IMG/VR virus record: IMGVR_UViG_3300012204_000008
Span: 41,458-105,457 of that record
Strand: one strand, 5' to 3'
Origin: a virus
DNA length: 64,000 nucleotides
The translations under genes and the position numbers were made by a program. Shown in pieces: positions 1-64,000 of this stretch (its first letter is position 1; every line of letters begins with the position of its first letter). Under the pieces are notes generated by a model. It worked only from the letters and a program-made list of their open reading frames with translations. It was not told the DNA's origin and searched no databases.

Positions 1-1395
1 AGAAGATGCCTTGAATTAACTGGTATGAGCCTTGAGGAATTGTATAAACTCCCATTAGACGACCCAGAAGTTTACGCAGGTTTCAAACGCAACGAAGTAA
101 TCGGTATCTTCCAGTTTGATGGTCGGGCAATGCGTTCAGTTAATCGTGAAGTTAAGCCAGATAACTTTTCTGAATTAGCTGACATCAATGCTCTATCTCG
201 TCCCGGTCCCCTCCATTCAGGTGCCGCAGCCGAGTATATAATGGTCAAACATAGAAAGAAAGAGCAAGAAGATCTCGGCGAAGTAGTAGCTCGTATTACT
301 GAAGACAGCAACGGACAAATTGTTTATCAAGAATCTATATTACAAGTAGTTAGGGAATTGGGCGGCTTCAGTTGGGAAGAGGCTGCCAGGATTCGTAAGC
401 TGATTTCTAAGAAGCAAGGTGAACAAGCCTTCCAACAAATGAGAATGAAATTTATTAAGGGCGCAATAGGAAATGATTTAGAGGAAAGAATTGCAGATAA
501 AGTATGGAAGCAACTTGTTACTGCGGGCGCGTATGCGTTCAACAGAGCACATTCGATAAGCTATAGTATCATTGCTTACTGGACAATGTGGATCAAACAA
601 CACTTTCCGCTACAATTCTACTGTGCTTCGTTACAAAAGTACGACCCAAAGACGAAAGGATTTGACCTCTTAAAGGAAGCTAAGAAGAAGGAAATTCCTG
701 TCCTACCACCCCATCCTATCAGGAGTGAAATCACCTGGTCAATTAACAAGGAACTTGGAGGACTTCAAGCTGGTATTACACAAATTCCAGGAATTGGTGA
801 AAAAATCGCAACTGCGATGATAGACTACAGAGAGGCTGGAATTTCTGAGATAAAAGAATGGAAGGATTATTTACCAGTTCGTGGTATTGGGCCAAAAACA
901 ATTGAGTCCTTAGAAGAATTTTCAACAACTGAAGACCCGTTTGGCCTAGACCTCCTTACCAAAACCCTAGAAAAAGTTCGCGCATGGCTATGGGAAAATG
1001 GTGACGCAGAAGGGCTTCCTTTCCCAACTTCTACAGCAGAAGATATTCCATATAGTGATATTGCAGGTCAACATGTTTGGCTCGGAACTGTCCGAGAAAT
1101 TAACCTTAAGGATGTGATAGAATTACATAGATCGCGAACAGGAGAGGAATTAAATCCAGCCACTATCAAACAACCAGAATATCTCAATTATGCAGTATTA
1201 ACCTGCGAGGATCAAACTGGTCCATTAGTAATAACTGTCCATAGATGGAACGGTCTTTATGAGAAATATAAGAAAGAGATATGGAATATCAAAAAAGATA
1301 GAGATTTGATATTGGTAAATGGATATAAGAGAAAGGAATTTCGCAGAGCCATTTATGCAAATAACATATGGATAATAAATACGGGGGAAATATGA
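1..1395 (+). CDS. dnaE: DNA polymerase III alpha subunit (DnaE-like), 3' part; 5' end lies outside the window
   Basis: Motifs GIFQF, ALSRPGPL, IVYQE, YAFNRAHS, GIGEK and C-terminal OB-fold; frame is open back to base 1. Confidence 0.93.
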   Translation, partial: RRCLELTGMSLEELYKLPLDDPEVYAGFKRNEVIGIFQFDGRAMRSVNREVKPDNFSELADINALSRPGPLHSGAAAEYIMVKHRKKEQEDLGEVVARITEDSNGQIVYQESILQVVRELGGFSWEEAARIRKLISKKQGEQAFQQMRMKFIKGAIGNDLEERIADKVWKQLVTAGAYAFNRAHSISYSIIAYWTMWIKQHFPLQFYCASLQKYDPKTKGFDLLKEAKKKEIPVLPPHPIRSEITWSINKELGGLQAGITQIPGIGEKIATAMIDYREAGISEIKEWKDYLPVRGIGPKTIESLEEFSTTEDPFGLDLLTKTLEKVRAWLWENGDAEGLPFPTSTAEDIPYSDIAGQHVWLGTVREINLKDVIELHRSRTGEELNPATIKQPEYLNYAVLTCEDQTGPLVITVHRWNGLYEKYKKEIWNIKKDRDLILVNGYKRKEFRRAIYANNIWIINTGEI

Positions 1396-2054
1396 AAGTT
1401 TGCACTATTTGCAAAGAATTAAAAGAAGATGTGGAATTCTATCACACCCCAAGAAATAAAAATGGATTAACAAGTCGATGCAAAAAATGTCACAGTGAGA
1501 TGGTGAAACAGTGTTCCAAAAATCTTAAGGCCTTTATGGTGAACGGATACGGCGGTAAATGTAATTGCTGCTTTGAAGAGAATATTAAATTTCTAACTAT
1601 AGATCATGTAGACGGTGGAGGAAGGTCTCATAGAAAAGAGTTGGGAAGAAAAAGAGTTTACTCTATAGCAATTCAAAATAATTTTCCTGAGGAATATCAG
1701 ATATTGTGTTACAATTGCAACATTGCAAGATCTTACCATGGGCATGGAATATGTCCGCATAAGAAAATTCCAGAAACTAGATATAAAAACCACAATTTAA
1801 TAAAGATATGGGAAAAAGTTTTAGAGGCGTATGGAGGAAAATGTGAGTGTTGTTCCGAGATAAATGAATTTTTTCTTTCGATTGATCATATTGATCCATC
1901 CGATAAAAATAGAAAATTGAAGGGTGGTATACATCTATATAGGAGACTTATTAGAGAAAATTTTCCTAACGATGTTAGATTGTTATGCTATAACTGTAAT
2001 TGTGCGAGGTCCAAAAATTATGGAATATGCCCTCATAAATACATAGAAGGATAG
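1392..2054 (+). CDS. HNH/Endonuclease VII-like zinc-binding endonuclease with duplicated domain
   Basis: CxxC N-terminus, two copies of YGGKCxCC...IDH...LCYNCN...CPH; ATGA-type overlap with dnaE stop. Confidence 0.7.
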   Translation: MKVCTICKELKEDVEFYHTPRNKNGLTSRCKKCHSEMVKQCSKNLKAFMVNGYGGKCNCCFEENIKFLTIDHVDGGGRSHRKELGRKRVYSIAIQNNFPEEYQILCYNCNIARSYHGHGICPHKKIPETRYKNHNLIKIWEKVLEAYGGKCECCSEINEFFLSIDHIDPSDKNRKLKGGIHLYRRLIRENFPNDVRLLCYNCNCARSKNYGICPHKYIEG

Positions 2055-2062
2055 GAGATTCT

Positions 2063-2632
2063 ATGAAGCTAGAGCTCATTGAAAAAATGGACAATGTATA
2101 CATGAAGTACAATCGCGCTCTAAGAGGAATTGAGATCAAGGAAGAGATAGATGAGATAGCGATCCTTTTTGAGAATAGAGAATTACTTGGACAATTTGTT
2201 GCTAACGCTGGGGAAGATTGGAACCATTTCGGCTCAGCTAGAGATCTAGTATATACACGGCCAATGGATACTTCTTACCGTGTAATGTATGAGTTTTTTA
2301 ATGTTGGAGGCAGACCATATAGGGTAGAAGCAATGGCGCTTATTGATGGGCATTCGCCAGTCCATGCCTCTGCTACAGCCTTATTTCCTTATATGCCAAG
2401 TCCAGAATTGAAAATGGAATCACCACTTATCATTCATGCAAGTTGGAAATCCAAGAGTCGTTCATTGTACGGAGAAACCCTATGGCTTTTAGGGGTCAAT
2501 CATTTTGAATTAGCGCAACAGTGCAAATCAGATTATGGAGAGTTCTGTTATTATAACCATCCACATTTAGGTTTCTCACCACCAATATACTTCAAGCCAA
2601 GACTAAACATGAGGGATGAAATTTATGGATAA
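2063..2632 (+). CDS. Hypothetical protein, possible VOC/glyoxalase (methylmalonyl-CoA epimerase-like) fold
   Basis: IDEIAI...RVEAMALIDGHSP...IIHASW pattern resembles VOC strands; AGGAG RBS. Confidence 0.4.
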   Translation: MKLELIEKMDNVYMKYNRALRGIEIKEEIDEIAILFENRELLGQFVANAGEDWNHFGSARDLVYTRPMDTSYRVMYEFFNVGGRPYRVEAMALIDGHSPVHASATALFPYMPSPELKMESPLIIHASWKSKSRSLYGETLWLLGVNHFELAQQCKSDYGEFCYYNHPHLGFSPPIYFKPRLNMRDEIYG

Positions 2633-3329
2633 AGAAAAAGTTCTAGTTGTAGGTGCAAGACAAAATTCTCTAGGAGAAGCTGTTGCAAAACTCCTAAAAG
2701 AAGGAGACAATTTTTTTGAAGTTGTTACAGCGGGCCTAAATTATGGAGGTCTTCAACCTCATGAGGATTATTCGCTAGATATTACCTCTTCTAATTCTTC
2801 ATTGGCTCTAATTCTGAAAGAAATTCAGCCGAGGATCATCGTTTGTACGACCGGAATCAACGAACCATTTTCAATCTTAAAAGATGGTTTTATCGGTAAC
2901 ATTTGGAATCAAATGGAAATTAATTATTGTGGTGTCATGAATTTACTAAGCTGCTGCCTCAAGATAGACCTAGATCTTTCTCAGTTCGTAGCTGTCAGTA
3001 GTAATAGCGCCCATATTCCACGTAGTGAAAGTCTCGGATACTGTGCAAGTAAGGCTGCATTGAGCATGGGAATAAGAGTTGCAGCCAGAGAGGTGGCAAA
3101 AAATCTTAATTCACCTCCCTCGATCTATTGTTATGAGTTTGGTTTGCTTGAGGGTACGCCCATGACCAAAAAATTAGAAGAGAACTACGGATCTAATCTC
3201 ACGAGAATGGTTGAATTACCAAGAGGGATTCCATTGGAGTTCGCGGCCATACATATTTACAACAATATTAGATATGGTGCAGAAGAACTTAACGGGGTCT
3301 GTCTCAGAATCGACAATGGAGAGATATAA
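2625..3329 (+). CDS. Short-chain dehydrogenase/reductase (SDR)
   Basis: VLVVGA...SLG Rossmann start, VSSNSA catalytic Ser, YCASK (YxxxK). Confidence 0.85.
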   Translation: MDKEKVLVVGARQNSLGEAVAKLLKEGDNFFEVVTAGLNYGGLQPHEDYSLDITSSNSSLALILKEIQPRIIVCTTGINEPFSILKDGFIGNIWNQMEINYCGVMNLLSCCLKIDLDLSQFVAVSSNSAHIPRSESLGYCASKAALSMGIRVAAREVAKNLNSPPSIYCYEFGLLEGTPMTKKLEENYGSNLTRMVELPRGIPLEFAAIHIYNNIRYGAEELNGVCLRIDNGEI

Positions 3330-5339
3330 ATGAAACAAGAAATTAGTAAGTTTGCTGATATCGCAATGTACCAGTCAGAAGAGATGCCAGATAATACAAA
3401 AAGTGCCCCAAAAGTTTACCTTCTCAACATGACAAGGGATCCCCTAGGATCAATTGCCGCAGCTTGCCAAATGTATGAGGGGAAGGTTATCAGAGATCTC
3501 TCACAAGTAACAGACGAACAAAGAAAGCGATATTTTGAACAAGTTCAAAAGACACATCTGCAAGCACCATTTGAATTTGTGGACTTCCATTTCATGATCG
3601 AGGGAGTAACTCGCGCCTTTACACACCAAATCGTCCGTCAACGTACGGCCTGTCTCTCTGGAGATACAGAAATTTATACAGAAAGAAAAGATAGACGTAG
3701 AACTATTGCTCAATTATATGATCAATGGAACAAAGGGGGGAATCTTCGAGGTCCTTTAAGCAGAATAAAAATTAGAACTGTTACAGATGAAGGGATGATT
3801 GTTTATAGGACCATAGGGGCAGTATATCAAAATGGAATAAAGGATGTTTGGGAAGTTAAAACTCATGATGGGAAAACTATAAAAACAACCGAAGATCATT
3901 TGTTATGGAGACCGAATAAAGAGTGGTCTGAGTTGCAAGATCTAAAAGTGGGAGATGAAATAGTAGCCAATGGCGTAGAGTTAGTCAAAGATGAGAAATG
4001 GCTTCACGATAAAATTGAGCAAGGTCTAAATTACGCACAAATCGCAAGGCTATCAAATTGTTCCAAACCCACCATCAAGAAATACTGCATAAGATATAAT
4101 TTGTTTCCAAAGTCAAATGTAGATCTCGCAGCAGATGAGACATGGTTAAAACAAAAAGTTAGCGAAGGATTTTCAACTAAACAAATAGCTGAGTTAGCTG
4201 ATTGCTCAACTTCTCATGTGAAAAAATATCGTAGAGTCTACGATATCCATGGACAAGGTGGTGTTCCAGTAGGTTTCAAACATTCTGAAGAATCCAAGAT
4301 GAATATGAGAGGACCTAAGCCGAAATGGTCAGAGGAAGCTAAACAAAAATTCAGCAAATGGTGTTTAGAAAATAGGGGAGGGAAAAACCCAGAAAATTAT
4401 TCTGGAATGGATCCAGGACATAGAGTAGCCCAGGTCTTGTTCAATCACCTTAAAGAAAAAGGCTGTGCTTGGTGCGGTGAAAACCATGGAAGAATGCAAT
4501 TGGCACATTTAGACGGAAATCCAATGAATAATAAGCCAGGAAATGTACAAGCTATGTGCAATCCATGCCATCATGCGATGGATACAGGATCTCTGCCAAG
4601 AAAAACATATCCGACAAAGATAGTTTCAATCTCTTATATCGGAAAGGAGATGACTTATGATATAGAAATGAATGGTGAATATCATAGATTTGTTGCTAAT
4701 GGCTTAGTTGTTCATAATTGCTATGCCCAAGAGAGTCTAAGGTTTGCCGTTAAGAATAATTTACGTGAAGAGGTTAGGTTGCCACCTTCTCTTGCTAACA
4801 CCACTTACGATGCAGAAGAACTAGACGAAGACAGCTATACCCTGGCCAGCAATGAACAGAGAATGAGAATGGATTGGGAACACGCTATTGACCAGATGGA
4901 GCAGATGTACCACAAGCTCATTGACAAAGGAATGCCAGCAGAGGACGCACGTGGCCTGCTGCCACATTCTGTGACCACACGGCTGCACTACAAGACCAAC
5001 CTACGTGGGCTTCTAGAGCACCTTGGTAATCGTTTATGCACGCAAGCACAATTCGAATGGCGTTCAGTGGCCTCTGGAATCGTGCAAGCTATTAGAGAGT
5101 TTCCTTGCGAGAAAGAGTTTCGTTGGCAGCAAGAAACACTGTCGGAGATTTTTCGACCAGTCTGTTATCAATTAGGGCATTGTGCCTTCATGGCTGACTT
5201 TGATAGATACTGCTCTATTCGAGACCGTGTAGAAGAGCATCACAAGAAGGGAGAACCCTCTACTATTTGGCTCGATATCCACCCGTCAGAATGGTTGAAT
5301 AACCCAACAGGAGCTAGGGAGAAAAGAAATGATCTGTAA
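3330..5339 (+). CDS. thyX: ThyX-like flavin-dependent thymidylate synthase containing an intein
   Basis: HLQAPFEFVDFHF, TRAFTHQIVRQR, spliced motif RQRTACYAQESLR (RxRx7SxR), EDARGLLP, NLR, AQFEW. Confidence 0.85.
   Translation: MKQEISKFADIAMYQSEEMPDNTKSAPKVYLLNMTRDPLGSIAAACQMYEGKVIRDLSQVTDEQRKRYFEQVQKTHLQAPFEFVDFHFMIEGVTRAFTHQIVRQRTACLSGDTEIYTERKDRRRTIAQLYDQWNKGGNLRGPLSRIKIRTVTDEGMIVYRTIGAVYQNGIKDVWEVKTHDGKTIKTTEDHLLWRPNKEWSELQDLKVGDEIVANGVELVKDEKWLHDKIEQGLNYAQIARLSNCSKPTIKKYCIRYNLFPKSNVDLAADETWLKQKVSEGFSTKQIAELADCSTSHVKKYRRVYDIHGQGGVPVGFKHSEESKMNMRGPKPKWSEEAKQKFSKWCLENRGGKNPENYSGMDPGHRVAQVLFNHLKEKGCAWCGENHGRMQLAHLDGNPMNNKPGNVQAMCNPCHHAMDTGSLPRKTYPTKIVSISYIGKEMTYDIEMNGEYHRFVANGLVVHNCYAQESLRFAVKNNLREEVRLPPSLANTTYDAEELDEDSYTLASNEQRMRMDWEHAIDQMEQMYHKLIDKGMPAEDARGLLPHSVTTRLHYKTNLRGLLEHLGNRLCTQAQFEWRSVASGIVQAIREFPCEKEFRWQQETLSEIFRPVCYQLGHCAFMADFDRYCSIRDRVEEHHKKGEPSTIWLDIHPSEWLNNPTGAREKRNDL
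3651..4718 (+). mobile_element. Intein (356 aa) with HNH homing endonuclease, inserted in thyX
   Basis: Begins CLSGDTEI, block B TEDHLL, ends YDIEM...FVANGLVVHN followed by Cys; internal HTH repeats, NUMOD3-like KHSEESK and HNH (CAWC...HLDGNPMNN...CNPCH). Confidence 0.92.
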
Positions 5340-5430
5340 AGTTTGCGGCAAAGAAATACTAATGATGACGTACAAATATACTCCATACTGCTGTGGAGTT
5401 TGTTCTAAGAAAGATGGAAATAGTTCGTAG
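5329..5430 (+). CDS. 33-aa Cys-rich (zinc-finger-like) protein MICKVCGKEILMMTYKYTPYCCGVCSKKDGNSS
   Basis: Read manually; CxxC...CxxxC, fills the gap between thyX and the resolvase. Confidence 0.5.
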   Translation: MICKVCGKEILMMTYKYTPYCCGVCSKKDGNSS

Positions 5431-5441
5431 GAGAAGGAGTT

Positions 5442-6026
5442 ATGTTTAAGTCATGGGAAATTAGAGGGAGCGATCCGTGCTTAGTAATTAACTCATTCGA
5501 TCCAGGTGTAACTACTGGATGGTCTATACATAGGATACCGATAAAGGAGTTAGTGTCTGAAGGTTTCAAAGCAAGCATACATTGCGAGTCCTTCTGTTGG
5601 AATTCAGGGGAGATATACAAATTCCGCAAAGAGAATCAAACGATAGCAGATATGCTAAAGGTGTCTAGATTCGCTTGGTCACTGGCAGAGGAAGAAAATG
5701 GAGACGTTTTCGTTATAATACTAGAAGACTTTATACTAGACACATTAGATTCCTCCCGTGACCTACTTTCCCCCGTTAGAATAAATGCTAAGTTTGACTA
5801 CGCCATGAAAGATTCCGGTATCTGTATCGTTATGCAACTAGCTAGCGAAGCTATGTGGACAGTGACAGATGCCCGTCTTAAATCGTGGGGACTGTATAAG
5901 GCCGGTTTACAACATGCGAGAGACGCCCAACGCCACGCCATCCTATTTGCACGAAAATACGCCTCAAAAGTTGATCTCAGAAATAAGATAGATGCTTATA
6001 ATCACAATGGTCATGGTGCTCATTAA
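5442..6026 (+). CDS. RuvC-like Holliday junction resolvase
   Basis: SFDPGVTTGWS, LEDF, HARDAQRH acidic RNase H-fold motifs. Confidence 0.75.
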   Translation: MFKSWEIRGSDPCLVINSFDPGVTTGWSIHRIPIKELVSEGFKASIHCESFCWNSGEIYKFRKENQTIADMLKVSRFAWSLAEEENGDVFVIILEDFILDTLDSSRDLLSPVRINAKFDYAMKDSGICIVMQLASEAMWTVTDARLKSWGLYKAGLQHARDAQRHAILFARKYASKVDLRNKIDAYNHNGHGAH

Positions 6027-6035
6027 AATTGTCCT

Positions 6036-6731
6036 GTGTTTTGCTACACTGAAAAAGTGGCAGAACGTAATTACTTTATAGATAAGTATGGAAATGATTC
6101 TTGGAAACAAAATGGGCACGGAGAATGGTATTGGGACAACGGTTATTGGGATAGAGACTACAACAATCCCTTCACCCGTTGTAGGGCTTTCAAAAAAAAG
6201 GGTCAAAGTAAAAATAGATGCAAGAAGCTAGCTGGTGCGGGCACTGGTCATGACGGATATGGAGTATGCCGTATTCATGGTGGCTCCGATGAGATAGTAG
6301 AAAGAGTGTGGAAGATGGCATTTGATATCTCTAAGGAGTTAGATATTACTCCTTGGGAGGCACTTCTCCTTGTTGTTAGAAAAACTGCCGGTCGGGCAAA
6401 CTGGATAGATCATAAGCTAGAAGAGGTTTTACGAGAAACAGACGGTAATAATGGTTCTGTAACATTATTCAATTGGATGAAAGAGAGTCGTTATGAAAGA
6501 AAGTTAATGATGAGTGCTGCTGTAGCAGCAATACAATCAGGTGTTGAGGAAAGAATGGTAAGACAAATAGAGATGGAGGGGGAATTAGTTACTGCTGCCG
6601 CTATTGCAGCGATAGATGCTCTTGGTCTTACGCCAGATCAAAGACTGATTGCATTAGCGGCTGGACTCAATAAATTGAAGTCGATTGAGAGTACGAAACA
6701 AGAAAAAACAATCATGGGAGAGCTGGAATAA
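6036..6731 (+). CDS. terS: Terminase small subunit (putative)
   Basis: CxA...RC...AGxGTxHxGxGxCRIHGG motif and helical C-terminus, upstream of terL. Confidence 0.65.
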   Translation: MFCYTEKVAERNYFIDKYGNDSWKQNGHGEWYWDNGYWDRDYNNPFTRCRAFKKKGQSKNRCKKLAGAGTGHDGYGVCRIHGGSDEIVERVWKMAFDISKELDITPWEALLLVVRKTAGRANWIDHKLEEVLRETDGNNGSVTLFNWMKESRYERKLMMSAAVAAIQSGVEERMVRQIEMEGELVTAAAIAAIDALGLTPDQRLIALAAGLNKLKSIESTKQEKTIMGELE

Positions 6732-7208
6732 ATGACTGTCTATGAAGTGGAAAATACTATAAAGACGTTGTTGCCTCCTGTAGAGGAGATTAATCAGACT
6801 GGAACATGGAGGCTCCCTGTCAAAAACGGTAAAGAGACAGTAGAATTTTTCGGTAAGTTTCTTGGTATGGCAACAACCCACCAGGAAGAGCATAATGAAA
6901 GAGCCCATGAGGATGCTAGTTTCAAATGCTCTGCCTGCAGATGGTTTGAGCCAAGGATCTTTCTAGACACTGAGGCTGAGCCTAATATGTATATTGTTCA
7001 TCTTGCCTATATGACTACTGTTCCAGGTGAGATAGAGAAAAGCAAAATTGAGAAAACTCCTTCGGCGAATGAAGTGATGGAGATTCTAACCTCTAGAAAT
7101 AGAACAGGGCAGATTTTCCTATCTCAGCCAGCTAGAAGAGTCCTATCTCAAGCTACTAAGTTTGATCAAGAGATTCTCGATGCCTGGATAAATCGAGCGC
7201 TGGCATAA
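6732..7208 (+). CDS. Hypothetical protein
   Basis: ORF abutting neighbours; CxxCRW motif. Confidence 0.6.
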   Translation: MTVYEVENTIKTLLPPVEEINQTGTWRLPVKNGKETVEFFGKFLGMATTHQEEHNERAHEDASFKCSACRWFEPRIFLDTEAEPNMYIVHLAYMTTVPGEIEKSKIEKTPSANEVMEILTSRNRTGQIFLSQPARRVLSQATKFDQEILDAWINRALA

Positions 7209-7215
7209 AGAAGCA

Positions 7216-7407
7216 ATGCAGAGAACCTTAAGAGAAGACTTGTATTGTTGGAAGCATCATTTATGGTGGGACCAACATACGCTTAGATGGGAGTGTGATG
7301 TAGATATCGCATTTAGATTAGTATTTCAAATGGATGGAGAGAATTTTCTGCCAAGGAGATTTTCTGGGCGGCAAATAGTTGACGTGGAAACAGGGGATTA
7401 TCTATGA
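7216..7407 (+). CDS. Hypothetical protein
   Basis: Short ORF overlapping terL start (ATGA). Confidence 0.5.
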   Translation: MQRTLREDLYCWKHHLWWDQHTLRWECDVDIAFRLVFQMDGENFLPRRFSGRQIVDVETGDYL

Positions 7408-8951
7408 ATTCTCTAGGCGATATGGAAAAAGAAATCGCTGGTAAAGCGTCGGCTAGACTGTTGGAAGAATTAACGAAAGCAAGCGGTCAAAGTACAGCAC
7501 ATGCTGGTTCAATTGAGAAAGAAACTTCCTTCTTGATCTCCCTCATCAAGAAAACTAGCTCAGAAAAAATTGACGAAGAGGAAATCAGTAATGCTATAAT
7601 TCAAGCAGTCCAAAATAGACCAATCAGTATGCTACCTCATCAGATACCACCTAAAGGTGACTGGCTAGGTTGGCTCATGTGCGGTGGGCGCGGCGCGGGC
7701 AAAACCCAGGCTCTTTCGCAATATGTTATTGATCATATCAATGGTCCCGCGTGTCTAACTGGCCCGTCCCCTCACTGGGTAGCAATCATAGCGCCAACAT
7801 TGGGTGACGCAGCAACTTCAATGTTTTACGGGCCCAGCGGTATAAGATCAATGGATCCAACGGCGAAGCTAACCAACGCCGCTGGTGGATTAGTGGTGAA
7901 ATGGCCTAATGAGAGCCAGGCAAAACTCTTTGGCGCTAGAGATCCCGAGGATCAAGAACGTTTACGTTCTGGTGGCAACAGATGTCTTTCGATTCTAGAA
8001 GAGCTAGCTGCGTGGAGATACCTTGAGGATTGTTTCAACCACATGCGTTTCGGACTGCGTGTCGGTCCCAGACCTCGTTGGATCGGTGCAACAACTCCCA
8101 AACCTAGAGACTTAATTAAAAAAATTGTAAAAGGAGAAATGAAAAATGTCGTAGTCACTAAAGCTACGATGTGGGACAATCCTTATCTACCAGAACACAT
8201 TATAGAGTCATTTGAAGAAGAGTACGGCAAGGGACAATTAGGTCGTCAAGAACTTTATGCTGAACTTATTGAGCAAGATGAAAACGCCTTATGGACCCGC
8301 TCCGAGATTGATGCCAATCGTGTAGATGAGGCTCCACAACTACAACGTATAACAGTTGGAGTCGACCCTTCTGGTGGCCGTGGTGAACAAGGAATTATAG
8401 TAGCTGGAAAGAGCATCTCGAGAATTATGGTGAAAGATAGGCCAAAGATAATAGAAGAAGGTTTCGTATTAGATGATAGAACCTGCCGCCTATCACCGAA
8501 TGGTTGGGGACGTCGTGCCGTACAAGCTGCTATAGACTGGGAAGCAGACGATATAGTAGTAGAAACTAACTTCGGTGGGGATATGGCAATGGCTACTATC
8601 TCAGGTGCTGCCGAAGATATGGGAATTTTAATACCAGTGCGAAAAGTAATTGCCTCTAGAGGAAAGCGCCCAAGGGCTGAACCAGTTTCTGCTCTCACCT
8701 CTCGCGGCCATTGGCATCATGTCGGCAGATTTGAAACTCTAGAAGAGCAGATGTGTATTTGGTATCCAGAATTAGATTGGTCACCTGACCGCATGGATGC
8801 GATGGTTTGGGACGCATGGCATCTAAAACTAGTTAGACTCACTGCTCGAGGTAAGGGCCGCTTCCCTGGAAAGGAAATGGGAGAGAAAGTAGATGGGCGA
8901 AGCCGAATGGATAATGTAATTGATCTTAATTCTCGTAGGTCGGTAGGTTAG
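7404..8951 (+). CDS. terL: Terminase large subunit
   Basis: Walker A GGRGAGKT, Walker B ILEELAAW, ATTPK, DNPYL, nuclease VGVDPSG, SPDRMDA. Confidence 0.95.
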   Translation: MNSLGDMEKEIAGKASARLLEELTKASGQSTAHAGSIEKETSFLISLIKKTSSEKIDEEEISNAIIQAVQNRPISMLPHQIPPKGDWLGWLMCGGRGAGKTQALSQYVIDHINGPACLTGPSPHWVAIIAPTLGDAATSMFYGPSGIRSMDPTAKLTNAAGGLVVKWPNESQAKLFGARDPEDQERLRSGGNRCLSILEELAAWRYLEDCFNHMRFGLRVGPRPRWIGATTPKPRDLIKKIVKGEMKNVVVTKATMWDNPYLPEHIIESFEEEYGKGQLGRQELYAELIEQDENALWTRSEIDANRVDEAPQLQRITVGVDPSGGRGEQGIIVAGKSISRIMVKDRPKIIEEGFVLDDRTCRLSPNGWGRRAVQAAIDWEADDIVVETNFGGDMAMATISGAAEDMGILIPVRKVIASRGKRPRAEPVSALTSRGHWHHVGRFETLEEQMCIWYPELDWSPDRMDAMVWDAWHLKLVRLTARGKGRFPGKEMGEKVDGRSRMDNVIDLNSRRSVG

Positions 8952-8955
8952 AGAA

Positions 8956-9282
8956 ATGAGTGACTGGTTTATACTTCTTCTTATGGTCGGATTTGTCTAT
9001 AGGGTTACTAGACTTATTACTGTAGATAAATTTCCACCCATTAAATTCCTACGAGAAAAAATAGCCGGGAAAGAGAACTTACAAGAGTGGGAGAAAGATC
9101 CTAAGCTCTCGTGGAGTCCAGAATGGTTAGGAGATTTGGTTTCCTGCTATTGGTGCGCAAGCGGCTGGGTTTCAATAGGAACAGTTCTGATCACTGATCA
9201 CTATGGAAATGTTCCAATGCCAGGATTATCACTGTTTGCGATCTGGGCGGCTGGGGCACTGATGGTAGACAAATTAGGGTAA
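8956..9282 (+). CDS. DUF1360-like membrane protein
   Basis: RVTRLITVD...LVSCYWCASGWVS with hydrophobic helices; typical position between terL and portal. Confidence 0.7.
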   Translation: MSDWFILLLMVGFVYRVTRLITVDKFPPIKFLREKIAGKENLQEWEKDPKLSWSPEWLGDLVSCYWCASGWVSIGTVLITDHYGNVPMPGLSLFAIWAAGALMVDKLG

Positions 9283-9289
9283 TAGGAGG

Positions 9290-9514
9290 ATGAAAATGAT
9301 AGACGAACTAACAGCGGAGGACGTCAATAAAATCTTTGCCATGATGGCAGATCTCGAAGAGAAAATAACCTTAGTGCAAGTTGATGAAATGCTAGCTTTC
9401 TTTAGCCGAATGCCAAAATTACAAGAGGCTCAACAGGTAGTTGATTGTCTTTTGGATTATAGAAAACTTTTAATTGAAGCATCTCGTTTGTGCGAAGATA
9501 TTAATGACACCTAA
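9290..9514 (+). CDS. Hypothetical protein
   Basis: AGGAGG RBS, 74 aa. Confidence 0.55.
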   Translation: MKMIDELTAEDVNKIFAMMADLEEKITLVQVDEMLAFFSRMPKLQEAQQVVDCLLDYRKLLIEASRLCEDINDT

Positions 9515-9551
9515 CATGGCGTTTGACAACTTCGTCCCTTAGTATTACGGC

Positions 9552-11393
9552 ATGGGCCGACTGTGGATGTCTAGAAAGCAGCAGCAGGCTGAAGCTGCGA
9601 AACTAGCGTCCAAGATTAAAACTCTTCCCACTCCACGCTCCTCCCCCTTCTCGCATAATCTTCCGCCTCAGGCGATCTCTGCTGCTGCAACAGCAATGAA
9701 AATAAGTAAAGAGAGACTTGTTTTCAACAATGAGAACTGGCAAGAGCAAGCGTGGCAATATCATCGAACCCTAGGAGAATTTCGCTACGGCGTTGAGTGG
9801 TTGTCTGACTCAATCTCTCGCGTTAGGCTTCGGGCTGCAAAAATTCATCCGGGGCAGGACGAGCCAGAAATTGTTGACAGCGGTTTAGCCGCCGAGTTAG
9901 TCTCTGAACTACGCCACGATGTTGGTGGACGTAGCTCTCTTCTCAAGAGAATGACTGAACTATGGTCTGTTGTTGGAGAAGGATATCTGATAGGGGAAGA
10001 AAAACTCGGCGAGCAAGTTTGGGAGATGCGTTCCAAGGATGAGATCAGGCAGCGTTCAGGTCATATAGAAATAATTGATGATGATCACTCCACAGCGGGA
10101 AATATTGAGTGGCGTCCGTTATCACCAGAGTCAATGTTTGGGCGAATTTGGAGCCCAAATGCTCGCTATAAGTATCTAGCTGATTCTCCTGCCCACGCTG
10201 CACTACCCGTAATGTACGAGCTAGAGCTGGTCAATCGTAAGATTCAGGCCCAGTATCTCAGTCGGTTAGCTTCAGCAGGAATCGTTATCTTCCCAGAGGG
10301 CTTAACCTTTCCGGTGCGCGAAGAATTTCAAGACGCACCGGACCCTTTTATTAGAGAATGGATTGAAGCGGCTAAGGAAGCAATCAAAGAACCTGGAACA
10401 GCAGCTTCTGTTATACCAATCCCAATTAGAGTTCCAGATGAATTCGTTGGGAAGATACAGTTCATTGACTTCACATTAATGCTAGACGATAAGATAATTG
10501 AGAAGCGCGACTCTATCATTAAAAGGTTAGCGACTGTCTTGGACATGCCAGCAGAGGTTCTATTGGGGCTAGGTGGTGTTACCCACTGGAACGCATGGCA
10601 GATAGACGAAGGAGGTATTAAACTTCATATTGCTCCTGTGATCGAGGCTCTTTGCCACGGCCTTACTTCTATCTATCTCGCACCTAGGTTAAAAGCAGCC
10701 GGTGAAGACTCACAAAAATGGGTCATGTGGTATGATGCTAGCGAACTCGTTCTTAGGCCAGACAAAACAACTAATGCCACCAACGCTTATGATAGATTAG
10801 AAATCTCTGGTCGGGCTTTACGCCGGGAGACAGGATTTGGGGAAGATGACAAACCAAACAATGAAGAGCTTCTTGACCAAGTCCTTAAGTTTGTTGCCCG
10901 TAACCCTAGAACTGGTGATGCGGTTATTCCGGTCATTCTTAATGAGCTTGTTGGAACAAATCTGCCTACGGTACCAGACAGCACAGATCAAAAGGGTGGC
11001 GGAGAGCCTGGAGAATTAGAGAAACCAAAGGAAGGAGACTCTGGTAAAGAATTGCCCCCGTCCAAGGAAAAAACTCCAGAACGTAAAACTACGCCACCTG
11101 AGAAAAAAGCGAGGGTAGAGAAAAGAGAGTATTTTCCCGTTCCGCCAATGACAATGGAAATGGTTAAAGAGCATCTAGTTTCTATAGATCTTGGTAATAA
11201 GTGGAGCGTCTTGCATCCTAGCACTTGTGAGAATAAATTCCTTTGCCCAATTACATGGAGAGTTTATCTCCTCAGAAACATCGCACCTGGAACACATGGA
11301 AAATACAAGCTAGATCTTTCTCCAAATAAGGAACTGATCTTTGGAGAGAGAGTTTTATCAGAAACTTCTCTAACCGCAACTCAAGTTAAGTAG
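9552..11393 (+). CDS. Portal protein
   Basis: WQEQAW...GEFRY, SRLASAG, LDMPAEVLLG...HWNAW, WYDASEL motifs of actinophage portals; synteny. Confidence 0.88.
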   Translation: MGRLWMSRKQQQAEAAKLASKIKTLPTPRSSPFSHNLPPQAISAAATAMKISKERLVFNNENWQEQAWQYHRTLGEFRYGVEWLSDSISRVRLRAAKIHPGQDEPEIVDSGLAAELVSELRHDVGGRSSLLKRMTELWSVVGEGYLIGEEKLGEQVWEMRSKDEIRQRSGHIEIIDDDHSTAGNIEWRPLSPESMFGRIWSPNARYKYLADSPAHAALPVMYELELVNRKIQAQYLSRLASAGIVIFPEGLTFPVREEFQDAPDPFIREWIEAAKEAIKEPGTAASVIPIPIRVPDEFVGKIQFIDFTLMLDDKIIEKRDSIIKRLATVLDMPAEVLLGLGGVTHWNAWQIDEGGIKLHIAPVIEALCHGLTSIYLAPRLKAAGEDSQKWVMWYDASELVLRPDKTTNATNAYDRLEISGRALRRETGFGEDDKPNNEELLDQVLKFVARNPRTGDAVIPVILNELVGTNLPTVPDSTDQKGGGEPGELEKPKEGDSGKELPPSKEKTPERKTTPPEKKARVEKREYFPVPPMTMEMVKEHLVSIDLGNKWSVLHPSTCENKFLCPITWRVYLLRNIAPGTHGKYKLDLSPNKELIFGERVLSETSLTATQVK

Positions 11394-11400
11394 GATCAAC

Positions 11401-14187
11401 GTGCCTCATGATGGTGCAATGATAGCGTTAATTCCAACTGAGGGAGATCTAGAAAACCTCGTCTTAGAAAATTGGGAATCAAAGTCAAAGATTCACTTGA
11501 CGCTTATTTTTCTTGGGGAAGCAGTTAATTGGAATTCAGAGTCAAAAGAACAAGTTCTCTCTATAGCGAGACTAGTAGCGCATGGTCATCCCACATTTGA
11601 AGGCCGAGGATTCGGAGCAAATTTCTGGAATCCTGATAGCGAGGAACCATGTTGGGTACTTGGTGTCGGTGGGTATGAGTTAGACTATCTCCGTTCTCAT
11701 ATTTACGGTAGAATGCTTGAACTAGATGAAAACGAAGAAAGAATTCCAAATAATCATAGACCTTGGGTTCCACATATTTGTCTTGCCTACACTTCTGAGA
11801 ATCTTCTTGACCAATTAGTTTCTAAAGTTGGTCCTATAACTTTTGATCGAATTAGAGTTGCATTCGGCGAAGAAGTCACAGATATTGCCTTGAGCGGCCC
11901 TGACAGTGTTACTGTTGCCTCGGCGGACAGACCAGTGGATGGCCAAGGAGGCACTGTGCCTTGGAAAGTTGAGAAAACCAGCGAGTGCCCAGATTCCAAA
12001 CCTTGGGGCGTTGTTAATACCGAGACAGGCGATGTCGGTGGCCGATGCCATGAGTCTAAAGAGTCTGCCAGGCAGCAGCAGAAAGCACTATATGTTCACG
12101 CCGATGAAAAAGATTCTGGCGAGACTGTGGGCTTAGAGATAGAGAACGAAGAGTCCCACTTTGAGAATGCGCCGCAAGCTCTTTCCCCTGTAGAACTTCA
12201 GAAGGTTATGCTTGGCTGGAACGGTCCTGCCGCTATGTCTAAGTGTGCCAACTCTGATAGTCCAGCCTCATGCTATCGCTCAATTTGCGCTGGCCGCCGC
12301 GCTGGAGATCCAAGTAAGCAATCTACTTGGGCACTTCCTCATCACGCTACTTCAGGCGGCCCGCCAGACGAAGGCGGAGTTAGAAACGCACTAAGCCGTC
12401 TACCGCAGACGCAAGGGCTAAGTAATGCCTCGGCTGCCAAAAGTCACTTGGAGAAGCACATGCGATCCATTAACCCAGACTATGAGGCAGAGGCAGAAGT
12501 GGTTTCTCTTCAGAAAGAAGATCAAGGTTGCCCTCCCGGCCAACACGAAATGGACGGCAAGTGCATGCCAGATGAAGAAATGGCGATCTCTCAGTCTGGA
12601 GCATGGAAGGGACCGCTAGTAGTAGAAGGTATTACTACGGGAGACGGTCGAGAATTCGCTCCAGGCGCACTTGACTGGCCAGACCCGTCTGAGACCCTTA
12701 TTCCTTTAAGGTGGAATAAGGAGGACTCTCATGGTGGAGAAGTCAGAACAGTAGCAGTAAACGTTGGGCGCATTGATAAAATCTGGCGCGAAGACGACCG
12801 GATTATGGGTCAGGGTGTATTCGACCTTGGTCAGCCAGACGGTGCAGAAGCATTTCGCAGAGTACAAGAGAGATTCCTCCGTGGTATTTCTGTTGATGCA
12901 GATGACATCTCTAATGCAGATGTAGAATACGTCTGGCCTGAAAATAACAGCGAGGGGGAGGAAGAAGACTCAGACCTTGACATCATGTCCCTTCTTTTCG
13001 GGCAGCCAGAGAAGATCGTCTTCCACAAAGGCAGAATTCGCGGTGCCACACTTTGCGACATACCAGCTTTTGTGGACGCATACATTGAAATCGCAGATGA
13101 GGTTGAAGAGCTCATCGCCTCAATTAATGCAGAAGAGGCCGAGCACTGGAATGTAGACACCAGGAATCTGGCATGGGACCTCAACTTAAACGAGAAGAGG
13201 CTTCCTACAAAATTAGAAATTCGCGCTGCTCGGCATATGTATGCCTATGTTGATCAGAGCGCTGTTGAAGATGGCAAGATTCCGCGTTCTTCCTGTCGTC
13301 TACCGCATCACAACGTAGAAAAAGACGGAACAATTAGTGGCGCAAATATTGATGGAAGCAAGCTTGCTATTGAATCTATAAACAGGCTTCGCGGTGGAGC
13401 CAATATGAGCAATAGCGACCGTAGAAAGGCTTATGATCACCTTGCTAAGCACATGCGAGTTGGCGGTAAGGAACCGCCAGAGTTTGAAATCGACAAGAGC
13501 CTTGTTGCTTCAGTCGGAAACGAATGGAAACCATCTAGGGAATGGTTTGAGGATCCTAGGCTCAACGTTTTGGTTCCAATCATGGTTACCGATGCCGGTA
13601 GGGTCTACGGACACGCCGCACAGTGGGGCCAGTGTCATTTAAGTTATCAAGACACTTGTATCATCGCCCCAAGAGAAGATGGGTTCCCGTACTTCCTAAC
13701 AGGTGAACTTACATGTTCAGATGGCAGCTTGGTTGCGGTAGGGCAGATCACCGTAGACACCGGCCATCCACCGCTCTATGTAGGACCGCACGTCGCAATG
13801 GAGCATTACGACAATACTGGAGCAGTTGTAGCCGATGTAGTTGTGGGAAATGATAGACATGGAATTTGGGTGGCTGGTGCAATTAGACCAGACGCAGAGG
13901 TTAGTCGAGTTCATAAACTACGTGCCTCTGGTCAAGTTTCTCCAGACTGGCGGCGCATAGGTGGGCAATTGCGTATGATAGCGTTACTAACAGTAAATGG
14001 TTCTGGCTACCAAGTGCCAAAGATGAGGGCTAGAGTAGCTAGCGGCCATGTGCAGTCGTTGGTAGCTGCTGGTAGGGTTACTAGTGTTTCACGTGGCCTA
14101 AGCGAGGACGAACTTTCGCAGAAAGCACTGAGAGTCTTGGCTAATAGAATCGCTAAGCGTGTAGGACTTGACAAGGAGAAATCATGA
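11401..14187 (+). CDS. Capsid maturation protease/head protein with N-terminal 2H phosphoesterase domain
   Basis: HLTL and PHICL 2H motifs; GITTGDGREF, VGRID, RGISVD, GATLCDIPAF; GRVYGHAAQW C-terminal domain; lies between portal and capsid. Confidence 0.8.
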   Translation: MPHDGAMIALIPTEGDLENLVLENWESKSKIHLTLIFLGEAVNWNSESKEQVLSIARLVAHGHPTFEGRGFGANFWNPDSEEPCWVLGVGGYELDYLRSHIYGRMLELDENEERIPNNHRPWVPHICLAYTSENLLDQLVSKVGPITFDRIRVAFGEEVTDIALSGPDSVTVASADRPVDGQGGTVPWKVEKTSECPDSKPWGVVNTETGDVGGRCHESKESARQQQKALYVHADEKDSGETVGLEIENEESHFENAPQALSPVELQKVMLGWNGPAAMSKCANSDSPASCYRSICAGRRAGDPSKQSTWALPHHATSGGPPDEGGVRNALSRLPQTQGLSNASAAKSHLEKHMRSINPDYEAEAEVVSLQKEDQGCPPGQHEMDGKCMPDEEMAISQSGAWKGPLVVEGITTGDGREFAPGALDWPDPSETLIPLRWNKEDSHGGEVRTVAVNVGRIDKIWREDDRIMGQGVFDLGQPDGAEAFRRVQERFLRGISVDADDISNADVEYVWPENNSEGEEEDSDLDIMSLLFGQPEKIVFHKGRIRGATLCDIPAFVDAYIEIADEVEELIASINAEEAEHWNVDTRNLAWDLNLNEKRLPTKLEIRAARHMYAYVDQSAVEDGKIPRSSCRLPHHNVEKDGTISGANIDGSKLAIESINRLRGGANMSNSDRRKAYDHLAKHMRVGGKEPPEFEIDKSLVASVGNEWKPSREWFEDPRLNVLVPIMVTDAGRVYGHAAQWGQCHLSYQDTCIIAPREDGFPYFLTGELTCSDGSLVAVGQITVDTGHPPLYVGPHVAMEHYDNTGAVVADVVVGNDRHGIWVAGAIRPDAEVSRVHKLRASGQVSPDWRRIGGQLRMIALLTVNGSGYQVPKMRARVASGHVQSLVAAGRVTSVSRGLSEDELSQKALRVLANRIAKRVGLDKEKS

Positions 14188-14294
14188 TTCGTGACAGAAA
14201 TTATTTTGTCGCCGGATGCGGATGTCGAGGTAGCGGTAGTAGCGCTCCGCCGCCTCCGCCTCCACCTCCCGTTGGTGGAAGTGGTGGAACGTAA
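14184..14294 (+). CDS. 36-aa CGC/poly-proline micro-protein MIRDRNYFVAGCGCRGSGSSAPPPPPPPPVGGSGGT
   Basis: AAGGAG RBS, ATGA overlap with protease stop; read manually. Confidence 0.6.
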   Translation: MIRDRNYFVAGCGCRGSGSSAPPPPPPPPVGGSGGT

Positions 14295-14453
14295 ATAGCG
14301 GATAAACAAACTCCGCGTTAGTTCTTTGCAGAGTTAGCTTTTGTTGTATAGTACAAACTGAAGGCATCGGTCTAAGCCTTCAAATGCCGTGATGGCAGGT
14401 CTACTCTAAGAGTAGCAATCAATTTGCCGTGCGGTATTTGGGAGGAGACCAAC

Positions 14454-16208
14454 ATGCCTGATGAGCTGGTCACAGTTCCGCAGGATCTTACGCTGGTCAG
14501 TGACGAAGATCTCGCCCAGCTCGAGGCTAAGGTCACTGCCGAGTTTACAAGGATTAACGAAGGGGACGTTTCCCCTGAGAGCTTGGAGTATATGCTCCAG
14601 CTCGCAGAAGACCTAGACCGCATTCGCTCTGAGAATTCGGCTAGAGACCAGCGGCGTACTGAGGCCGCTAAGCTCGCCGATCTCAAGATGCACGAGCAGA
14701 AAAAGGCTCTTGAGGCTAGGGTCAAAGGCGTCTCTGCTGATCCGGTTACTAGGGACGAATCTGAAGTCTCTAAGGAATACGCCGGAGCTATCGCCAAGGC
14801 CGCCGCTGAGGGTGCTACCGCTGCGCTTGTGGCTGCGCTTGGTGACGACAAACGCGGTGGCCGTGACTTCTCTGCCATTAGTGAAAAAGCAACGAAGTCT
14901 CTTTCCGCGGCTCGCCGGCACGCGCCTTCTGTCAATCTTCCGAAGGCCAAGCTTCAGGTTCAGGCCGGAGTTGACATTCCCGGTATTGCTCGCGGTGGCG
15001 AGCTCAGTACTCTTGAGTCCGTTACGGACGCCTTTCACCGTCGGGCAAAGGGTATGCCGGACAGCCGTGGACAGCTTCGTGAGGAACTGGTTTGTACGAT
15101 CAAGAACCAGTTTGAGCACACAGTAGATGACCGCACTTCGCCTGCTCAGGTTGAAGAGCTTTTCAGTTTCTTGCGTTCACGTGACAAGCAGGAAGCTCTC
15201 GTCGCTGGTGGTGGTTGGTGTGCGCCTTCAGAAATTCGTTATGACTTCTTTAATGTCGCTTGTGAGTCTGGTCTTATTGACCTTCCCACCTTCGGTGTGA
15301 GCCGTGGTGGTATTCGTTATCCGGTTAGCCCTAGCATTGCAGATGCCTTCGGCTCCAACGCTCTCGCTCCATTCAACGTTTCATTTACCAACACTTCAGT
15401 TCCGTGGCTTTGGACAGAAGCTGATGACATTCTGACTATCACCGGTACTACCAACAAGCCAACGATGCGAGTGCCGTGCCCGACGTTCTCTGAGAACCGG
15501 TTGGAATGCTACGGCGTCACGCTCACTGCCGGTAACCTCACGGACGACGCCTATCCTGAGGCTACTCAGAACACGCTGCGTTTGCTGATGTCAGCCCACG
15601 CACACGCCATGAATGCCCGTATCATTTCTTTGATGGTCACTAATAGCACGGCAGCAATCACTGGTATCTCCGGTACGAACCCTGTCTACCAGCAGGTTCT
15701 TGACGGTGTGGACATGGCCGCTACTGACTACCGCGCTCGTTATGCCATGTGTGACGATGATGTTCTTGAGCTCGTCGTTCCTTATTGGCTCAAGGCCGTT
15801 ATCCGTGCGGACCTTGCCTGGCGTGCTGGCACTGCAGACCTTCTCTCTGTCAGTGACGCTCAGATTGTTGGATACTTCGCTGACAGAAACGTTCGTCCGC
15901 AGTTTATCAATGACTGGCAGGTTAGAGGTTCTGGCCAGTTCGGTGGTACTACTGCGGTGGTTGCGTGGCCTACGAGCGTTAACGTCATGCTCTATGCCGC
16001 TGGTACCTTCCTGCTTGGTAATGGCCTCAGCCTTGACCTTGGTGTTATCCGTGACTCAGTGCTAAACGCAGAGAACGACTTTACAGCCGCCTGGTCTGAG
16101 GAATGCCATCTCCTCGCGAGGGTTGGTCACGAGTCTCGTCTCTACACCATTGGCTTCAACGTTAAGGGTGCGACTTCTGCCACTCTTACTGACAACGCAA
16201 AGGTCTAA
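14454..16208 (+). CDS. Major capsid protein with N-terminal scaffold region
   Basis: GGAGGAG RBS; coiled-coil N-terminus; ALVAGGGWCAPSEIRYD, LDLGVIRDSVLNAENDF; strongly biased codon usage. Confidence 0.9.
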   Translation: MPDELVTVPQDLTLVSDEDLAQLEAKVTAEFTRINEGDVSPESLEYMLQLAEDLDRIRSENSARDQRRTEAAKLADLKMHEQKKALEARVKGVSADPVTRDESEVSKEYAGAIAKAAAEGATAALVAALGDDKRGGRDFSAISEKATKSLSAARRHAPSVNLPKAKLQVQAGVDIPGIARGGELSTLESVTDAFHRRAKGMPDSRGQLREELVCTIKNQFEHTVDDRTSPAQVEELFSFLRSRDKQEALVAGGGWCAPSEIRYDFFNVACESGLIDLPTFGVSRGGIRYPVSPSIADAFGSNALAPFNVSFTNTSVPWLWTEADDILTITGTTNKPTMRVPCPTFSENRLECYGVTLTAGNLTDDAYPEATQNTLRLLMSAHAHAMNARIISLMVTNSTAAITGISGTNPVYQQVLDGVDMAATDYRARYAMCDDDVLELVVPYWLKAVIRADLAWRAGTADLLSVSDAQIVGYFADRNVRPQFINDWQVRGSGQFGGTTAVVAWPTSVNVMLYAAGTFLLGNGLSLDLGVIRDSVLNAENDFTAAWSEECHLLARVGHESRLYTIGFNVKGATSATLTDNAKV

Positions 16209-16261
16209 TTAGTCTCAATCGGGGTGGTAACTGTAATAGTCGGAAGGGAGTGTGAAGGTCG

Positions 16262-17137
16262 ATGGCCGGTGCGCGGCAGATAGTGGATGGCCCGACCTTC
16301 ACCCCCTCCAGACTTGGACTACTTGATGTAGTACAGTTTCCAACTCCCGCCGGACCGCATTGGCAAAATGGAATTACGTGGGCTTCCACTTGTGTAACTG
16401 GCGGTACAACTTACGACGAGTGCATCACCGTTACTGGAACTGGCAGCCCACCCGCTCCCGCCGCATTTGCGGATAACGTAGATTGGAACAATAGAGGAGC
16501 TACCCCGTTCACTATTTACACAGAATTTGACTGCTCCCCGGTTGGTTTCTTTGAAGATGCACAAAAACTAGCCGAGGAGATGCTAGCTAAGAGCGAAAGC
16601 TGGCAAGTAGAGCAAGCGGTATGGACAGGGACGGCAGGGGGTACGGCAAACGCCGTCTGGCCGCATCTTGCAGCTTTCACGGCAGCAGTAGATTCTCAGA
16701 GCATAACACTACAATCTCCTGCCGTAACAGGTGGGCTCCTCAAGCCATCTAGGGCACTTGGGGCAGTGGAAGCCATACTAGCTGATTGTTACCACGGACA
16801 AGGCGTTATCCACATACCACTGGACATTCTGAATACTTTTATTCAGAACGGAATGATGTTCCGACAGTCCGATGGATCTTATTTAACTCCCTCGGGAAAT
16901 CTCGTAGTGGCTGGCTCTGGTTATCCAGGAACTAGTCCTCAGGGTGCCGCGCCTGCCGCCAATACGATGTGGATTTATGCTACTGGCGCTATTTTTGCTT
17001 ATCGTAGTGCCGTTAGAATTCATTCTCCACGCGAGTCACTTGACCGTGCAGAGAATACAGTAAAAATGATCGCTCAGCGTACATACGTCCTTGGTTGGGA
17101 CTGCTGTCACGCTGGTGTTTTGGTAGACCTGGCTTAG
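16262..17137 (+). CDS. Second capsid-related protein (possible pentamer protein)
   Basis: Follows capsid; HWQNGI, PFTIY, TPSGNLVVAGSGY, WIYATG, N...IAQRTY; synteny with cluster B-like heads. Confidence 0.6.
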   Translation: MAGARQIVDGPTFTPSRLGLLDVVQFPTPAGPHWQNGITWASTCVTGGTTYDECITVTGTGSPPAPAAFADNVDWNNRGATPFTIYTEFDCSPVGFFEDAQKLAEEMLAKSESWQVEQAVWTGTAGGTANAVWPHLAAFTAAVDSQSITLQSPAVTGGLLKPSRALGAVEAILADCYHGQGVIHIPLDILNTFIQNGMMFRQSDGSYLTPSGNLVVAGSGYPGTSPQGAAPAANTMWIYATGAIFAYRSAVRIHSPRESLDRAENTVKMIAQRTYVLGWDCCHAGVLVDLA

Positions 17138-17155
17138 TAACGGAAAGGTAGAGCT

Positions 17156-17833
17156 ATGGCATCGATATGTGGAGCACCGATCAAAGGCTCGATGCTTCGT
17201 GTCACTAAGCTGGACGTTTGTGGAGTGCCAGTTACGGGAGCCTCTGGTCTCGTCTATACCACTAAGGGTTTTGTCCAGGTGCAGATGGCACCGCAGTATG
17301 AGGACGGCGAAGAGTTCTTCGAGCGTACTGCCGACGGTACCCTCTGCGTGAACCAGAAAGACGACCCGATTCTTAAGCGTTTCCAGCTTACGATCGACAT
17401 GTGTGAAATTGACCCCGATGGTATTTCATACGTGCTGTCGGCTCGAGAACTTGCCACTACTGGTCCTGTCAGCGGTTATGGTTTCGCCATGAGCGAAGGA
17501 AAACCAACAAACCGCTTTGGATTGGAAGTATGGCAGGAAGTGGCTGGCTCCGGTGCCTGCGACGCTTCTGGTGTTCAGCGTTACATCTATAACGTCTGGC
17601 CGAATGTTGGCGCATCTCGTATTGGTAACTACACGATTGAGAACGGTAGATCAACACTTCAGTTCATAGCCGAGACTAAGGCAGCTAGCTCCTTGTGGGG
17701 TAATGGCCCAGGAGCGGCTAGCTGGCTACCGGCTACAGGTACGACGACTCTCTTGTCCACTGAACACTGGGCTTGGAATATCACGACTGTCGCGCCGCCG
17801 ACTGCCCAGTGTGGCGCTGGAATAGTTGCGTAA
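17156..17833 (+). CDS. Major tail protein
   Basis: RVTKLDVCG, YEDGEEFFERTADG.LC, FGLEVW motifs; synteny. Confidence 0.75.
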   Translation: MASICGAPIKGSMLRVTKLDVCGVPVTGASGLVYTTKGFVQVQMAPQYEDGEEFFERTADGTLCVNQKDDPILKRFQLTIDMCEIDPDGISYVLSARELATTGPVSGYGFAMSEGKPTNRFGLEVWQEVAGSGACDASGVQRYIYNVWPNVGASRIGNYTIENGRSTLQFIAETKAASSLWGNGPGAASWLPATGTTTLLSTEHWAWNITTVAPPTAQCGAGIVA

Positions 17834-17852
17834 GGAATGGAGTTATGGGTAA

Positions 17853-18170
17853 ATGATCCCCATATTGCAAGCCACTAAACATTGGTGGTGTCCAAACTGT
17901 AACTTGACCGATGTGACGCATGAAGTTCGACCGCATACTCGTATGCACTCTTGCAATGGACTTTATGGATTAACATCGCCAATGGTTCCAGTTGGACAAA
18001 AAGCTAAATCCATAATGCATGAGCCGGATGATTACGTGAAACATGAAAACGTAACTTACGCAGAAGTGGACAATAAGTCACGTCCTGTTATGAATATCGT
18101 CACGACTCGTGACAACGGCGAAGATTGCACGGTGTTTGCACCATGCGCAACGATCAGGTCGGAGGGCTGA
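17853..18170 (+). CDS. Hypothetical protein (Cys/His-rich)
   Basis: WWCPNC...MHSC...DCTVFAPC; operon context. Confidence 0.6.
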   Translation: MIPILQATKHWWCPNCNLTDVTHEVRPHTRMHSCNGLYGLTSPMVPVGQKAKSIMHEPDDYVKHENVTYAEVDNKSRPVMNIVTTRDNGEDCTVFAPCATIRSEG

Positions 18171-18658
18171 TGCCAGGCCAAGATGAAATTAATCAGCTTG
18201 TCGCAGAGGTACGCTCTGATCTGCGCACAAGAGCCACTAAGACAGCACAGAACGCTGCCTTAGTTTCATTTTTTGAGGAACACAGTAGACCACCTACTAT
18301 TGAAGAGCTCTCTACTGAGATTTCAATTGTAGAACCAACCGATACGCAAGTAGTATCATTTTTAGATGCTGCCGCTGCACATAGCGTTGGTAGACTTAGA
18401 GCTGCTGAGCAACACGTCGTCAATGCAGAACGCAAAGTTGCCAAAGCCGAAACGCATCTTGTGGCAGCACAGACTGCACTGTCAGAAGCACAAGAAGAGC
18501 TTGAGCGCATCCGTGTTGAGTCGGAAACGTGGGAAGCGGCAGCGGTACAGGCAGCTAGTTCATTTACTAATTCTTCTTCTACAGAGCTTAACGGTAATTT
18601 GTCTTCGGGTGGTGGAGTAGCACTTAGCGCGACAGTGCGCACAGAGGACGGTGTCTGA
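18170..18658 (+). CDS. Hypothetical coiled-coil protein
   Basis: GGAGG RBS, TGATG overlap, heptad-rich centre. Confidence 0.6.
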   Translation: MPGQDEINQLVAEVRSDLRTRATKTAQNAALVSFFEEHSRPPTIEELSTEISIVEPTDTQVVSFLDAAAAHSVGRLRAAEQHVVNAERKVAKAETHLVAAQTALSEAQEELERIRVESETWEAAAVQAASSFTNSSSTELNGNLSSGGGVALSATVRTEDGV

Positions 18659-19137
18659 TGGCATGGGCGGGCAGTTCTATCTTCCGCGCACTGATTTCGG
18701 ACGTGCTAGAAAACGCGTCAGCATTGGATTTTGGCGCCGACACGTTCACATGTGCGCTATATAACAATACACCGACGCCCGACAATGACGTAACCTCTGC
18801 AAACACTGCCTATAACGTTGGACAGTGGGCGACAGCACAAGAGGTTTATCAGGCTGGTCAATGGGCACAAGCTGGAGTGAACATCGCAACAACTGCGATC
18901 ACAAATCCAGCGGCTGACATCACCATGTTTGATGGTGCCGATACCGCGTCTGGTGCAGCAGCGACACTAGCGAGCGTATATGGATGTTTGGTATATGACA
19001 ACACCATCGCCACCCCTGTTGCAGATCAAGGTGCATCGTTCCATTACTTCGGCGGTACTCAGTCAGTAACAAACGGTACATTCACCGTTGTGTGGCACGC
19101 AAATGGAATTAACCGCTGGACAACGGCACAGGCATAA
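18658..19137 (+). CDS. Virion structural protein (minor tail-type)
   Basis: DFGADTFTCALY...FDGAD...GTFTVVW pattern common in phage tail accessory proteins. Confidence 0.6.
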   Translation: MAWAGSSIFRALISDVLENASALDFGADTFTCALYNNTPTPDNDVTSANTAYNVGQWATAQEVYQAGQWAQAGVNIATTAITNPAADITMFDGADTASGAAATLASVYGCLVYDNTIATPVADQGASFHYFGGTQSVTNGTFTVVWHANGINRWTTAQA

Positions 19138-19151
19138 TCAATAGGAGTTTC

Positions 19152-21818
<2,667 letters not shown>

Positions 21819-21835
21819 TGCAACGGTGGTAGCCA

Positions 21836-23155
21836 ATGGCGATCACCGCTGTCAATAAACTCTCCGAGCACTCGGCCACGTCTGGAACGTCTTTCACGAC
21901 CTCTGGCTCGGTGACACCCGCGGCCAACAAACTCTACCTCATCACCGCGAACGCGCGGGTCAGCACCGGTTCGGTAAATCCACCCGAGCCGACCATTACG
22001 GCGTTCGGCTTGACGTGGGTTCTCGTCAATAAGACGGACTACGACGCGTCTGGCGCCGACCGCCAGTCTGCACACGTGTTTCGTTCCATGGGTGGGTCGC
22101 CTAGCTCGGGAACAATTCAAGCCAACTACGGTTCGTTTACTTGCAACGTCTTCGAGATCGTATGCGACGAAGTCAGCGGTGTAGATACGTCAGGTACGAA
22201 CGGTTCAGGCGCGATCGTCCAGTCGAACTTTGTAGTGACGGCTTCCGGCGTGTTCAGTGCAGATGTGACGCTGAACGCCTTCGCCGACGCGACGAACAAC
22301 GCGGCGTACGGAATGATCACCCACGCCTCCACCAACTCGGAAGCACATACCGTTGATGCGAGCGGCGGCTACTCCGCGCTCGCAAACACAGCCGTGACCC
22401 TTACCGCGACGCTAACGGAGTACAAGGTCGGCCAGGACCTGACGGTGTCCGGATCGTGGGTTACCGGGTCACGTGGTGGCGGCGTAGCAATTGAGCTGAA
22501 GGCAGCTTCTACCGGTACATCAGCACCGGCTGGTGCTACCGCTGGTTCTGGCGTAGCACCACAACCAACCCCCTCAGATGCGCCGAATGCTGGTACTACT
22601 GCTGGAACAGGTGTAGCCCAAACTCCTACGGCCAAGGACTCAGTAAATACAAATGCCGTAGCTAGTTCGGGTGTTGCACCACAACCAACAGACGTCATTT
22701 CTAGTAATGCAAACCTAGCCAGCGGATCAGGAGTCTCCCAGCAACCAACTGAGATCATTGCCGCATCGGCAGACTCAACTAGCGGAACAGGAGTTGCACC
22801 ACAACCGACAGTTGTTACTGGTGGCTCAACAAACGCACCGGCTGGACTCGCAATCGGTAATGGTGATACGGCTACAGCTAGTAGTTTAATTCAAGCGAAA
22901 GCAGGAGTCGCAAACGGTGATAGTGCAGCGCTTAGTGTTTTATTCAGTACACCAACTGGACTGCAAGCTGTAGCGGTCTCTGTTTCAGAGATTGACGTCT
23001 CGTGGAACCCAGTAGCATGGGCGGCTGGATATGATGTCGAGCGTGACAGCGAGGCTAGCCCAGTATTCGTAGCTGCACCAGCTACGTCGTATCAACACAC
23101 TGGTCTCTCACCTGGCACCGAGCACTTTTATCGTGTTAGAGCAGTGCATCCATAA
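21836..23155 (+). CDS. Minor structural protein with SGxGVAPQP repeats and C-terminal fibronectin type III domain
   Basis: PTGLQAVAVS.SEIDVSW...YDVER...SY.HTGLSPGT.HFYRVRA FN3 signature. Confidence 0.7.
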   Translation: MAITAVNKLSEHSATSGTSFTTSGSVTPAANKLYLITANARVSTGSVNPPEPTITAFGLTWVLVNKTDYDASGADRQSAHVFRSMGGSPSSGTIQANYGSFTCNVFEIVCDEVSGVDTSGTNGSGAIVQSNFVVTASGVFSADVTLNAFADATNNAAYGMITHASTNSEAHTVDASGGYSALANTAVTLTATLTEYKVGQDLTVSGSWVTGSRGGGVAIELKAASTGTSAPAGATAGSGVAPQPTPSDAPNAGTTAGTGVAQTPTAKDSVNTNAVASSGVAPQPTDVISSNANLASGSGVSQQPTEIIAASADSTSGTGVAPQPTVVTGGSTNAPAGLAIGNGDTATASSLIQAKAGVANGDSAALSVLFSTPTGLQAVAVSVSEIDVSWNPVAWAAGYDVERDSEASPVFVAAPATSYQHTGLSPGTEHFYRVRAVHP

Positions 23156-25704
23156 TGGCTATCACTCACGATAATGTAAGCCGGAACACCGGCGATATTG
23201 ATACTACGATTCATAACGCAAGTTGGTCCTGGACTCACACCGCCATAGGAACCGTTTCTGGTGTCGTGGTAGTTGTAGTTCAGGAGGGAAACGCCGACGC
23301 GATAACCGATGTGACGTACGGCGGCGTCGCTCTAGCTCGGCAAGTATACATTCAGCGTACCGCGACGGAAGCTGGCGCCGTCTACATCTACTTCCTCGGT
23401 ACGGGCATACCGCAAGGCAACCAGACGATCGCCATTACAATGACAGGAACACTGGACACCCAGGGTTACTGCTACACGATGACTGCTGCATCTGGGCAGG
23501 ACACCGCCGTTGACACCGTTGGCTCTCAAGATCTAGGTGTCATCGCTAATCCGTCTATCACGATAAATTACTCCGGTACCTTATCAGGTTGGGCGGGGTA
23601 CGCGGGTCACTTCTACGGCGCGGCTGCGCCGGTTAGCACCGGACTACAGACCGGGGAAACGTACGCATTCGGAGTAGACCTAGGCGCCGCTGCCGGCATG
23701 TCTTATCGGAGGCACGGCGGCGCAAACGCTGCGGCGTCCACGTACGGATACACTACACTATCCTCTGACGACCAAGTTATCGCTGCCATTATAGTAAAAG
23801 AAATAGCTGCTAGCACTAATGCACCGGCAGGACTTTCCTCCGGAACAGGTGTTTCACAACAACCAAACTCTTCAATAAAAGCAACCTCTATTGCTGATGA
23901 TGGTTCAGGCGTCTCTCAAGCTCCAATCAGCAAAGTTAATCCACCAGTTATAGAAACAACTGGTTCCGGTGTCGCTCAAACTCCAACAACTACAGCAAGT
24001 GGAAATGCACTCCCACCTGAAACTAACGGTAGTGGTGCTGTTTCACAATCAAGTGTTCGCATAGAAGCTAATGCTGGAGCGGCTAGTGGTACAGGCGTCG
24101 CACCACAGCCGTTTGCAGATCTCGGTGGTACGCAGGCACCAGCAGGACTTTCTTCTGGAACTGGTGTATCCAACGCAGCAACAATGAGATGGACATCTGA
24201 CTGGACAGGGCCGGTAAGTGCCACCACACAAAGCGGTACGCAAGCACCAGCAGGACTTTCTTCTGGATCGGGGGCAGCTCCGTCTTCTAGTGTTTCAATC
24301 TCTGTAAACGCCGGTATAGCGAGTTCCAACGTAGTTGCGCATGAACCTTCTAAATCAATAGCAGCAAACGCAGACGTAGCAAGCGGCACCGGCGTCGCAC
24401 CACAGCCTACAGTTCAAACAACAGGCGCGACGAATGCACCCGCTGGACTAGCGAGTGGAATTGGTAACGCATTCGGGCCAACAAGCACTTCAAGTGGCAA
24501 TGCACCTCCAGCAGTCGCATCTGGTTCAGGTAGCGCCGCTCAATCCTCAATCTCTGAGCTAATAAATGCTGGCGCAAGCTCTGGTAATGGAACTGCATCA
24601 CCACCGTCTACGACTGCAAGCGGTAACGCGAATGCTGGTTCTAGCTCAGGGACTGGAGTATCACCACAACCAACGATAGTTACTGGAAGTATTGCGCATC
24701 CATCAGCGGCAGAAGGAAGTGGCGATTCACTACAACCCGGACCCGCTGTTAGAGCACCTGTCGGACTCTCTTCAGGAAATGGAGTTGCACAGCAACCAAC
24801 AAGTACCTCCAGCGGAAATGCTGCACCGCCTACCGCGACAGGTTCTGTGGTTTCTCACCAACCTACTCTTCAACTTTCGTCAAATGCCAACGCCGATGTC
24901 GGGAATGGAAACGGAGTCGCATTACAACCAACAAGTACTTCTAGCGGGAATGCCTTGCCCCCTTCTGCTACTGGACAAGGAATCTCCCTTCAACCGACCA
25001 TCGTAGTCGGGAGTATAGCCAATGCAGGACTTTCCTCTGGAAATGGAGAGGCTTCAACTCCAAACTCTAAAGTTACTTTCTACGCTGGGCTAACTTCTGG
25101 TTCAGGAAACTCTAACCCTTCTATTGCTAATATAGGTCCTTCCTCAGGTCTATCTCAAGGAAATGGAGTTGCGCAACAACCAACAGAATCTTTGAAAACG
25201 AACGCAGATGTTTCTTCCGGTTCAGGAAACGCTCCACTAACAACGGCAACAACATTCAAATACATAAACGCGGCATTAGCTTCTGGTTCAGGAGCTGCGA
25301 ACGCCATTAAATCAATTCTAGGACCAACTGGAGTTATTGCTTATGGAGACGGAGCCGCTCCTCAACCGTCTACACTTATCAATATGGCCGGAACCGGTCC
25401 TGCCGGTTTAGCTAGTGGTAGTGGTATTTCCTATTCTTCTAGTGAAAAGATAGAGCCTATTAGTGCAGTCGCCAATGGTAGTGGCGTCGCCCTATTCACT
25501 GGCTGGAGCGTCAGTGCTAATGTAGGAGTAGCAACTGGTATAGGTGAGGCATTCTCGGTTATATCAGTTGGAGTGGCAACTACATTGAGGATACGAGTCT
25601 CTGGAGCAGAAAGCGCGTTGTCTTTTAGCGGTAGAGAAAATCCACAACCGTTCTCAGGATTGGAAAGTCCTTTAGCTGTTAGTGGCATAGAACCAGGGAC
25701 GTGA
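23155..25704 (+). CDS. Ser/Gly/Thr/Ala-rich repetitive minor structural protein
   Basis: Many [15 protein letters not shown] repeats after an N-terminal beta domain. Confidence 0.65.
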
Positions 25705-26048
25705 TCATGAGCATCAGAATAGATACATCTGGCCCATTCGTTGTCGGAGAAAAACCTCCTCCAATTGTTTATCAATTTAAAGATTCAAATGGACTACCGA
25801 TTGACCTTAGTGCAGCGTATACAGCTAGATTTGTATATAGAGAAAAAAACGGCGTGGCTATAACAGTAAATGCGACAATAACAGATGTAACAAATGGAAA
25901 AGTAACATATACATGGACCGGCTCTGAATTTCCAACTTCGGGAGACTATTTTGCTGAATTTTGGGTCGGAAACGGTTCAAACAGATTTGCATCTCAATTG
26001 TTAGAATGGACAACTAGAACACCGGTTGGAGTAGTTCCTACCATTTAG
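25701..26048 (+). CDS. BppU N-terminal-like small structural protein
   Basis: DSNG.PIDLS...GKVTYTW...G.Y.AEFWV. Confidence 0.6.
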
Positions 26049-26058
26049 GAAAATAAAT

Positions 26059-26856
26059 ATGGCGACTAACTTTGGACCTTGTTCAAACTGGCCGGTTAAA
26101 TGGACTTGCGACGTAATGACAATTAGTCCAACCGTTACCGGGCAAGCAGTAGCGGCTGCAACAGAAGTTCTATGGGGGCTCAGTGGCCGCCGTTTCGGTA
26201 CCTGCTCAGTTACACTACGCCCATGCCGTAGAGAATGTTACAACGGTTCCTTTCCGCGTGGCTGGTATGAATGGGGAGGAGCAGGAGGGAGTTTCGTATC
26301 ACCACAACTGATTGGAGGTCAATGGTTCAACATCGTATGCGGAGAATGCGGCGACAACTGCTCGTGCAGCGCGCTATCAGAAGTCGTATTACCGGTACCA
26401 GTAAATACCATCACAACCGTTACAGTAGATGGCTCGCCACTCGTAACAGGAGCGTACAGAGTTGATGATAATAGAACGTTGGTTAGAATTGACGGTCTCA
26501 ATTGGCCTAGATGTAATAACCTGGAATTAGCAGATACAAAAGTAGGAACGTGGTCTATAACTGCAAAATATGGTGAAGAAATTCCTTCTTTAGCAGAACT
26601 CGCAATGGGAGAATTGGCCTGCGAATTTATCCGCGCCATTAATGGAGAAGACTGTAGACTGCCGAAGGGAGTGCAGAGTTTAGCAAGGCAAGGCGTAACT
26701 ATCAACTTTGAAAGTGCTGCTGACCTCTCGGAGTCTGGGAGGTTAGGTCTATATTTCTGTGATTTATTCATCAATACTTACAATCCAAAACATTTGAAGC
26801 GTCGTGCGCAAGTTTATAAGATAGACGAAAACTCTCCACGTAGAGTTGGTACATAG
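26059..26856 (+). CDS. Head-to-tail adaptor
   Basis: ATEVLWGLSGRRFG.C.V.LRPC, ELACEF, CRLP...RQGV. Confidence 0.75.
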   Translation: MATNFGPCSNWPVKWTCDVMTISPTVTGQAVAAATEVLWGLSGRRFGTCSVTLRPCRRECYNGSFPRGWYEWGGAGGSFVSPQLIGGQWFNIVCGECGDNCSCSALSEVVLPVPVNTITTVTVDGSPLVTGAYRVDDNRTLVRIDGLNWPRCNNLELADTKVGTWSITAKYGEEIPSLAELAMGELACEFIRAINGEDCRLPKGVQSLARQGVTINFESAADLSESGRLGLYFCDLFINTYNPKHLKRRAQVYKIDENSPRRVGT

Positions 26857-27375
26857 ATGGCTCACATCGGGGTTCATGCGCTGTATGAAATCGCATCTGA
26901 CGTTTTGGATGAGATCAAACAACGCATGCTTGACGGTGGTTTAGTTGAGCTTCCAGAAAGAATCGGCCTCTATCCAGGTGCAATCGCATGGGACGCTTGT
27001 GACTGTGGAATGCTCCTCATCGCCCCTACTAGGCAATACTTCTCTGAAAACTTTCCATTTGAAGAGGTAACCCTTACTGCTACACCATGCAACTTTCCAT
27101 GGCTCGTGATAGAGTACATAGTACAAGCCATTAGATGCGCACCATTACCGCAGGAAGGCCAACTTTTCCCGAGTCTTGTAGAGTTAGAGAGTTCTGCGAA
27201 AACTGTAATCCATGACTCCTACTATCTCCTAGAGGGCACAGCTAAGATCCTATGCTCCCTTAAAGAAAATAGAGAGATCGTTGACTATAGGATAACGGAG
27301 CTAATAGTGCAAGGACCTGAAGGTGGCTGTGTGGGAAGTGAACTACGATTCTCTACGGCTATTAGGAGGGGCTAG
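26857..27375 (+). CDS. Head-tail joining / tail terminator-like protein
   Basis: AWDACDCG, RCAP, GPEGGCVG; synteny. Confidence 0.55.
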   Translation: MAHIGVHALYEIASDVLDEIKQRMLDGGLVELPERIGLYPGAIAWDACDCGMLLIAPTRQYFSENFPFEEVTLTATPCNFPWLVIEYIVQAIRCAPLPQEGQLFPSLVELESSAKTVIHDSYYLLEGTAKILCSLKENREIVDYRITELIVQGPEGGCVGSELRFSTAIRRG

Positions 27376-27770
27376 TGCCTATATTTCACTCTATAAACTA
27401 TCCAGAAGTTACTAGATTACTAACTAGCCCTGGGGGTGGAGTCTCCAGAGATATACACAGAAGAGGGAGAAATGTAGAAAGGATGGCACAAAGAGTAGTG
27501 AGAAAGGATACTGGAACTTTAGCTGCTAGTATTCATACTGAAAGAATGATTCCAGTTGGGGTAAAGGTTGGCACGAACTTGAGATACGCTAGGTATGTTC
27601 ACTATGGCACTGGCATCTACGGCCCTTACCATCGCCCCATTACATCAAAGCGTGGAAAATACTTGGTCTTCTGGTCTAAGAAATACAATCGAATAATATA
27701 TACCAAAAAAGTCCGTGGCCAGACGCCAAACCCGTTCTTGCAGCGGGCACTTGTAGCGGCCTACAGATGA
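27375..27770 (+). CDS. HK97 gp10-like tail completion protein
   Basis: DTGTLAASI, YARYVHYGT, GQTPNPFL. Confidence 0.75.
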   Translation: MPIFHSINYPEVTRLLTSPGGGVSRDIHRRGRNVERMAQRVVRKDTGTLAASIHTERMIPVGVKVGTNLRYARYVHYGTGIYGPYHRPITSKRGKYLVFWSKKYNRIIYTKKVRGQTPNPFLQRALVAAYR

Positions 27771-27839
27771 CGGTAGGCTGTCGTCCAGGTTAGTGACTAG
27801 CCGTTATTTTCTATCTAGGCGAGAAGCCTCGGAGCGGTC

Positions 27840-28073
27840 GTGCCAAAAGAACGTTTATGGCTACGGGAGCAAAAGGCAGTAATCGTTGGATGGGAGAGAG
27901 ACGGAGGCTTCGTACAGATTGGAGTAGATATAGACGTACCGTTCAAAATCCAGGGAGAAGTTGGAGAAGAACTCCACTCCTCCCTTTCTGTCGATTTAAA
28001 CAGAGCAGATGTAAACAAACTTATCCGTACCCTTAGACGAGCTAGAGACCTAAGCATGGGCCGTGACGCATAA
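27840..28073 (+). CDS. Hypothetical protein
   Basis: GGAG RBS + GTG; VGW...VQIG...LNR.DVNKLIRTLRRARD. Confidence 0.6.
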   Translation: MPKERLWLREQKAVIVGWERDGGFVQIGVDIDVPFKIQGEVGEELHSSLSVDLNRADVNKLIRTLRRARDLSMGRDA

Positions 28074-28097
28074 TCGAAATGAGAGGCGTGATGCCTG

Positions 28098-28469
28098 ATG
28101 TCTGAAGACATCAAAGATTTCACAGTATCAACGGAAACAATTAAATTCAAGATCAACCAGGATATCTTCGAGGCTATACCAGATATTCCGGCCGGTAAAT
28201 TACTTGACTTTTCAGAGAGTCAAAGTGATCTTACTAAAGTTTCTCCAGAAGATAGAACAAAAGTCTTTGAAACGATGTTCACTCTCATATTGACTCCTGA
28301 GTCTGCTGAAAGATTTCTAAATAGACTATATGATCCAAAGAATCCAATTGGTATTAGAGTTATCAACAACTTGATCCCATGGATCTTTGAGCAGTATGGA
28401 ATGCGCCCTACCGAAGCGTTGCCGGGCTCATTGGATGGATCCGGCAACCCGGCGTCTGGCACGAAATAG
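28098..28469 (+). CDS. Tail assembly chaperone (G)
   Basis: Position before tape measure; WIFEQYGMRPT ending. Confidence 0.75.
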   Translation: MSEDIKDFTVSTETIKFKINQDIFEAIPDIPAGKLLDFSESQSDLTKVSPEDRTKVFETMFTLILTPESAERFLNRLYDPKNPIGIRVINNLIPWIFEQYGMRPTEALPGSLDGSGNPASGTK

Positions 28470-28753
28470 ACGGCGAATTTCCAACTACTGATCTTATGGA
28501 GCTGCCATTTCCAAAGTTTCTAAATGTTCTCTACTCTCAAATGATTAAACGTCTACCGCCATGGGAGGAAGGGAAACCTGACCCGAGAAAGGAGCTAGAC
28601 TCTAAGCTAGGAATTATCAACTGGCAGAACCCTTGGGAGGTTAAGTCTAAAGTTACTAAAAAGGCCCTTCCTTCTAACGCTCCATCTTGGTGGGGAGGGG
28701 ATCTCGAAGCTAGCCAGAGCTTCATAGCAGCTATGGGTGTCAGGTTAGACTAG
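28391..28753 (+). CDS. Tail assembly chaperone extension (T), -1 frame relative to G
   Basis: Frame open from 28391 (AVWNAPYRSVAGLIGWIRQPGVWHEIDGEFPTTDLMELP...), overlapping the 3' end of G. Confidence 0.6.
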   Translation, partial: AVWNAPYRSVAGLIGWIRQPGVWHEIDGEFPTTDLMELPFPKFLNVLYSQMIKRLPPWEEGKPDPRKELDSKLGIINWQNPWEVKSKVTKKALPSNAPSWWGGDLEASQSFIAAMGVRLD

Positions 28754-28777
28754 AAAAAGAAAGCGGGGTGGTTTGGC

Positions 28778-31700
28778 GTGGCGATTGTAGACCGCGCATA
28801 TTGACGTCGAAATCCTCCCCATATTTAATAACTTTACCAGGCAACTGAAAGAAGGAATAGACAATAGCTTAAGAGATGCCGATCGCTCTATCCAGCGTTC
28901 TTCTAAGGATATAGAGCGTACCTTAGGAGATGCCGGGAAAAGAGCCGGTGACAACTTTAGAAATAACTTTGCATCTTCCAGCAGAGACGCAACAGAGTCT
29001 ATGGGGCAGATGAAAGTTCACATCGTAAAATTCATGGGAGATATTGAGCAAGCCAAAGAAAGAGCGACAAAAAATATTAGAGACGGTTTTGATAGATCGT
29101 CACATGACGCTAGTAATTCGATTAGTGGATTTCGTGACCGTGCTCACGGTTCATTTAATGATGTAGATAACGACAATAAAAGAGTCCATAACTCTATTCG
29201 TAATGAATCTAATAGATCTGTAAGAGATATAGATAGAAATTTTGGAAGTCTAAAGCAAACTTTAATTGGAACGAATGACACAGCCCGCGACTTCTTCCGA
29301 ATCATGAGATTTCCTATTCTAGCTTCTGGGCTCTCGTTAGTAACAGGATCCGTTGCAAGACTTGGCTCTAGTTTAATCTCACTAGCCAGCTACGCCGGTG
29401 TAGCTGCCGGTGCGTTAGCTGCAATTCCATTAGCTGCTGGAGCAATAGGCCAGGGAGTTGGAGTCGTTGCAGCAGCTTTTACTGGAATTAAAGAAGCAGT
29501 TAAAGCAATGGATGCAGCACAACTTCAAGGAGTTCGTACTGCACAGACAACTGCAAATGCTCGTAGAACGGCGATGGAAGGAGTTAGAGAAGCAACTCTC
29601 TCTCTTAAAAATGCTCAACTTTCCGCAGCACGTAGCGTACAAGACGCAGAGATCTCCCTCTCAGATGCTCAACGTTCAGCGACAAGAGCACAAGACGATC
29701 TAAATCTAGCAAGAAAGGAGGCAAAGGAGAGATTAGAAGATCTCTCTATCTCCATAAAGGGCGCAGCATTAGATGAAGAAGACGCGATACTAGCCGTTGA
29801 AAGAGCTAGACAGCGACTTGCAGAAGTTAAGGCACCAAGAGCCAGCTTAGAATTCCGCGAAGCTGACTTAGCTTTACGCCAAGCCATACAACGCCTAGCT
29901 GAAATCAGAGAAAAGAACGCAGACCTTCGACGAGAAGCTGCTGCTGCCGCTAAAGCTGGAATAGAGGGTGACACTGGAGTTGTAGCTGCCAAGGAAAAAG
30001 TTTTAGATGCTAGTCGTAGAGTGGCAACAGAAGAAAGACAGCTAAGACAAGTAAGAGTAGACGCTGCTGCTAGGATAGCAGAGGCTCAGAAAGAACTTTC
30101 ACTTGCACAAGAAAAAGTTGCACGAACTGGGCAAGACGCCTCTGCTGCGCAAATCAAACTGACCCAAGCAATGCAGAAACTCAGTCCAGCCGGTAAAGAA
30201 TTCGCAACTTTCTTACATAGCAATTTTATACCCGCTCTTATTTCTATGAGAAATAAGGCACAGGAAGGCTTTTTACCTGGATTTCAAGAAGCCTTGGTAA
30301 AACTCTTAGACTTGACACCATTAGTCAACAAGACCTTTTTGGAAACTGGAAAGATAGTAGCTGATCTTACTATTCGTGGGGCTGAGATGGTTACAAGCGG
30401 CCCGTGGAAACGAGATTTTGCATTGGTAGCGGAGGCAAATGAAAGAGCAATTCGAAGATTCGGAGACGCGACCTTAATCCTAGCTCCTGCATTCCGCGAT
30501 TTAGCGATGGCGGCCCTACCTTTGCTAGATAGATTCTCTAAATGGACGGTAGTCGCAGCAGAAGCAATAACTAAGTTTATAGAGGCAAGAAAAGAGAGCG
30601 GGGCACTAGCCAAATTCTTTGACATGGCTGGTGATGCAGCGGCTCGGCTTGGCCGTATTGCTTTCAATCTCATAGTTACTTTATGGAATGTAGCCAATGC
30701 CGCCTTCGGGGCTGGAAACGTTCTTTCTGGATCCATAGAAGGAGCAACAAAGAAATGGGCGGATTGGACAAGTAGTCTAGAGGGACAAAACAAATTAAAG
30801 AAATGGTTTGACGACGCTATAGCCCCAACTAAAGCGGCAGGGGAACTCTTAAACGCCGTAGCAGGAAGCCTATTCAGAATAGCCGAAGACATAGATCTAA
30901 CTCCAATCATCAATCAGATTAGAGATCAACTACTCCCGGCAGTTGAAAGACTTGTAAGAAATGTTTCCGGAGACTTCTTAACAAGCCTTATTTCAACAAT
31001 CTCTAGTCTAGCCAATGTACTTGGAACTTTAGCAGCAGAAGGTGGTCCACTAAATCTATTCTTCAAAACGCTTACATTAGTTTTAGACACATTTGATAAA
31101 CTCATTGAGCTTCCAATAGTAGGAACATTCGTTAGTTGGGTACTAGCGGCTGCCGCAGTGGGTGGCGCAATCAAGGTCATAGCATTCGTTGCAGACGGTG
31201 TAGTCAGATCTCTCGGAGTACTAACAGGAGCTATAAGACTTGTCTTCCTAATATGGAATGCTTCTTTGATCATTGCCGCTCGTACAGCAGTGACTACAGC
31301 AGCTACAACGGCGGGCGCATGGCTAGTAGCTCTCGGTCCTATTGGTTTGGCGATAGCAGGAATCATCGCAACAATTGGATTGCTTGTAGCAGCCTTCATA
31401 TTTGCTTATAAAAAGAGTGAAACATTTAGAGACATAGTTAATGGAGCGTTTAAGGCTGTTAGCGATAAAGCAAAAGAATTATGGGATAAAAGCGTCAAGC
31501 CTAGTTTTGATAAGATAATAGAGATCTTGAGAAAGACTGGGGAAGAAATAGAGAAACTATGGAACGACTATTTCGAGCCATATTTTAGAGATGAAATAGA
31601 GATAGTTAAAGAGCTTGGAGAAACTTTCCTATGGTGGTGGCATAACGTAACCGAACCAACATTCAAAGGCGTAACACTCATAATCCAAACCTGGTATGAA

Positions 31701-33575
31701 ACTACATATAAGATTTTTATGGTGTTAACATGGTACATGCGAAATGTTCTCGGGCCAGTTATTTTCTGGATATGGAAAACTGTTTTCGCCGTCGCATTCG
31801 CAGGTATAACGATCATCATAAAAGTTTGGTGGTTTTATGTAAGCACCGTTTTCAAAGAATTCGTTTGGTATGTCAAAAATATATTAGCACCAATTGTATT
31901 ATGGTTATGGAAAAATGTAATTGAACGTTACTTTGGAGCAATGGGGAGAGGTATAGTAGTAGTTTGGGAACGTGTTATTAGACCGATCTTTGAAAAAGTT
32001 AAAGTTGGAGTTAAAGCTGTAGGAGATGCTTTTAGAATCGCTAAAGATTTTATTAAGAGACAATGGGACACTCTCTCGGCAATTCTCAAGAAACCAATTG
32101 ACATAGCTATTAACTTCATCAACAAACAAGTTATTGATAGAGTTAACAAATTCACCTCGCCATTCCATCTTACGATTCCCAAAATCGCCGGAGGCGGTGA
32201 AGTCCGAGGTCCGTGGCAGGGTCCGGCCGCAGATAATGTACTAGCAAGAGTTAATCCAAAGGAATACGTACATCAGGTAGCAGCAACGAAGTACTACGGC
32301 ATTCCGTTCATGAACGCCATTAACCAAAGAATGATCCCAAAGGATCTGCTCCAATCAGCAATACCGGGACTAGCTGGTGGTGGCCGTGTATTCCCACTTC
32401 CAGCTGGTTCATGGCGATACGTGCAAGGAACCGCAGGACACGGTTATCCAGCCGTTGACTATGCAGCCGCCGCTGGAACTCCAATTCGTGCAGCTTTGCA
32501 AGGATATGCTAGTGTTGTTCGGTTCCTGACAACTTCTTATGGTCGCCATGTTGCTCTTACCCACGCTGGAAATTGGAGCACGTGGTACGCCCATATGAAG
32601 AACATTGGAGTCACTGAAGGTCAACAAGTCCATGCGGGTGACCCCATTGGTTCAGTTGACAGCACTGGTAACTCAACTGGCAACCACCTGCACTTTGAAG
32701 TTCGCCGGCCAGACGGGCTGCGTGTAGACCCCCAGGCTTGGCTAGAAGGCGCAGCTATGACCGGTGGTGGCAACGTCTTCTCTAGTGCTATCGGCCTTGT
32801 ACGGCAACTCGCTTCAAAACTCGCAGCAGCAGCGTTCAGACCGATCAAAGCACTAGCTAATAGAATCATTGGTGGCAAGGACGGTAACTTCCGCGGCGTT
32901 CTGCAGAACATCGTCGGCCAGGGACTTGATAAAGTAGTTGAATGGATAAGAGGAAAGGAAGACGAAGTAGCGGCTACCGGCGCCGTCGGCGGTAACCTTG
33001 GCGCATGGATTCAGCAGGCTATCAAACTTACTGGAGTTCCTGGTAGTTGGGCAGGCGCACTTGCACGCCGTGCGATGTTTGAATCAGGCGGGAATCCAAA
33101 GGCCATCAACCTAACTGACTCGAATGCACGCGCTGGACATCCTTCAAAAGGTCTTATGCAAACTATCGATTCTACTTTCAATGCTTACAAGTTACCCGGA
33201 ATGAATGACATCTGGAATCCAGTACACAACCTAGCCGCAGCAATTCGCTATATCCTCGCCCGTTACGGCTCCATCTCTGCCATTGACCCGCCAGTAAGAG
33301 GATATGCAGACGGACTATGGCAAGCACTTAGTGATCAAGTTGCCATGATCCATCGTAATGAAATGATCATACCTGCTGGGCCAGCAGGACAAATTAGACA
33401 ATCACTTACGCAAGGCGGAGATGGTGCAGGAATTTATGTGGCACCCGGGGCCTTCAATGTCAATATTACTATAGCTGGGAACGTAGAAGATAGACACATT
33501 AATGAGATAAAAGAAGTTGTCCACGATGAGCTTTACGACCTTCTAAGAGAACTTAGAACTGGAGGCCGTAGATGA
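28778..33575 (+). CDS. Tape measure protein with C-terminal M23 peptidase and SLT transglycosylase; apparent frameshift near 28800 (first in-frame ATG at 29001)
   Basis: Long helical, Trp-periodic protein; H.AVDY, YAHM, TGNHLHFEV; FESGGNP.AIN...GLMQ; main frame open from 28791. Confidence 0.9.
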
Positions 33576-35011
33576 CAATCACAACACTACGCCCAACCGG
33601 CGCTGAAACAAAGCGCGGACAAATCACTTACTCTTCTGGCACAACAATCGTACCGTTGATTGACGACGAGCCAGCAGTAGATACGTCGTACGTTTCATGT
33701 GCTAACGGCTCACAGTGGCCTGAAACAGCGTTTTGGGTAAACCTTCCAGATAACACCCCTGCTCTTTCTGCCAACCAACGTATCAAGCAAGTACGTATCA
33801 GAGCTAGAGTTCGCCTTAGTACCGCCGATGGTGGGCGCGCTGCTTCCATTACTGTAGACACTCGCGATGACAGAGATGGTACCGGAACACTAGGCGAAAA
33901 GTTTACAACTTCTAACGCCTCAACATTCACTGAGAAGGTAGGAGTCTGGCGCACAAAACCGACGAAGCCTTCCCTGACTGAGCTCAATCAATCAGACCTA
34001 AATCATTATCAAATATACTGCAACTTCTTATATACGTGTTGCGCAGGTATCAGGTCTAATCTCCGCGTCTCTGAACTTTACTTAGACATAGATGTTCGCT
34101 CACTTGGTACGGTCACCGGCGTCGGCGTTACAGGTAACGACACAAGTAGCCGTCCAACTGTTTCGTGGACATTTAATCCAAACGCAGACAACGACATACA
34201 AGCATGGTACTTCGTTAAGATCTTCTCCTCAACCCAGTACACCGCGGCGGGCTTCACCCCCTTCCAAAGCGGAGCTATCTGGGAGTCTCTGTGGCGCGCT
34301 GGCAATGCGGACAATATCGTAGTAGAGACAGATTTAGTTGCAGCCGTAACATATCGCGCTTACGTGATAGCAGGGCAGGATTTCAACGGCCAACGGTGGC
34401 AAACAGCGTATGCCAACTCGGTCGCGTTCACTATGGGTGGAGCAGTTGTTCCAACTCCACTACTCACTGTAACGCCAGACCCTTCTCTTCCATGGCTACG
34501 AAATAAACTTTCCATACGTGGCAACTTCAACATGCTTTCGGCGCAAAATGCTAGTTTCGATGACTCGACGCTCTCAGTGGGCTTATGGACCGCAACCACC
34601 AACTGCACGATTGCGCGAAGTACGACGCAAACGGCCTACGGTGCCGGTTCTATGGCCATGACGGCTACTGGCACATCGGACATGACAGCAGATACGCCAA
34701 GAGGAATTAGCGGTATCCCTGTTCGCGCTGGCCTGACTTATACATTCATGGCTGAGTTTCGAGCGAATACAACAGCTAGAACTGTACTGGTCAATATCGC
34801 GTGGTATAATATTCAAGGTGTAATGCTAAATGGCGGTGCTTACGTAACTGGAGCGACAAAAACAGATAGCAATACTGGCTGGGTACAGTCAACTGGAACC
34901 GCCGTTGCACCAACCGGAACCGCTTTTGCTTCGATAATGGTACAGATAGTTTCACCAGTTGTGGTGGGAGAAATCCATTATGTAGATAAAGTCGGACTCT
35001 TCCCGGCGTAG
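33572..35011 (+). CDS. Minor tail protein with carbohydrate-binding-like domain
   Basis: Follows tape measure; NASFD...W..TNC...GLTYTF.AEF...VDKV CBM-like C-terminus. Confidence 0.7.
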   Translation: MTITTLRPTGAETKRGQITYSSGTTIVPLIDDEPAVDTSYVSCANGSQWPETAFWVNLPDNTPALSANQRIKQVRIRARVRLSTADGGRAASITVDTRDDRDGTGTLGEKFTTSNASTFTEKVGVWRTKPTKPSLTELNQSDLNHYQIYCNFLYTCCAGIRSNLRVSELYLDIDVRSLGTVTGVGVTGNDTSSRPTVSWTFNPNADNDIQAWYFVKIFSSTQYTAAGFTPFQSGAIWESLWRAGNADNIVVETDLVAAVTYRAYVIAGQDFNGQRWQTAYANSVAFTMGGAVVPTPLLTVTPDPSLPWLRNKLSIRGNFNMLSAQNASFDDSTLSVGLWTATTNCTIARSTTQTAYGAGSMAMTATGTSDMTADTPRGISGIPVRAGLTYTFMAEFRANTTARTVLVNIAWYNIQGVMLNGGAYVTGATKTDSNTGWVQSTGTAVAPTGTAFASIMVQIVSPVVVGEIHYVDKVGLFPA

Positions 35012-35019
35012 GAGTTGAA

Positions 35020-36915
35020 GTGGGAACACCTGTCATCGCCAACGTGGGCTTCACGACGACGTGGGACCCGCCAAGCAAAGACTTGTTGATGCCAGGCGTT
35101 CCAGCCGGAGCGTTACTGGTAGTTTCTGCTGCTTCGGATGAAGGCCACACAGACGCCTACACTGTTACTTCTTCCCCCTCGCTTACATGGACAAAACGTC
35201 AAGAGCAGCTTCTTTCAACCTCTGGCTCAGCACTTATAGCCACCGCTTACGCCGCCTCAGCAGGTGACTACACGATAACGGTATCGCGTGTAACAGGTAC
35301 TAGAAATAGATACGTCACCTACGTCATTACAGGACACGATGAACAGACTTTTGGTGGCGCGTCCGCAAAGGGTGGCTCCGCCTCGGCTAGCGCTCCTAGT
35401 GTCAACCTAACGACAACACGGGATAACTCACTTGTAATCGGTGTAGTAGGTGACGACGCAGAGGTTGACGGTTCTGGTCGAGTGTACCGCAACGCACCAG
35501 TTGCAGAAGATCTCTACGGCAGCTCTGGTACAGATGGCTACTGGTGGCATCGCGTTCGCGCTACCAGCGGTTCAGCGGTAGCAGAAGGTCTTACCGCGCC
35601 CAGCAACATGCGCTGGGGCGAATGTGTCATTGAGATTCGCGGACCTCTTGACAGCCCAAGTGGTACCTCAGTTGGCTGGTCACCGGGTGGATTAATGGGC
35701 ATCGGCCAAACTATTCTAGAACGCTCATGGTCTACAACTGGTAAACGAAATCTCGTCTCGCCGCAATTGTACGGTGGTGGAGACGTAGAGAAGAGCGCCG
35801 CAGGATTTTATCTACAGCCTGGTGCGGTTTCTACCATCTCGTATGATAGGGGTGAGCTCTGGCACGGAGAAGGTTCTATTAGATGGGACGTAAATGAACT
35901 TGGCACAAAACTCTATATGGGATGGCCCTCTGCGGCATATAATGATCCAGCTCCACTTTATGCATTAGCGGCAGTTCCAGGGCTCCAGTATACATTCGGA
36001 ATCTACGCTAAAGCTGATGCCTCATTTAGCACGCAACTCAACTTGCAAACAATTGACAAGGACGGCAATAATGTCGGCTCCTCAACTAATAGTGGAGCTA
36101 AGACATTAACTACCTCATGGCAACTCGTAACAGCCACAATAACAGTTCCAGTTACAGGAGTCTATGTTAGACCGCATCTAGACAATACTGCCAGCGTTAT
36201 AGATCGTCGAGTATGGGTGGATGCTGCGCAATGGGTGCAAGATTCCGTGGCAGATACGACACCATATCGCCCGTCAGGAGCACCGGTAATTTGGACTCAG
36301 ATTCGTGGCGCCTCGGAAATTGATGACCCAATTATTTCCGCTAATTCGCCAGATGAATTAGCTACTGTCTGGGATGAAGAGGTCCCACCTGGATATACGA
36401 TAACATATCGCGCAAGAAATGTTCAACCCGAAACAACTACGAGTCCAAAATTGGGTTCTGCCTCAACTCCTTATATACAGACTATGCTAAGTCCACCGGG
36501 GCAAGGAATCTGGGTTTTGAAGGATTTGCATAGTGTTATTGATTATATGCAAGTTTACATAATCGAAATCAGTGAGGAACAGCACACAGAGGCTACTACC
36601 TATTTCCCTATTAGACCGATCTCCTCTACCCTAATAGGGCAAAGACCAGTAGTAATTTCAGATTTCATCGGAGGACATGACGGGTCATTGACTATAGTGG
36701 CTAGAGGGTTTGAGGAATGGGACAGACTACAGAGGCTTCTCGCTGCCACACAAACTCTATGGATAGTTTTTCCAGACTTCGGTGCGCGTTATATCTCTAT
36801 CACTAGTCGTACTTGGGGGCGGAGGCATTTCTTCCCTGGAGAATGTGAAGGTTTGGACGGATGGTTGCGAACAGTAACGCTTAGCTTCCTAGAAGTTGAT
36901 AGGCCGTCGGTATGA
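35020..36915 (+). CDS. Minor tail protein
   Basis: Beta-rich, CBM-like segment (PGLQYTFGIY...WVDAAQW), C-terminal FLEVDRP. Confidence 0.7.
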   Translation: MGTPVIANVGFTTTWDPPSKDLLMPGVPAGALLVVSAASDEGHTDAYTVTSSPSLTWTKRQEQLLSTSGSALIATAYAASAGDYTITVSRVTGTRNRYVTYVITGHDEQTFGGASAKGGSASASAPSVNLTTTRDNSLVIGVVGDDAEVDGSGRVYRNAPVAEDLYGSSGTDGYWWHRVRATSGSAVAEGLTAPSNMRWGECVIEIRGPLDSPSGTSVGWSPGGLMGIGQTILERSWSTTGKRNLVSPQLYGGGDVEKSAAGFYLQPGAVSTISYDRGELWHGEGSIRWDVNELGTKLYMGWPSAAYNDPAPLYALAAVPGLQYTFGIYAKADASFSTQLNLQTIDKDGNNVGSSTNSGAKTLTTSWQLVTATITVPVTGVYVRPHLDNTASVIDRRVWVDAAQWVQDSVADTTPYRPSGAPVIWTQIRGASEIDDPIISANSPDELATVWDEEVPPGYTITYRARNVQPETTTSPKLGSASTPYIQTMLSPPGQGIWVLKDLHSVIDYMQVYIIEISEEQHTEATTYFPIRPISSTLIGQRPVVISDFIGGHDGSLTIVARGFEEWDRLQRLLAATQTLWIVFPDFGARYISITSRTWGRRHFFPGECEGLDGWLRTVTLSFLEVDRPSV

Positions 36916-36927
36916 TAAGAGCGAGAT

Positions 36928-38088
36928 ATGTGGCCTACTTCTGAGAGATTCAAAAGCGCTATTAAAGGAAATCATAACGTAGCAATCAAAGCAGAAGTTC
37001 TGCAAGACGGCGTTGTGATATATGATTTAACCGAAGCCGGCGTGGTGATAGACGGAAGCGTTTCCGCTTCACACTCCGCAACAGAACGCACAGGTGGAAT
37101 TTCTTTAATAGATCGCGATAGAAGTTTGACGCCCACTGATATAGATGATCTACTTGTACCAGGTGGAAATGAAATAAGACTATGGAGAGGAGTTTACTTC
37201 TCTGATGCCACAGAACAAGATAGGAGGGATGAAACAGATAAAGAGTTAATTCCCCTTGGAACCTTTCGTTTTACAAATGTAGCAGCTTCACCACCTAGTA
37301 TTACGATCCATGAAATGTATGATAGATCCTGGGTCGTTTCTGGTGAGAAATTTGAAAATGTTACAACTATTGCGGCAGGAACCTTACTTACTGAAGCAAT
37401 AGAGTCTCTTCTTAAGAAGGCTATGCCATCTGTTGAAACTAACTTTCCAGATACAGATGAAACAACACTCGCAATGATATTTGAAGCAGAATCTGACCCA
37501 TGGGAAATTTGCCAACTTCTTGCGGCTAACTTAGGTATGCGCCTATTCTTTAATCAAATGGGCGTATGTGTAATGACCCAAGAAGCTGAACCAGATATTG
37601 ATCCAGTTGTATGGAGTTTTGATAACACGAGTATAGAAGATCCAAGTATAGCAATAGGACACCCAGAATTTGATTGGCAAGGAACCAGTTTCAACAAAAT
37701 AATAGTGATCGCAGAAAATTCCAATCTTGCTACACCATTACGCGCTGTAGCAACAGACTCAGATCCAAAGAGTATCACTAAGTATGGTGGAAAATATGGC
37801 CGCCGCCTCGCTCCAATTATTCGCGACGAGAAAATCGCAACTCAAGCGCAGGCTAACGCTAGGGCCAAGAAGGAACTCCAACAACAACTAGGTTTAGTAC
37901 AGCAACTTTCAATTAACTCCCTAGTAAACCCAGCATTTGAGATTGATGACTTGGTAGAGATCGTTTATGAAGACGGAGATATCTCTATTTCCCAAGTTCA
38001 TATAATAGATAACTTCCAAGTACCTATCAGAGCTTCAAGTTCCATGAAACTTCAAACTAGAATAAGACAGGTGGTGACACTAGAATGA
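36928..38088 (+). CDS. Minor tail/baseplate hub protein (DUF5047-like)
   Basis: MWPTSERFKSAI.G.H, GNEIRLWRG, IPLGTF, NPAFEIDD. Confidence 0.7.
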   Translation: MWPTSERFKSAIKGNHNVAIKAEVLQDGVVIYDLTEAGVVIDGSVSASHSATERTGGISLIDRDRSLTPTDIDDLLVPGGNEIRLWRGVYFSDATEQDRRDETDKELIPLGTFRFTNVAASPPSITIHEMYDRSWVVSGEKFENVTTIAAGTLLTEAIESLLKKAMPSVETNFPDTDETTLAMIFEAESDPWEICQLLAANLGMRLFFNQMGVCVMTQEAEPDIDPVVWSFDNTSIEDPSIAIGHPEFDWQGTSFNKIIVIAENSNLATPLRAVATDSDPKSITKYGGKYGRRLAPIIRDEKIATQAQANARAKKELQQQLGLVQQLSINSLVNPAFEIDDLVEIVYEDGDISISQVHIIDNFQVPIRASSSMKLQTRIRQVVTLE

Positions 38089-38813
38089 CCAATCCCCAGC
38101 TCCATGACCCGCGCCATATAGAATCTAGTATTAGAGAATGTAATAGACAACTTACCAATGAAATAATGTTTGAGAAGCAATGGCCTACCCTGCGCGGCGT
38201 GCAACTTAGGCAAGGAATCGTGCAAGCCGTTGACAGCACGTTGCGTCAATGCTCAATCTACCTGGGTGGAGATACGGACGTTCAGATCAACGGCGTGCCT
38301 GTACTGACATCATATGTTCCAGTTATAGGTGACAACGTGTGGCTGCTACAGAACGGTTCGGACCTCATCGCGATCGGTACGGTTAGTATTGCCGGACCAA
38401 ATTTCTATGCCGAGCGAAAGACGTACGCGACTGGCCCGGAAACAACTACCTCTGCCTCATTCGTTCAAATAACGTCTGGTTCGCCTAGCATTTCTTTTAC
38501 CAAGAGATGGGACGACACTGAGCTGAGACTTTCTCTCCTAACAACGTGCTACGTCTCTATCGCCGCCGCCACTGAAGTAGAGCTAGGTATTAATGTCGGA
38601 GGAACAGACAAAGCCATCACCTCATTCTACTTCAACAACGTTGGTGAGCACTTGACTATGGGCGGTGAGATCAGACACACGGTCGGCGGTGGCCCGATCG
38701 CTGGAACATATACCTGCGTTCCAGTCTGGCGACGAAAAAGCGGTACTGGAACAATAACCAGAAACGAAGGAGACGCGATGTTCTTTGCGGTAGAGGAGAT
38801 GATGCAGACATGA
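38085..38813 (+). CDS. Minor tail protein
   Basis: SYVPVIGDNVWL OB-like N-terminus; operon context. Confidence 0.6.
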   Translation: MTNPQLHDPRHIESSIRECNRQLTNEIMFEKQWPTLRGVQLRQGIVQAVDSTLRQCSIYLGGDTDVQINGVPVLTSYVPVIGDNVWLLQNGSDLIAIGTVSIAGPNFYAERKTYATGPETTTSASFVQITSGSPSISFTKRWDDTELRLSLLTTCYVSIAAATEVELGINVGGTDKAITSFYFNNVGEHLTMGGEIRHTVGGGPIAGTYTCVPVWRRKSGTGTITRNEGDAMFFAVEEMMQT

Positions 38814-39151
38814 CAATTTCGCTTCAAGAACAGAGTTACCTAGCTAACAAAGACGAAGTCTTTCGCAGTCGTATCGCTTCAGCACTTACTGATCAGGCAG
38901 TGACTAAATATCAAGCAACACCGCTACCTGACGCGAACGATCAGGCCAAACGTATGGCTTTCATTATTGATATCATCCAAGATATCAATAGAGTTCTTAC
39001 GCCATATGCGCGAGTATTAGTAACTCGTGCGGCGATCGAAAATGCTGCAAATATCGATGCAATTACAGACGCCAATATTGAAGCTGCAATGGGCGGCATC
39101 TTTGATGACTTCGCCAAGATCATTAAAACACCACCGCCAACGGTGACTTAA
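38810..39151 (+). CDS. Hypothetical protein (tail-associated)
   Basis: ATGA overlap, GAGGAG RBS. Confidence 0.55.
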   Translation: MTISLQEQSYLANKDEVFRSRIASALTDQAVTKYQATPLPDANDQAKRMAFIIDIIQDINRVLTPYARVLVTRAAIENAANIDAITDANIEAAMGGIFDDFAKIIKTPPPTVT

Positions 39152-39152
39152 A

Positions 39153-40271
39153 ATGCAAGACGACTTTAGTTTCCTACCCGTTAATGAATCTATTTTCACT
39201 GACATTTCACAAGCACTAGCCTTTGCGCGAGCAGAGCATCTTTCTCGATCACGTGACTGGACAGGAATGTGTTTAGCCTTCTCTCGTTCTTGCTGGCAAG
39301 TTCCACCTCTGTATGGAAACGCTACGGAAGGGTGGATGGCAACTAAGAATCGTGGGACCGGTACTTCCCCACCTGGAGCATTAGAATGGTGGACGGGAGG
39401 ATCAAGAGGATATGGGCATGTTGCCTTATCCGCTGGATCAGAAGAAATATGGACTTCGGATTTAATTCGCCAAGGGCAAATAGACTTAGCTCAGAGAAGT
39501 ATTGTTTCCCAAAAATGGGGACTAAGTTATGCTGGCTGGTCTAGAGACATCAATGAAGTAAAGGTTTTAGATTCACTTTCTCAGGAGACCACCATGATTG
39601 AAGGATGCGATTATTCTTATGCACGCCCTAATCTTTCATGCTTATTTTCTCCTCCATACAACATGCGTTTTGTCGTTAGATACGTACAGAATAGACCGAT
39701 AGAAAAAAATATGACGGCCGCTGAGACCAAGAGCCTCGCTGCTGCCGGTTTCTCAATTGTAACGGTTTGCCAACAAGGAACTTCCCCAATGCTGGACGGC
39801 CGTAATCGTGGAATTGAACTAGCAACTGGAGCATTAAAAGAAGCAACCACATGTGGGATGCCAGCAGGACGCCCGATCTACTTTGCACTAGATATCGACC
39901 CAAATGCTTTTACCACTACACAATGGACTGCCTGTAAAGAATTTCTAGGCGGCGCTGCAACCGTTATCGGTCTTCGTAACGTTGGAGTTTACGGAGCAAG
40001 AAAAGCGATTGACATACTTTGTCCAGGCTGGGCACCGTGGGGATGGCAAACATACGCTTGGTCGGGTAACGTTTGGTCTGTAAAGGCACAACTTCAACAA
40101 TATAAGAATAATGTAACTATATGTAATGAAAACATAGATCATGACAGAGCAACTGTTACTGATTATGGGCAATGGAAACCAGGGCAGGCAGTCCCAGATA
40201 CTATCCGCCAATTAAATGAACAAGACAAAACTTTTCTTCTAGGTCCATTCGCTCAGGCGGTGAGATTTTAG
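39153..40271 (+). CDS. Endolysin: CHAP-like Cys/His peptidase plus DUF1906/GH25-like glycoside hydrolase
   Basis: GMCLAF...GHVALS...Y.GW; GCDYS...FVVRY...PIYFALD...GVYG...WQTYAWS. Confidence 0.8.
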   Translation: MQDDFSFLPVNESIFTDISQALAFARAEHLSRSRDWTGMCLAFSRSCWQVPPLYGNATEGWMATKNRGTGTSPPGALEWWTGGSRGYGHVALSAGSEEIWTSDLIRQGQIDLAQRSIVSQKWGLSYAGWSRDINEVKVLDSLSQETTMIEGCDYSYARPNLSCLFSPPYNMRFVVRYVQNRPIEKNMTAAETKSLAAAGFSIVTVCQQGTSPMLDGRNRGIELATGALKEATTCGMPAGRPIYFALDIDPNAFTTTQWTACKEFLGGAATVIGLRNVGVYGARKAIDILCPGWAPWGWQTYAWSGNVWSVKAQLQQYKNNVTICNENIDHDRATVTDYGQWKPGQAVPDTIRQLNEQDKTFLLGPFAQAVRF

Positions 40272-41041
40272 TGGAGGAAATAACAGAAATCTCTGGACCG
40301 GCAGCTTGTTGGGCTGGTGAGCAAGACACTAGTGGACAAAGGCCAATCGGTCTAGAAGCAGTCACCACCGGAATCGCCTATCCCAAAGCGAACAGAACAG
40401 CCCAATGGTACGCAGGTTCTTACCCTGGTATCTACATGGGCGGTATAGAGAAGGTCCTCTTACATACTACCGAAACCGGAACTTGGCCCGGTTACGGTGG
40501 TGGCGCTTCCATGCCAAACCTTACTTTCTTTCCTAAGACATTGGAATGGAGGCAACATCAATGGTGTGACTGGAGCGCCAGAGCATTGCGCGACCCAACC
40601 AGTACAGTTGTTCAAGAAAATCGTGATAAAGTTTGTCAAATAGAAATTATAGCCTGTTCAGATCTAGCATGGGCAGACAAATACGGATATCTCAGAGTTA
40701 CAAGAATCTCAGACGCAGCGATAAAGGAGTTAGGAACTTTCATCCGTTGGACGAATATCACTTTTGGAGTGCCACTAGTGAAAGCTCCGATATGGCTTTC
40801 GTATCCTTCCTCTGCTGGTGACAGCGCAGCTCGTATGAGTGGTCCAACCTTTGACGCATTTCGTGGCGTCTGCGGCCATATGCACGCTAGTGGAAATACT
40901 CATGGCGACCCAGACTCTATTCCAATTGATAAAATAATGGCAGCGGCTGGAGCGACTCCAATTCCTCCCTCCACTTTTACACTAACCACAGCCGATCAAA
41001 TATGGTTAACGACAAACTTTGCTCGATCAGTTAATGGATAG
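40271..41041 (+). CDS. N-acetylmuramoyl-L-alanine amidase-like lysin
   Basis: LLHTTE, QIEI, GVCGH.H...N.HGDP zinc-amidase motifs. Confidence 0.8.
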   Translation: MEEITEISGPAACWAGEQDTSGQRPIGLEAVTTGIAYPKANRTAQWYAGSYPGIYMGGIEKVLLHTTETGTWPGYGGGASMPNLTFFPKTLEWRQHQWCDWSARALRDPTSTVVQENRDKVCQIEIIACSDLAWADKYGYLRVTRISDAAIKELGTFIRWTNITFGVPLVKAPIWLSYPSSAGDSAARMSGPTFDAFRGVCGHMHASGNTHGDPDSIPIDKIMAAAGATPIPPSTFTLTTADQIWLTTNFARSVNG

Positions 41042-41050
41042 GAGAGAAAG

Positions 41051-41734
41051 ATGACAACCCCCGGTACTCTTACTGAAACTGACAAGAATTGGATGCTAAC
41101 AGTTCTTGTCCAAGCAATAAGGAGAGAAATGACTAGAATAGTAAGCGTGAATGTCGCTGGTTCTGCCAGTCAATATGTGGTTGGTCCTGGACTTTTCTGG
41201 CACATACCAAGCGGTGCCTCATTGGCCGTATTACGCAAAGTAGGAATTCTTCCGTCAACAACAATTGCACTAACACAGGCAGAATTTGACCTATTGAAAA
41301 GCATGGCAGAAGGTACCAATCCTCTATCCCCTACTACTCCATTCCAATCAGCAGCCGTTAGAACCTATGCTCAAGCGCTTTTCCAAAATCCCACCCTTAC
41401 TGGTCTTTCTAGCCGATATCTACTAGAGCTTCTATGGAGTCGTGTTCTTGGAGAAATCGGTGTTGACTTTGCAGAGGACTCTGCTAAGGCGATGACCGCC
41501 ATTACAGAACTGCAGGCAAGGCCTTTGGCTGATATAGATGAAACTGCACTTGCAACAGCCCTCATATCGGCTGGTCTTGGTGAATTAGATGAAGTAGAGC
41601 TTGCCCGTATCGCGAATGCAGCGGCAAATGAGCTAGACCGTAGAGAGCGGGAACGTCTCGGCCCATCGCCCACTCCTCCAGCCGCCCCAACTCAAACAAT
41701 AGAGACAGAGACTGGAGCAGGAGCTGCCGAATGA
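41051..41734 (+). CDS. Non-catalytic lysin-associated protein
   Basis: No catalytic motif; DIDETALATAL and IANAAANEL..R resemble actinophage lysin C-termini. Confidence 0.5.
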   Translation: MTTPGTLTETDKNWMLTVLVQAIRREMTRIVSVNVAGSASQYVVGPGLFWHIPSGASLAVLRKVGILPSTTIALTQAEFDLLKSMAEGTNPLSPTTPFQSAAVRTYAQALFQNPTLTGLSSRYLLELLWSRVLGEIGVDFAEDSAKAMTAITELQARPLADIDETALATALISAGLGELDEVELARIANAAANELDRRERERLGPSPTPPAAPTQTIETETGAGAAE

Positions 41735-42744
41735 GAGTACTTATAACAGGCGGGGCCGGTTTCGCAGGTCACCACCTAGTTGAGCATCTCCTTACTACAA
41801 CTGACTGGGAAATTGTTGTCCTTGATTCACTAACATACGCCGGTAAGATTGATAGGTTAGTTGACTGTGAGGGATACGATCCAACACGAGTTTCTGTGAT
41901 ATGGCATGATCTTCGCGCACCATTAGACGTCGGTCTTGACAGATCACTTGGTGAAATAACCGCTGTACTACATCTCGCTTCGGCTAGCCATGTAGATAGA
42001 TCGATAACAGAACCAGTTTATTTCATTCAAAATAACGTTTTCGCAACTTTGAACCTGCTAGAATGGGCAAGGACCAGACCAGAACTCACTCACTTCATTC
42101 AGGTTAGTACCGATGAGATATACGGACCGTCACCGGAAGGAGAAGCCCATAGCGAATGGGACCCTCATCTACCATCAAATCCGTACTCAGCTAGTAAAGC
42201 GTGTCAAGAGGATATAACGATTGCATGGTGGCGTACATTCGGTGTTCCTGTCGTTATAACTAATACGATGAACATGTTTGGGCAACGCCAATTCCCTGAA
42301 AAATTCGTCCCAATGGCTATCAAGAAAATTCTTAACGATGAACCAGTTCCTATCCATGCTAAGTTTGATCGTCGAGCTGATACTTGGATTTCAAGTTCAC
42401 GACACTGGCTGCATGCAAGAAATCACGCGGACGCTTTGAAGTGGATCTTAGAGAATGAAAGAGCAGCCATGTTTCCTTATTGCGAACAACCAGATCGCTG
42501 GAATATTGTTGGAGAAGAACATACTGCGGGCGAAATAGCTCAATTAATTGCAACAGTACTTGGGCGAGAAGGTGTAGGTGAGTTTGTCGACTACCACACA
42601 TTACGTCCCGGCCACGACCACAGGTACGCTTTAGACGGCTCAAAACTCCGTGACGCCGGTTGGGAACCCCCAGTTGATTTCCATAAGTCATTGGAGCAAA
42701 CTGTTCAATGGACAGCAAGATTTCCACAATGGTTAGAGTCTTGA
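41731..42744 (+). CDS. rmlB: dTDP-glucose 4,6-dehydratase
   Basis: TGGAGFAG, LTYAG, SHVDRSI, STDEIYG, PYSASK, RPGHDHRY. Confidence 0.92.
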   Translation: MRVLITGGAGFAGHHLVEHLLTTTDWEIVVLDSLTYAGKIDRLVDCEGYDPTRVSVIWHDLRAPLDVGLDRSLGEITAVLHLASASHVDRSITEPVYFIQNNVFATLNLLEWARTRPELTHFIQVSTDEIYGPSPEGEAHSEWDPHLPSNPYSASKACQEDITIAWWRTFGVPVVITNTMNMFGQRQFPEKFVPMAIKKILNDEPVPIHAKFDRRADTWISSSRHWLHARNHADALKWILENERAAMFPYCEQPDRWNIVGEEHTAGEIAQLIATVLGREGVGEFVDYHTLRPGHDHRYALDGSKLRDAGWEPPVDFHKSLEQTVQWTARFPQWLES

Positions 42745-42756
42745 TTGGAGTAGCAA

Positions 42757-43398
42757 ATGAAACGTTTCTTTGCGGTAGCTATAATAGTTACGACCGCATT
42801 GATAATTGGAAGCATGACACCCGCTCAAGCAACACACGCTTGGGGGAATTATCATTGGGCAAGATCCTCCAATCCATTCGTTGTGTCATTGGTAGATCAG
42901 ACCACATATAATGCAGAGTTAATTCAGGCATCAAGTAATTGGTCGCAATCTGCCATACTCGACACGGCAATCGTCTCTTCGTGTAGTAAGCGCTGTGTGT
43001 CTGTTCAGAACGGTTCATATGGACTTACTGGCTGGATAGGACTTGCCACGATTTTTATTGATCCACAAACGAGCCATATCTATAGCGGAACCGTCAAGTT
43101 GAATGACACCTATCTGGTTACCCGCTCTGCTTCAGAACAATGGCCTATATATGTTATGTGCCAAGAGATAGGGCATACACTTGGATTAGACCACCAGGAC
43201 ACGGGTTTCAGAAATTCTAATCTTGGTACCTGCATGGACTATACGAATAATCCGGCACGCGATGACGGAGTTGGTAATAATCTGCGACCTAACGCACATG
43301 ACTATGAAGAGCTTGGTATAATTTATCAGCATCTTGATCGTCGTGGCCGAGGGCATGGCCAGCCGGCGAGCATCACATATATTATCCCTGCTCCATAG
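42757..43398 (+). CDS. Secreted metzincin-like zinc metalloprotease homolog
   Basis: Signal peptide; QEIGHTLGLDH and Met-turn TCMDY. Confidence 0.65.
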   Translation: MKRFFAVAIIVTTALIIGSMTPAQATHAWGNYHWARSSNPFVVSLVDQTTYNAELIQASSNWSQSAILDTAIVSSCSKRCVSVQNGSYGLTGWIGLATIFIDPQTSHIYSGTVKLNDTYLVTRSASEQWPIYVMCQEIGHTLGLDHQDTGFRNSNLGTCMDYTNNPARDDGVGNNLRPNAHDYEELGIIYQHLDRRGRGHGQPASITYIIPAP

Positions 43399-43407
43399 AG
43401 TCATAGT

Positions 43408-44052
43408 ATGAAAAATTATGCGATAATCCTAACCCACAATAGACCAACCCTGCTCTATCAGTGCGTACAATCAATCATTGATCAAGTTGACATGGTCATC
43501 ATAGTAGACAACGCAAGCAATCCATCCGTGAATATTCTTCAAAGCGGTATAGAAGTTATTCGCGATCCTGAGCAACCTCCCAATATCGCAAAGATGTGGA
43601 ATCAGCAAATTAATAGAATAGCAGAGCAAAACTCGCTCGAAGAAATGTGGAACATAGCTTTACTGTGTGATGATACAATAATTCCACCGTATTGGTATAT
43701 CAAGGTCTCTACAGCAATGAGAGACGTTGGAGTTTCAGCGGCCTCAACGCACAGTTATGCACCAATTAGTTCTTCATATCGACTAACTTCCTTAACCAAT
43801 GGCGCAGATAGAATGTGTCCTTGGGCATTTATGATAGCCGGTGAAAGCAGACTGCGTGCTGATGAATCATTGCATTGGTGGTATTGTGATACAGACTTGG
43901 ACTGGCAAGCCCGCGTTAATGGAGGAACATTAATCGTTGACGGACCAATTGTTCCGAATGAGAGAATTGGTGAATACACGCAAAGGCCAGAGCTTAGCCT
44001 CCAGGCTAAAGAAGATGAAAGAACCTTCTACGCAAAGTGGTTCGGAAAGTGA
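43408..44052 (+). CDS. Glycosyltransferase family 2
   Basis: IILTHNRP, IIVDNAS, LCDD, WYCDTD. Confidence 0.8.
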   Translation: MKNYAIILTHNRPTLLYQCVQSIIDQVDMVIIVDNASNPSVNILQSGIEVIRDPEQPPNIAKMWNQQINRIAEQNSLEEMWNIALLCDDTIIPPYWYIKVSTAMRDVGVSAASTHSYAPISSSYRLTSLTNGADRMCPWAFMIAGESRLRADESLHWWYCDTDLDWQARVNGGTLIVDGPIVPNERIGEYTQRPELSLQAKEDERTFYAKWFGK

Positions 44053-44678
44053 GAAGCGACATCAATGTTGTCTACGGCTGCTGCACTGGTGATTGGGAAA
44101 AATTCCAGCGCAATGTAATTTCGCGAGTTCAAAACCGTCGGATAATCGCCACAAGTGGACACACTGGAATTGTTGCACCTTACAACATGATTCTTGATGC
44201 AGTAGTTGATTGGAATCTAGACGCACTGATTTTACTCCACGATGATTTAGAACTAACTGATCCTGACGGTGAAGAAAAACTCATAAATGCACTAGCTGAT
44301 CCCCAAGTTGCACTTGCTGGTGTAGCAGGAGGAGGGGGAGGATCCCTATACTGGTGGGATCACTCACCAATCGGGCACCAATTAACAGACGTTACAAATA
44401 TCGATTTTGGTACACGGGAGGGAGAAGTAACCCTCGTTGAAGGTAGTATTATGGCCTTATCTCCGTGGTTAATTCGCAATCTCCGGTTTGACAGTATCTT
44501 TACTGGCTTTCATGGATATGATGAAATAGGTATGCAAATTCGTTCCCATGGCAAGAAATCCGTGGTAGTAGACGTTGATACACATCATCATAATCCAACG
44601 GGTTACTCCTCACCAGAGAGTGCAGAAATGTGCCGTCTAGCCAATCAACTCTATAAGGAAAAATGGGGATTACCGTGA
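44049..44678 (+). CDS. StrF-like glycosyltransferase
   Basis: YN...LLHDD...GVAG...FD..F.GFHGYD. Confidence 0.7.
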   Translation: MRSDINVVYGCCTGDWEKFQRNVISRVQNRRIIATSGHTGIVAPYNMILDAVVDWNLDALILLHDDLELTDPDGEEKLINALADPQVALAGVAGGGGGSLYWWDHSPIGHQLTDVTNIDFGTREGEVTLVEGSIMALSPWLIRNLRFDSIFTGFHGYDEIGMQIRSHGKKSVVVDVDTHHHNPTGYSSPESAEMCRLANQLYKEKWGLP

Positions 44679-45310
44679 CAGATGTGCCATGGACGAAATT
44701 CACTTATTCCCTTTCAGACTTCCCATTTCCTGATATGGTTGCCACTTCTATCTATACAGAAGACTTGACTGCACTTTCTTTAAAAAAGACTAAAAACACA
44801 TGGCAAACAGATCAGCAGAGCCCTTGGCATGATTTGTTTTATCAAAAGTTTAATTCATGGCAAGAAACATACATTCAATTCATACGAGAGGAGATAAGTC
44901 CATTAATAGGTGAGCCATACTACTATCAAAAAGTACCAACATTTCGTATCCATTTACCAGATAATATTGCAGTAGGTGAATTTCATACGGATGCGATGTA
45001 TCACCATCCATTAGGAGAAGAGTCATTCTGGCTACCATTGACAGAAGCTTATGACACATGTAGTTTATGGATTGAGGACGACGAGAAAAATTTTCGCTCT
45101 GTAAAGGCTTCTCCTGGAGAAGTGATTCGATTTTCAGCAGTAACACGATTGCACGGTAATAAAATCAATATTGAAGGACGTTCTCGTGTCAGCTTTGATT
45201 TTAGATGTTTGCCAGTGAGACTTCTTCCGAAAGAAAAGGGAAAAACCACCATGCATACAAAGTTGAAATTTTCTCCAGGCGGTTATTATTCATCAGAGGT
45301 TATAGGATGA
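44675..45310 (+). CDS. StrG-like Fe(II)/2-oxoglutarate dioxygenase-fold protein
   Basis: YQKVPTFRIHLP...EFHTD (HxD), WLPLT, LHGN, RVSFDFR. Confidence 0.7.
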   Translation: MTDVPWTKFTYSLSDFPFPDMVATSIYTEDLTALSLKKTKNTWQTDQQSPWHDLFYQKFNSWQETYIQFIREEISPLIGEPYYYQKVPTFRIHLPDNIAVGEFHTDAMYHHPLGEESFWLPLTEAYDTCSLWIEDDEKNFRSVKASPGEVIRFSAVTRLHGNKINIEGRSRVSFDFRCLPVRLLPKEKGKTTMHTKLKFSPGGYYSSEVIG

Positions 45311-45840
45311 AACTTAATCTTGGAAGCGGTGATAGGTATGAAGATGGCTGGATTAACGTAGATCATGGATATATAGGAAAGAAAGATCAACGAGTTAATT
45401 TAGCAGGGCCATTACCATGGGAAAAAGAAAGCGTGTCGTACGTATATGCCGGTCACTTACTAGAGCACTTAACGAAAAAGGAATGTCTAGAGCTCCTGAC
45501 CAACTTATTACCACTGATGATAAACGGTGGAAAATTAATGATCGTGGGACCAGACATAGAAAAAGCAAGAGAGATGATGGAAGCTGGGACATTTGACTAT
45601 ACCTATCATTCTCTAAATTCGTTACTCTATGGCGGACATAGATGGGAGGGAGACGATCATAAGTGGGAGACGAATGAGAAAGAGATAACTGAGCTCTTGA
45701 CTATAGCTGGATGGAGTGAGATTCAAAGTATAGGAATAAGTAATGTGGGTGTAGAATGGCCTGTAGCAGATAGAGCTCCGCAATGGCAGTATGCCATTCT
45801 AGCTAGAAAGGGAAAGGAGAAAGAATTAGATGAAACGTGA
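45307..45840 (+). CDS. Class I SAM-dependent methyltransferase
   Basis: KLNLGSG...GWINVD...HLLEHL...GG.L.I.GPD. Confidence 0.8.
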   Translation: MKLNLGSGDRYEDGWINVDHGYIGKKDQRVNLAGPLPWEKESVSYVYAGHLLEHLTKKECLELLTNLLPLMINGGKLMIVGPDIEKAREMMEAGTFDYTYHSLNSLLYGGHRWEGDDHKWETNEKEITELLTIAGWSEIQSIGISNVGVEWPVADRAPQWQYAILARKGKEKELDET

Positions 45841-47053
45841 AAACTGTGGCGCTTGCGGCTCTGATAAGCTAGATATCTTCTTAGATCTTGGCAATTCTCC
45901 GCTTGCTGACGCTTATACTGCAACAGCCTATGAAGAAAGTGAACTATTTCCTTTACAGCTAGCAGTTTGTACTGATTGTCTATTAGTACAACTAGTGGAA
46001 GTTGTAGCCCCAGAGATCCTGTTTGGCAGAGGATACTCTTTTTACTCCTCTGCCTCCCCTCCACTTTCTGCCTATAATGCTCTTTACGCATGGAAAATAT
46101 TGAGCACATACAAAATCCAAGCCAAACAACTCACCGTAGAGATTGGCTGCAATGATGGAGATCTATTAAGTCACTTCGCGAAAAGTAACTGCAAGACACT
46201 CGGAATTGATCCTGCAGAAGGACCGGCTAAGGTGGCTAGAGAGAGGGGGCTTGAAGTCCTTGTTAGTTCTTTTGATGTTAATATGGCAAGAGAGATCAAG
46301 GCGGAGCGGGGTCCAGTCGGTGTTATCATTGCAAATCATGTACTAGCTCACGTTGAAAACGTTTCGGAAGTACTAGAGGGAATTAAGCTCCTGCTCGCAA
46401 GGAATGGAGTAGCTTATATAGAGGTCCAGTATCTACCCGATTTATTGGTCAATAACTCCTTTGATATGGTTTATCACGAGCATCGTAACTTTTTCACCCT
46501 GCATAGTTTAGAAAATGCAGCAAAGCAATGGGGATTACGAATCCTTTCTGCTAAGTTAACCAATCGTCAAGCTGGTTCACTTAGAGTAGTGTTGACGCAT
46601 ACTAATAATTTCTTAGCTTCCTCCCCCCTTTATAAAAAAGAGGATCTCCTCCGATCTGAAGAATGGCTACAATCCCCAAATGCCTACATCGGCCTTCAAG
46701 GCCGAGCCGATCGAATCAGAGAAAGACTTCTCGACTTGGTCTATAATGCAGACAGGCCAATGATTGGATACGGTGCTCCAGCCAAAGCTACTACATTATT
46801 GAATTTCTGTGGAATTAATTTCAGCAGCTTCGAGAGAGTCATAGATGCCACTCCGGCAAAACAAGGGCGCTTTATCCCAGGCACGGGAATACAAATCGTT
46901 TCACCTGAAAATGGAAAAAGAGAAATGGAAAAAGCGAGGACGATACTATTACTTTCATGGAATTATGCGTCCCAAATCATGCAAAATCATATCACACATG
47001 CAGTAAGTGGAGGAAAATGGATACTACCTTTCCCGGCCCCAATGGTTTTCTAA
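45830..47053 (+). CDS. NDP-hexose C-methyltransferase
   Basis: CxxC...LDLG.SPLAD, C..C.LVQL, EIGCNDG, NHVLAHV, YHEH, YGAPAK, KQG.FIPG, LSWNY. Confidence 0.88.
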   Translation: MKRENCGACGSDKLDIFLDLGNSPLADAYTATAYEESELFPLQLAVCTDCLLVQLVEVVAPEILFGRGYSFYSSASPPLSAYNALYAWKILSTYKIQAKQLTVEIGCNDGDLLSHFAKSNCKTLGIDPAEGPAKVARERGLEVLVSSFDVNMAREIKAERGPVGVIIANHVLAHVENVSEVLEGIKLLLARNGVAYIEVQYLPDLLVNNSFDMVYHEHRNFFTLHSLENAAKQWGLRILSAKLTNRQAGSLRVVLTHTNNFLASSPLYKKEDLLRSEEWLQSPNAYIGLQGRADRIRERLLDLVYNADRPMIGYGAPAKATTLLNFCGINFSSFERVIDATPAKQGRFIPGTGIQIVSPENGKREMEKARTILLLSWNYASQIMQNHITHAVSGGKWILPFPAPMVF

Positions 47054-47062
47054 TGGTATAAT
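47054..47062 (+). promoter_or_regulatory. Extended -10 promoter (TGGTATAAT) upstream of holin-like gene
   Basis: Perfect TGnTATAAT in an intergenic gap, followed by AGGAGG and ATG 47089. Confidence 0.55.
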
Positions 47063-47088
47063 AGTTTCATGGCGCAGGAGGCACAGTA

Positions 47089-47310
47089 ATGTCTATTTTA
47101 CCCTATCTCAAAGCATTTGCCGGTGGAACTTTAGCAGGACTAACAACGCTCGGCACAACAATGGTAGAAAGCAGCGCCGGGGGAAGTAGTATTGTCGGCT
47201 CAGAATGGGTGGGTATAGCCGTTGCTGCATTAGGTACTTTTCTCGGCGTTCTAGCGATTCCAAATATAACAAATAAAGAGGAGACGAGTTCATTTGAGGG
47301 CAAAGAGTAG
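47089..47310 (+). CDS. Holin-like membrane protein
   Basis: YLKAF...EW.GIAVAALGT.LGV.AIPN; two TM helices, charged tail. Confidence 0.7.
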   Translation: MSILPYLKAFAGGTLAGLTTLGTTMVESSAGGSSIVGSEWVGIAVAALGTFLGVLAIPNITNKEETSSFEGKE

Positions 47311-47506
47311 CGTGCATCTTGCAATGTGTGTCATAGGTCAAGAGTGGTCATCGTACTGTCAATGCGATGGACCTTGTTGTGAAAAGCAATGGAAACCAAG
47401 ACTAGAAGGGCACACATTAGGAATCTGCGTTTGCAGGCATTGCCCATGCGAATCAGCGGCTAGGGCAAATAGAATGGGAGTTTATGGCCTAAGAGGAAAA
47501 TTTTGA
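47294..47506 (+). CDS. Small Cys-rich hypothetical protein
   Basis: Nine Cys in 70 aa; overlaps both neighbours. Confidence 0.45.
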   Translation: MRAKSSVHLAMCVIGQEWSSYCQCDGPCCEKQWKPRLEGHTLGICVCRHCPCESAARANRMGVYGLRGKF

Positions 47507-48216
47507 TGACTGGCATCGGAGAACACGGAGCTTTAGGGCGGCGTGAACCAACCGATTGGCGTCACGTAGAGCGATTTCCTTTATTTCAACTCTCTCTTGC
47601 AGAACGCCCTAAGGGCGTACCTAGCGCAATTGGTATCAATTGGTATACAGAATTTGATAGACCCACTGAGGGAAATGACGGTAGATGGAGAATAGCCCAA
47701 GACGCTAGACTTACTTCCATACGTGGCGGGCATTGCATCTGCGTCTTACCGAATAGGTTTCGAGAGTATCCTACATGGTGGAAATTCTATAATCAGGGAC
47801 ACGAAGGAAGTTGTGTGGGTTTCGGAGTGAGCCGCATGATGACCAATATTAATCGGTCTCTATACAACGCCCGTTGGCTTTATCAACAAGCCCAGTTAGT
47901 GGACGAATGGGCAGACACGCCGCCAGCAGAAGGAACTTCTGTAAGAGCAGGGCTTGATGTCTTGCGTTCAGTTGGAAATAGACGATTTAATCGCGGTAAA
48001 CTATACGAGGCAGACATTTCTGAAGGAATTTCAGCTAATAGATGGGCAACTTCACTGCAAGATTGGCTCAACGTTCTTGATCGCCCTAGCGCATACGAGG
48101 TACCATTTGTGAATTCTTGGGGGATTAGGTTTCCTCACATAACATGGGTCCCGGTTGAGGTAATTGAGCGCCTAATGAATGAAGGCGGAGAATTCAGTGT
48201 CGTCACGGATAGATAA
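47503..48216 (+). CDS. Papain-like (C1) cysteine peptidase with permuted segment order
   Basis: NQG.EGSCVGF, GGHCI, NSWG. Confidence 0.7.
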   Translation: MMTGIGEHGALGRREPTDWRHVERFPLFQLSLAERPKGVPSAIGINWYTEFDRPTEGNDGRWRIAQDARLTSIRGGHCICVLPNRFREYPTWWKFYNQGHEGSCVGFGVSRMMTNINRSLYNARWLYQQAQLVDEWADTPPAEGTSVRAGLDVLRSVGNRRFNRGKLYEADISEGISANRWATSLQDWLNVLDRPSAYEVPFVNSWGIRFPHITWVPVEVIERLMNEGGEFSVVTDR

Positions 48217-48231
48217 GAGGGAGGAGGAATT

Positions 48232-48609
48232 ATGAGACGCTCTATTTTCCTGACCTTTTCAATCTCACTAATAGCGGTGATCACATTCTTAGCCGCACCA
48301 AGAACGTCAACTCCTACGAGTTGGGCTGTGGTAAACCTTGACGGTTCATTGGCCCGAGGGAGAGACGCTGTTTCAAGTGCTCAACTCGGAGTCGACGGTC
48401 AATACGAAGTAGTGTTCAATCGGGACGTTTCCCAATGCGCGTATGTCGCTAACGGTGGGGAGGCTACTACTATCGGTCCCGACGACGCGATCGTGCTCAC
48501 AGTAGCACCCCGAGAGGGGAATCCTTCCGCTGTCTTTATTCAGGAGTGGGACGGGGTACTTGCCCGCGACTCGTACTCCTCCGGTTTTCACTTAGTCGTT
48601 ACCTGCTAA
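48232..48609 (+). CDS. Secreted hypothetical protein
   Basis: Signal peptide; WAVVN.DG.L.RG...G.YEV.FNRDVS.CAY. Confidence 0.6.
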   Translation: MRRSIFLTFSISLIAVITFLAAPRTSTPTSWAVVNLDGSLARGRDAVSSAQLGVDGQYEVVFNRDVSQCAYVANGGEATTIGPDDAIVLTVAPREGNPSAVFIQEWDGVLARDSYSSGFHLVVTC

Positions 48610-48627
48610 AAATTAAGAGTCGTTATA

Positions 48628-49608
48628 ATGACGAAGCGAATACGTTTTGTAATGGCCATTATGGTTGTACTGACTGCCTTCTTCGCGTTCACCATTAATA
48701 AAGCGAATAGTGAGACTCCCCCTCCAAAACTCGGCATTTGGCAGAACCCACCTTATCTCAGTGGCACTTGGTTACAGAAACAAACAGCAGCGGAATCACA
48801 ATTTGGCGCGTTCGCTGGGCATTGGCGACAGTTCAAACCGCCCTCATCGAATGGGCAGTTGTCATCTGACGAAGAGTGGGCACTCAATAATGGGAAGAGA
48901 CTGTTTAGCAACTGGAAGGTCGCTGGAAGTCTAACCTGGGCACAAACAGCGGCAGGTGCCAGGGATTCGGCTATCGTGGCTGCCGCACAAGATTGGGCCG
49001 CGACGTGTGAAGACAACGGCGAGTGTTGGATCACATTCCATCACGAGCCGGAAAATGACATTGGAAGCTCTGGCTCAGGTATGACAGCCGTAGACTATCG
49101 TAATATGCTTCAACACGTTGTGCCTCTGTGGCGTACGTACGCATCAGAAGTGAAGGTTGTATGGACAATGATGGGATACGAGGGGCACCGGCCCTTATAT
49201 CCCATCTTATACCCTGGCGACGGCTATGTAGACTACATCGGCCACGATCCATATATCAACGCAACAGAGAATCCGTTGAACCTAGCCAATAAGATGATAA
49301 CTAGATCGCAGTGGTTCACTACCAATATTTCTTCCACCAAGCCTTATGTGATCGCCGAGTGGGGTACTGATCTCAAGTATGGCCGCGGAACAGTTCAACA
49401 CCGCACAGATGCAATCAACGAAGTAACTCGCCTTCTACCAGAGCTCTCTTCTGTTGGAATTATTGAGCTAGATCATTTCAATGCACGGGATCATTACCTC
49501 TCGACCCCCGATCTCTCGGGCGCGGACTCCGCGGCGTTCAAGGCACTCAAGAACGCTACTGAAATTGTTGCTCCTACTCCCACAGTTACGGCTACCCCAT
49601 GCCCTTAG
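48628..49608 (+). CDS. Secreted GH26-like glycoside hydrolase
   Basis: Signal peptide; TFHHEPEND, LYPGD.YVD.IG.DPY, IAEWG. Confidence 0.75.
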   Translation: MTKRIRFVMAIMVVLTAFFAFTINKANSETPPPKLGIWQNPPYLSGTWLQKQTAAESQFGAFAGHWRQFKPPSSNGQLSSDEEWALNNGKRLFSNWKVAGSLTWAQTAAGARDSAIVAAAQDWAATCEDNGECWITFHHEPENDIGSSGSGMTAVDYRNMLQHVVPLWRTYASEVKVVWTMMGYEGHRPLYPILYPGDGYVDYIGHDPYINATENPLNLANKMITRSQWFTTNISSTKPYVIAEWGTDLKYGRGTVQHRTDAINEVTRLLPELSSVGIIELDHFNARDHYLSTPDLSGADSAAFKALKNATEIVAPTPTVTATPCP

Positions 49609-49773
49609 AACCTGTAGAATTTTGCTGGACACATTGGGAATGGCTCGATAATGATATGCACGAGAAGACAACCTTATGTGACATCGACCTTATTTCACGT
49701 TCAACTGCTTCTGTCTCCATGTTAAGAAAAATTAATGACGTTCCAATAAGAGACGAACTACTTTAGGAGTGAA

Positions 49774-50277
49774 ATGAAGAAAATAATCGCAATAGTAACT
49801 TCCATTGTTCTTGCTCTCATTGCTATATTCACATTTGCTACACCTGCGAGCGCATCAACAACCTATACTCACAAATACAAGATCTACGGAACATACTATG
49901 GAGACAATAACGTTGAACTTTACATATGGGTACAATACAAGATAAGCAATGATCGGACTGTTGACTGGTATGGATTAACTCAAGCATGCTCGAATTACGC
50001 AGGAAACATTATGGGTTGGCTACATAACAATAGCGGCGACGTTAGTGGAACAGGTTACGGTCTTCAAGGTCCTCCACCATGCAGCAACCCGCAAGTATTA
50101 GATACAGATAATCGCAATTTTACAGCAAGCTCAAATCCTGGTTGGTCTCAATATTGGCGTCCAGCAGGAACTCCTGAATCCCAGCCATCATGCAACTACT
50201 TTGTGAGATTTAATGATGGATGGATCATAAGATGGGATCCTACCCCATCATGGTGTCACGTCCAACAGATCTATTAA
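49774..50277 (+). CDS. Secreted hypothetical protein
   Basis: Signal peptide ending PASA; AGGAG RBS. Confidence 0.6.
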   Translation: MKKIIAIVTSIVLALIAIFTFATPASASTTYTHKYKIYGTYYGDNNVELYIWVQYKISNDRTVDWYGLTQACSNYAGNIMGWLHNNSGDVSGTGYGLQGPPPCSNPQVLDTDNRNFTASSNPGWSQYWRPAGTPESQPSCNYFVRFNDGWIIRWDPTPSWCHVQQIY

Positions 50278-50304
50278 TCTAGAGAGGGAAATAAGATCAA
50301 AGGT

Positions 50305-50748
50305 ATGTTGCGGCGGGCTGAGAGGACTAGAAGAAGGCTCTTCTCAGTTCCGTTCGCGACTGCAATTGCATGCATCGGGATAAATAACGGACTTACTGTT
50401 TTCATTTCAAAACGTTCAGTGGTTTCTGCAGCCCTCCCAACCTTTTTCCAATCTCTGTGGGCCATTTTCTATATAATTGCTGGTATAATGATCCTAATTG
50501 GAATCGGAATGGGGGCAAGAAACATTGAAGCTGCTGGCTGTATTGCCTTTTGCGGCGGATCTCTCATCAATGCACTGGCTGTTGCGGATGTCTTAGGTTG
50601 GACCAGTTGGAACTCAATTTGTGTATTGCTTCTATTTTCTATTTTCTCGTTCATACGCGCAATGAACATAATGCAAGGGAAGGTTCTCGTATTGCTGAAG
50701 GTGGTAAACGGAGATGGAGATGATTTCTCTTCTACTCCTCGCCACTAG
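50305..50748 (+). CDS. Membrane protein (about 4 TM helices)
   Basis: Hydrophobic helices. Confidence 0.6.
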   Translation: MLRRAERTRRRLFSVPFATAIACIGINNGLTVFISKRSVVSAALPTFFQSLWAIFYIIAGIMILIGIGMGARNIEAAGCIAFCGGSLINALAVADVLGWTSWNSICVLLLFSIFSFIRAMNIMQGKVLVLLKVVNGDGDDFSSTPRH

Positions 50749-51085
50749 CTCGGGAAATGGTCTAAACACAACCGTTCTCAGTATTTTGGTTTCCTTAATT
50801 ATCGGTCTATTTGGTGGCGGGTCATTGGTTGCATTACTAAAAGTCAAAGTTGACAAGAATCAAATAGTGATTTCAGCAGCACAGGGGGCCGTCATCATAC
50901 AGTCAGGGGTTATCGACGACTTACAAGAAGAACTTTCTCGCATCAAAGTTAACCTAACAGAATGTCTTAATGAATTACACAAAGCAGAAAAAGAGATCAA
51001 CCTCTTAAACAATAGTCTATACAAGGCAGAGCATGAGATTCAGGTTCTTCAACACCAGGTTACAGTTCTAGGTGGCGGACGATGA
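50714..51085 (+). CDS. Membrane-anchored coiled-coil protein (possible lysis accessory)
   Basis: TM ending GGG, then heptad repeats. Confidence 0.55.
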   Translation: MEMISLLLLATSSGNGLNTTVLSILVSLIIGLFGGGSLVALLKVKVDKNQIVISAAQGAVIIQSGVIDDLQEELSRIKVNLTECLNELHKAEKEINLLNNSLYKAEHEIQVLQHQVTVLGGGR

Positions 51086-51348
51086 AACTCATTGACTCTT
51101 TCTTCCGACTCTTTAGAGGTAGATTTCTTCCCCTACCTATTATTTCTAAGACGTTCTGGTACTATGAGGTCGGGGACGTAATCGTAGTCAAGACCAATGG
51201 AAAAGAGATAAAGTGCCGCATTGTTCACATGGCCCATGCTCCCGAAGCTGAAGAAATTGGGCCATTGCTCGTTATACCACCAGGAAGATGGTTTCTAATT
51301 TTAGAGTCAATAGAGAAAGAGAAAGAGAAAGAGGAAAAGAATAGCTAA
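51082..51348 (+). CDS. Hypothetical protein
   Basis: ATGA and TAATG overlaps. Confidence 0.5.
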   Translation: MKLIDSFFRLFRGRFLPLPIISKTFWYYEVGDVIVVKTNGKEIKCRIVHMAHAPEAEEIGPLLVIPPGRWFLILESIEKEKEKEEKNS

Positions 51349-51731
51349 TGTGGGAATATAGGGCCTCGGTGCTTTCTGTCGTTGACGGCGACACACTTCG
51401 TACGTTATGGGATCAGGGCCGCCATACTTACGGGCAAGAAGATGTTAGACTTTTGGATGTATGGGCACCAGAGCTACGCGAACCGGGAGGGCCAGAGACT
51501 AAGGAATTTGTTTCTTCTTGGTGTGCAGAGGCAGCTCGTGCAAACTTTCCATTAACCCTACGATGGCCTATTCTTATACACACAGAAATTAATTCTCTCG
51601 TAGAGCCAGAGGAGAAACGAACTTTTACTAGATACGTTGCAGATGTTTGGTTTATTGACAAGTCACGACATCTAAATGCAGATGTTCGTACCTTTTTACT
51701 TTCACACCCAGAATGGGGAAAAGGGGCATGA
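51348..51731 (+). CDS. Thermonuclease (SNase-like)
   Basis: YRA.V.SVVDGDT, VRL.DV.APE, FTRYVA. Confidence 0.8.
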   Translation: MWEYRASVLSVVDGDTLRTLWDQGRHTYGQEDVRLLDVWAPELREPGGPETKEFVSSWCAEAARANFPLTLRWPILIHTEINSLVEPEEKRTFTRYVADVWFIDKSRHLNADVRTFLLSHPEWGKGA

Positions 51732-52015
51732 CAGAAGAAAATAGACAAAGATATCTCAAAGCCGTACACGCTATGCAGTCTGGCGTAGCAATGAAAAAGG
51801 GACTCATGCATGGGGAGACGGATACGAAACATCTTCGTGTTGGCGTCAACTCAGCAATGTGTGACCATGCGGCGCTAGTACGGCTTCTCATGGAAAAAGG
51901 AATACTTACAAAAGAAGAATATACTAAAGCTGTAGCGGATGAAATGGAGAGAGAAGTGGAAAGATATAAGAAAGAGTTGAAAGAACTACTAGGAGCAGAG
52001 GTAAATCTCGCATGA
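51728..52015 (+). CDS. Hypothetical protein
   Basis: HAMQSGVA...KHLRVGVNSAM; ATGA overlaps. Confidence 0.6.
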   Translation: MTEENRQRYLKAVHAMQSGVAMKKGLMHGETDTKHLRVGVNSAMCDHAALVRLLMEKGILTKEEYTKAVADEMEREVERYKKELKELLGAEVNLA

Positions 52016-52326
52016 ACGGTAGAACTACGGCAGATGTGTTGATAACAGAAATTGAGAAACTACAAATTCTTTTGGCCAACGAAAAGGAAGAGAGGGAGAG
52101 AGTAGAGGCTCTTCTACAAGAGGCGGAAGAAGAGAGGGAGGGGGTAATTGACCGCACAAACGCTATTTATCTAAGGATTCATAATAGATACCATGAGAAC
52201 GTTGCGATTGCAAAGCGGCTAACAGAGACCCTACCGCGTACTAGCCATAAACTAATTGCCTCTGAGACCCGTGTAGCCGTATTAGCCGATGTTTTAGGTG
52301 ATCTTAAGGAGTTTTATGAGGGGTAA
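52012..52326 (+). CDS. Hypothetical coiled-coil protein
   Basis: ATGA overlap, GAGG RBS. Confidence 0.55.
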   Translation: MNGRTTADVLITEIEKLQILLANEKEERERVEALLQEAEEEREGVIDRTNAIYLRIHNRYHENVAIAKRLTETLPRTSHKLIASETRVAVLADVLGDLKEFYEG

Positions 52327-52543
52327 AATTCCAGATAAGGGCGATATTCTCACTGCTAGCTTTCCAACTGGCCTACAACTCCATTTCATTATCTACAATG
52401 TAATTGACCGAGGAGACAGTTGGACAATGGGAATTATCAGTGACCCGGAGAATGACGAAAATTTTAATAGCAAGAACGACCTCAAATTAGGTGCATTAAA
52501 ACATATCGAGAATGGATTATGGTCTGCAGAGATTTGTGAATGA
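52316..52543 (+). CDS. Hypothetical protein
   Basis: AAGGAG RBS. Confidence 0.5.
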   Translation: MRGKIPDKGDILTASFPTGLQLHFIIYNVIDRGDSWTMGIISDPENDENFNSKNDLKLGALKHIENGLWSAEICE

Positions 52544-52758
52544 GAGAAAAGAGAGAAAAACTAATGGAGATTATGGGGAAGGTAGGAGATGAAGAGATGA
52601 AGGCTATTTCCTCTGCGAGAAAAGCTGTTATGGAAGCCTGGGTCTGTCCGTTATGTGATCACGAACATTTTGCTTTTCGCTGCGAAGAATACATTGACGG
52701 ATACGGGGCGCCAGAGCAGTACTGCCACTGTCCGCCTAGATTTGTTGAGGGCTCATGA
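52540..52758 (+). CDS. Hypothetical protein (Cys/His-rich C-terminus)
   Basis: CPLCDHEH...CHC; ATGA overlaps. Confidence 0.5.
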   Translation: MREKREKLMEIMGKVGDEEMKAISSARKAVMEAWVCPLCDHEHFAFRCEEYIDGYGAPEQYCHCPPRFVEGS

Positions 52759-53414
52759 AGCTAAGGGCGAAAGACTTTAGCGTAACTGTAGTGATCCCTA
52801 CGATTCCTGGCCGGGAAGAGAGACTTAAAGAGGCCCTAGAGTCTGTCTACGCCCAAACTCTTTCGCCTAATGATGTTGTCGTCTATAACGACGTACAGCG
52901 GCGAGGAGCTTGGTACGCGAGAAATTCTGCCTTACTCTCTGTAAAGACTTCATTTGTGGCGTATTTAGATGATGATGATAAATTCCTACCTGACCATTTA
53001 GAAACTTTAATTGGTACAGCCAAACTTCGCACCGATGCTGACATGGTCTATTCCTACATGGAGATTATGGGATACTCACGGGATCCGCTAGCTTGTCCCG
53101 TTAATGGAAAACTCGTTCTTCCTCTCGGCGTTCCTTTTGGGAAAGAGCAAGAATTCCATCTGCGCTTCGTCGGTAACTTCATACCGGTCACATATCTCGT
53201 AAAAACGAATTACTGCCGTCTCGTTGGCGGTATGCCAGAGCCTTACTCTGCTGAATGGCCTAGATGCTGTGAAGATTGGGGCTTCCTAATTAGACTCTTA
53301 GACGCCGGTGCTAAATTCGTTCATATTCCGCGTCGTACGTGGATTTACAACGTTCACTCGGACAATACTGGTGGTGGCTTCGCAGGACCAGACACCTTAA
53401 TTTCGGATATGTAA
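52755..53414 (+). CDS. Glycosyltransferase family 2
   Basis: VTVVIPT, SV.AQT, ARN, LDDDD, EDW. Confidence 0.85.
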   Translation: MKLRAKDFSVTVVIPTIPGREERLKEALESVYAQTLSPNDVVVYNDVQRRGAWYARNSALLSVKTSFVAYLDDDDKFLPDHLETLIGTAKLRTDADMVYSYMEIMGYSRDPLACPVNGKLVLPLGVPFGKEQEFHLRFVGNFIPVTYLVKTNYCRLVGGMPEPYSAEWPRCCEDWGFLIRLLDAGAKFVHIPRRTWIYNVHSDNTGGGFAGPDTLISDM

Positions 53415-53430
53415 GAAGAGAGGAAATGAG

Positions 53431-53901
53431 TTGAAAGAAGAGAACTCTTCTAAGACTAAAAAGTGCAATATATGTGAAGCAATAAAAAATCTTGACGAGT
53501 ATTACTTAATCAGTGGTACTCAAAAAACTAGAAGTGAGTGCAAAAAATGTAGTATTTCTCATGATAGAGAATACAGTAAAAAAGTTCGAAAAAAATATCC
53601 ACTTCTTGAAGCCGAAAGAAGATTATTAAATAGAAAAAATACTGCAGATAAGGTTTTCTCACACTACGGAGAATTCTGCATTTGCTGCAATGAGAATAAT
53701 AGGATTTTTCTTACTATAGATCATATGGAAAACAACGGCCACGAGCACAGGAAAGAAATACGAGGAAATGGTTTGGGGCATAATTTTTATTTATGGTTAA
53801 TAAGGAATAACTTCCCAAATGAGTTTCAGACATTGTGTAGAAATTGTAATTGGGGAAAGTTTAGAAACTATGGAGTTTGCCCCCATGAGGAAACGCTATG
53901 A
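53431..53901 (+). CDS. HNH/Endonuclease VII-like protein, paralog of 1392-2054
   Basis: CNIC...CKKC; YG..CICC...FLTIDH...LCRNCN...CPH. Confidence 0.7.
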   Translation: MKEENSSKTKKCNICEAIKNLDEYYLISGTQKTRSECKKCSISHDREYSKKVRKKYPLLEAERRLLNRKNTADKVFSHYGEFCICCNENNRIFLTIDHMENNGHEHRKEIRGNGLGHNFYLWLIRNNFPNEFQTLCRNCNWGKFRNYGVCPHEETL

Positions 53902-54482
53902 AAGATACTGTAACAGTTGTAATACCTACCATCCCTCCAAGGACTAGACTTTTAGGTAGGGCCTTACTATCAGTTCTCAAACAGACTCATCCCTCTGATG
54001 CAATTTCTATCTCTATTGATAATGAACGGATTGGAGCTGCTGCGAATCGTAACAAAGCTTTAATGACAGTCAAAACAAAATGGACTTGTTTTTTAGACGA
54101 TGATGATGAACTTTATAATTTTCATATAGAGAACTTATTGCATGCAGTTATTGATGGTAATTTCGATTTATGTTACCCTTGGTTCGACATCAATGGGCCG
54201 GAGTCTGGGATTCGGGATCCTTGGGGCGCAGAAGGGAAACTTTTTGATCCTATTCGTATTCGCACTGAAACTTATATCCCAATTACAGTACTAGTACGGA
54301 CCTCCTTGATCCAAGACGTCGGCGGTTTTGTGCCTCTGGGGCCTCCCTCTAATCCCTGCGAAGATCGAGGAGGCTGGATACGGCTACTAGATGCAGGGGC
54401 TAAGTTCGTGCACTTACCTCTGCGTACCTGGAATTGGAATTGGTGGGAAGGCAATACTTCAGGGCGCGCCGACGTGTGGTAA
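53898..54482 (+). CDS. Glycosyltransferase family 2, paralog of 52755-53414
   Basis: VTVVIPTIP, LDDDD, CED, IRLLDAGAKFVH. Confidence 0.85.
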   Translation: MKDTVTVVIPTIPPRTRLLGRALLSVLKQTHPSDAISISIDNERIGAAANRNKALMTVKTKWTCFLDDDDELYNFHIENLLHAVIDGNFDLCYPWFDINGPESGIRDPWGAEGKLFDPIRIRTETYIPITVLVRTSLIQDVGGFVPLGPPSNPCEDRGGWIRLLDAGAKFVHLPLRTWNWNWWEGNTSGRADVW

Positions 54483-54513
54483 GGTTCTTTTACTTTGTCT
54501 CTTGGAGGTTGAT

Positions 54514-54726
54514 ATGCTCTACGCACCTTATACGGTAGCCGTACAACTAGCTGAAAGAATCTCTGCACTAGAGGGGGGAATTCGTGAGCTGGGGGTCTCT
54601 CTTGACGAGATTGAGAAGCGAATAGAAAAGATGGCAGAATGGGCAGAAAAATTAGAGAAAGAAAGGGCTCAGGGTCTGTTAAATGTCTCCCCTTCTTATT
54701 CCACCGTTTCTAAGAAATCTACTTGA
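54514..54726 (+). CDS. Hypothetical coiled-coil protein
   Basis: GGAGG RBS. Confidence 0.5.
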   Translation: MLYAPYTVAVQLAERISALEGGIRELGVSLDEIEKRIEKMAEWAEKLEKERAQGLLNVSPSYSTVSKKST

Positions 54727-54937
54727 GTCCTCTCTTCACTCGACTCGTTTAATTTGCCGTCCATGCGAAGCGATGTGGTTTGTTTTGCCTAAGGAGGCAG
54801 AGGCCTCCTCTCTTTGCTGCCAATTTTGTGGAAGGTGGGGAGAATTCGCTACTACCTCCGATTGGCTAGAGTACAGCGTTTCTTGCTCCTCTGTTTATGA
54901 TCCGACTTACGCCTCGTGGGAGGAGCCAGTTGTCTAG
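54683..54937 (+). CDS. Hypothetical zinc-ribbon protein
   Basis: CRPC...W...CQFCG. Confidence 0.45.
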   Translation: MSPLLIPPFLRNLLESSLHSTRLICRPCEAMWFVLPKEAEASSLCCQFCGRWGEFATTSDWLEYSVSCSSVYDPTYASWEEPVV

Positions 54938-56072
54938 TGGTCTTTCCGTTATGGTCTTCCCTGCGGACTCCTCAGGCTGTGGTTCGCATCGCCTGATCTG
55001 GCCGTCGGAAGTCCTGATTGCTGATGGAGAGAGTATTACTATTGTCAATACAGCAGAACGGCAAATGAGGATCTCTTTTGATAGATCTGGGTCTGTTGTA
55101 AAAACTGATGTACCTGAGTGGATAGACGTTGTGGTTTTGCAGCGTGTTACCCATCAGAATCTTATCGCAGTAATAGAGTTTCTTCGAGAGCGCGGGATCG
55201 CAGTTGTAGTTGACATCGATGACGACCTAAAAGCCATACACCCATCAAACCCCGCATGGATCTCATTGCATCCCCGCAACATGAAAGCAAATGAGAACCG
55301 AGAATTTCGTGGGGATCCCTACCACCATTCATGGCAGAATCTAGACCTAGCGTGTCGCGCAGCTACTATGGTGACCGTCAGTGCCTCGGCTCTTTTGCCC
55401 TTGTACTCTTACGGTGTCGGCCGCGTTCTGAATAATTACCTAGCAGATCATTATTATACTGTCTCGTCTTCTCTAGAGGAGAACGTTATCGGTTGGCCTG
55501 CTACCTTAGTCTCACATCCTGATGATCCTGGTGCTTGTGGAAACGCTATCGGGCGTTTAGTGGGAGAACTCGGGGCCTCTTTCGTTTGTTCTTGTTCCGC
55601 TAATGGAGTGGGAAAGGCTTTCGGACTAGGAGACTACGTCGTTTCGGGCAAGGAGACCGAGACTTCAATCTTCGATTGGCCTCGAGAGATTTCTCGCTTG
55701 GGGATCGGGATCGTACCTCTTAGTGACACTCGATTTAACCGTTCGAAATCTTGGTTAAAGGGCCTTGAGCTCTCGGCGGTCGGCGTACCATGGGTCGGAT
55801 CTCCTAGGGCCGAGTATCTTAAACTTCACTCTCTTGGTGCTGGGGTTCTTTGCTCCCGGCCACGGGATTGGTATAGAGAGCTTAAGACTCTCGTTAATAG
55901 TTGTGCGGCTCGCGAGGAGCTTCGGGGTCGGGGTCAAGAGGTTTCTTCTCAGCTTCGCCTCCGGGATAATGCGTGGCGATGGCTTGAGGTCTGGACGGAA
56001 GCCGCCGCTATAGAGAAGAAACTCGGTAAACGGCAACGGCGAGACCGGCTAGGATGGTTAGCGGGAAGATAA
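54930..56072 (+). CDS. GT-B fold glycosyltransferase
   Basis: GGAGGAG RBS + TTG; GCG.HR..WP, DVVVLQR, DIDDDL, IGIVPL...FN.SKS.LK.LE. Confidence 0.75.
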   Translation: MSSGLSVMVFPADSSGCGSHRLIWPSEVLIADGESITIVNTAERQMRISFDRSGSVVKTDVPEWIDVVVLQRVTHQNLIAVIEFLRERGIAVVVDIDDDLKAIHPSNPAWISLHPRNMKANENREFRGDPYHHSWQNLDLACRAATMVTVSASALLPLYSYGVGRVLNNYLADHYYTVSSSLEENVIGWPATLVSHPDDPGACGNAIGRLVGELGASFVCSCSANGVGKAFGLGDYVVSGKETETSIFDWPREISRLGIGIVPLSDTRFNRSKSWLKGLELSAVGVPWVGSPRAEYLKLHSLGAGVLCSRPRDWYRELKTLVNSCAAREELRGRGQEVSSQLRLRDNAWRWLEVWTEAAAIEKKLGKRQRRDRLGWLAGR

Positions 56073-56475
56073 GTCGCTTTTCAACTTTTGAGTTAGTATT
56101 GAAACTGGCTATCCGGAACCTTTTCTTTATCGGCCAGAAAATGGGGATTCCGCGCTCTGTCATTAAGTCTCCTAGAAGATGGGTTGCTGCGCCTAAAGTG
56201 ACGGCAATGGGGAGAGGCGTGAAAAGGTCAGCGAGATAGTAAAAGATCAAGAGGCCAATGAGACTATGGGTTAATCCCCGGTGGCCTCCACATAGTTTAG
56301 AGATGACTTTTGCTAGCGGGCCTAACGCTCTACCTAGTCGGGAATTGGGATGATCGATATCTGGGAGTTGTGCGGCCAGTGTCGTAGTTACTGTCCAAAT
56401 GACTGCCCCGGCTGAAAGCGGCGCGGTAGCAACTCCAGTGACTACTCCCATCGACATGTGGGTCCTTGCCATCAA
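56008..56475 (-). CDS. YdjM-like membrane metal-dependent hydrolase
   Basis: TH, LPDIDHP.S, HRGLTHS, HLLGD..T..G.P..WP. Confidence 0.85.
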   Translation of the reverse strand: MMARTHMSMGVVTGVATAPLSAGAVIWTVTTTLAAQLPDIDHPNSRLGRALGPLAKVISKLCGGHRGLTHSLIGLLIFYYLADLFTPLPIAVTLGAATHLLGDLMTERGIPIFWPIKKRFRIASFNTNSKVEKRLIFPLTILAGLAVAVYRVSSL

Positions 56476-56550
56476 TTTATTTCACTCTCCATCTCTTTTT
56501 CGTTTAGTTAATAAAGTATACCATCCTTCTGGTTTCTTTATACTTATCAT

Positions 56551-58257
56551 ATGGATCCTTTCTTTTTGGTTACTCTTCTTATTACTTCCGGAATCCTTCT
56601 CTCTCTCATTCGAGGGGCTCCTCTCTTCAACTCCGTGGGGTGGGAGGTGGGAATGGGGAGAATAGTAGGGGGTAGCGAGCCGGGGATACGAGGGTTTCTG
56701 CGTTTTCTCGTTCTCTCTCTTGTTTTCTCTTTCCGTCGGGCTCTCTCTCCTTCGCGGCGGTTGCGGCTTACCCGCGCTAGGTTTCTCGCCTCGCATGATC
56801 TTAGGGTTTGGGAACGTCGGGTCTCTGGACATAAGGTACTGGCGGGATCTAGACTCAGAATTCGTAGTCGCGGCATCGGGCCAACTGGATGGATGGGGTC
56901 AGTAACTCTTAAGTCTTCCTCCTCTTCTTCTCGTTCGTCCTTCTCCGGAGCGGCCGCGCGACCCCATATGATACAAACTCTTTCCGAGGATCTAGACGCC
57001 TTGTTCCTTTGTCGCCGCGGCACGTTTAGAGTGTCCTGTGGCTTCCGAGGGGATCAGTACTACGTCCGCCGCGTTATATCGGATCCACTAGTGAATCCTC
57101 CTCCTTGGGCTGGACCTGCGGGGAGCGGGATCCTACGACGAGCTCCTCTCGGGATCACCGTAGACGGTGAGAAGTTTACGATTCCCTTAAACGTCAACAT
57201 GCTCATCTCTGGATATACTGGAACCGGTAAATCTAATATCCTCCAGATTCTTGTTGGGGAACTAGTAGCGTCTCGGGATGTGGATCCCTGGCTAATTGAC
57301 CTTAAAGGAGGGATAGAACTTAAGGGATGGAGTCAAAGCGTATCTCAGTTCGTGTCGACGGTCTCTGGGGCCTCTGATCTAATGAAGGGACTTCTCCTGG
57401 AGATTGAGCATCGGCGGGCTGGTATGCGAGGTCGTATCTGGATCCCGTCTGCTACGTCTCCTGATATCGTACTCGTGATCGATGAAGTAGCAGAGATTCG
57501 AGCGAAAAGCGATGTCGCTCTTCTCCGTACCATCGTCTGCACCGGCCGTGCGACTGGCGTTCACGTGATCCTTGCCACCCAATATCCCATTGTAGATGTC
57601 GTGGATAACATCGTCCGCGCTAACCTAGAAAATCTTATCTCTACTCGGGTCCAGCGACCAGAGCATTCAGAGGTCGCATTCGGCCGGGGAGCGGTTTCCT
57701 CGGGCTGGGACACTTCTTCTTTTGAACACAGGCCAGGTCTATTTTATGCAAAGGTTCCTGGGAGCAACGCTCCTATTCGCTGTCGTTCTTTCTACGTCTC
57801 AGATTCGGACATTGACTATTGGAGTGCAAAATGGATCCGCGAAAGCCACGAGACCGAGACGAATGGGTCGCCTTCATCTTCCACGTCTTCCTCTGGTTTC
57901 TTTTCATCACCCTCCTCTACTGGACCCTCTCAAGAATCCTCTGACTCCTCTTCTCGGGTTTCTAAGCTCTTCGCTCAGGCTCGCGGGACCTCATTTTCTG
58001 GAGAGGCTTCCTCATTTCGTAGGCGGGCTCTTCAGATTACTGCTTCACGAGAAGAACTCCTTACAGATTCGGTTCTCGTTTCTCTTATTTCTTCTTATTC
58101 TTCGGGGGTCGGGACCTCAGAACTTCTCTCGATTATCGTTCCTTCTTACTCCTCTCTCTCTTCTCGCTCACTACAGCGTAGACTCTCATCTCTCGCTCGG
58201 TCAGATAGGATTCTTAAGACCGGTTCCGGCGTAACCGCACGGTGGGCGGCCCAGTAA
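56551..58257 (+). CDS. FtsK/SpoIIIE-family (TraB-like) DNA translocase; alternative start at 56653
   Basis: Walker A GYTGTGKS, IDLKGG.EL..W, Walker B LVIDE, GRA.GVH.ILATQ.P; Ser-rich linker; HTH-like C-terminus. Confidence 0.8.
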   Translation: MDPFFLVTLLITSGILLSLIRGAPLFNSVGWEVGMGRIVGGSEPGIRGFLRFLVLSLVFSFRRALSPSRRLRLTRARFLASHDLRVWERRVSGHKVLAGSRLRIRSRGIGPTGWMGSVTLKSSSSSSRSSFSGAAARPHMIQTLSEDLDALFLCRRGTFRVSCGFRGDQYYVRRVISDPLVNPPPWAGPAGSGILRRAPLGITVDGEKFTIPLNVNMLISGYTGTGKSNILQILVGELVASRDVDPWLIDLKGGIELKGWSQSVSQFVSTVSGASDLMKGLLLEIEHRRAGMRGRIWIPSATSPDIVLVIDEVAEIRAKSDVALLRTIVCTGRATGVHVILATQYPIVDVVDNIVRANLENLISTRVQRPEHSEVAFGRGAVSSGWDTSSFEHRPGLFYAKVPGSNAPIRCRSFYVSDSDIDYWSAKWIRESHETETNGSPSSSTSSSGFFSSPSSTGPSQESSDSSSRVSKLFAQARGTSFSGEASSFRRRALQITASREELLTDSVLVSLISSYSSGVGTSELLSIIVPSYSSLSSRSLQRRLSSLARSDRILKTGSGVTARWAAQ

Positions 58258-58262
58258 CTGAC

Positions 58263-58319
58263 TGGCGCGCACCCTAGTTAGTTTGTGGCGCGCACCTGGC
58301 GTACGCCATGGCGCTCACC
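58263..58319 (+). repeat. Three 11-bp direct repeats TGGCGC(G/T)CACC at exact 23-bp spacing
   Basis: Copies start at 58263, 58286, 58309; palindrome TGGCGTACGCCA at 58297-58308. Confidence 0.8.
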
Positions 58320-58902
58320 GACCCTACCTGGGCGCCTACTGGTATGGCATTCTGCGGCCAGCAGATCGGCAAACCCATGATCATTCCTGGGGATCACCAG
58401 AGTGGAAATAATTTTGCGGGCATAGGATCAATTCGCAATGGCCAGGCCCAAATCCGTATTTTGAGAAAATAATTTACAGTACCGAGACTATCCCCAGGCC
58501 AGCCCAGGCAAAAACGGGGCAAAACAAACGGTAACCTGGCACAGTGGGGCATACTAGCCCACAACCCTAAGCCTAACGTTTACGGTTAGCCATGCTAGGT
58601 AACGGTATGGTAACGGTATAAGTTACTACCACGTACCCCTTGTGTACCTGCCCGCTACCTGGCAGCGTGGGCCTTGCACCACCCGGCACGGCCTAGCGGC
58701 CAGCCCGGTGCGTGCCAGGCACCACATGGTAACTGCATAGCGGCACACACAGCATGCCACCCTACGCACGCGGGCACACATGCCCGTAGCGGTGGGCCAT
58801 GCTGGCACACACAGCAATACGGCTGCGCACGTAGTGTGCGTGCGCAGCGTACGTACAGCACGTTGCATAGGGCACGTGCTGCCACACAAAGGGGTATATA
58901 CC

Positions 58903-59496
58903 ATGCACGCAGTAACAAAGTACACGCTGGCAGTGCCAGCAGGTACCACAGCCAGCACGCTGCTAGCGGCGCTGGCCAATGGCACAGGCAAGGTGTACCG
59001 GCTGCGTACCACAGCCGGTAACACGTTGCGCCACATGCCGTACCTGGCCCCGGGTACACCGGCCCACGCCACCGCTGCCGCCATTACGGCGGGCCGCGCG
59101 GCAGGCCACACCTACACCGTACTGGGCGCGCAGCACAGCCTAAGCACGGCGGCTGCCCAGCGCGCGGTTACCAACCTGTGGCTTACCAAGGCCATTGCCA
59201 GCCAGCCGCACAGTGTGCTGGCAAGCTGGCTGCAAGCCGGTGGGTTTACCCACACAAACGCCAGCGTGCCCACCGCGGCGCCCGTGTTTGTGGCGGCCAC
59301 CAACGTGGGGGTTGCCAAACCCAAGGCCACACCGCCCGTTGCCACCGCACCCGTGCCTGTGCCCAACCCGCAGCCCCCGCTATGGGTGCCCGGCACCCCG
59401 GCCCCATGGGTGCCCGGTAGCCAGCGCCAGCCGTTTGCCACCGCTAGCCCTGCCAGCAAGGCAACACAGCCCAGCAAGGCAAAGGCCACCAAGTAG
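58903..59496 (+). CDS. 197-aa basic Ala/Thr/Pro-rich protein with no Asp or Glu
   Basis: AAAGGGG RBS 8 nt before ATG; GC3-rich codons; followed by a 13-bp-stem hairpin. Confidence 0.7.
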   Translation: MHAVTKYTLAVPAGTTASTLLAALANGTGKVYRLRTTAGNTLRHMPYLAPGTPAHATAAAITAGRAAGHTYTVLGAQHSLSTAAAQRAVTNLWLTKAIASQPHSVLASWLQAGGFTHTNASVPTAAPVFVAATNVGVAKPKATPPVATAPVPVPNPQPPLWVPGTPAPWVPGSQRQPFATASPASKATQPSKAKATK

Positions 59497-59518
59497 CCAC
59501 CTGCCCCTACCCAGTAAC

Positions 59519-59554
59519 CCAGGGCACCCCGGCCACCACGGCGGGGTGCCCTGG
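59519..59554 (+). terminator. GC-rich hairpin after the Asp/Glu-free gene (no U-tract)
   Basis: CCAGGGCACCCCG / CGGGGTGCCCTGG. Confidence 0.5.
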
Positions 59555-59799
59555 CCTAACACCAAACTACGGGCTTGCGTGCGTACGCGGCATGGCCGCC
59601 CGTACTAGTGGTTTACACCGGTTACAGGCCACACAAAACCGCCGGTAGTTGCCAGGCACGCCTAGCTGGCAGCGCAACCCCAAGCAAGGCAATGGCCGGG
59701 CGCAAACACCGCCCCGGTTACAGCGCCACCGGGCAGCCCTAACCCCACAACACGGGTACAAGGGCTGCCCGGCCCCAAACCCCACAACAGGAGCACCTA

Positions 59800-59931
59800 A
59801 TGATAAAGGTTGTGTATTTCCGCAACGGCAAGGCACGAACCTTGGAATTCGCTACCGCGGCTGAAGCCAAGGCGGCAGTGGAATTCCTACGCGCCCGCGC
59901 CTATCGCGTGCTTCCCTACAAGATCGTCTAG
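59800..59931 (+). CDS. 43-aa hypothetical protein MIKVVYFRNGKARTLEFATAAEAKAAVEFLRARAYRVLPYKIV
   Basis: AGGAG RBS (the first GA after the island); followed by a terminator. Confidence 0.65.
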   Translation: MIKVVYFRNGKARTLEFATAAEAKAAVEFLRARAYRVLPYKIV

Positions 59932-59936
59932 GAAAC

Positions 59937-59964
59937 AGCCCCGCTCCGGCGGGGCTTTTTTCTT
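59937..59964 (+). terminator. Rho-independent terminator
   Basis: AGCCCCGC-TCCG-GCGGGGCT followed by a T-tract. Confidence 0.85.
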
Positions 59965-60006
59965 GCACACGTAATTGAATCCCATGAATCTATAGCCATC
60001 TGCTCT

Positions 60007-60025
60007 TTGAATTCATGGAACTCTA
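60007..60025 (+). repeat. 19-bp repeat TTGAATTCATGGAACTCTA, copy 1
   Basis: Identical to 60617-60635. Confidence 0.85.
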
Positions 60026-60069
60026 TGAATGTACGTAAAATTTGATAAATGTGGAGCCGGCCGAACCTA

Positions 60070-60109
60070 CCCTCAGGCCATTTCAAATACTAGGCTTGGC
60101 CGTAGGCCA
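60070..60109 (+). promoter_or_regulatory. Repeated promoter-like motif with TAGGCT -10 and GTA-loop hairpin, copy 1
   Basis: 22/27 identity to 60726-60752; TGGCC-GTA-GGCCA. Confidence 0.55.
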
Positions 60110-60246
60110 GCGCACCAAGTGAAATGGGGTAGGCACCATGGGTAAGCAGGTACTTATTCACCGCCCCAAGGGTCCAAGGAGCACCCCACAGCCGTTGGAC
60201 CTCACGACCCCGTCCGGTAAGCCCACCAAGAACTAAGGAGCTCCCA

Positions 60247-60402
60247 ATGAGCTACAGCTACGCAATTCTCGTGCAATCCAGGGTGAACGCCTACGGGCCG
60301 TTGGCCGTGGACATGCAGGACTGGAAGCAGCGCGCCTGGGTGCTCTGCTTGCTGGACCCGCAGCGCCGTACCCGCATTCTCTGGGACCTCGCCAGCAGCT
60401 AG
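60247..60402 (+). CDS. 51-aa hypothetical protein
   Basis: AAGGAGCTCCCAATG initiation region; read manually. Confidence 0.6.
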   Translation: MSYSYAILVQSRVNAYGPLAVDMQDWKQRAWVLCLLDPQRRTRILWDLASS

Positions 60403-60410
60403 GAGCCGCA

Positions 60411-60506
60411 ATGACCAAGCAGGAACATCTCCACCTTGCCGCCTACTGGACCGCGCTAGGGATTCACTGGCGCGCTCGCGCCCATTTCCGAGCTGCTAGT
60501 TCTTAG
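60411..60506 (+). CDS. 31-aa hypothetical protein
   Basis: AGGAG RBS overlapping the previous stop. Confidence 0.5.
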   Translation: MTKQEHLHLAAYWTALGIHWRARAHFRAASS

Positions 60507-60616
60507 AAACCCAAGCGACCAACGAAAAGAAATAGCCTCGCGCGCGTCATGCGTGTGTGCTCAGTATACGCACCTGCTCGCGCAATTTATACTGTCACCG
60601 AAAAAGACCGCCGCAA

Positions 60617-60635
60617 TTGAATTCATGGAACTCTA
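60617..60635 (+). repeat. 19-bp repeat TTGAATTCATGGAACTCTA, copy 2
   Basis: Identical to 60007-60025. Confidence 0.85.
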
Positions 60636-60725
60636 AAGCGACCGATAAAAAGAAGCCGAAAAGAATTCAAGCGACCGCGTTAAAGATCCACTTATAACTT
60701 GACCCAAATAGATTTTCAAAACCGC

Positions 60726-60767
60726 CCCTCAAGCCTTTTCCATTGCTAGGCTGCCCGTAGGGCAGCC
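60726..60767 (+). promoter_or_regulatory. Repeated promoter-like motif with extended -10 TGCTAGGCT and GTA-loop hairpin, copy 2
   Basis: GGCTGCCC-GTA-GGGCAGCC; similar to 60070-60109. Confidence 0.55.
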
Positions 60768-60816
60768 CGCCCACCGGGGGCGGGGCACAGCCCGCCAGCC
60801 AAAGGGGCCAGCGTCA

Positions 60817-61011
60817 ATGCGAAACATTACCCTTGCCGCCGTAATCAAGTTGCAGGAGCAAGCTGCGGCTGACCGGCCCAGGCCGCCCGGTTGGTGGTTG
60901 GATAAGCAGGCCGAGCTCAAGATAACCGGCGGGTACAACACCAAGAAGTCCAACCAATGCCACACCTGTTTTCAACAGCGCAGCGTAAACGGCGCCTGCG
61001 GTTGCGAATAA
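60817..61011 (+). CDS. Small protein with C-terminal zinc-finger-like motif
   Basis: AAAGGGG RBS; CHTCFQQRSVNGACGC. Confidence 0.65.
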   Translation: MRNITLAAVIKLQEQAAADRPRPPGWWLDKQAELKITGGYNTKKSNQCHTCFQQRSVNGACGCE

Positions 61012-61087
61012 GGAGCAAAAGAATCGCTTTATTCAGCCACCAGGACCTCTTCAAGTTAGAATACATCTATCCAGACGAGGAGTAGAA

Positions 61088-61420
61088 ATGCAACTCACGT
61101 ACAAGCAGAAATGGCAGCTAGGCTATGACGACGGTCTAGCTGGAAACGAACGCAAGACCAATGATGCCGTGTACCTCAGAGGATATGCGGCTGGCAAGAA
61201 AAACCGGAGGGGGATAGAAATGGAACACAACCACCCGATCAAGGACAAATTCGGCGGCACCATCATCATGGAATTTGGTTGCCCGCTCTGTGACGAGTAC
61301 GAGGCGATCAGAGTTTACAACTGGATCCAAAGTGAATTGGACTCGCCGATCCTCTACATGGAAGGTCCTCTCCAAGCCTTTGTCCAACTTGTCCACGAAA
61401 GATGCGATCAAGAGAGGTAG
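61088..61420 (+). CDS. Hypothetical protein
   Basis: GAGGAG RBS; GYDDG...YLRGYAAG motif. Confidence 0.6.
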   Translation: MQLTYKQKWQLGYDDGLAGNERKTNDAVYLRGYAAGKKNRRGIEMEHNHPIKDKFGGTIIMEFGCPLCDEYEAIRVYNWIQSELDSPILYMEGPLQAFVQLVHERCDQER

Positions 61421-61422
61421 AA

Positions 61423-61590
61423 ATGAAGGCTACAATCAACGTCTCTGAAGAGAACAGGGACAAAGCCGCAGCCGTTTTCTTACGCGCCTTTGAGGCAGGT
61501 AGGCTTGGCACCATCGGCGACTGCTCCGAGTACGGTTTCTTGTATGAGGTCTTTCAGGCACTAGACGTTAAGTGGGAAGAGGAGATCTAA
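61423..61590 (+). CDS. Hypothetical protein
   Basis: GAGG RBS. Confidence 0.55.
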   Translation: MKATINVSEENRDKAAAVFLRAFEAGRLGTIGDCSEYGFLYEVFQALDVKWEEEI

Positions 61591-61772
61591 TGAAATACGA
61601 GATCAGGAACGTACCGGAAGACCTCCCGGATGGAAAGTATCCATCACGAATCCTCAAGCCGTTTCTCTCCGAAGATGGGGAACTGATTTTGCCCGTTGAA
61701 TACGCCCCGGACAAGCGAGTTGAGGATTCCGCTATTCCCATCATCGTGAACCGAGGGCAAGTAGAAAAGTAG
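61590..61772 (+). CDS. Hypothetical protein
   Basis: GAGGAG RBS, TAATG overlap. Confidence 0.55.
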   Translation: MKYEIRNVPEDLPDGKYPSRILKPFLSEDGELILPVEYAPDKRVEDSAIPIIVNRGQVEK

Positions 61773-61814
61773 TCCCAATCTCGAGCTAGTTTCGTTCTCA
61801 AAAAGGAGCTCCCA

Positions 61815-62030
61815 ATGCTTACCACAATAATCGAGATCGGCGACCAGGTCGTTTTCCAGACCAACACGAACCGCTTCCTGGTCAAGATCACAAGTGTTTC
61901 AACTGCTTCGGAACGCCCCGGCTTCGCGGGTCAAGTACAGAATGGCCCGGAGAAAGGGGAATGGATTTGGGGCTACAACGACCAGGTCGTAAGGATCTAC
62001 AAGGGATACAGCAAGTTTTTCCGGCGCTGA
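61815..62030 (+). CDS. Hypothetical protein (SH3-like barrel possible)
   Basis: AAGGAGCTCCCAATG initiation region; EIGDQV.F. Confidence 0.6.
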   Translation: MLTTIIEIGDQVVFQTNTNRFLVKITSVSTASERPGFAGQVQNGPEKGEWIWGYNDQVVRIYKGYSKFFRR

Positions 62031-62043
62031 AAGGACCGATCCA

Positions 62044-62187
62044 ATGTACTACAGCTATCAAACAGATGAGGAAGTTCTTACCCTCATTGAGGCCTCTAGG
62101 CTACGAATCTCCTTGCGGGAGAACGGGATGAGGAATTCCGAGGCTGAGTACGCCGCAGTTGACGAAGGAGAAAAGATCTTCCTATGA
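62044..62187 (+). CDS. 47-aa hypothetical protein
   Basis: AAGGA RBS; read manually; ATGA overlap with next gene. Confidence 0.5.
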   Translation: MYYSYQTDEEVLTLIEASRLRISLRENGMRNSEAEYAAVDEGEKIFL

Positions 62188-62309
62188 GCCAAAGTCCGTT
62201 GATTTTTGCCCTCATAATCCTTGTAGCACTTGTTGATATCGCACTTTTCCTGTACGCTTCCAAGCTGAGTCTATGGGAAGGGAGCCAAGAAGGGGAGGAG
62301 GAGGCATGA
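62184..62309 (+). CDS. 41-aa single-TM membrane protein
   Basis: MSQSPLIFALIILVALVDIALFLY...; ATGA overlaps on both sides. Confidence 0.55.
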   Translation: MSQSPLIFALIILVALVDIALFLYASKLSLWEGSQEGEEEA

Positions 62310-62542
62310 GCCAGAGGGGAAAACTCAGGGTAGTTCACAAGGAGAATTACTGGGACATCGTCATGGATCCGGAGTTTGAACCGAATATAGAGAACGGGTA
62401 TACGACGGTAATTCAGCCGATGTTTTCGTTGAAAGACGACTTCGGCTCATGGGAAGAAGAGCTACCTAATCACTGGCTAAACAGTAGCGAAACTTTTTTC
62501 TCTTACAAAAGCGATCATAAAGAAGACGACTTTTTCCTGTAA
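62306..62542 (+). CDS. Hypothetical acidic protein
   Basis: GGAGGAGG RBS. Confidence 0.55.
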   Translation: MSQRGKLRVVHKENYWDIVMDPEFEPNIENGYTTVIQPMFSLKDDFGSWEEELPNHWLNSSETFFSYKSDHKEDDFFL

Positions 62543-62752
62543 AAAACGAATTCCAATTAGATCCAATAAGAGTTCCATGATCATGATCAGACGCGCGAAT
62601 GAATCCGATCAACCGAAAAATCATGACTCCTATGAATAAAAATAAACAGAAAACCTGAATTCATGAATATCCGCATCAAAAAACTCAATAAAATTTCCGC
62701 AATTCACCACAAATGCCATGCCACATATCCCCCATACATCCACATTTCCAAG

Positions 62753-62847
62753 TTGTACCCAAACCGAAGTTGTTGGTTTACGTGAAAGCCCTATAGGGCC
62801 CCCTAAAGCAACTATCACGTAAACCAAGAACCTCGGTTTGGGTGCAA
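62753..62847. repeat. Imperfect 33-bp inverted repeat
   Basis: 62753-62785 matches the reverse complement of 62815-62847 at 30/33 positions. Confidence 0.85.
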
Positions 62848-62866
62848 GGAATTTTGTAACAATATG

Positions 62867-62890
62867 ACCACCGATTTTCGGTGGTATACT
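62867..62890 (+). promoter_or_regulatory. Palindrome ACCACCGA-TTT-TCGGTGGT overlapping extended -10 TGGTATACT
   Basis: Read directly; 40 nt upstream of ATG 62930. Confidence 0.5.
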
Positions 62891-62929
62891 AGCTACAACA
62901 ACTACAGAAAGTACCCAAAAGAGAGGAAA

Positions 62930-64000
62930 ATGAACTTGCGGCCAACGAAACAAGAATGGAAAAAGAAAAGGGACCAAGAGCTCCAGAATTTCGTAAAGAA
63001 ATACATAGAGCAAGAGCTAGAGCGAGACGAGCCGTTCCTCTCAAATAACGCCCTAGAAATCCACCAACAAGCCGAATACGCCTACCTCCCGACACCTTCC
63101 AAATTACTTTATGCCGACTTTAAAGAATGGGCGAAGACACAAATCAACCCAGAGATCTCCCCCATGCTCCGCATGGAAATTGACACAATCCACCTCTCCA
63201 TCCTCGCAGACGCTTTCCTAACAGCCTTCTCCGACATCGTCGGATATGAAACATGCGAACCGATAAATTCAGTATCAAAACGAAGGGAGATAACTTCTGT
63301 AAGGGCTTGGCCGGGTGTGATTTTCAAAACGAACGGACCAAACACCCACAGGAATCTCAAAAGAGCCCGCCATCCAACTGAAACCGGATGGGAGAGGGGC
63401 AAGAGAAGAGAGCTGGCACAACAGCGAGCCCAAAAAGAAGGCCGAAGAAACAGAAGCAAGGATCTCTTTCCACTCCACCCCTCAAAAGAAGAGATACTAA
63501 CAGTAGTAAAGTCTTTCTTTCAAGAAAGAGTAGAGTTCGGAGAAGGCGAAATTCTAGCCGACGAGCTCTATTTCTCGATAAAAGAATTCGCGAGACAAAA
63601 CCCAGAAAAAAAGAGTCAAGAAATCGCCAAAGCGCTAGAAAGCTGGAAGGTAATGGGCGCAGCCGTAAAAGAGGTGATCTTGACTCTCCATAATATCCCA
63701 GAGGAACTCCAAAGAGCGGACCCAGATCCTTTCAACAATAAAAAGCGTTCCGCCTCTCTAATTCACCTCCCATACAAAGAGAAACGATATTTCCCTCCCG
63801 ATTACGAAGGAGACAAGAAACGTAACAGAGTAAGACGAAGAGGAAAAGAAGACACAAGTGTAGCTACCAACAGAACGGGTAGACAATGGGCAAAAGCAAT
63901 GGAGTCTGAAGCACAAAGAAGAGAGAGAAAAAGAAAGGAAAAACTACAGAAACCAGACCCAAGTTTCGATCTCTCTAGAGTTTATGTTTCAGGAACGAAA
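62930..64000 (+). CDS. Large basic protein running off the window end (absent from the ORF track); possible tandem winged-helix DNA-binding domains
   Basis: GAGAGG RBS; frame read manually with no stop through 64000 (MNLRPTKQEWKKKRDQELQNFVKKYIE...). Confidence 0.7.
   Translation, partial: MNLRPTKQEWKKKRDQELQNFVKKYIEQELERDEPFLSNNALEIHQQAEYAYLPTPSKLLYADFKEWAKTQINPEISPMLRMEIDTIHLSILADAFLTAFSDIVGYETCEPINSVSKRREITSVRAWPGVIFKTNGPNTHRNLKRARHPTETGWERGKRRELAQQRAQKEGRRNRSKDLFPLHPSKEEILTVVKSFFQERVEFGEGEILADELYFSIKEFARQNPEKKSQEIAKALESWKVMGAAVKEVILTLHNIPEELQRADPDPFNNKKRSASLIHLPYKEKRYFPPDYEGDKKRNRVRRRGKEDTSVATNRTGRQWAKAMESEAQRRERKRKEKLQKPDPSFDLSRVYVSGTK

Follow-up and report, generated by a model that had tools for sequence, protein, structure and literature searches.

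A transcription unit without the GA/TC base-pair step in an uncultured tailed phage: a candidate modification-exempt region encoding a helix-turn-helix protein

Genomic setting

The stretch of DNA analysed here (the window) comprises the final 64 kb of a 105,457-bp contig that derives from an uncultured tailed phage and carries all its genes on one strand. The genes that could be identified encode DnaE, a ThyX homologue with an intein, the large terminase (7404..8951), the portal protein, the tape measure protein and an FtsK/SpoIIIE-like ATPase; further genes encode an SDR protein, an NDP-sugar pathway (RmlB/C-methyltransferase) and five glycosyltransferase-like proteins. The portal is about 30% identical to the portals of Mycobacterium, Gordonia and Microbacterium phages, and the -10-like TAGGCT elements described below would fit an actinobacterial host. 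Some 230 bp downstream of the FtsK/SpoIIIE-like gene, and separated from it by a 54-aa ORF, begins a region of 1.3 kb (58493..59790) in which neither the dinucleotide GA nor its complement TC occurs even once. This island fills the slot from the stop codon of the 54-aa ORF to the ribosome-binding site of the following 43-aa ORF and encloses a gene for a helix-turn-helix protein, ORF197. Since the large terminase gene is approximately 51 kb away, the island probably lies in the middle of the genome and not at its first-injected end; an earlier, sequence-only reading of this DNA had considered an origin, a terminus or a first-injected segment, and nothing in the present data points there.

No close relatives of the phage were found across GenBank phages, IMG/VR, JGI metagenomes and GTDB genomes. 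In particular, there was no near-identical DNA among the GenBank phages and no match in IMG/VR to a 33-nt word of the island; searches with the portal protein and with ORF197 yielded no relatives in IMG/VR and the GTDB genomes, and the relatives traced via the FtsK-like neighbour were only about 34% identical, with islands absent from their loci. The exact ORF197 protein is recorded in NCBI, JGI/IMG, Logan and ENA, and, with the same protein coming from four sources, the island is not an artefact of one assembly. Identical proteins are also encoded by a contig of 106,033 bp, and a variant of one of the glycosyltransferases originates from run SRR6266540.

Layout of the island and its surroundings

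All features described here are on the + strand. The upstream 54-aa ORF (58308..58472) has a normal GA/TC content, and its stop codon lies 20 nt 5' of the island. The left junction (58473..58492) is A/T-rich and contains the final GA dinucleotides (58484 and 58486) and the final TC (58491), as well as the hexamer TACAGT (58475-58480), which matches the actinobacterial -10 pattern TANNNT and might be a promoter element. The island proper begins with a GA/TC-free 5' non-coding part, or leader, of 410 bp (58493..58902), which displays no codon periodicity (chi2 4.8, p 0.56) and is structured, its predicted fold being better than those of 100 out of 100 shuffled sequences (z -3.0); it contains tandem 11-mers (GGTAACGGTAT) at 58596-58620, with a third copy at 58726. 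Close to the end of the leader, 8 nt 5' of the ATG, there is a GA-free Shine-Dalgarno sequence, AAAGGGG (58888..58894), in place of the AGGAG/GGAG that occurs about 40-90 times elsewhere in the window; GGGG-type ribosome-binding sites also precede the ATGs at 60138 and 60817. ORF197 itself (58903..59496) encodes a helix-turn-helix protein of 197 aa and is followed by a 3' non-coding part of 294 bp (59497..59790), a GA/TC-free chain of hairpins with a z score of -4.4 and with perfect stems of 13 bp (59519-59554) and 12 bp (59729-59772), but with no U tract. In the right junction (59791..59963), the first GA sits in the GGAG ribosome-binding site of the 43-aa ORF (59800-59931), the GA/TC content of which is normal, and a canonical intrinsic terminator (59937-59956, plus a T run) is found 3' of this ORF. 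The limits of the island are the borders of genes, from 20 nt past a stop codon to the next ribosome-binding site, which argues for selection acting on a unit.

Further downstream, there are two promoter-like motifs, each with a hairpin and a leader. Between the first of these, P1 (CCCTCARGCC..CTAGGCT; 60070..60137), and the ATG at 60138 there is one GA, a depletion that is statistically weak given that 3.6 GA are expected. The second, P2 (60726..60816), precedes the ATG at 60817 and lacks GA/TC between the TCs at 60739 and 60814; within 60750-60899, GA is found 3 times versus 9.3 expected and TC twice versus 6.5 expected. Both P1 and P2 keep a conserved TC upstream of their -10 elements. Taken on its own, the depletion of the two leaders is weak (with about 4 GA expected) and can be considered suggestive. 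A scan of the region with the sigma-70 consensus revealed no promoter, and Rfam and tRNA scans of the same region gave nothing above threshold.

Extent and statistics of the purge

A recount places the last TC at 58491 and the next GA at 59791, exactly as in the sequence-only reading; since this 1300-bp gap on the + strand lacks both dinucleotides, neither strand carries GA. From the base composition of the island (A 283, C 481, G 368, T 167), about 80 GA and 62 TC would be expected, that is, approximately 142 in total, close to the roughly 150 estimated earlier, and none is found. Each part of the island is empty separately, namely, the 5' flank (27.5 GA and 20.7 TC expected), the ORF (34.4 and 27.8) and the 3' flank (17.7 and 12.4), which bears out the earlier observation that the constraint spans non-coding DNA, a ribosome-binding site, a whole gene and its hairpins. 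It was also correctly recognized that the island is not of low complexity: the remaining nine base-pair steps all occur in it, and no other 3-mer or 4-mer is strikingly absent. The G+C content of the island is 65%, versus 47% for the window, and both the AT skew and the GC skew shift across it.

The motif is far rarer in the island than its composition predicts, yet the purge is local. Across the 64-kb window, GA/TC is found 8373 times, with an observed-to-expected ratio of 1.06, and the other intergenic regions have a normal GA/TC content, in line with the earlier description of the rest of the window as rich in this step. The runner-up gaps between GA/TC sites in the window span 75, 55 and 50 bp, and the longest gap in Markov simulations of the rest of the window is about 56 bp. 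The loss of a single base-pair step from both strands, in coding and non-coding DNA alike, supports a constraint that acts on duplex DNA. Specifically, that GA and TC are both missing throughout the island, and that the partial depletion at 60750-60899 is symmetric as well, fits an agent that reads double-stranded DNA, which is the most economical cause of such a symmetric loss. It follows from the purge that the infected cell contains an agent by which precisely the GA/TC step is read or marked.

ORF197 and its family

In sequence devoid of GA/TC, where TGA is impossible, a reading frame of some 200 codons is no rarity; 7% of simulations reach this length. ORF197 is a real gene, as follows from a strong three-base codon periodicity (chi2 49.6, p 6e-9, as compared with at most 26.9 in 1000 simulations) which stops at the borders of the ORF. 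Comparison of ORF197 with Pfam, PHROGs and a protein atlas, as well as a word-indexed protein search, retrieved only the protein itself, and ORF197 has no Pfam family match of its own. An exhaustive phmmer search brought up 15 metagenomic proteins of 113-292 aa, most of them shorter than 155 aa, that match residues ~10-112 with E values from 5e-6 to 5e-4. A profile HMM built from these 15 homologues without the query recovers ORF197 at E 6.2e-22, as its sole match among the 705 ORFs of the window, and a tblastn search of phages and plasmids with one of the homologues (P0015) gave no hits. Among the 16 aligned sequences, 13 match the HTH_23 model and 8 match the Sigma70_r4_2 or resolvase helix-turn-helix models. 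As judged from these sequence comparisons, ORF197 is a member of a helix-turn-helix family that is represented in metagenomes only.

The AlphaFold model, obtained with the alignment, is confident for residues 1-118 (pLDDT above 90 for residues 11-110) and predicts a beta/alpha N-terminal subdomain followed by a helical helix-turn-helix domain. In the model, the segment 49-103 superposes on the helix-turn-helix domains of sigma region 4, LuxR and DeoR with middling scores (Z 6-7.8, rmsd 2-2.5 A over ~50 residues); a Foldseek search of ORF197 against the PDB returned no significant match. The last 80 residues form a disordered tail with a high content of Pro, Ala and Lys. ORF197 is probably an early regulator.

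Recoding against family conservation

The homologues carry about 12 Asp/Glu residues in the core domain, and many of them have acidic tails, whereas ORF197 has no Asp or Glu in the core domain or anywhere else. Ala99 of ORF197 corresponds to a Glu in all 15 homologues, Gln77 to Asp or Glu in 14 of the 15, and Ala59 to Asp or Glu in 13 of the 15. The residues that stand in for the acidic ones are varied (A, V, G, N, K, H, Q, P and S). The codon usage is shaped in the same manner: Ser is encoded only by AGY, Phe by TTT and Ile by ATT.

Given that the gene is real, that conserved acidic residues have been lost and that the replacements are diverse and not of one mutation type, the purge is selective, not mutational: selection on the DNA, or on its transcript, overrode selection on the protein. 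Context-specific hypermutation by a deaminase or an editing activity was considered and rejected, since the island dinucleotide ratios are near normal (1.14 for AA/TT and 1.05 for CC/GG) and the replacements are not uniform. In other words, the price of keeping the unit free of GA/TC was the loss of conserved acidic residues from a DNA-binding protein.

Palindrome avoidance outside the island

The GA/TC step also stands out in the rest of the window, namely, in the counts of 6-bp palindromes outside the island as compared with the expectations of maximal-order Markov models. The palindromes that lack GA/TC are avoided, with 482 observed versus about 651 expected (0.73), whereas the 16 palindromes with GA/TC occur about as often as expected, with 237 observed versus 241 expected (0.97), and all 16 of the most avoided palindromes lack GA/TC. 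The contrast is significant (Mann-Whitney p 0.0015), and, of the ten steps, GA/TC is the sole one with such an effect. It persists in both halves of the window and at Markov orders 2-4 but fades at order 1 (p 0.17). The sparing of GA/TC palindromes is absent in phage CAjan and in two unrelated loci, and in phage M6 it is CA/TG, AT and TA that are spared instead; because CAjan, the DNA of which is modified at GA, is negative, the test is one without a positive control. With this qualification, the sparing lends indirect support to a protection of GA/TC sites genome-wide.

Inside the island, the 16 palindromes that are most avoided elsewhere number 4 versus 12.1 expected (P 0.007). As the island thus shares the palindrome avoidance of the genome, it appears to be native, having evolved in the present phage under the same pressure. 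Among the 4-mers of the window, avoidance is strongest for TCGA, in which both strands contain the step (112 observed, 175 expected, z -6.3). The tetramer GATC is enriched in the window. The evenness of GA/TC spacing along the genome overlaps the range of the control phages.

A transcription unit exempt from DNA modification

The best explanation of these observations, to which we nevertheless assign somewhat less than an even chance, is that the island is a transcription unit exempted from a DNA modification which the phage itself introduces in the GA/TC context. The phage would mark its own DNA at GA/TC sites after replication. As the enzyme would act wherever the motif occurs, removal of the motif would be the only way to keep a defined stretch as ordinary DNA, and the island can be envisaged as a transcription unit that is complete in itself, encodes a DNA-binding protein of the helix-turn-helix type and has been rewritten by selection without GA/TC. 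When a fully marked genome enters the cell, this unit would be read by the unaided host RNA polymerase together with host factors, and its product would then help to express the remainder of the genome, where P1 and P2 contain a conserved TC. Whereas the purge, its limits, the reality of the gene, its recoding against family conservation and the sparing of palindromes elsewhere are shown by the data, we infer that there is a modification, which base carries it and how it is connected with transcription. A more specific version of this scenario is possible but doubtful: a bulky mark on every GA/TC would render the DNA unusable for the unaided host RNA polymerase, the first regulator, resembling sigma region 4, would be placed in a motif-free "clear window", and the absence of the dinucleotide would be a cis-encoded epigenetic switch that orders gene expression.

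As to the enzymes, the ThyX homologue with its intein, the SDR protein, the NDP-sugar pathway and the five glycosyltransferase-like genes count in favor of the modification scenario. The last two would be the tailoring enzymes of such a pathway, although the glycosyltransferases and the sugar genes might just as well serve to modify the surface of the virion or of the cell. Among the ORFs scanned in the 64-kb window, we recognized no TET/JBP dioxygenase, hmU kinase, DNA methyltransferase or other base-modifying enzyme, nor any Pfam or PHROG match to DpdA, QueC/D/E or FolE, the proteins that the sequence-only reading had suggested to look for. The 2OG oxygenase of the sugar cluster was considered as a T-dioxygenase and rejected, as it resembles StrG and phytanoyl-CoA dioxygenase, that is, sugar-tailoring enzymes. 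That no GA/TC-specific enzyme was identified in the window counts against the modification scenario, and so do the avoidance of TCGA and the fading of the palindrome contrast at order 1. The modification-exempt region proposed in the sequence-only reading is partly supported and stands as the preferred interpretation, with the palindrome sparing as indirect support on one side and no modifying enzyme recognized among the window ORFs scanned on the other.

Alternative explanations

Instead of being exempt from a mark, the unit could be immune, by virtue of its sequence, to an enzyme that attacks GA/TC by cutting, deamination or ADP-ribosylation and belongs either to a host defence or to the phage's own host-shutoff activity; the product of the unit would then still have to be made while the attacking activity is on. 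We regard this as somewhat unlikely, even though several observations speak for it: the purge spans the entire transcription unit, including the leader, the ribosome-binding site and the 3' hairpins, which is what one would predict if individual transcripts or gene copies were targeted one by one, and a product needed during the attack would have to be immune. GA-specific activities of this kind are real, since the CmdT component of the CmdTAC defence ADP-ribosylates the adenine of GA in mRNA and blocks translation (PMC11618068, according to the passages quoted in PMC12945103). CmdTAC and the island have GA specificity in common, escape from CmdT would need a whole mRNA without GA, and the sense transcript of the island is indeed GA-free in its leader, ORF and 3' part. 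However, CmdT acts on RNA, and an RNA-level agent would explain the loss of GA or of UC but not of both to the same extent, so that the equally complete loss of TC (62 expected, 0 found) would call for two agents or for transcription of both strands. An attacker of DNA, for its part, would also strike the other 8,373 sites of the window unless these were protected, which brings back the modification model; a GA/TC-directed toxin or nuclease was not identified in the window.

The remaining alternatives differ in what they take the island to be. It is improbable that the island is in essence an element acting in cis (an origin of replication, a site for packaging, or a platform to which the adjacent FtsK-like translocase would bind) that just happens to contain a gene; such an element would need to remain unmodified or possess special duplex properties. 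The tandem 11-mers, the many hairpins, the change of AT and GC skew and the proximity of the FtsK/SpoIIIE-like gene would suit such an element, but a cis site rarely needs 1.3 kb and would not demand that a whole protein be recoded and lose conserved residues; moreover, no iteron array or DnaA-box-like pattern was seen, and the terminase genes are remote. Slightly less credit still is due to the view that the unit is a horizontally acquired cassette (a moron), the GA/TC-free state of which was shaped in another phage and is a mere legacy. Its deviating G+C content, its position between two genes and its own terminator-like hairpin are compatible with acquisition, but the cassette shares the palindrome avoidance of the genome and the GGGG-type ribosome-binding site of the neighboring early genes, 1.3 kb of DNA would quickly regain GA/TC without continuing selection, and a legacy would only move the question to another phage. 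Finally, a sequencing or assembly artefact, or a context-specific hypermutation track, is very improbable indeed: the reading frame is intact, codon periodicity and the profile match attest to the gene, the protein is identical in four sources, a TC-to-TT or GA-to-GG track would have enriched AA/TT or CC/GG, for which the ratios are those given above, and a mutation track would have produced uniform replacements at the acidic positions instead of the varied ones found.

Relation to known systems

Motif avoidance in phages is well known and is normally a statistical, genome-wide trace of restriction enzymes. The island resembles restriction-site avoidance in that the absence of a short word, far in excess of chance, is due to an enzyme reading it, and avoidance of 6-bp palindromes is present in this phage as well; it differs in that the word is a 2-bp step, the absence is absolute, it is confined to one 1.3-kb unit, conserved residues were lost and the step is normal genome-wide. 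Several activities with a related specificity have been described: DarT2 acts at TCTC in single-stranded DNA, T4 endonuclease IV acts at TC in single-stranded DNA, and TC-specific deaminases exist. The notion that it depends on template modification which DNA gets transcribed has parallels, too, inasmuch as Alc of phage T4 blocks the transcription of cytosine DNA and phage SPO1 has hmU-dependent factors; in T4 and SPO1, the whole genome is modified, and we know of no motif-free window in either of them.

Two phage modification systems are closer in specificity to the scenario preferred here, that is, a unit exempt from a GA/TC-context modification. The phage T-dioxygenase 5mYOX97 oxidizes thymine with a preference for NTC, and its clade co-occurs with glycosyltransferases (PMC13229309). 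The likeness consists in a dinucleotide specificity that matches TC/GA, in the phage origin and in the association with glycosyltransferases, several of which are encoded by the present phage; the differences are that no 5mYOX or TET/JBP gene is found among the window ORFs scanned and that motif-free islands are not described in PMC13229309. In CAjan, preQ0 is introduced at GA and GGC via DpdA (PMC7544227), which makes it an example of base modification in the GA context, as the sequence-only reading had pointed out. The analogy does not extend further: the longest GA/TC gap in CAjan is 81 bp, there is no island and no sparing of GA/TC palindromes, and no DpdA or preQ0 genes were seen among the window ORFs scanned in the present phage. 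Since CAjan is GA-modified and has no island, GA-context modification alone does not produce one.

Implications

In the papers searched, we came across no example of a dinucleotide step being purged locally and absolutely from a transcription unit at the expense of conserved residues. Whether the enzyme concerned is a modifier or an attacker, the island is a pointer, obtained from sequence only, to a dinucleotide-specific enzyme that would otherwise be hard to find. Step-free islands provide a simple computational signature that can be searched for in all phage genomes, and, under the modification scenario, the island would offer a direct handle on the transcription of hypermodified phage DNA when infection begins.

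Sequence repeats within and downstream of the island

Within the island, the stretch free of GA and TC between the TC at 58491 and the GA at 59791, the 11-mer GGTAACGGTAT is present in two and a half tandem copies (58598-58620) with a spacing of one helical turn, and a related third copy lies 119 bp downstream of these (58726-58739). The island also holds 5 of the 21 occurrences of CGGTWAC in the window.

Downstream of the island, the 19-nt word TTGAATTCATGGAACTCTA (59974-60028 and 60615-60637) precedes both repeated promoter-like motifs, P1 (60070) and P2 (60726), alike, with a degenerate copy at 59974; this word may serve the early region as an operator or activator site. Directly 3' of P1 lies a putative ORF of 32 aa (60138-60236), too short for the ORF list of this region with its minimum of 40 aa. 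Its ribosome-binding site (AATGGGG) is of the GGGG type common to this ORF, to ORF197, the gene of the helix-turn-helix protein inside the island, and to the ORF at 60817 that follows P2.

The FtsK/SpoIIIE-like ORF (56551-58257) is assigned 568 aa by one gene caller vs 388 aa by another, and its match to the ATPase family is confined to residues about 190-460. Both its N- and C-terminal portions are very rich in Ser, Arg and Leu, and TC-rich, with the TC density reaching 38 per 200 nt at 58001-58200.

Word bias and the comparison phage

Outside the island (window positions 1-58200 and 60001-64000), TCGA is strongly depleted (112 observed vs 175 expected, z -6.3), and GATC is in excess (283 vs 246, z +3.1). 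Among 6-bp palindromes in the same sequence, avoidance is strongest for CAGCTG, TGGCCA, GTGCAC, GCCGGC, AAGCTT and CTGCAG, and may stem from restriction enzymes of the host.

Pseudomonas phage M6, the thymine of which is hypermodified, served as a control. In its positions 1-50000, 6-bp palindromes containing CA/TG, AT or TA are far less avoided than others; for CA/TG, as one example, the ratio of observed to expected counts is 0.79 vs 0.35 for the remainder (p 0.0007). The modification context of M6 could have left this sparing as its mark on the sequence.

Other genes and the host

The ThyX homologue (3330-5339) is split by an intein with helix-turn-helix domains. The 2OG-Fe(II) oxygenase (44663-45310) belongs to the cluster of NDP-sugar pathway genes (41731-47053). 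This enzyme has more than 130 homologues, some of them annotated as StrG or phytanoyl-CoA dioxygenase; since they include proteins of Rhodococcus, Micromonospora and Streptomyces, they hint at an actinobacterial host.

Follow-up and report, generated by a model that had tools for sequence, protein, structure and literature searches.

Results

Genomic Context and Extent of a Stretch Devoid of GA and TC

The 64-kb stretch of DNA analyzed here, referred to as the window, is part of the genome of a tailed soil phage with a size of at least 105 kb, whose capsid and portal proteins show about 30% identity to those of actinobacteriophages, and whose host is probably an actinobacterium. Between positions 58492 and 59790 it contains an island of 1299 bp in which neither GA nor TC occurs on the plus strand, and hence neither of them on the minus strand. 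This island harbors an open reading frame for a protein of 197 amino acids (ORF197), which reaches on the plus strand from an ATG at 58903 to a TAG at 59494-59496. A glycosyltransferase-like gene, a YdjM-like gene on the other strand and an FtsK/SpoIIIE-type gene ending at 58257 are located upstream of the island, while many small plus-strand genes and a strong terminator at 59937-59956 are found downstream. The locus is composed of the following features:

58492-59790, both strands: GA/TC-free island of 1299 bp, with zero GA and zero TC
58492-58887, plus strand: non-coding 5' part, aperiodic and structured, with two tandem copies of GGTAACGGTAT at 58598-58619
58888-58894, plus strand: GA-free Shine-Dalgarno variant AAAGGGG, 8 nt 5' of the ATG; the same heptamer recurs before the ORF at 60817
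58903-59496, plus strand: ORF197, Asp/Glu-free protein of 197 amino acids with a predicted helix-turn-helix (HTH), as judged from periodicity, homologs, an alignment-based AF2 model and the codon table
59519-59554, plus strand: perfect G+C-rich hairpin of 13 bp, starting 23 nt past the stop codon, terminator-like but lacking a T run
59555-59790, plus strand: non-coding 3' part, aperiodic, with a second hairpin of 12 bp (59729-59772), abutting the AGGAG of the next gene

From the base composition of the island itself, about 80 GA and about 62 TC dinucleotides would be expected (about 142 in total), none of which are present. The next longest interval without GA and TC in the window measures 75 bp, no other pair of dinucleotides shows a comparable gap there, and the observed/expected ratios of GA/TC in the window outside the island amount to 1.05 in intergenic and 1.08 in coding DNA. 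The G+C content of the island is 65%, compared to about 45% for the window, of which the 1-kb bins mostly fall between 40% and 55%. The right border is exact, as the first GA (59791) lies within the AGGAG sequence preceding the next gene (ATG at 59800). Contigs from four further soil metagenome runs, which belong to four studies, are 100% identical to the sequence and span both borders; because the borders are bridged by identical contigs of other runs, the island represents real DNA rather than an assembly artifact. The sequencing runs matching the sequence consist of soil DNA only (Logan contigs, short reads), and their copies are identical, without any population variation. The ban on GA and TC within 58492-59790 is local and total, and it affects both strands as well as coding and non-coding DNA alike.

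The two flanks of ORF197 within the island show no three-base periodicity (p = 0.57 for 58492-58902 and p = 0.93 for 59497-59790) and are strongly structured, with RNA folding z-scores of -3.46 (58492-58902) and -4.39 (59497-59799). Structured non-coding DNA accounts for 396 bp 5' of the ribosome-binding site of ORF197 and for 236 bp 3' of the first hairpin, and the 5' part presumably carries the control region. The island contains no match to a sigma-70-type promoter and no convincing copy of a promoter-like motif repeated at 60070 and 60726, and scans of the island for Rfam families and tRNAs gave nothing above threshold. An operator-like k-mer (GCTGGCA/TGCCAGC) occurs seven times compared to 1.5 expected copies, a number which is within the null distribution for the most frequent k-mer.

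Composition and Coding Potential of ORF197

ORF197 contains neither Asp nor Glu, encodes Ser exclusively by AGC (10 codons) and AGT (one codon), Phe by TTT (three codons) and Ile by ATT (two codons), and uses none of the codons GGA, CGA, CTC, and GTC. The codons and sites disallowed by the ban comprise GAN, TCN, TTC, ATC, GGA, CGA, AGA, CTC, GTC, TGA, and a GGAG ribosome-binding site, and the unusual codons and amino acids of ORF197, its TAG stop codon and its AAAGGGG Shine-Dalgarno sequence therefore all follow from its location in an island without GA or TC. Most of the other plus-strand ORFs of the window are preceded by AGGAG, GGAG, or GAGG. The frame containing ORF197 is the only acid-free one among 51 non-overlapping plus-strand ORFs of at least 120 residues, for which the median content of acidic residues is 11.4% and the next lowest value 3.8%. 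With 15 Lys and Arg residues taken together, seven His residues and a pI of 11.5, the protein is strongly basic and does not share the acidic surface that characterizes DNA-mimicking anti-restriction proteins of the Ocr or ArdA type. Pro, Ala, and Lys abound in its tail (residues 121-197), which carries two WVPG motifs and for which disorder is predicted. An earlier sequence-only reading of this DNA had described the missing acids, the restricted codon usage, the TAG stop codon, the AAAGGGG sequence, the basic character of the product and its Pro/Lys-rich tail with a repeated WVPG, all of which were confirmed by the codon table and the sequence.

The length of the frame is not significant by itself, since TGA is impossible in such DNA and the G+C content is high: in simulated GA/TC-free sequences of 1299 bp, an open frame of at least 251 codons in any of the six frames arises with P of about 0.10. 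The three-base periodicity within ORF197 is pronounced (chi-square 50.8, p = 3e-9), with purines dominating position 1 and a G+C content of 76% at position 3. Moreover, a phmmer search against 1.84 billion representative proteins yielded 15 matches with E-values from 5e-6 to 5e-4, which are 30-43% identical to ORF197, mostly over residues 4-116, and mostly consist of 113-154 residues (one of them of 292). A profile search with the family retrieved 45 proteins and scored ORF197 at E = 1e-39. Because the homology starts around residue 4 and AAAGGGG precedes the ATG at 58903, this start is favored over an upstream ATG at 58780. Periodicity, remote homologs and a confident fold obtained with an alignment (see below) together indicate that ORF197 is a real gene, as the sequence-only reading had assumed.

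Close relatives of either the phage or the gene were not found in the searches made. ORF197 itself has no match in Pfam, PHROGs, or NCBIfam, a word-indexed search of 5.8 billion proteins retrieved only ORF197 itself, and blastn of the island against isolate phages gave no match. Neither P0016 nor an exact 35-mer from the gene, when used to scan metagenome contigs, retrieved anything. Scans of IMG/VR with ORF197 and with the family alignment likewise returned no relative.

A Family of Small HTH Proteins from Mobile Elements

As judged from the aligned sequences, ORF197 is a divergent and extreme member of an uncharacterized family of small HTH proteins of actinobacterial mobile elements, which is not covered by any curated family in Pfam, PHROGs, or NCBIfam. 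Its members originate from metagenomes and from a few genomes of Nocardioides and Aeromicrobium, and the family is carried by five of 301 sampled genomes of the order to which these genera belong. ORF197 and the other members, e.g., an "HTH domain-containing protein" of Nocardioides caricicola (P0038) and a hypothetical protein of Nocardioides sp. zg-1230 (P0032), have a core of about 100 residues with its motifs in common. In the alignment, this core reads NGTLRxLPYLAPGSxAR, followed by AE, RRxAGxT, IAxD, and SxATVRRxLTxLxLAxAIExG, and the corresponding positions of ORF197 are GNTLRHMPYLAPGTPAH ... SLSTAAAQRAVTNLWLTKAIAS, its motif GNTLRHMPYLAPGT being equivalent to NGTLRxLPYLAPGS. Further common traits are an S..R recognition helix, the predicted fold consisting of a beta/alpha part and an HTH, and a basic tail of low complexity with many Lys, Ala, and Pro residues.

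A tyrosine integrase gene is located within 5 kb of five of the six genomic copies, none of which (0/6) has an FtsK gene nearby, and the neighboring genes represent a variable cargo (coding for an AIPR protein, an HTH_31/DUF5753 protein, a 5'-nucleotidase, or a resolvase). Because of this proximity to tyrosine integrases combined with variable cargo, the family was assigned to integrative mobile elements, of which it appears to be a small DNA-binding component that may act as regulator, excision factor or architectural factor. Isolate phages and plasmids gave no match in a tblastn search with one of the family members. Unlike its integrase-linked relatives, ORF197 lies in a tailed-phage genome beside an FtsK/TraB-like gene, and there is no integrase match among the ORFs of the phage window scanned. 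It further differs from them by the C-terminal position of its low-complexity tail. Scans for relatives of the phage by means of neighboring genes yielded 38 loci of mostly high G+C content, none of which contains a GA/TC-free island; these loci are all distant (at most 42% identity) and thus little informative.

Predicted Fold of ORF197

Prediction of the structure by AF2 from the single sequence was uninformative (pLDDT 40), and prediction with an alignment of 16 sequences (A1) gave pLDDT values mostly above 90 for residues 11-118. The model comprises a strand (residues 5-10), a helix (17-26), two strands (30-35 and 41-45), four helices (53-66, 71-77, 82-99, and 103-112) and a final strand (114-117), which suggests a folded domain of residues 1-118 composed of a small beta/alpha part and an HTH. 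The latter is predicted as a three-helix HTH, with the helices 53-66, 71-77, and 82-99 at pLDDT values above 90. The HTH-like stretch that had been proposed from the sequence coincides with the predicted helices 71-77 and 82-99 of this model.

Structural comparison by VIA-align matched residues 49-103 to HTH domains with Z-scores of up to 7.8, which is a range common for unrelated models. Sigma region 4, HTH domains of the LuxR, DeoR, and SorC types, KorB/ParB, and the DNA-binding domain of a small terminase are among these matches. Residues 49-103 superpose with sigma-70 region 4 and LuxR/DeoR-type HTH domains over about 50 residues (Z of 6-7.8, rmsd of 2-2.5 Å), but in contrast to the sigma-70 and LuxR/DeoR-type proteins, ORF197 lacks a sigma region 2 as well as a receiver or ligand domain. 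An assignment as sigma factor finds no counterpart in the data, as the matches are restricted to a region-4-like HTH without an additional region 2 and ORF197 is devoid of a Pfam sigma domain. Structure prediction and a Foldseek search had been proposed with the initial reading as means to characterize the protein; the former gave an HTH fold when supplied with the alignment, whereas Foldseek found nothing at E ≤ 0.001 in either PDB or BFVD. A profile search against the PDB sequences gave weak generic HTH matches only, and the ESM Atlas contained weak leads only (HTH_58 at 0.77). Among the 16 aligned members, 14 match HTH_23 weakly and some match HTH_7 or Sigma70_r4_2, all of these Pfam matches in the relatives being below the curated cut-offs.

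Based on the predicted HTH, DNA binding is the likely activity of ORF197. The sequence-only reading, which had inferred a basic factor binding either DNA or RNA polymerase, is thus supported in part; for a putative binding to RNA polymerase, the evidence consists of the generic resemblance of the HTH to sigma region 4 (Z of at most 7.8). Most likely, the product is either a sequence-specific regulator or an architectural DNA-binding protein, to which the basic disordered tail would add non-specific affinity for DNA.

Recoding of ORF197 Relative to Its Family

The extent of recoding becomes apparent from a MAFFT alignment of the complete family set of 61 proteins including ORF197. Each of the other 60 proteins contains 8-32 acidic residues (5.5-22.5% Asp plus Glu), and a possible lack of these residues in the homologs, which the sequence-only reading had suggested to look for, was not encountered. 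The columns in which the family is predominantly acidic are occupied in ORF197 as follows:

Residue 22: Ala (GCG), acidic in 81% of the family
Residue 59: Ala (GCC), acidic in 95% of the family
Residue 77: Gln (CAG), acidic in 72% of the family
Residue 99: Ala (GCC), Glu in 100% of the other members
Residue 104: Ser (AGT), acidic in 86% of the family

Several of the ORF197 codons at acidic columns differ from GAN by a single base change. At the conserved non-acidic columns, ORF197 retains the consensus in 42% of the cases, compared to 39-44% in other divergent members, so that the remainder of the protein still appears to be under constraint. The invariant or near-invariant residues of the family comprise R35, T41, R43, the PYLAPG motif, A58, G68, S81, R87, L92, and L94 as well as R55, R86, and E99. 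ORF197 keeps all six invariant columns of alignment A1, the PYLAPG motif and five of the eight near-invariant columns, and it differs from the family by the exchanges of R55 to His, R86 to Gln, and E99 to Ala. These three exchanges may imply that the function of ORF197 is altered or weakened. Most of the Arg codons are still permitted under the ban, yet Arg55 and Arg86 are replaced; these two residues may have formed salt bridges with the acids that were lost.

The loss of the invariant Glu at position 99, together with the acid-rich relatives, indicates that selection at the DNA level has overridden the conservation of the protein. The occurrence of homologs with Asp and Glu in ordinary DNA had originally been regarded as an argument against a protein shaped by a DNA constraint. 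Such homologs do exist, in ordinary DNA of high G+C content, but they rather support this view, because they show that the composition of ORF197 is imposed by the DNA stretch in which it is encoded and does not represent a trait of the family. ORF197 is therefore very probably a real gene which was recoded by a ban acting at the DNA level.

The changes at conserved positions also bear on a different explanation, according to which ORF197 is the untranslated relic of an ancestral HTH gene and the island works as a DNA or RNA element, e.g., as an origin, a packaging or transfer site, or a structured RNA. The loss of the invariant Glu and of two near-invariant Arg residues would fit with such a relic, as would the strong structure of both flanks, the fact that open frames of such length are no rarity in G+C-rich DNA without GA and TC (P of about 0.10, see above), and the listing of DNA runs only, without any RNA run, among those containing the sequence. 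These points are opposed by the intact frame of 197 codons with an ATG and a spaced Shine-Dalgarno sequence, by a coding-type periodicity which is confined to the ORF, by the retention of conserved non-acidic residues to the same degree as in other divergent members, and by the confident fold prediction and the terminator-like hairpin after the stop codon. We therefore consider a relic as quite unlikely.

Discussion

Nature of the Constraint

Since GA and TC are equally and totally absent across coding and non-coding DNA, the constraint should be directed against a target in double-stranded DNA, i.e., an asymmetric dinucleotide that is read on either strand. The totality of the ban suggests that even one GA/TC site is costly. 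A constraint at the level of RNA may be considered instead, in which the transcript would evade a GA-directed defence system that modifies or cuts RNA, such as an mRNA ADP-ribosyltransferase of the CmdT type. CmdT targets single-stranded RNA, in which it modifies the adenine of GA, and Shine-Dalgarno sequences have been named as likely targets (PMC11618068), which would agree with the GA-free Shine-Dalgarno sequence and message of ORF197. A GA-specific enzyme does not explain, however, why TC (UC in RNA) is equally absent from the sense strand (0 compared to about 62 expected), and the ban extends over about 700 bp of aperiodic non-coding flanks. An effect at the RNA level thus appears very unlikely.

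Several other causes were ruled out. Hypermutation by a deaminase does not apply, because TT and AA are not enriched, the G+C content is high, and a total absence of the dinucleotides needs selection. General avoidance of restriction sites is discounted by the many palindromes left in the island (e.g., GGTACC, GCTAGC, and CCCGGG), and a shift between replication strands by a GA-TC skew that simply tracks the composition of the genes.

A Cassette Exempt from DNA Modification?

Selection on the DNA itself has removed every GA/TC step from a cassette of 1.3 kb, which comprises the gene, its presumed control region and the end hairpins. As the best explanation, we propose that this cassette must offer no target to an enzyme directed at the TC/GA step of double-stranded DNA. 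This enzyme would probably be part of a phage-directed base modification covering the rest of the genome, and the cassette would stay ordinary DNA that is usable by the host RNA polymerase and by DNA-binding proteins, whatever the modification state of the genome. We assign a probability of about 0.55 to this reading as a whole, i.e., a functional recoded gene in a cassette exempt from a TC/GA-directed modification, and regard the chances as roughly even for its component that the phage spares the cassette from its own mark so that this stretch remains ordinary DNA.

Enzymes that read exactly such two-base steps on double-stranded DNA, including TC and GA, are known from phages. One example is the T-dioxygenase 5mYOX97 with its preference for NTC, which belongs to a ParB-independent clade frequently associated with glycosyltransferases (PMC13229309); the hypermodifications derived from 5-hmdU in phages M6, ViI, and PhiW-14 are located at TG/TC (PMC6449724); and DpdA of phage iggy inserts dPreQ0 strictly at a GA motif (PMC10484667). 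Enzymes of this kind are what a symmetric ban on GA and TC would evade. The respective papers describe modified sites, but neither a genome stretch lacking the motif nor a protein that was recoded to this end was found in them. Homologs of the 5mYOX97, 5-hmdU hypermodification or DpdA enzymes were not found in the window, and a TET/JBP-type dioxygenase, a 5-hmdU kinase, DpdA or a DNA methyltransferase was not detected by Pfam and PHROGs among the about 55 ORFs scanned in the window, which covers 64 of the at least 105 kb of the genome. The window does encode an intein-bearing ThyX, an NDP-sugar 4,6-dehydratase, a sugar C-methyltransferase and several GT2 proteins. These genes fit with a modified genome without proving one, as the sugar genes could serve in glycosylation of the virion, the cell wall or the envelope rather than of DNA.

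The same ban would also result if the cassette had to be shielded from an attacking enzyme that damages DNA at TC/GA, such as a host cytosine deaminase of the DddA type acting on double-stranded DNA, a DarT-type DNA ADP-ribosyltransferase, or a frequently cutting nuclease of host or phage. Such an enzyme would strike ordinary DNA, and the gene in the cassette would have to come through undamaged. DddA deaminates the C of 5'-TC in double-stranded DNA (PMC10442228). The symmetry of the ban on both strands is as expected for a double-stranded target, and its completeness would be in accord with an attack in which a single site is already costly. It would remain unexplained why protection should be confined to 1.3 kb within a genome of at least 105 kb, unless the rest of the genome is modified, in which case the explanation merges with that of an exempt cassette. 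Moreover, the recognition motifs of DarT enzymes are longer than a dinucleotide, and no host enzyme of this kind is known for this uncultured system. Protection from an attacker is therefore regarded as a possible but rather doubtful cause of the ban.

If the cassette is indeed exempt from modification, it may serve as a "pioneer" transcription unit. The island would then be the sole ordinary stretch of a TC-modified (e.g., oxidized and glycosylated) genome and would be immediately readable by the unmodified host machinery, while its acid-free HTH product would license expression or replication for the rest of the genome, which would be modified. In this case, the specificity of an undescribed modification system of an uncultured actinobacterial phage would be directly apparent from the banned dinucleotide. 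This more elaborate scenario is unlikely in all its parts taken together.

Comparison with Known Motif Avoidance

The phenomenon resembles the avoidance of restriction sites and short motifs in phage genomes, in that selection removes the target of an enzyme acting on DNA. Classical avoidance operates genome-wide on mostly palindromic motifs of 4-8 bp and rarely leads to the loss of amino acids, whereas the island is characterized by a dinucleotide motif, by a total but local effect (1.3 kb) and by the removal of a whole class of amino acids. It should thus be regarded as a new variant of motif avoidance. Published descriptions of motif-free islands or of acid-free recoded genes were not found, the available literature covering context-specific modification.

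In this locus, selection on the raw DNA sequence overrules the chemistry of the encoded protein: a DNA-binding domain with a predicted fold has been rebuilt with an alphabet of 18 amino acids, without a Glu residue that is invariant in all relatives found, and its acid-containing cellular homologs reveal the direction and the cost of the recoding. The acid-free HTH may therefore be considered as a natural test case for the design of proteins from a reduced alphabet. Provided that the ban represents an exemption from modification, islands of this type would offer a purely computational read-out of the specificity of modifying enzymes in uncultured phages, and they would mark those genes whose permanent readability is essential to a phage.

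Two shorter stretches downstream of the island resemble miniature versions of it. The first, at 60740-60814, is free of GA and TC over 75 bp and extends between a promoter-like TAGGCT and the ATG at 60817, again including AAAGGGG, and the second, at 60084-60158, contains a single GA. In both of them the ban ends at or soon after the start codon, and compared with these two stretches, ORF197 is the only ORF that lies wholly under the ban.

Arginine losses in ORF197

Residues 55 and 86 of ORF197, the Asp/Glu-free helix-turn-helix (HTH) protein encoded in the GA/TC-free island, are His and Gln, whereas both positions are occupied by a near-invariant Arg in the HTH family of remotely homologous actinobacterial integrative-element proteins. 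The Arg codons CGC, CGG, CGT, and AGG are still permitted in ORF197, yet Arg55 and Arg86 have been replaced. The two arginines may have been lost together with the missing Glu residues, as their former partners.

The HTH-family copies of Nocardioides caricicola (locus L039) and of loci L054-L058 are found at the margins of small islands whose G+C content is lower. These islands adjoin housekeeping genes and contain a tyrosine integrase plus variable cargo, e.g., an AIPR abortive-infection protein. The copy of Nocardioides soli (L041, L044/L045) is broken across two frames and has a DDE transposase adjacent to it.

GA/TC-poor leaders downstream of the island

Two short leaders depleted of GA and TC are found downstream of the island.

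Leader 1, 60740-60814: no GA/TC sites vs. about 9 expected; ends at a small ORF (ATG at 60817)
Leader 2, 60084-60158: one GA/TC site vs. about 9 expected; includes the start codon of another small ORF (ATG at 60138)

Each extends from a TAGGCT resembling a promoter element and a hairpin with a GTA loop to the small-ORF start, and their upstream motifs can be aligned with each other over about 45 nt. Leader 1 additionally shares the ribosome-binding site AAAGGGG with ORF197.

Borders of the island and the surrounding window

An 18-nt direct repeat, GCAATGGCC(A/G)GGC(C/G)CAAA, occurs just beyond the left border of the island (58435-58452) and close to its right end (59689-59706), with 16 of the 18 positions identical, and a third, weaker copy is present at 59822. 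The repeat could be due to chance or represent a leftover of cassette insertion. Another stretch of 55 bp without GA/TC (58260-58315), ranking third by length among such gaps in the window, is located outside the island proper, immediately 3' of the stop codon of the FtsK/TraB-like gene.

The coding strand is GA-rich across most of the window, except for 54000-58500, where TC exceeds GA on the plus strand (GA-TC skew down to -0.32) despite the plus-strand orientation of the genes. Because of this TC excess, the encoded proteins are rich in Ser and Leu, e.g., the FtsK/SpoIIIE-like protein (56551-58257).

Sugar-related and glycosyltransferase genes are located at 41731-47053, 52755-54482, and 54897-56072, coding for an NDP-sugar 4,6-dehydratase and a sugar C-methyltransferase along with at least four glycosyltransferases of the GT2 type and another protein that is glycosyltransferase-like; candidate targets of the sugar are DNA, the virion, or the cell envelope. 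The window also contains a ThyX gene (3330-5339; Pfam Thy1, E=3e-32), which is split by an intein bearing HNH and HTH-like segments.
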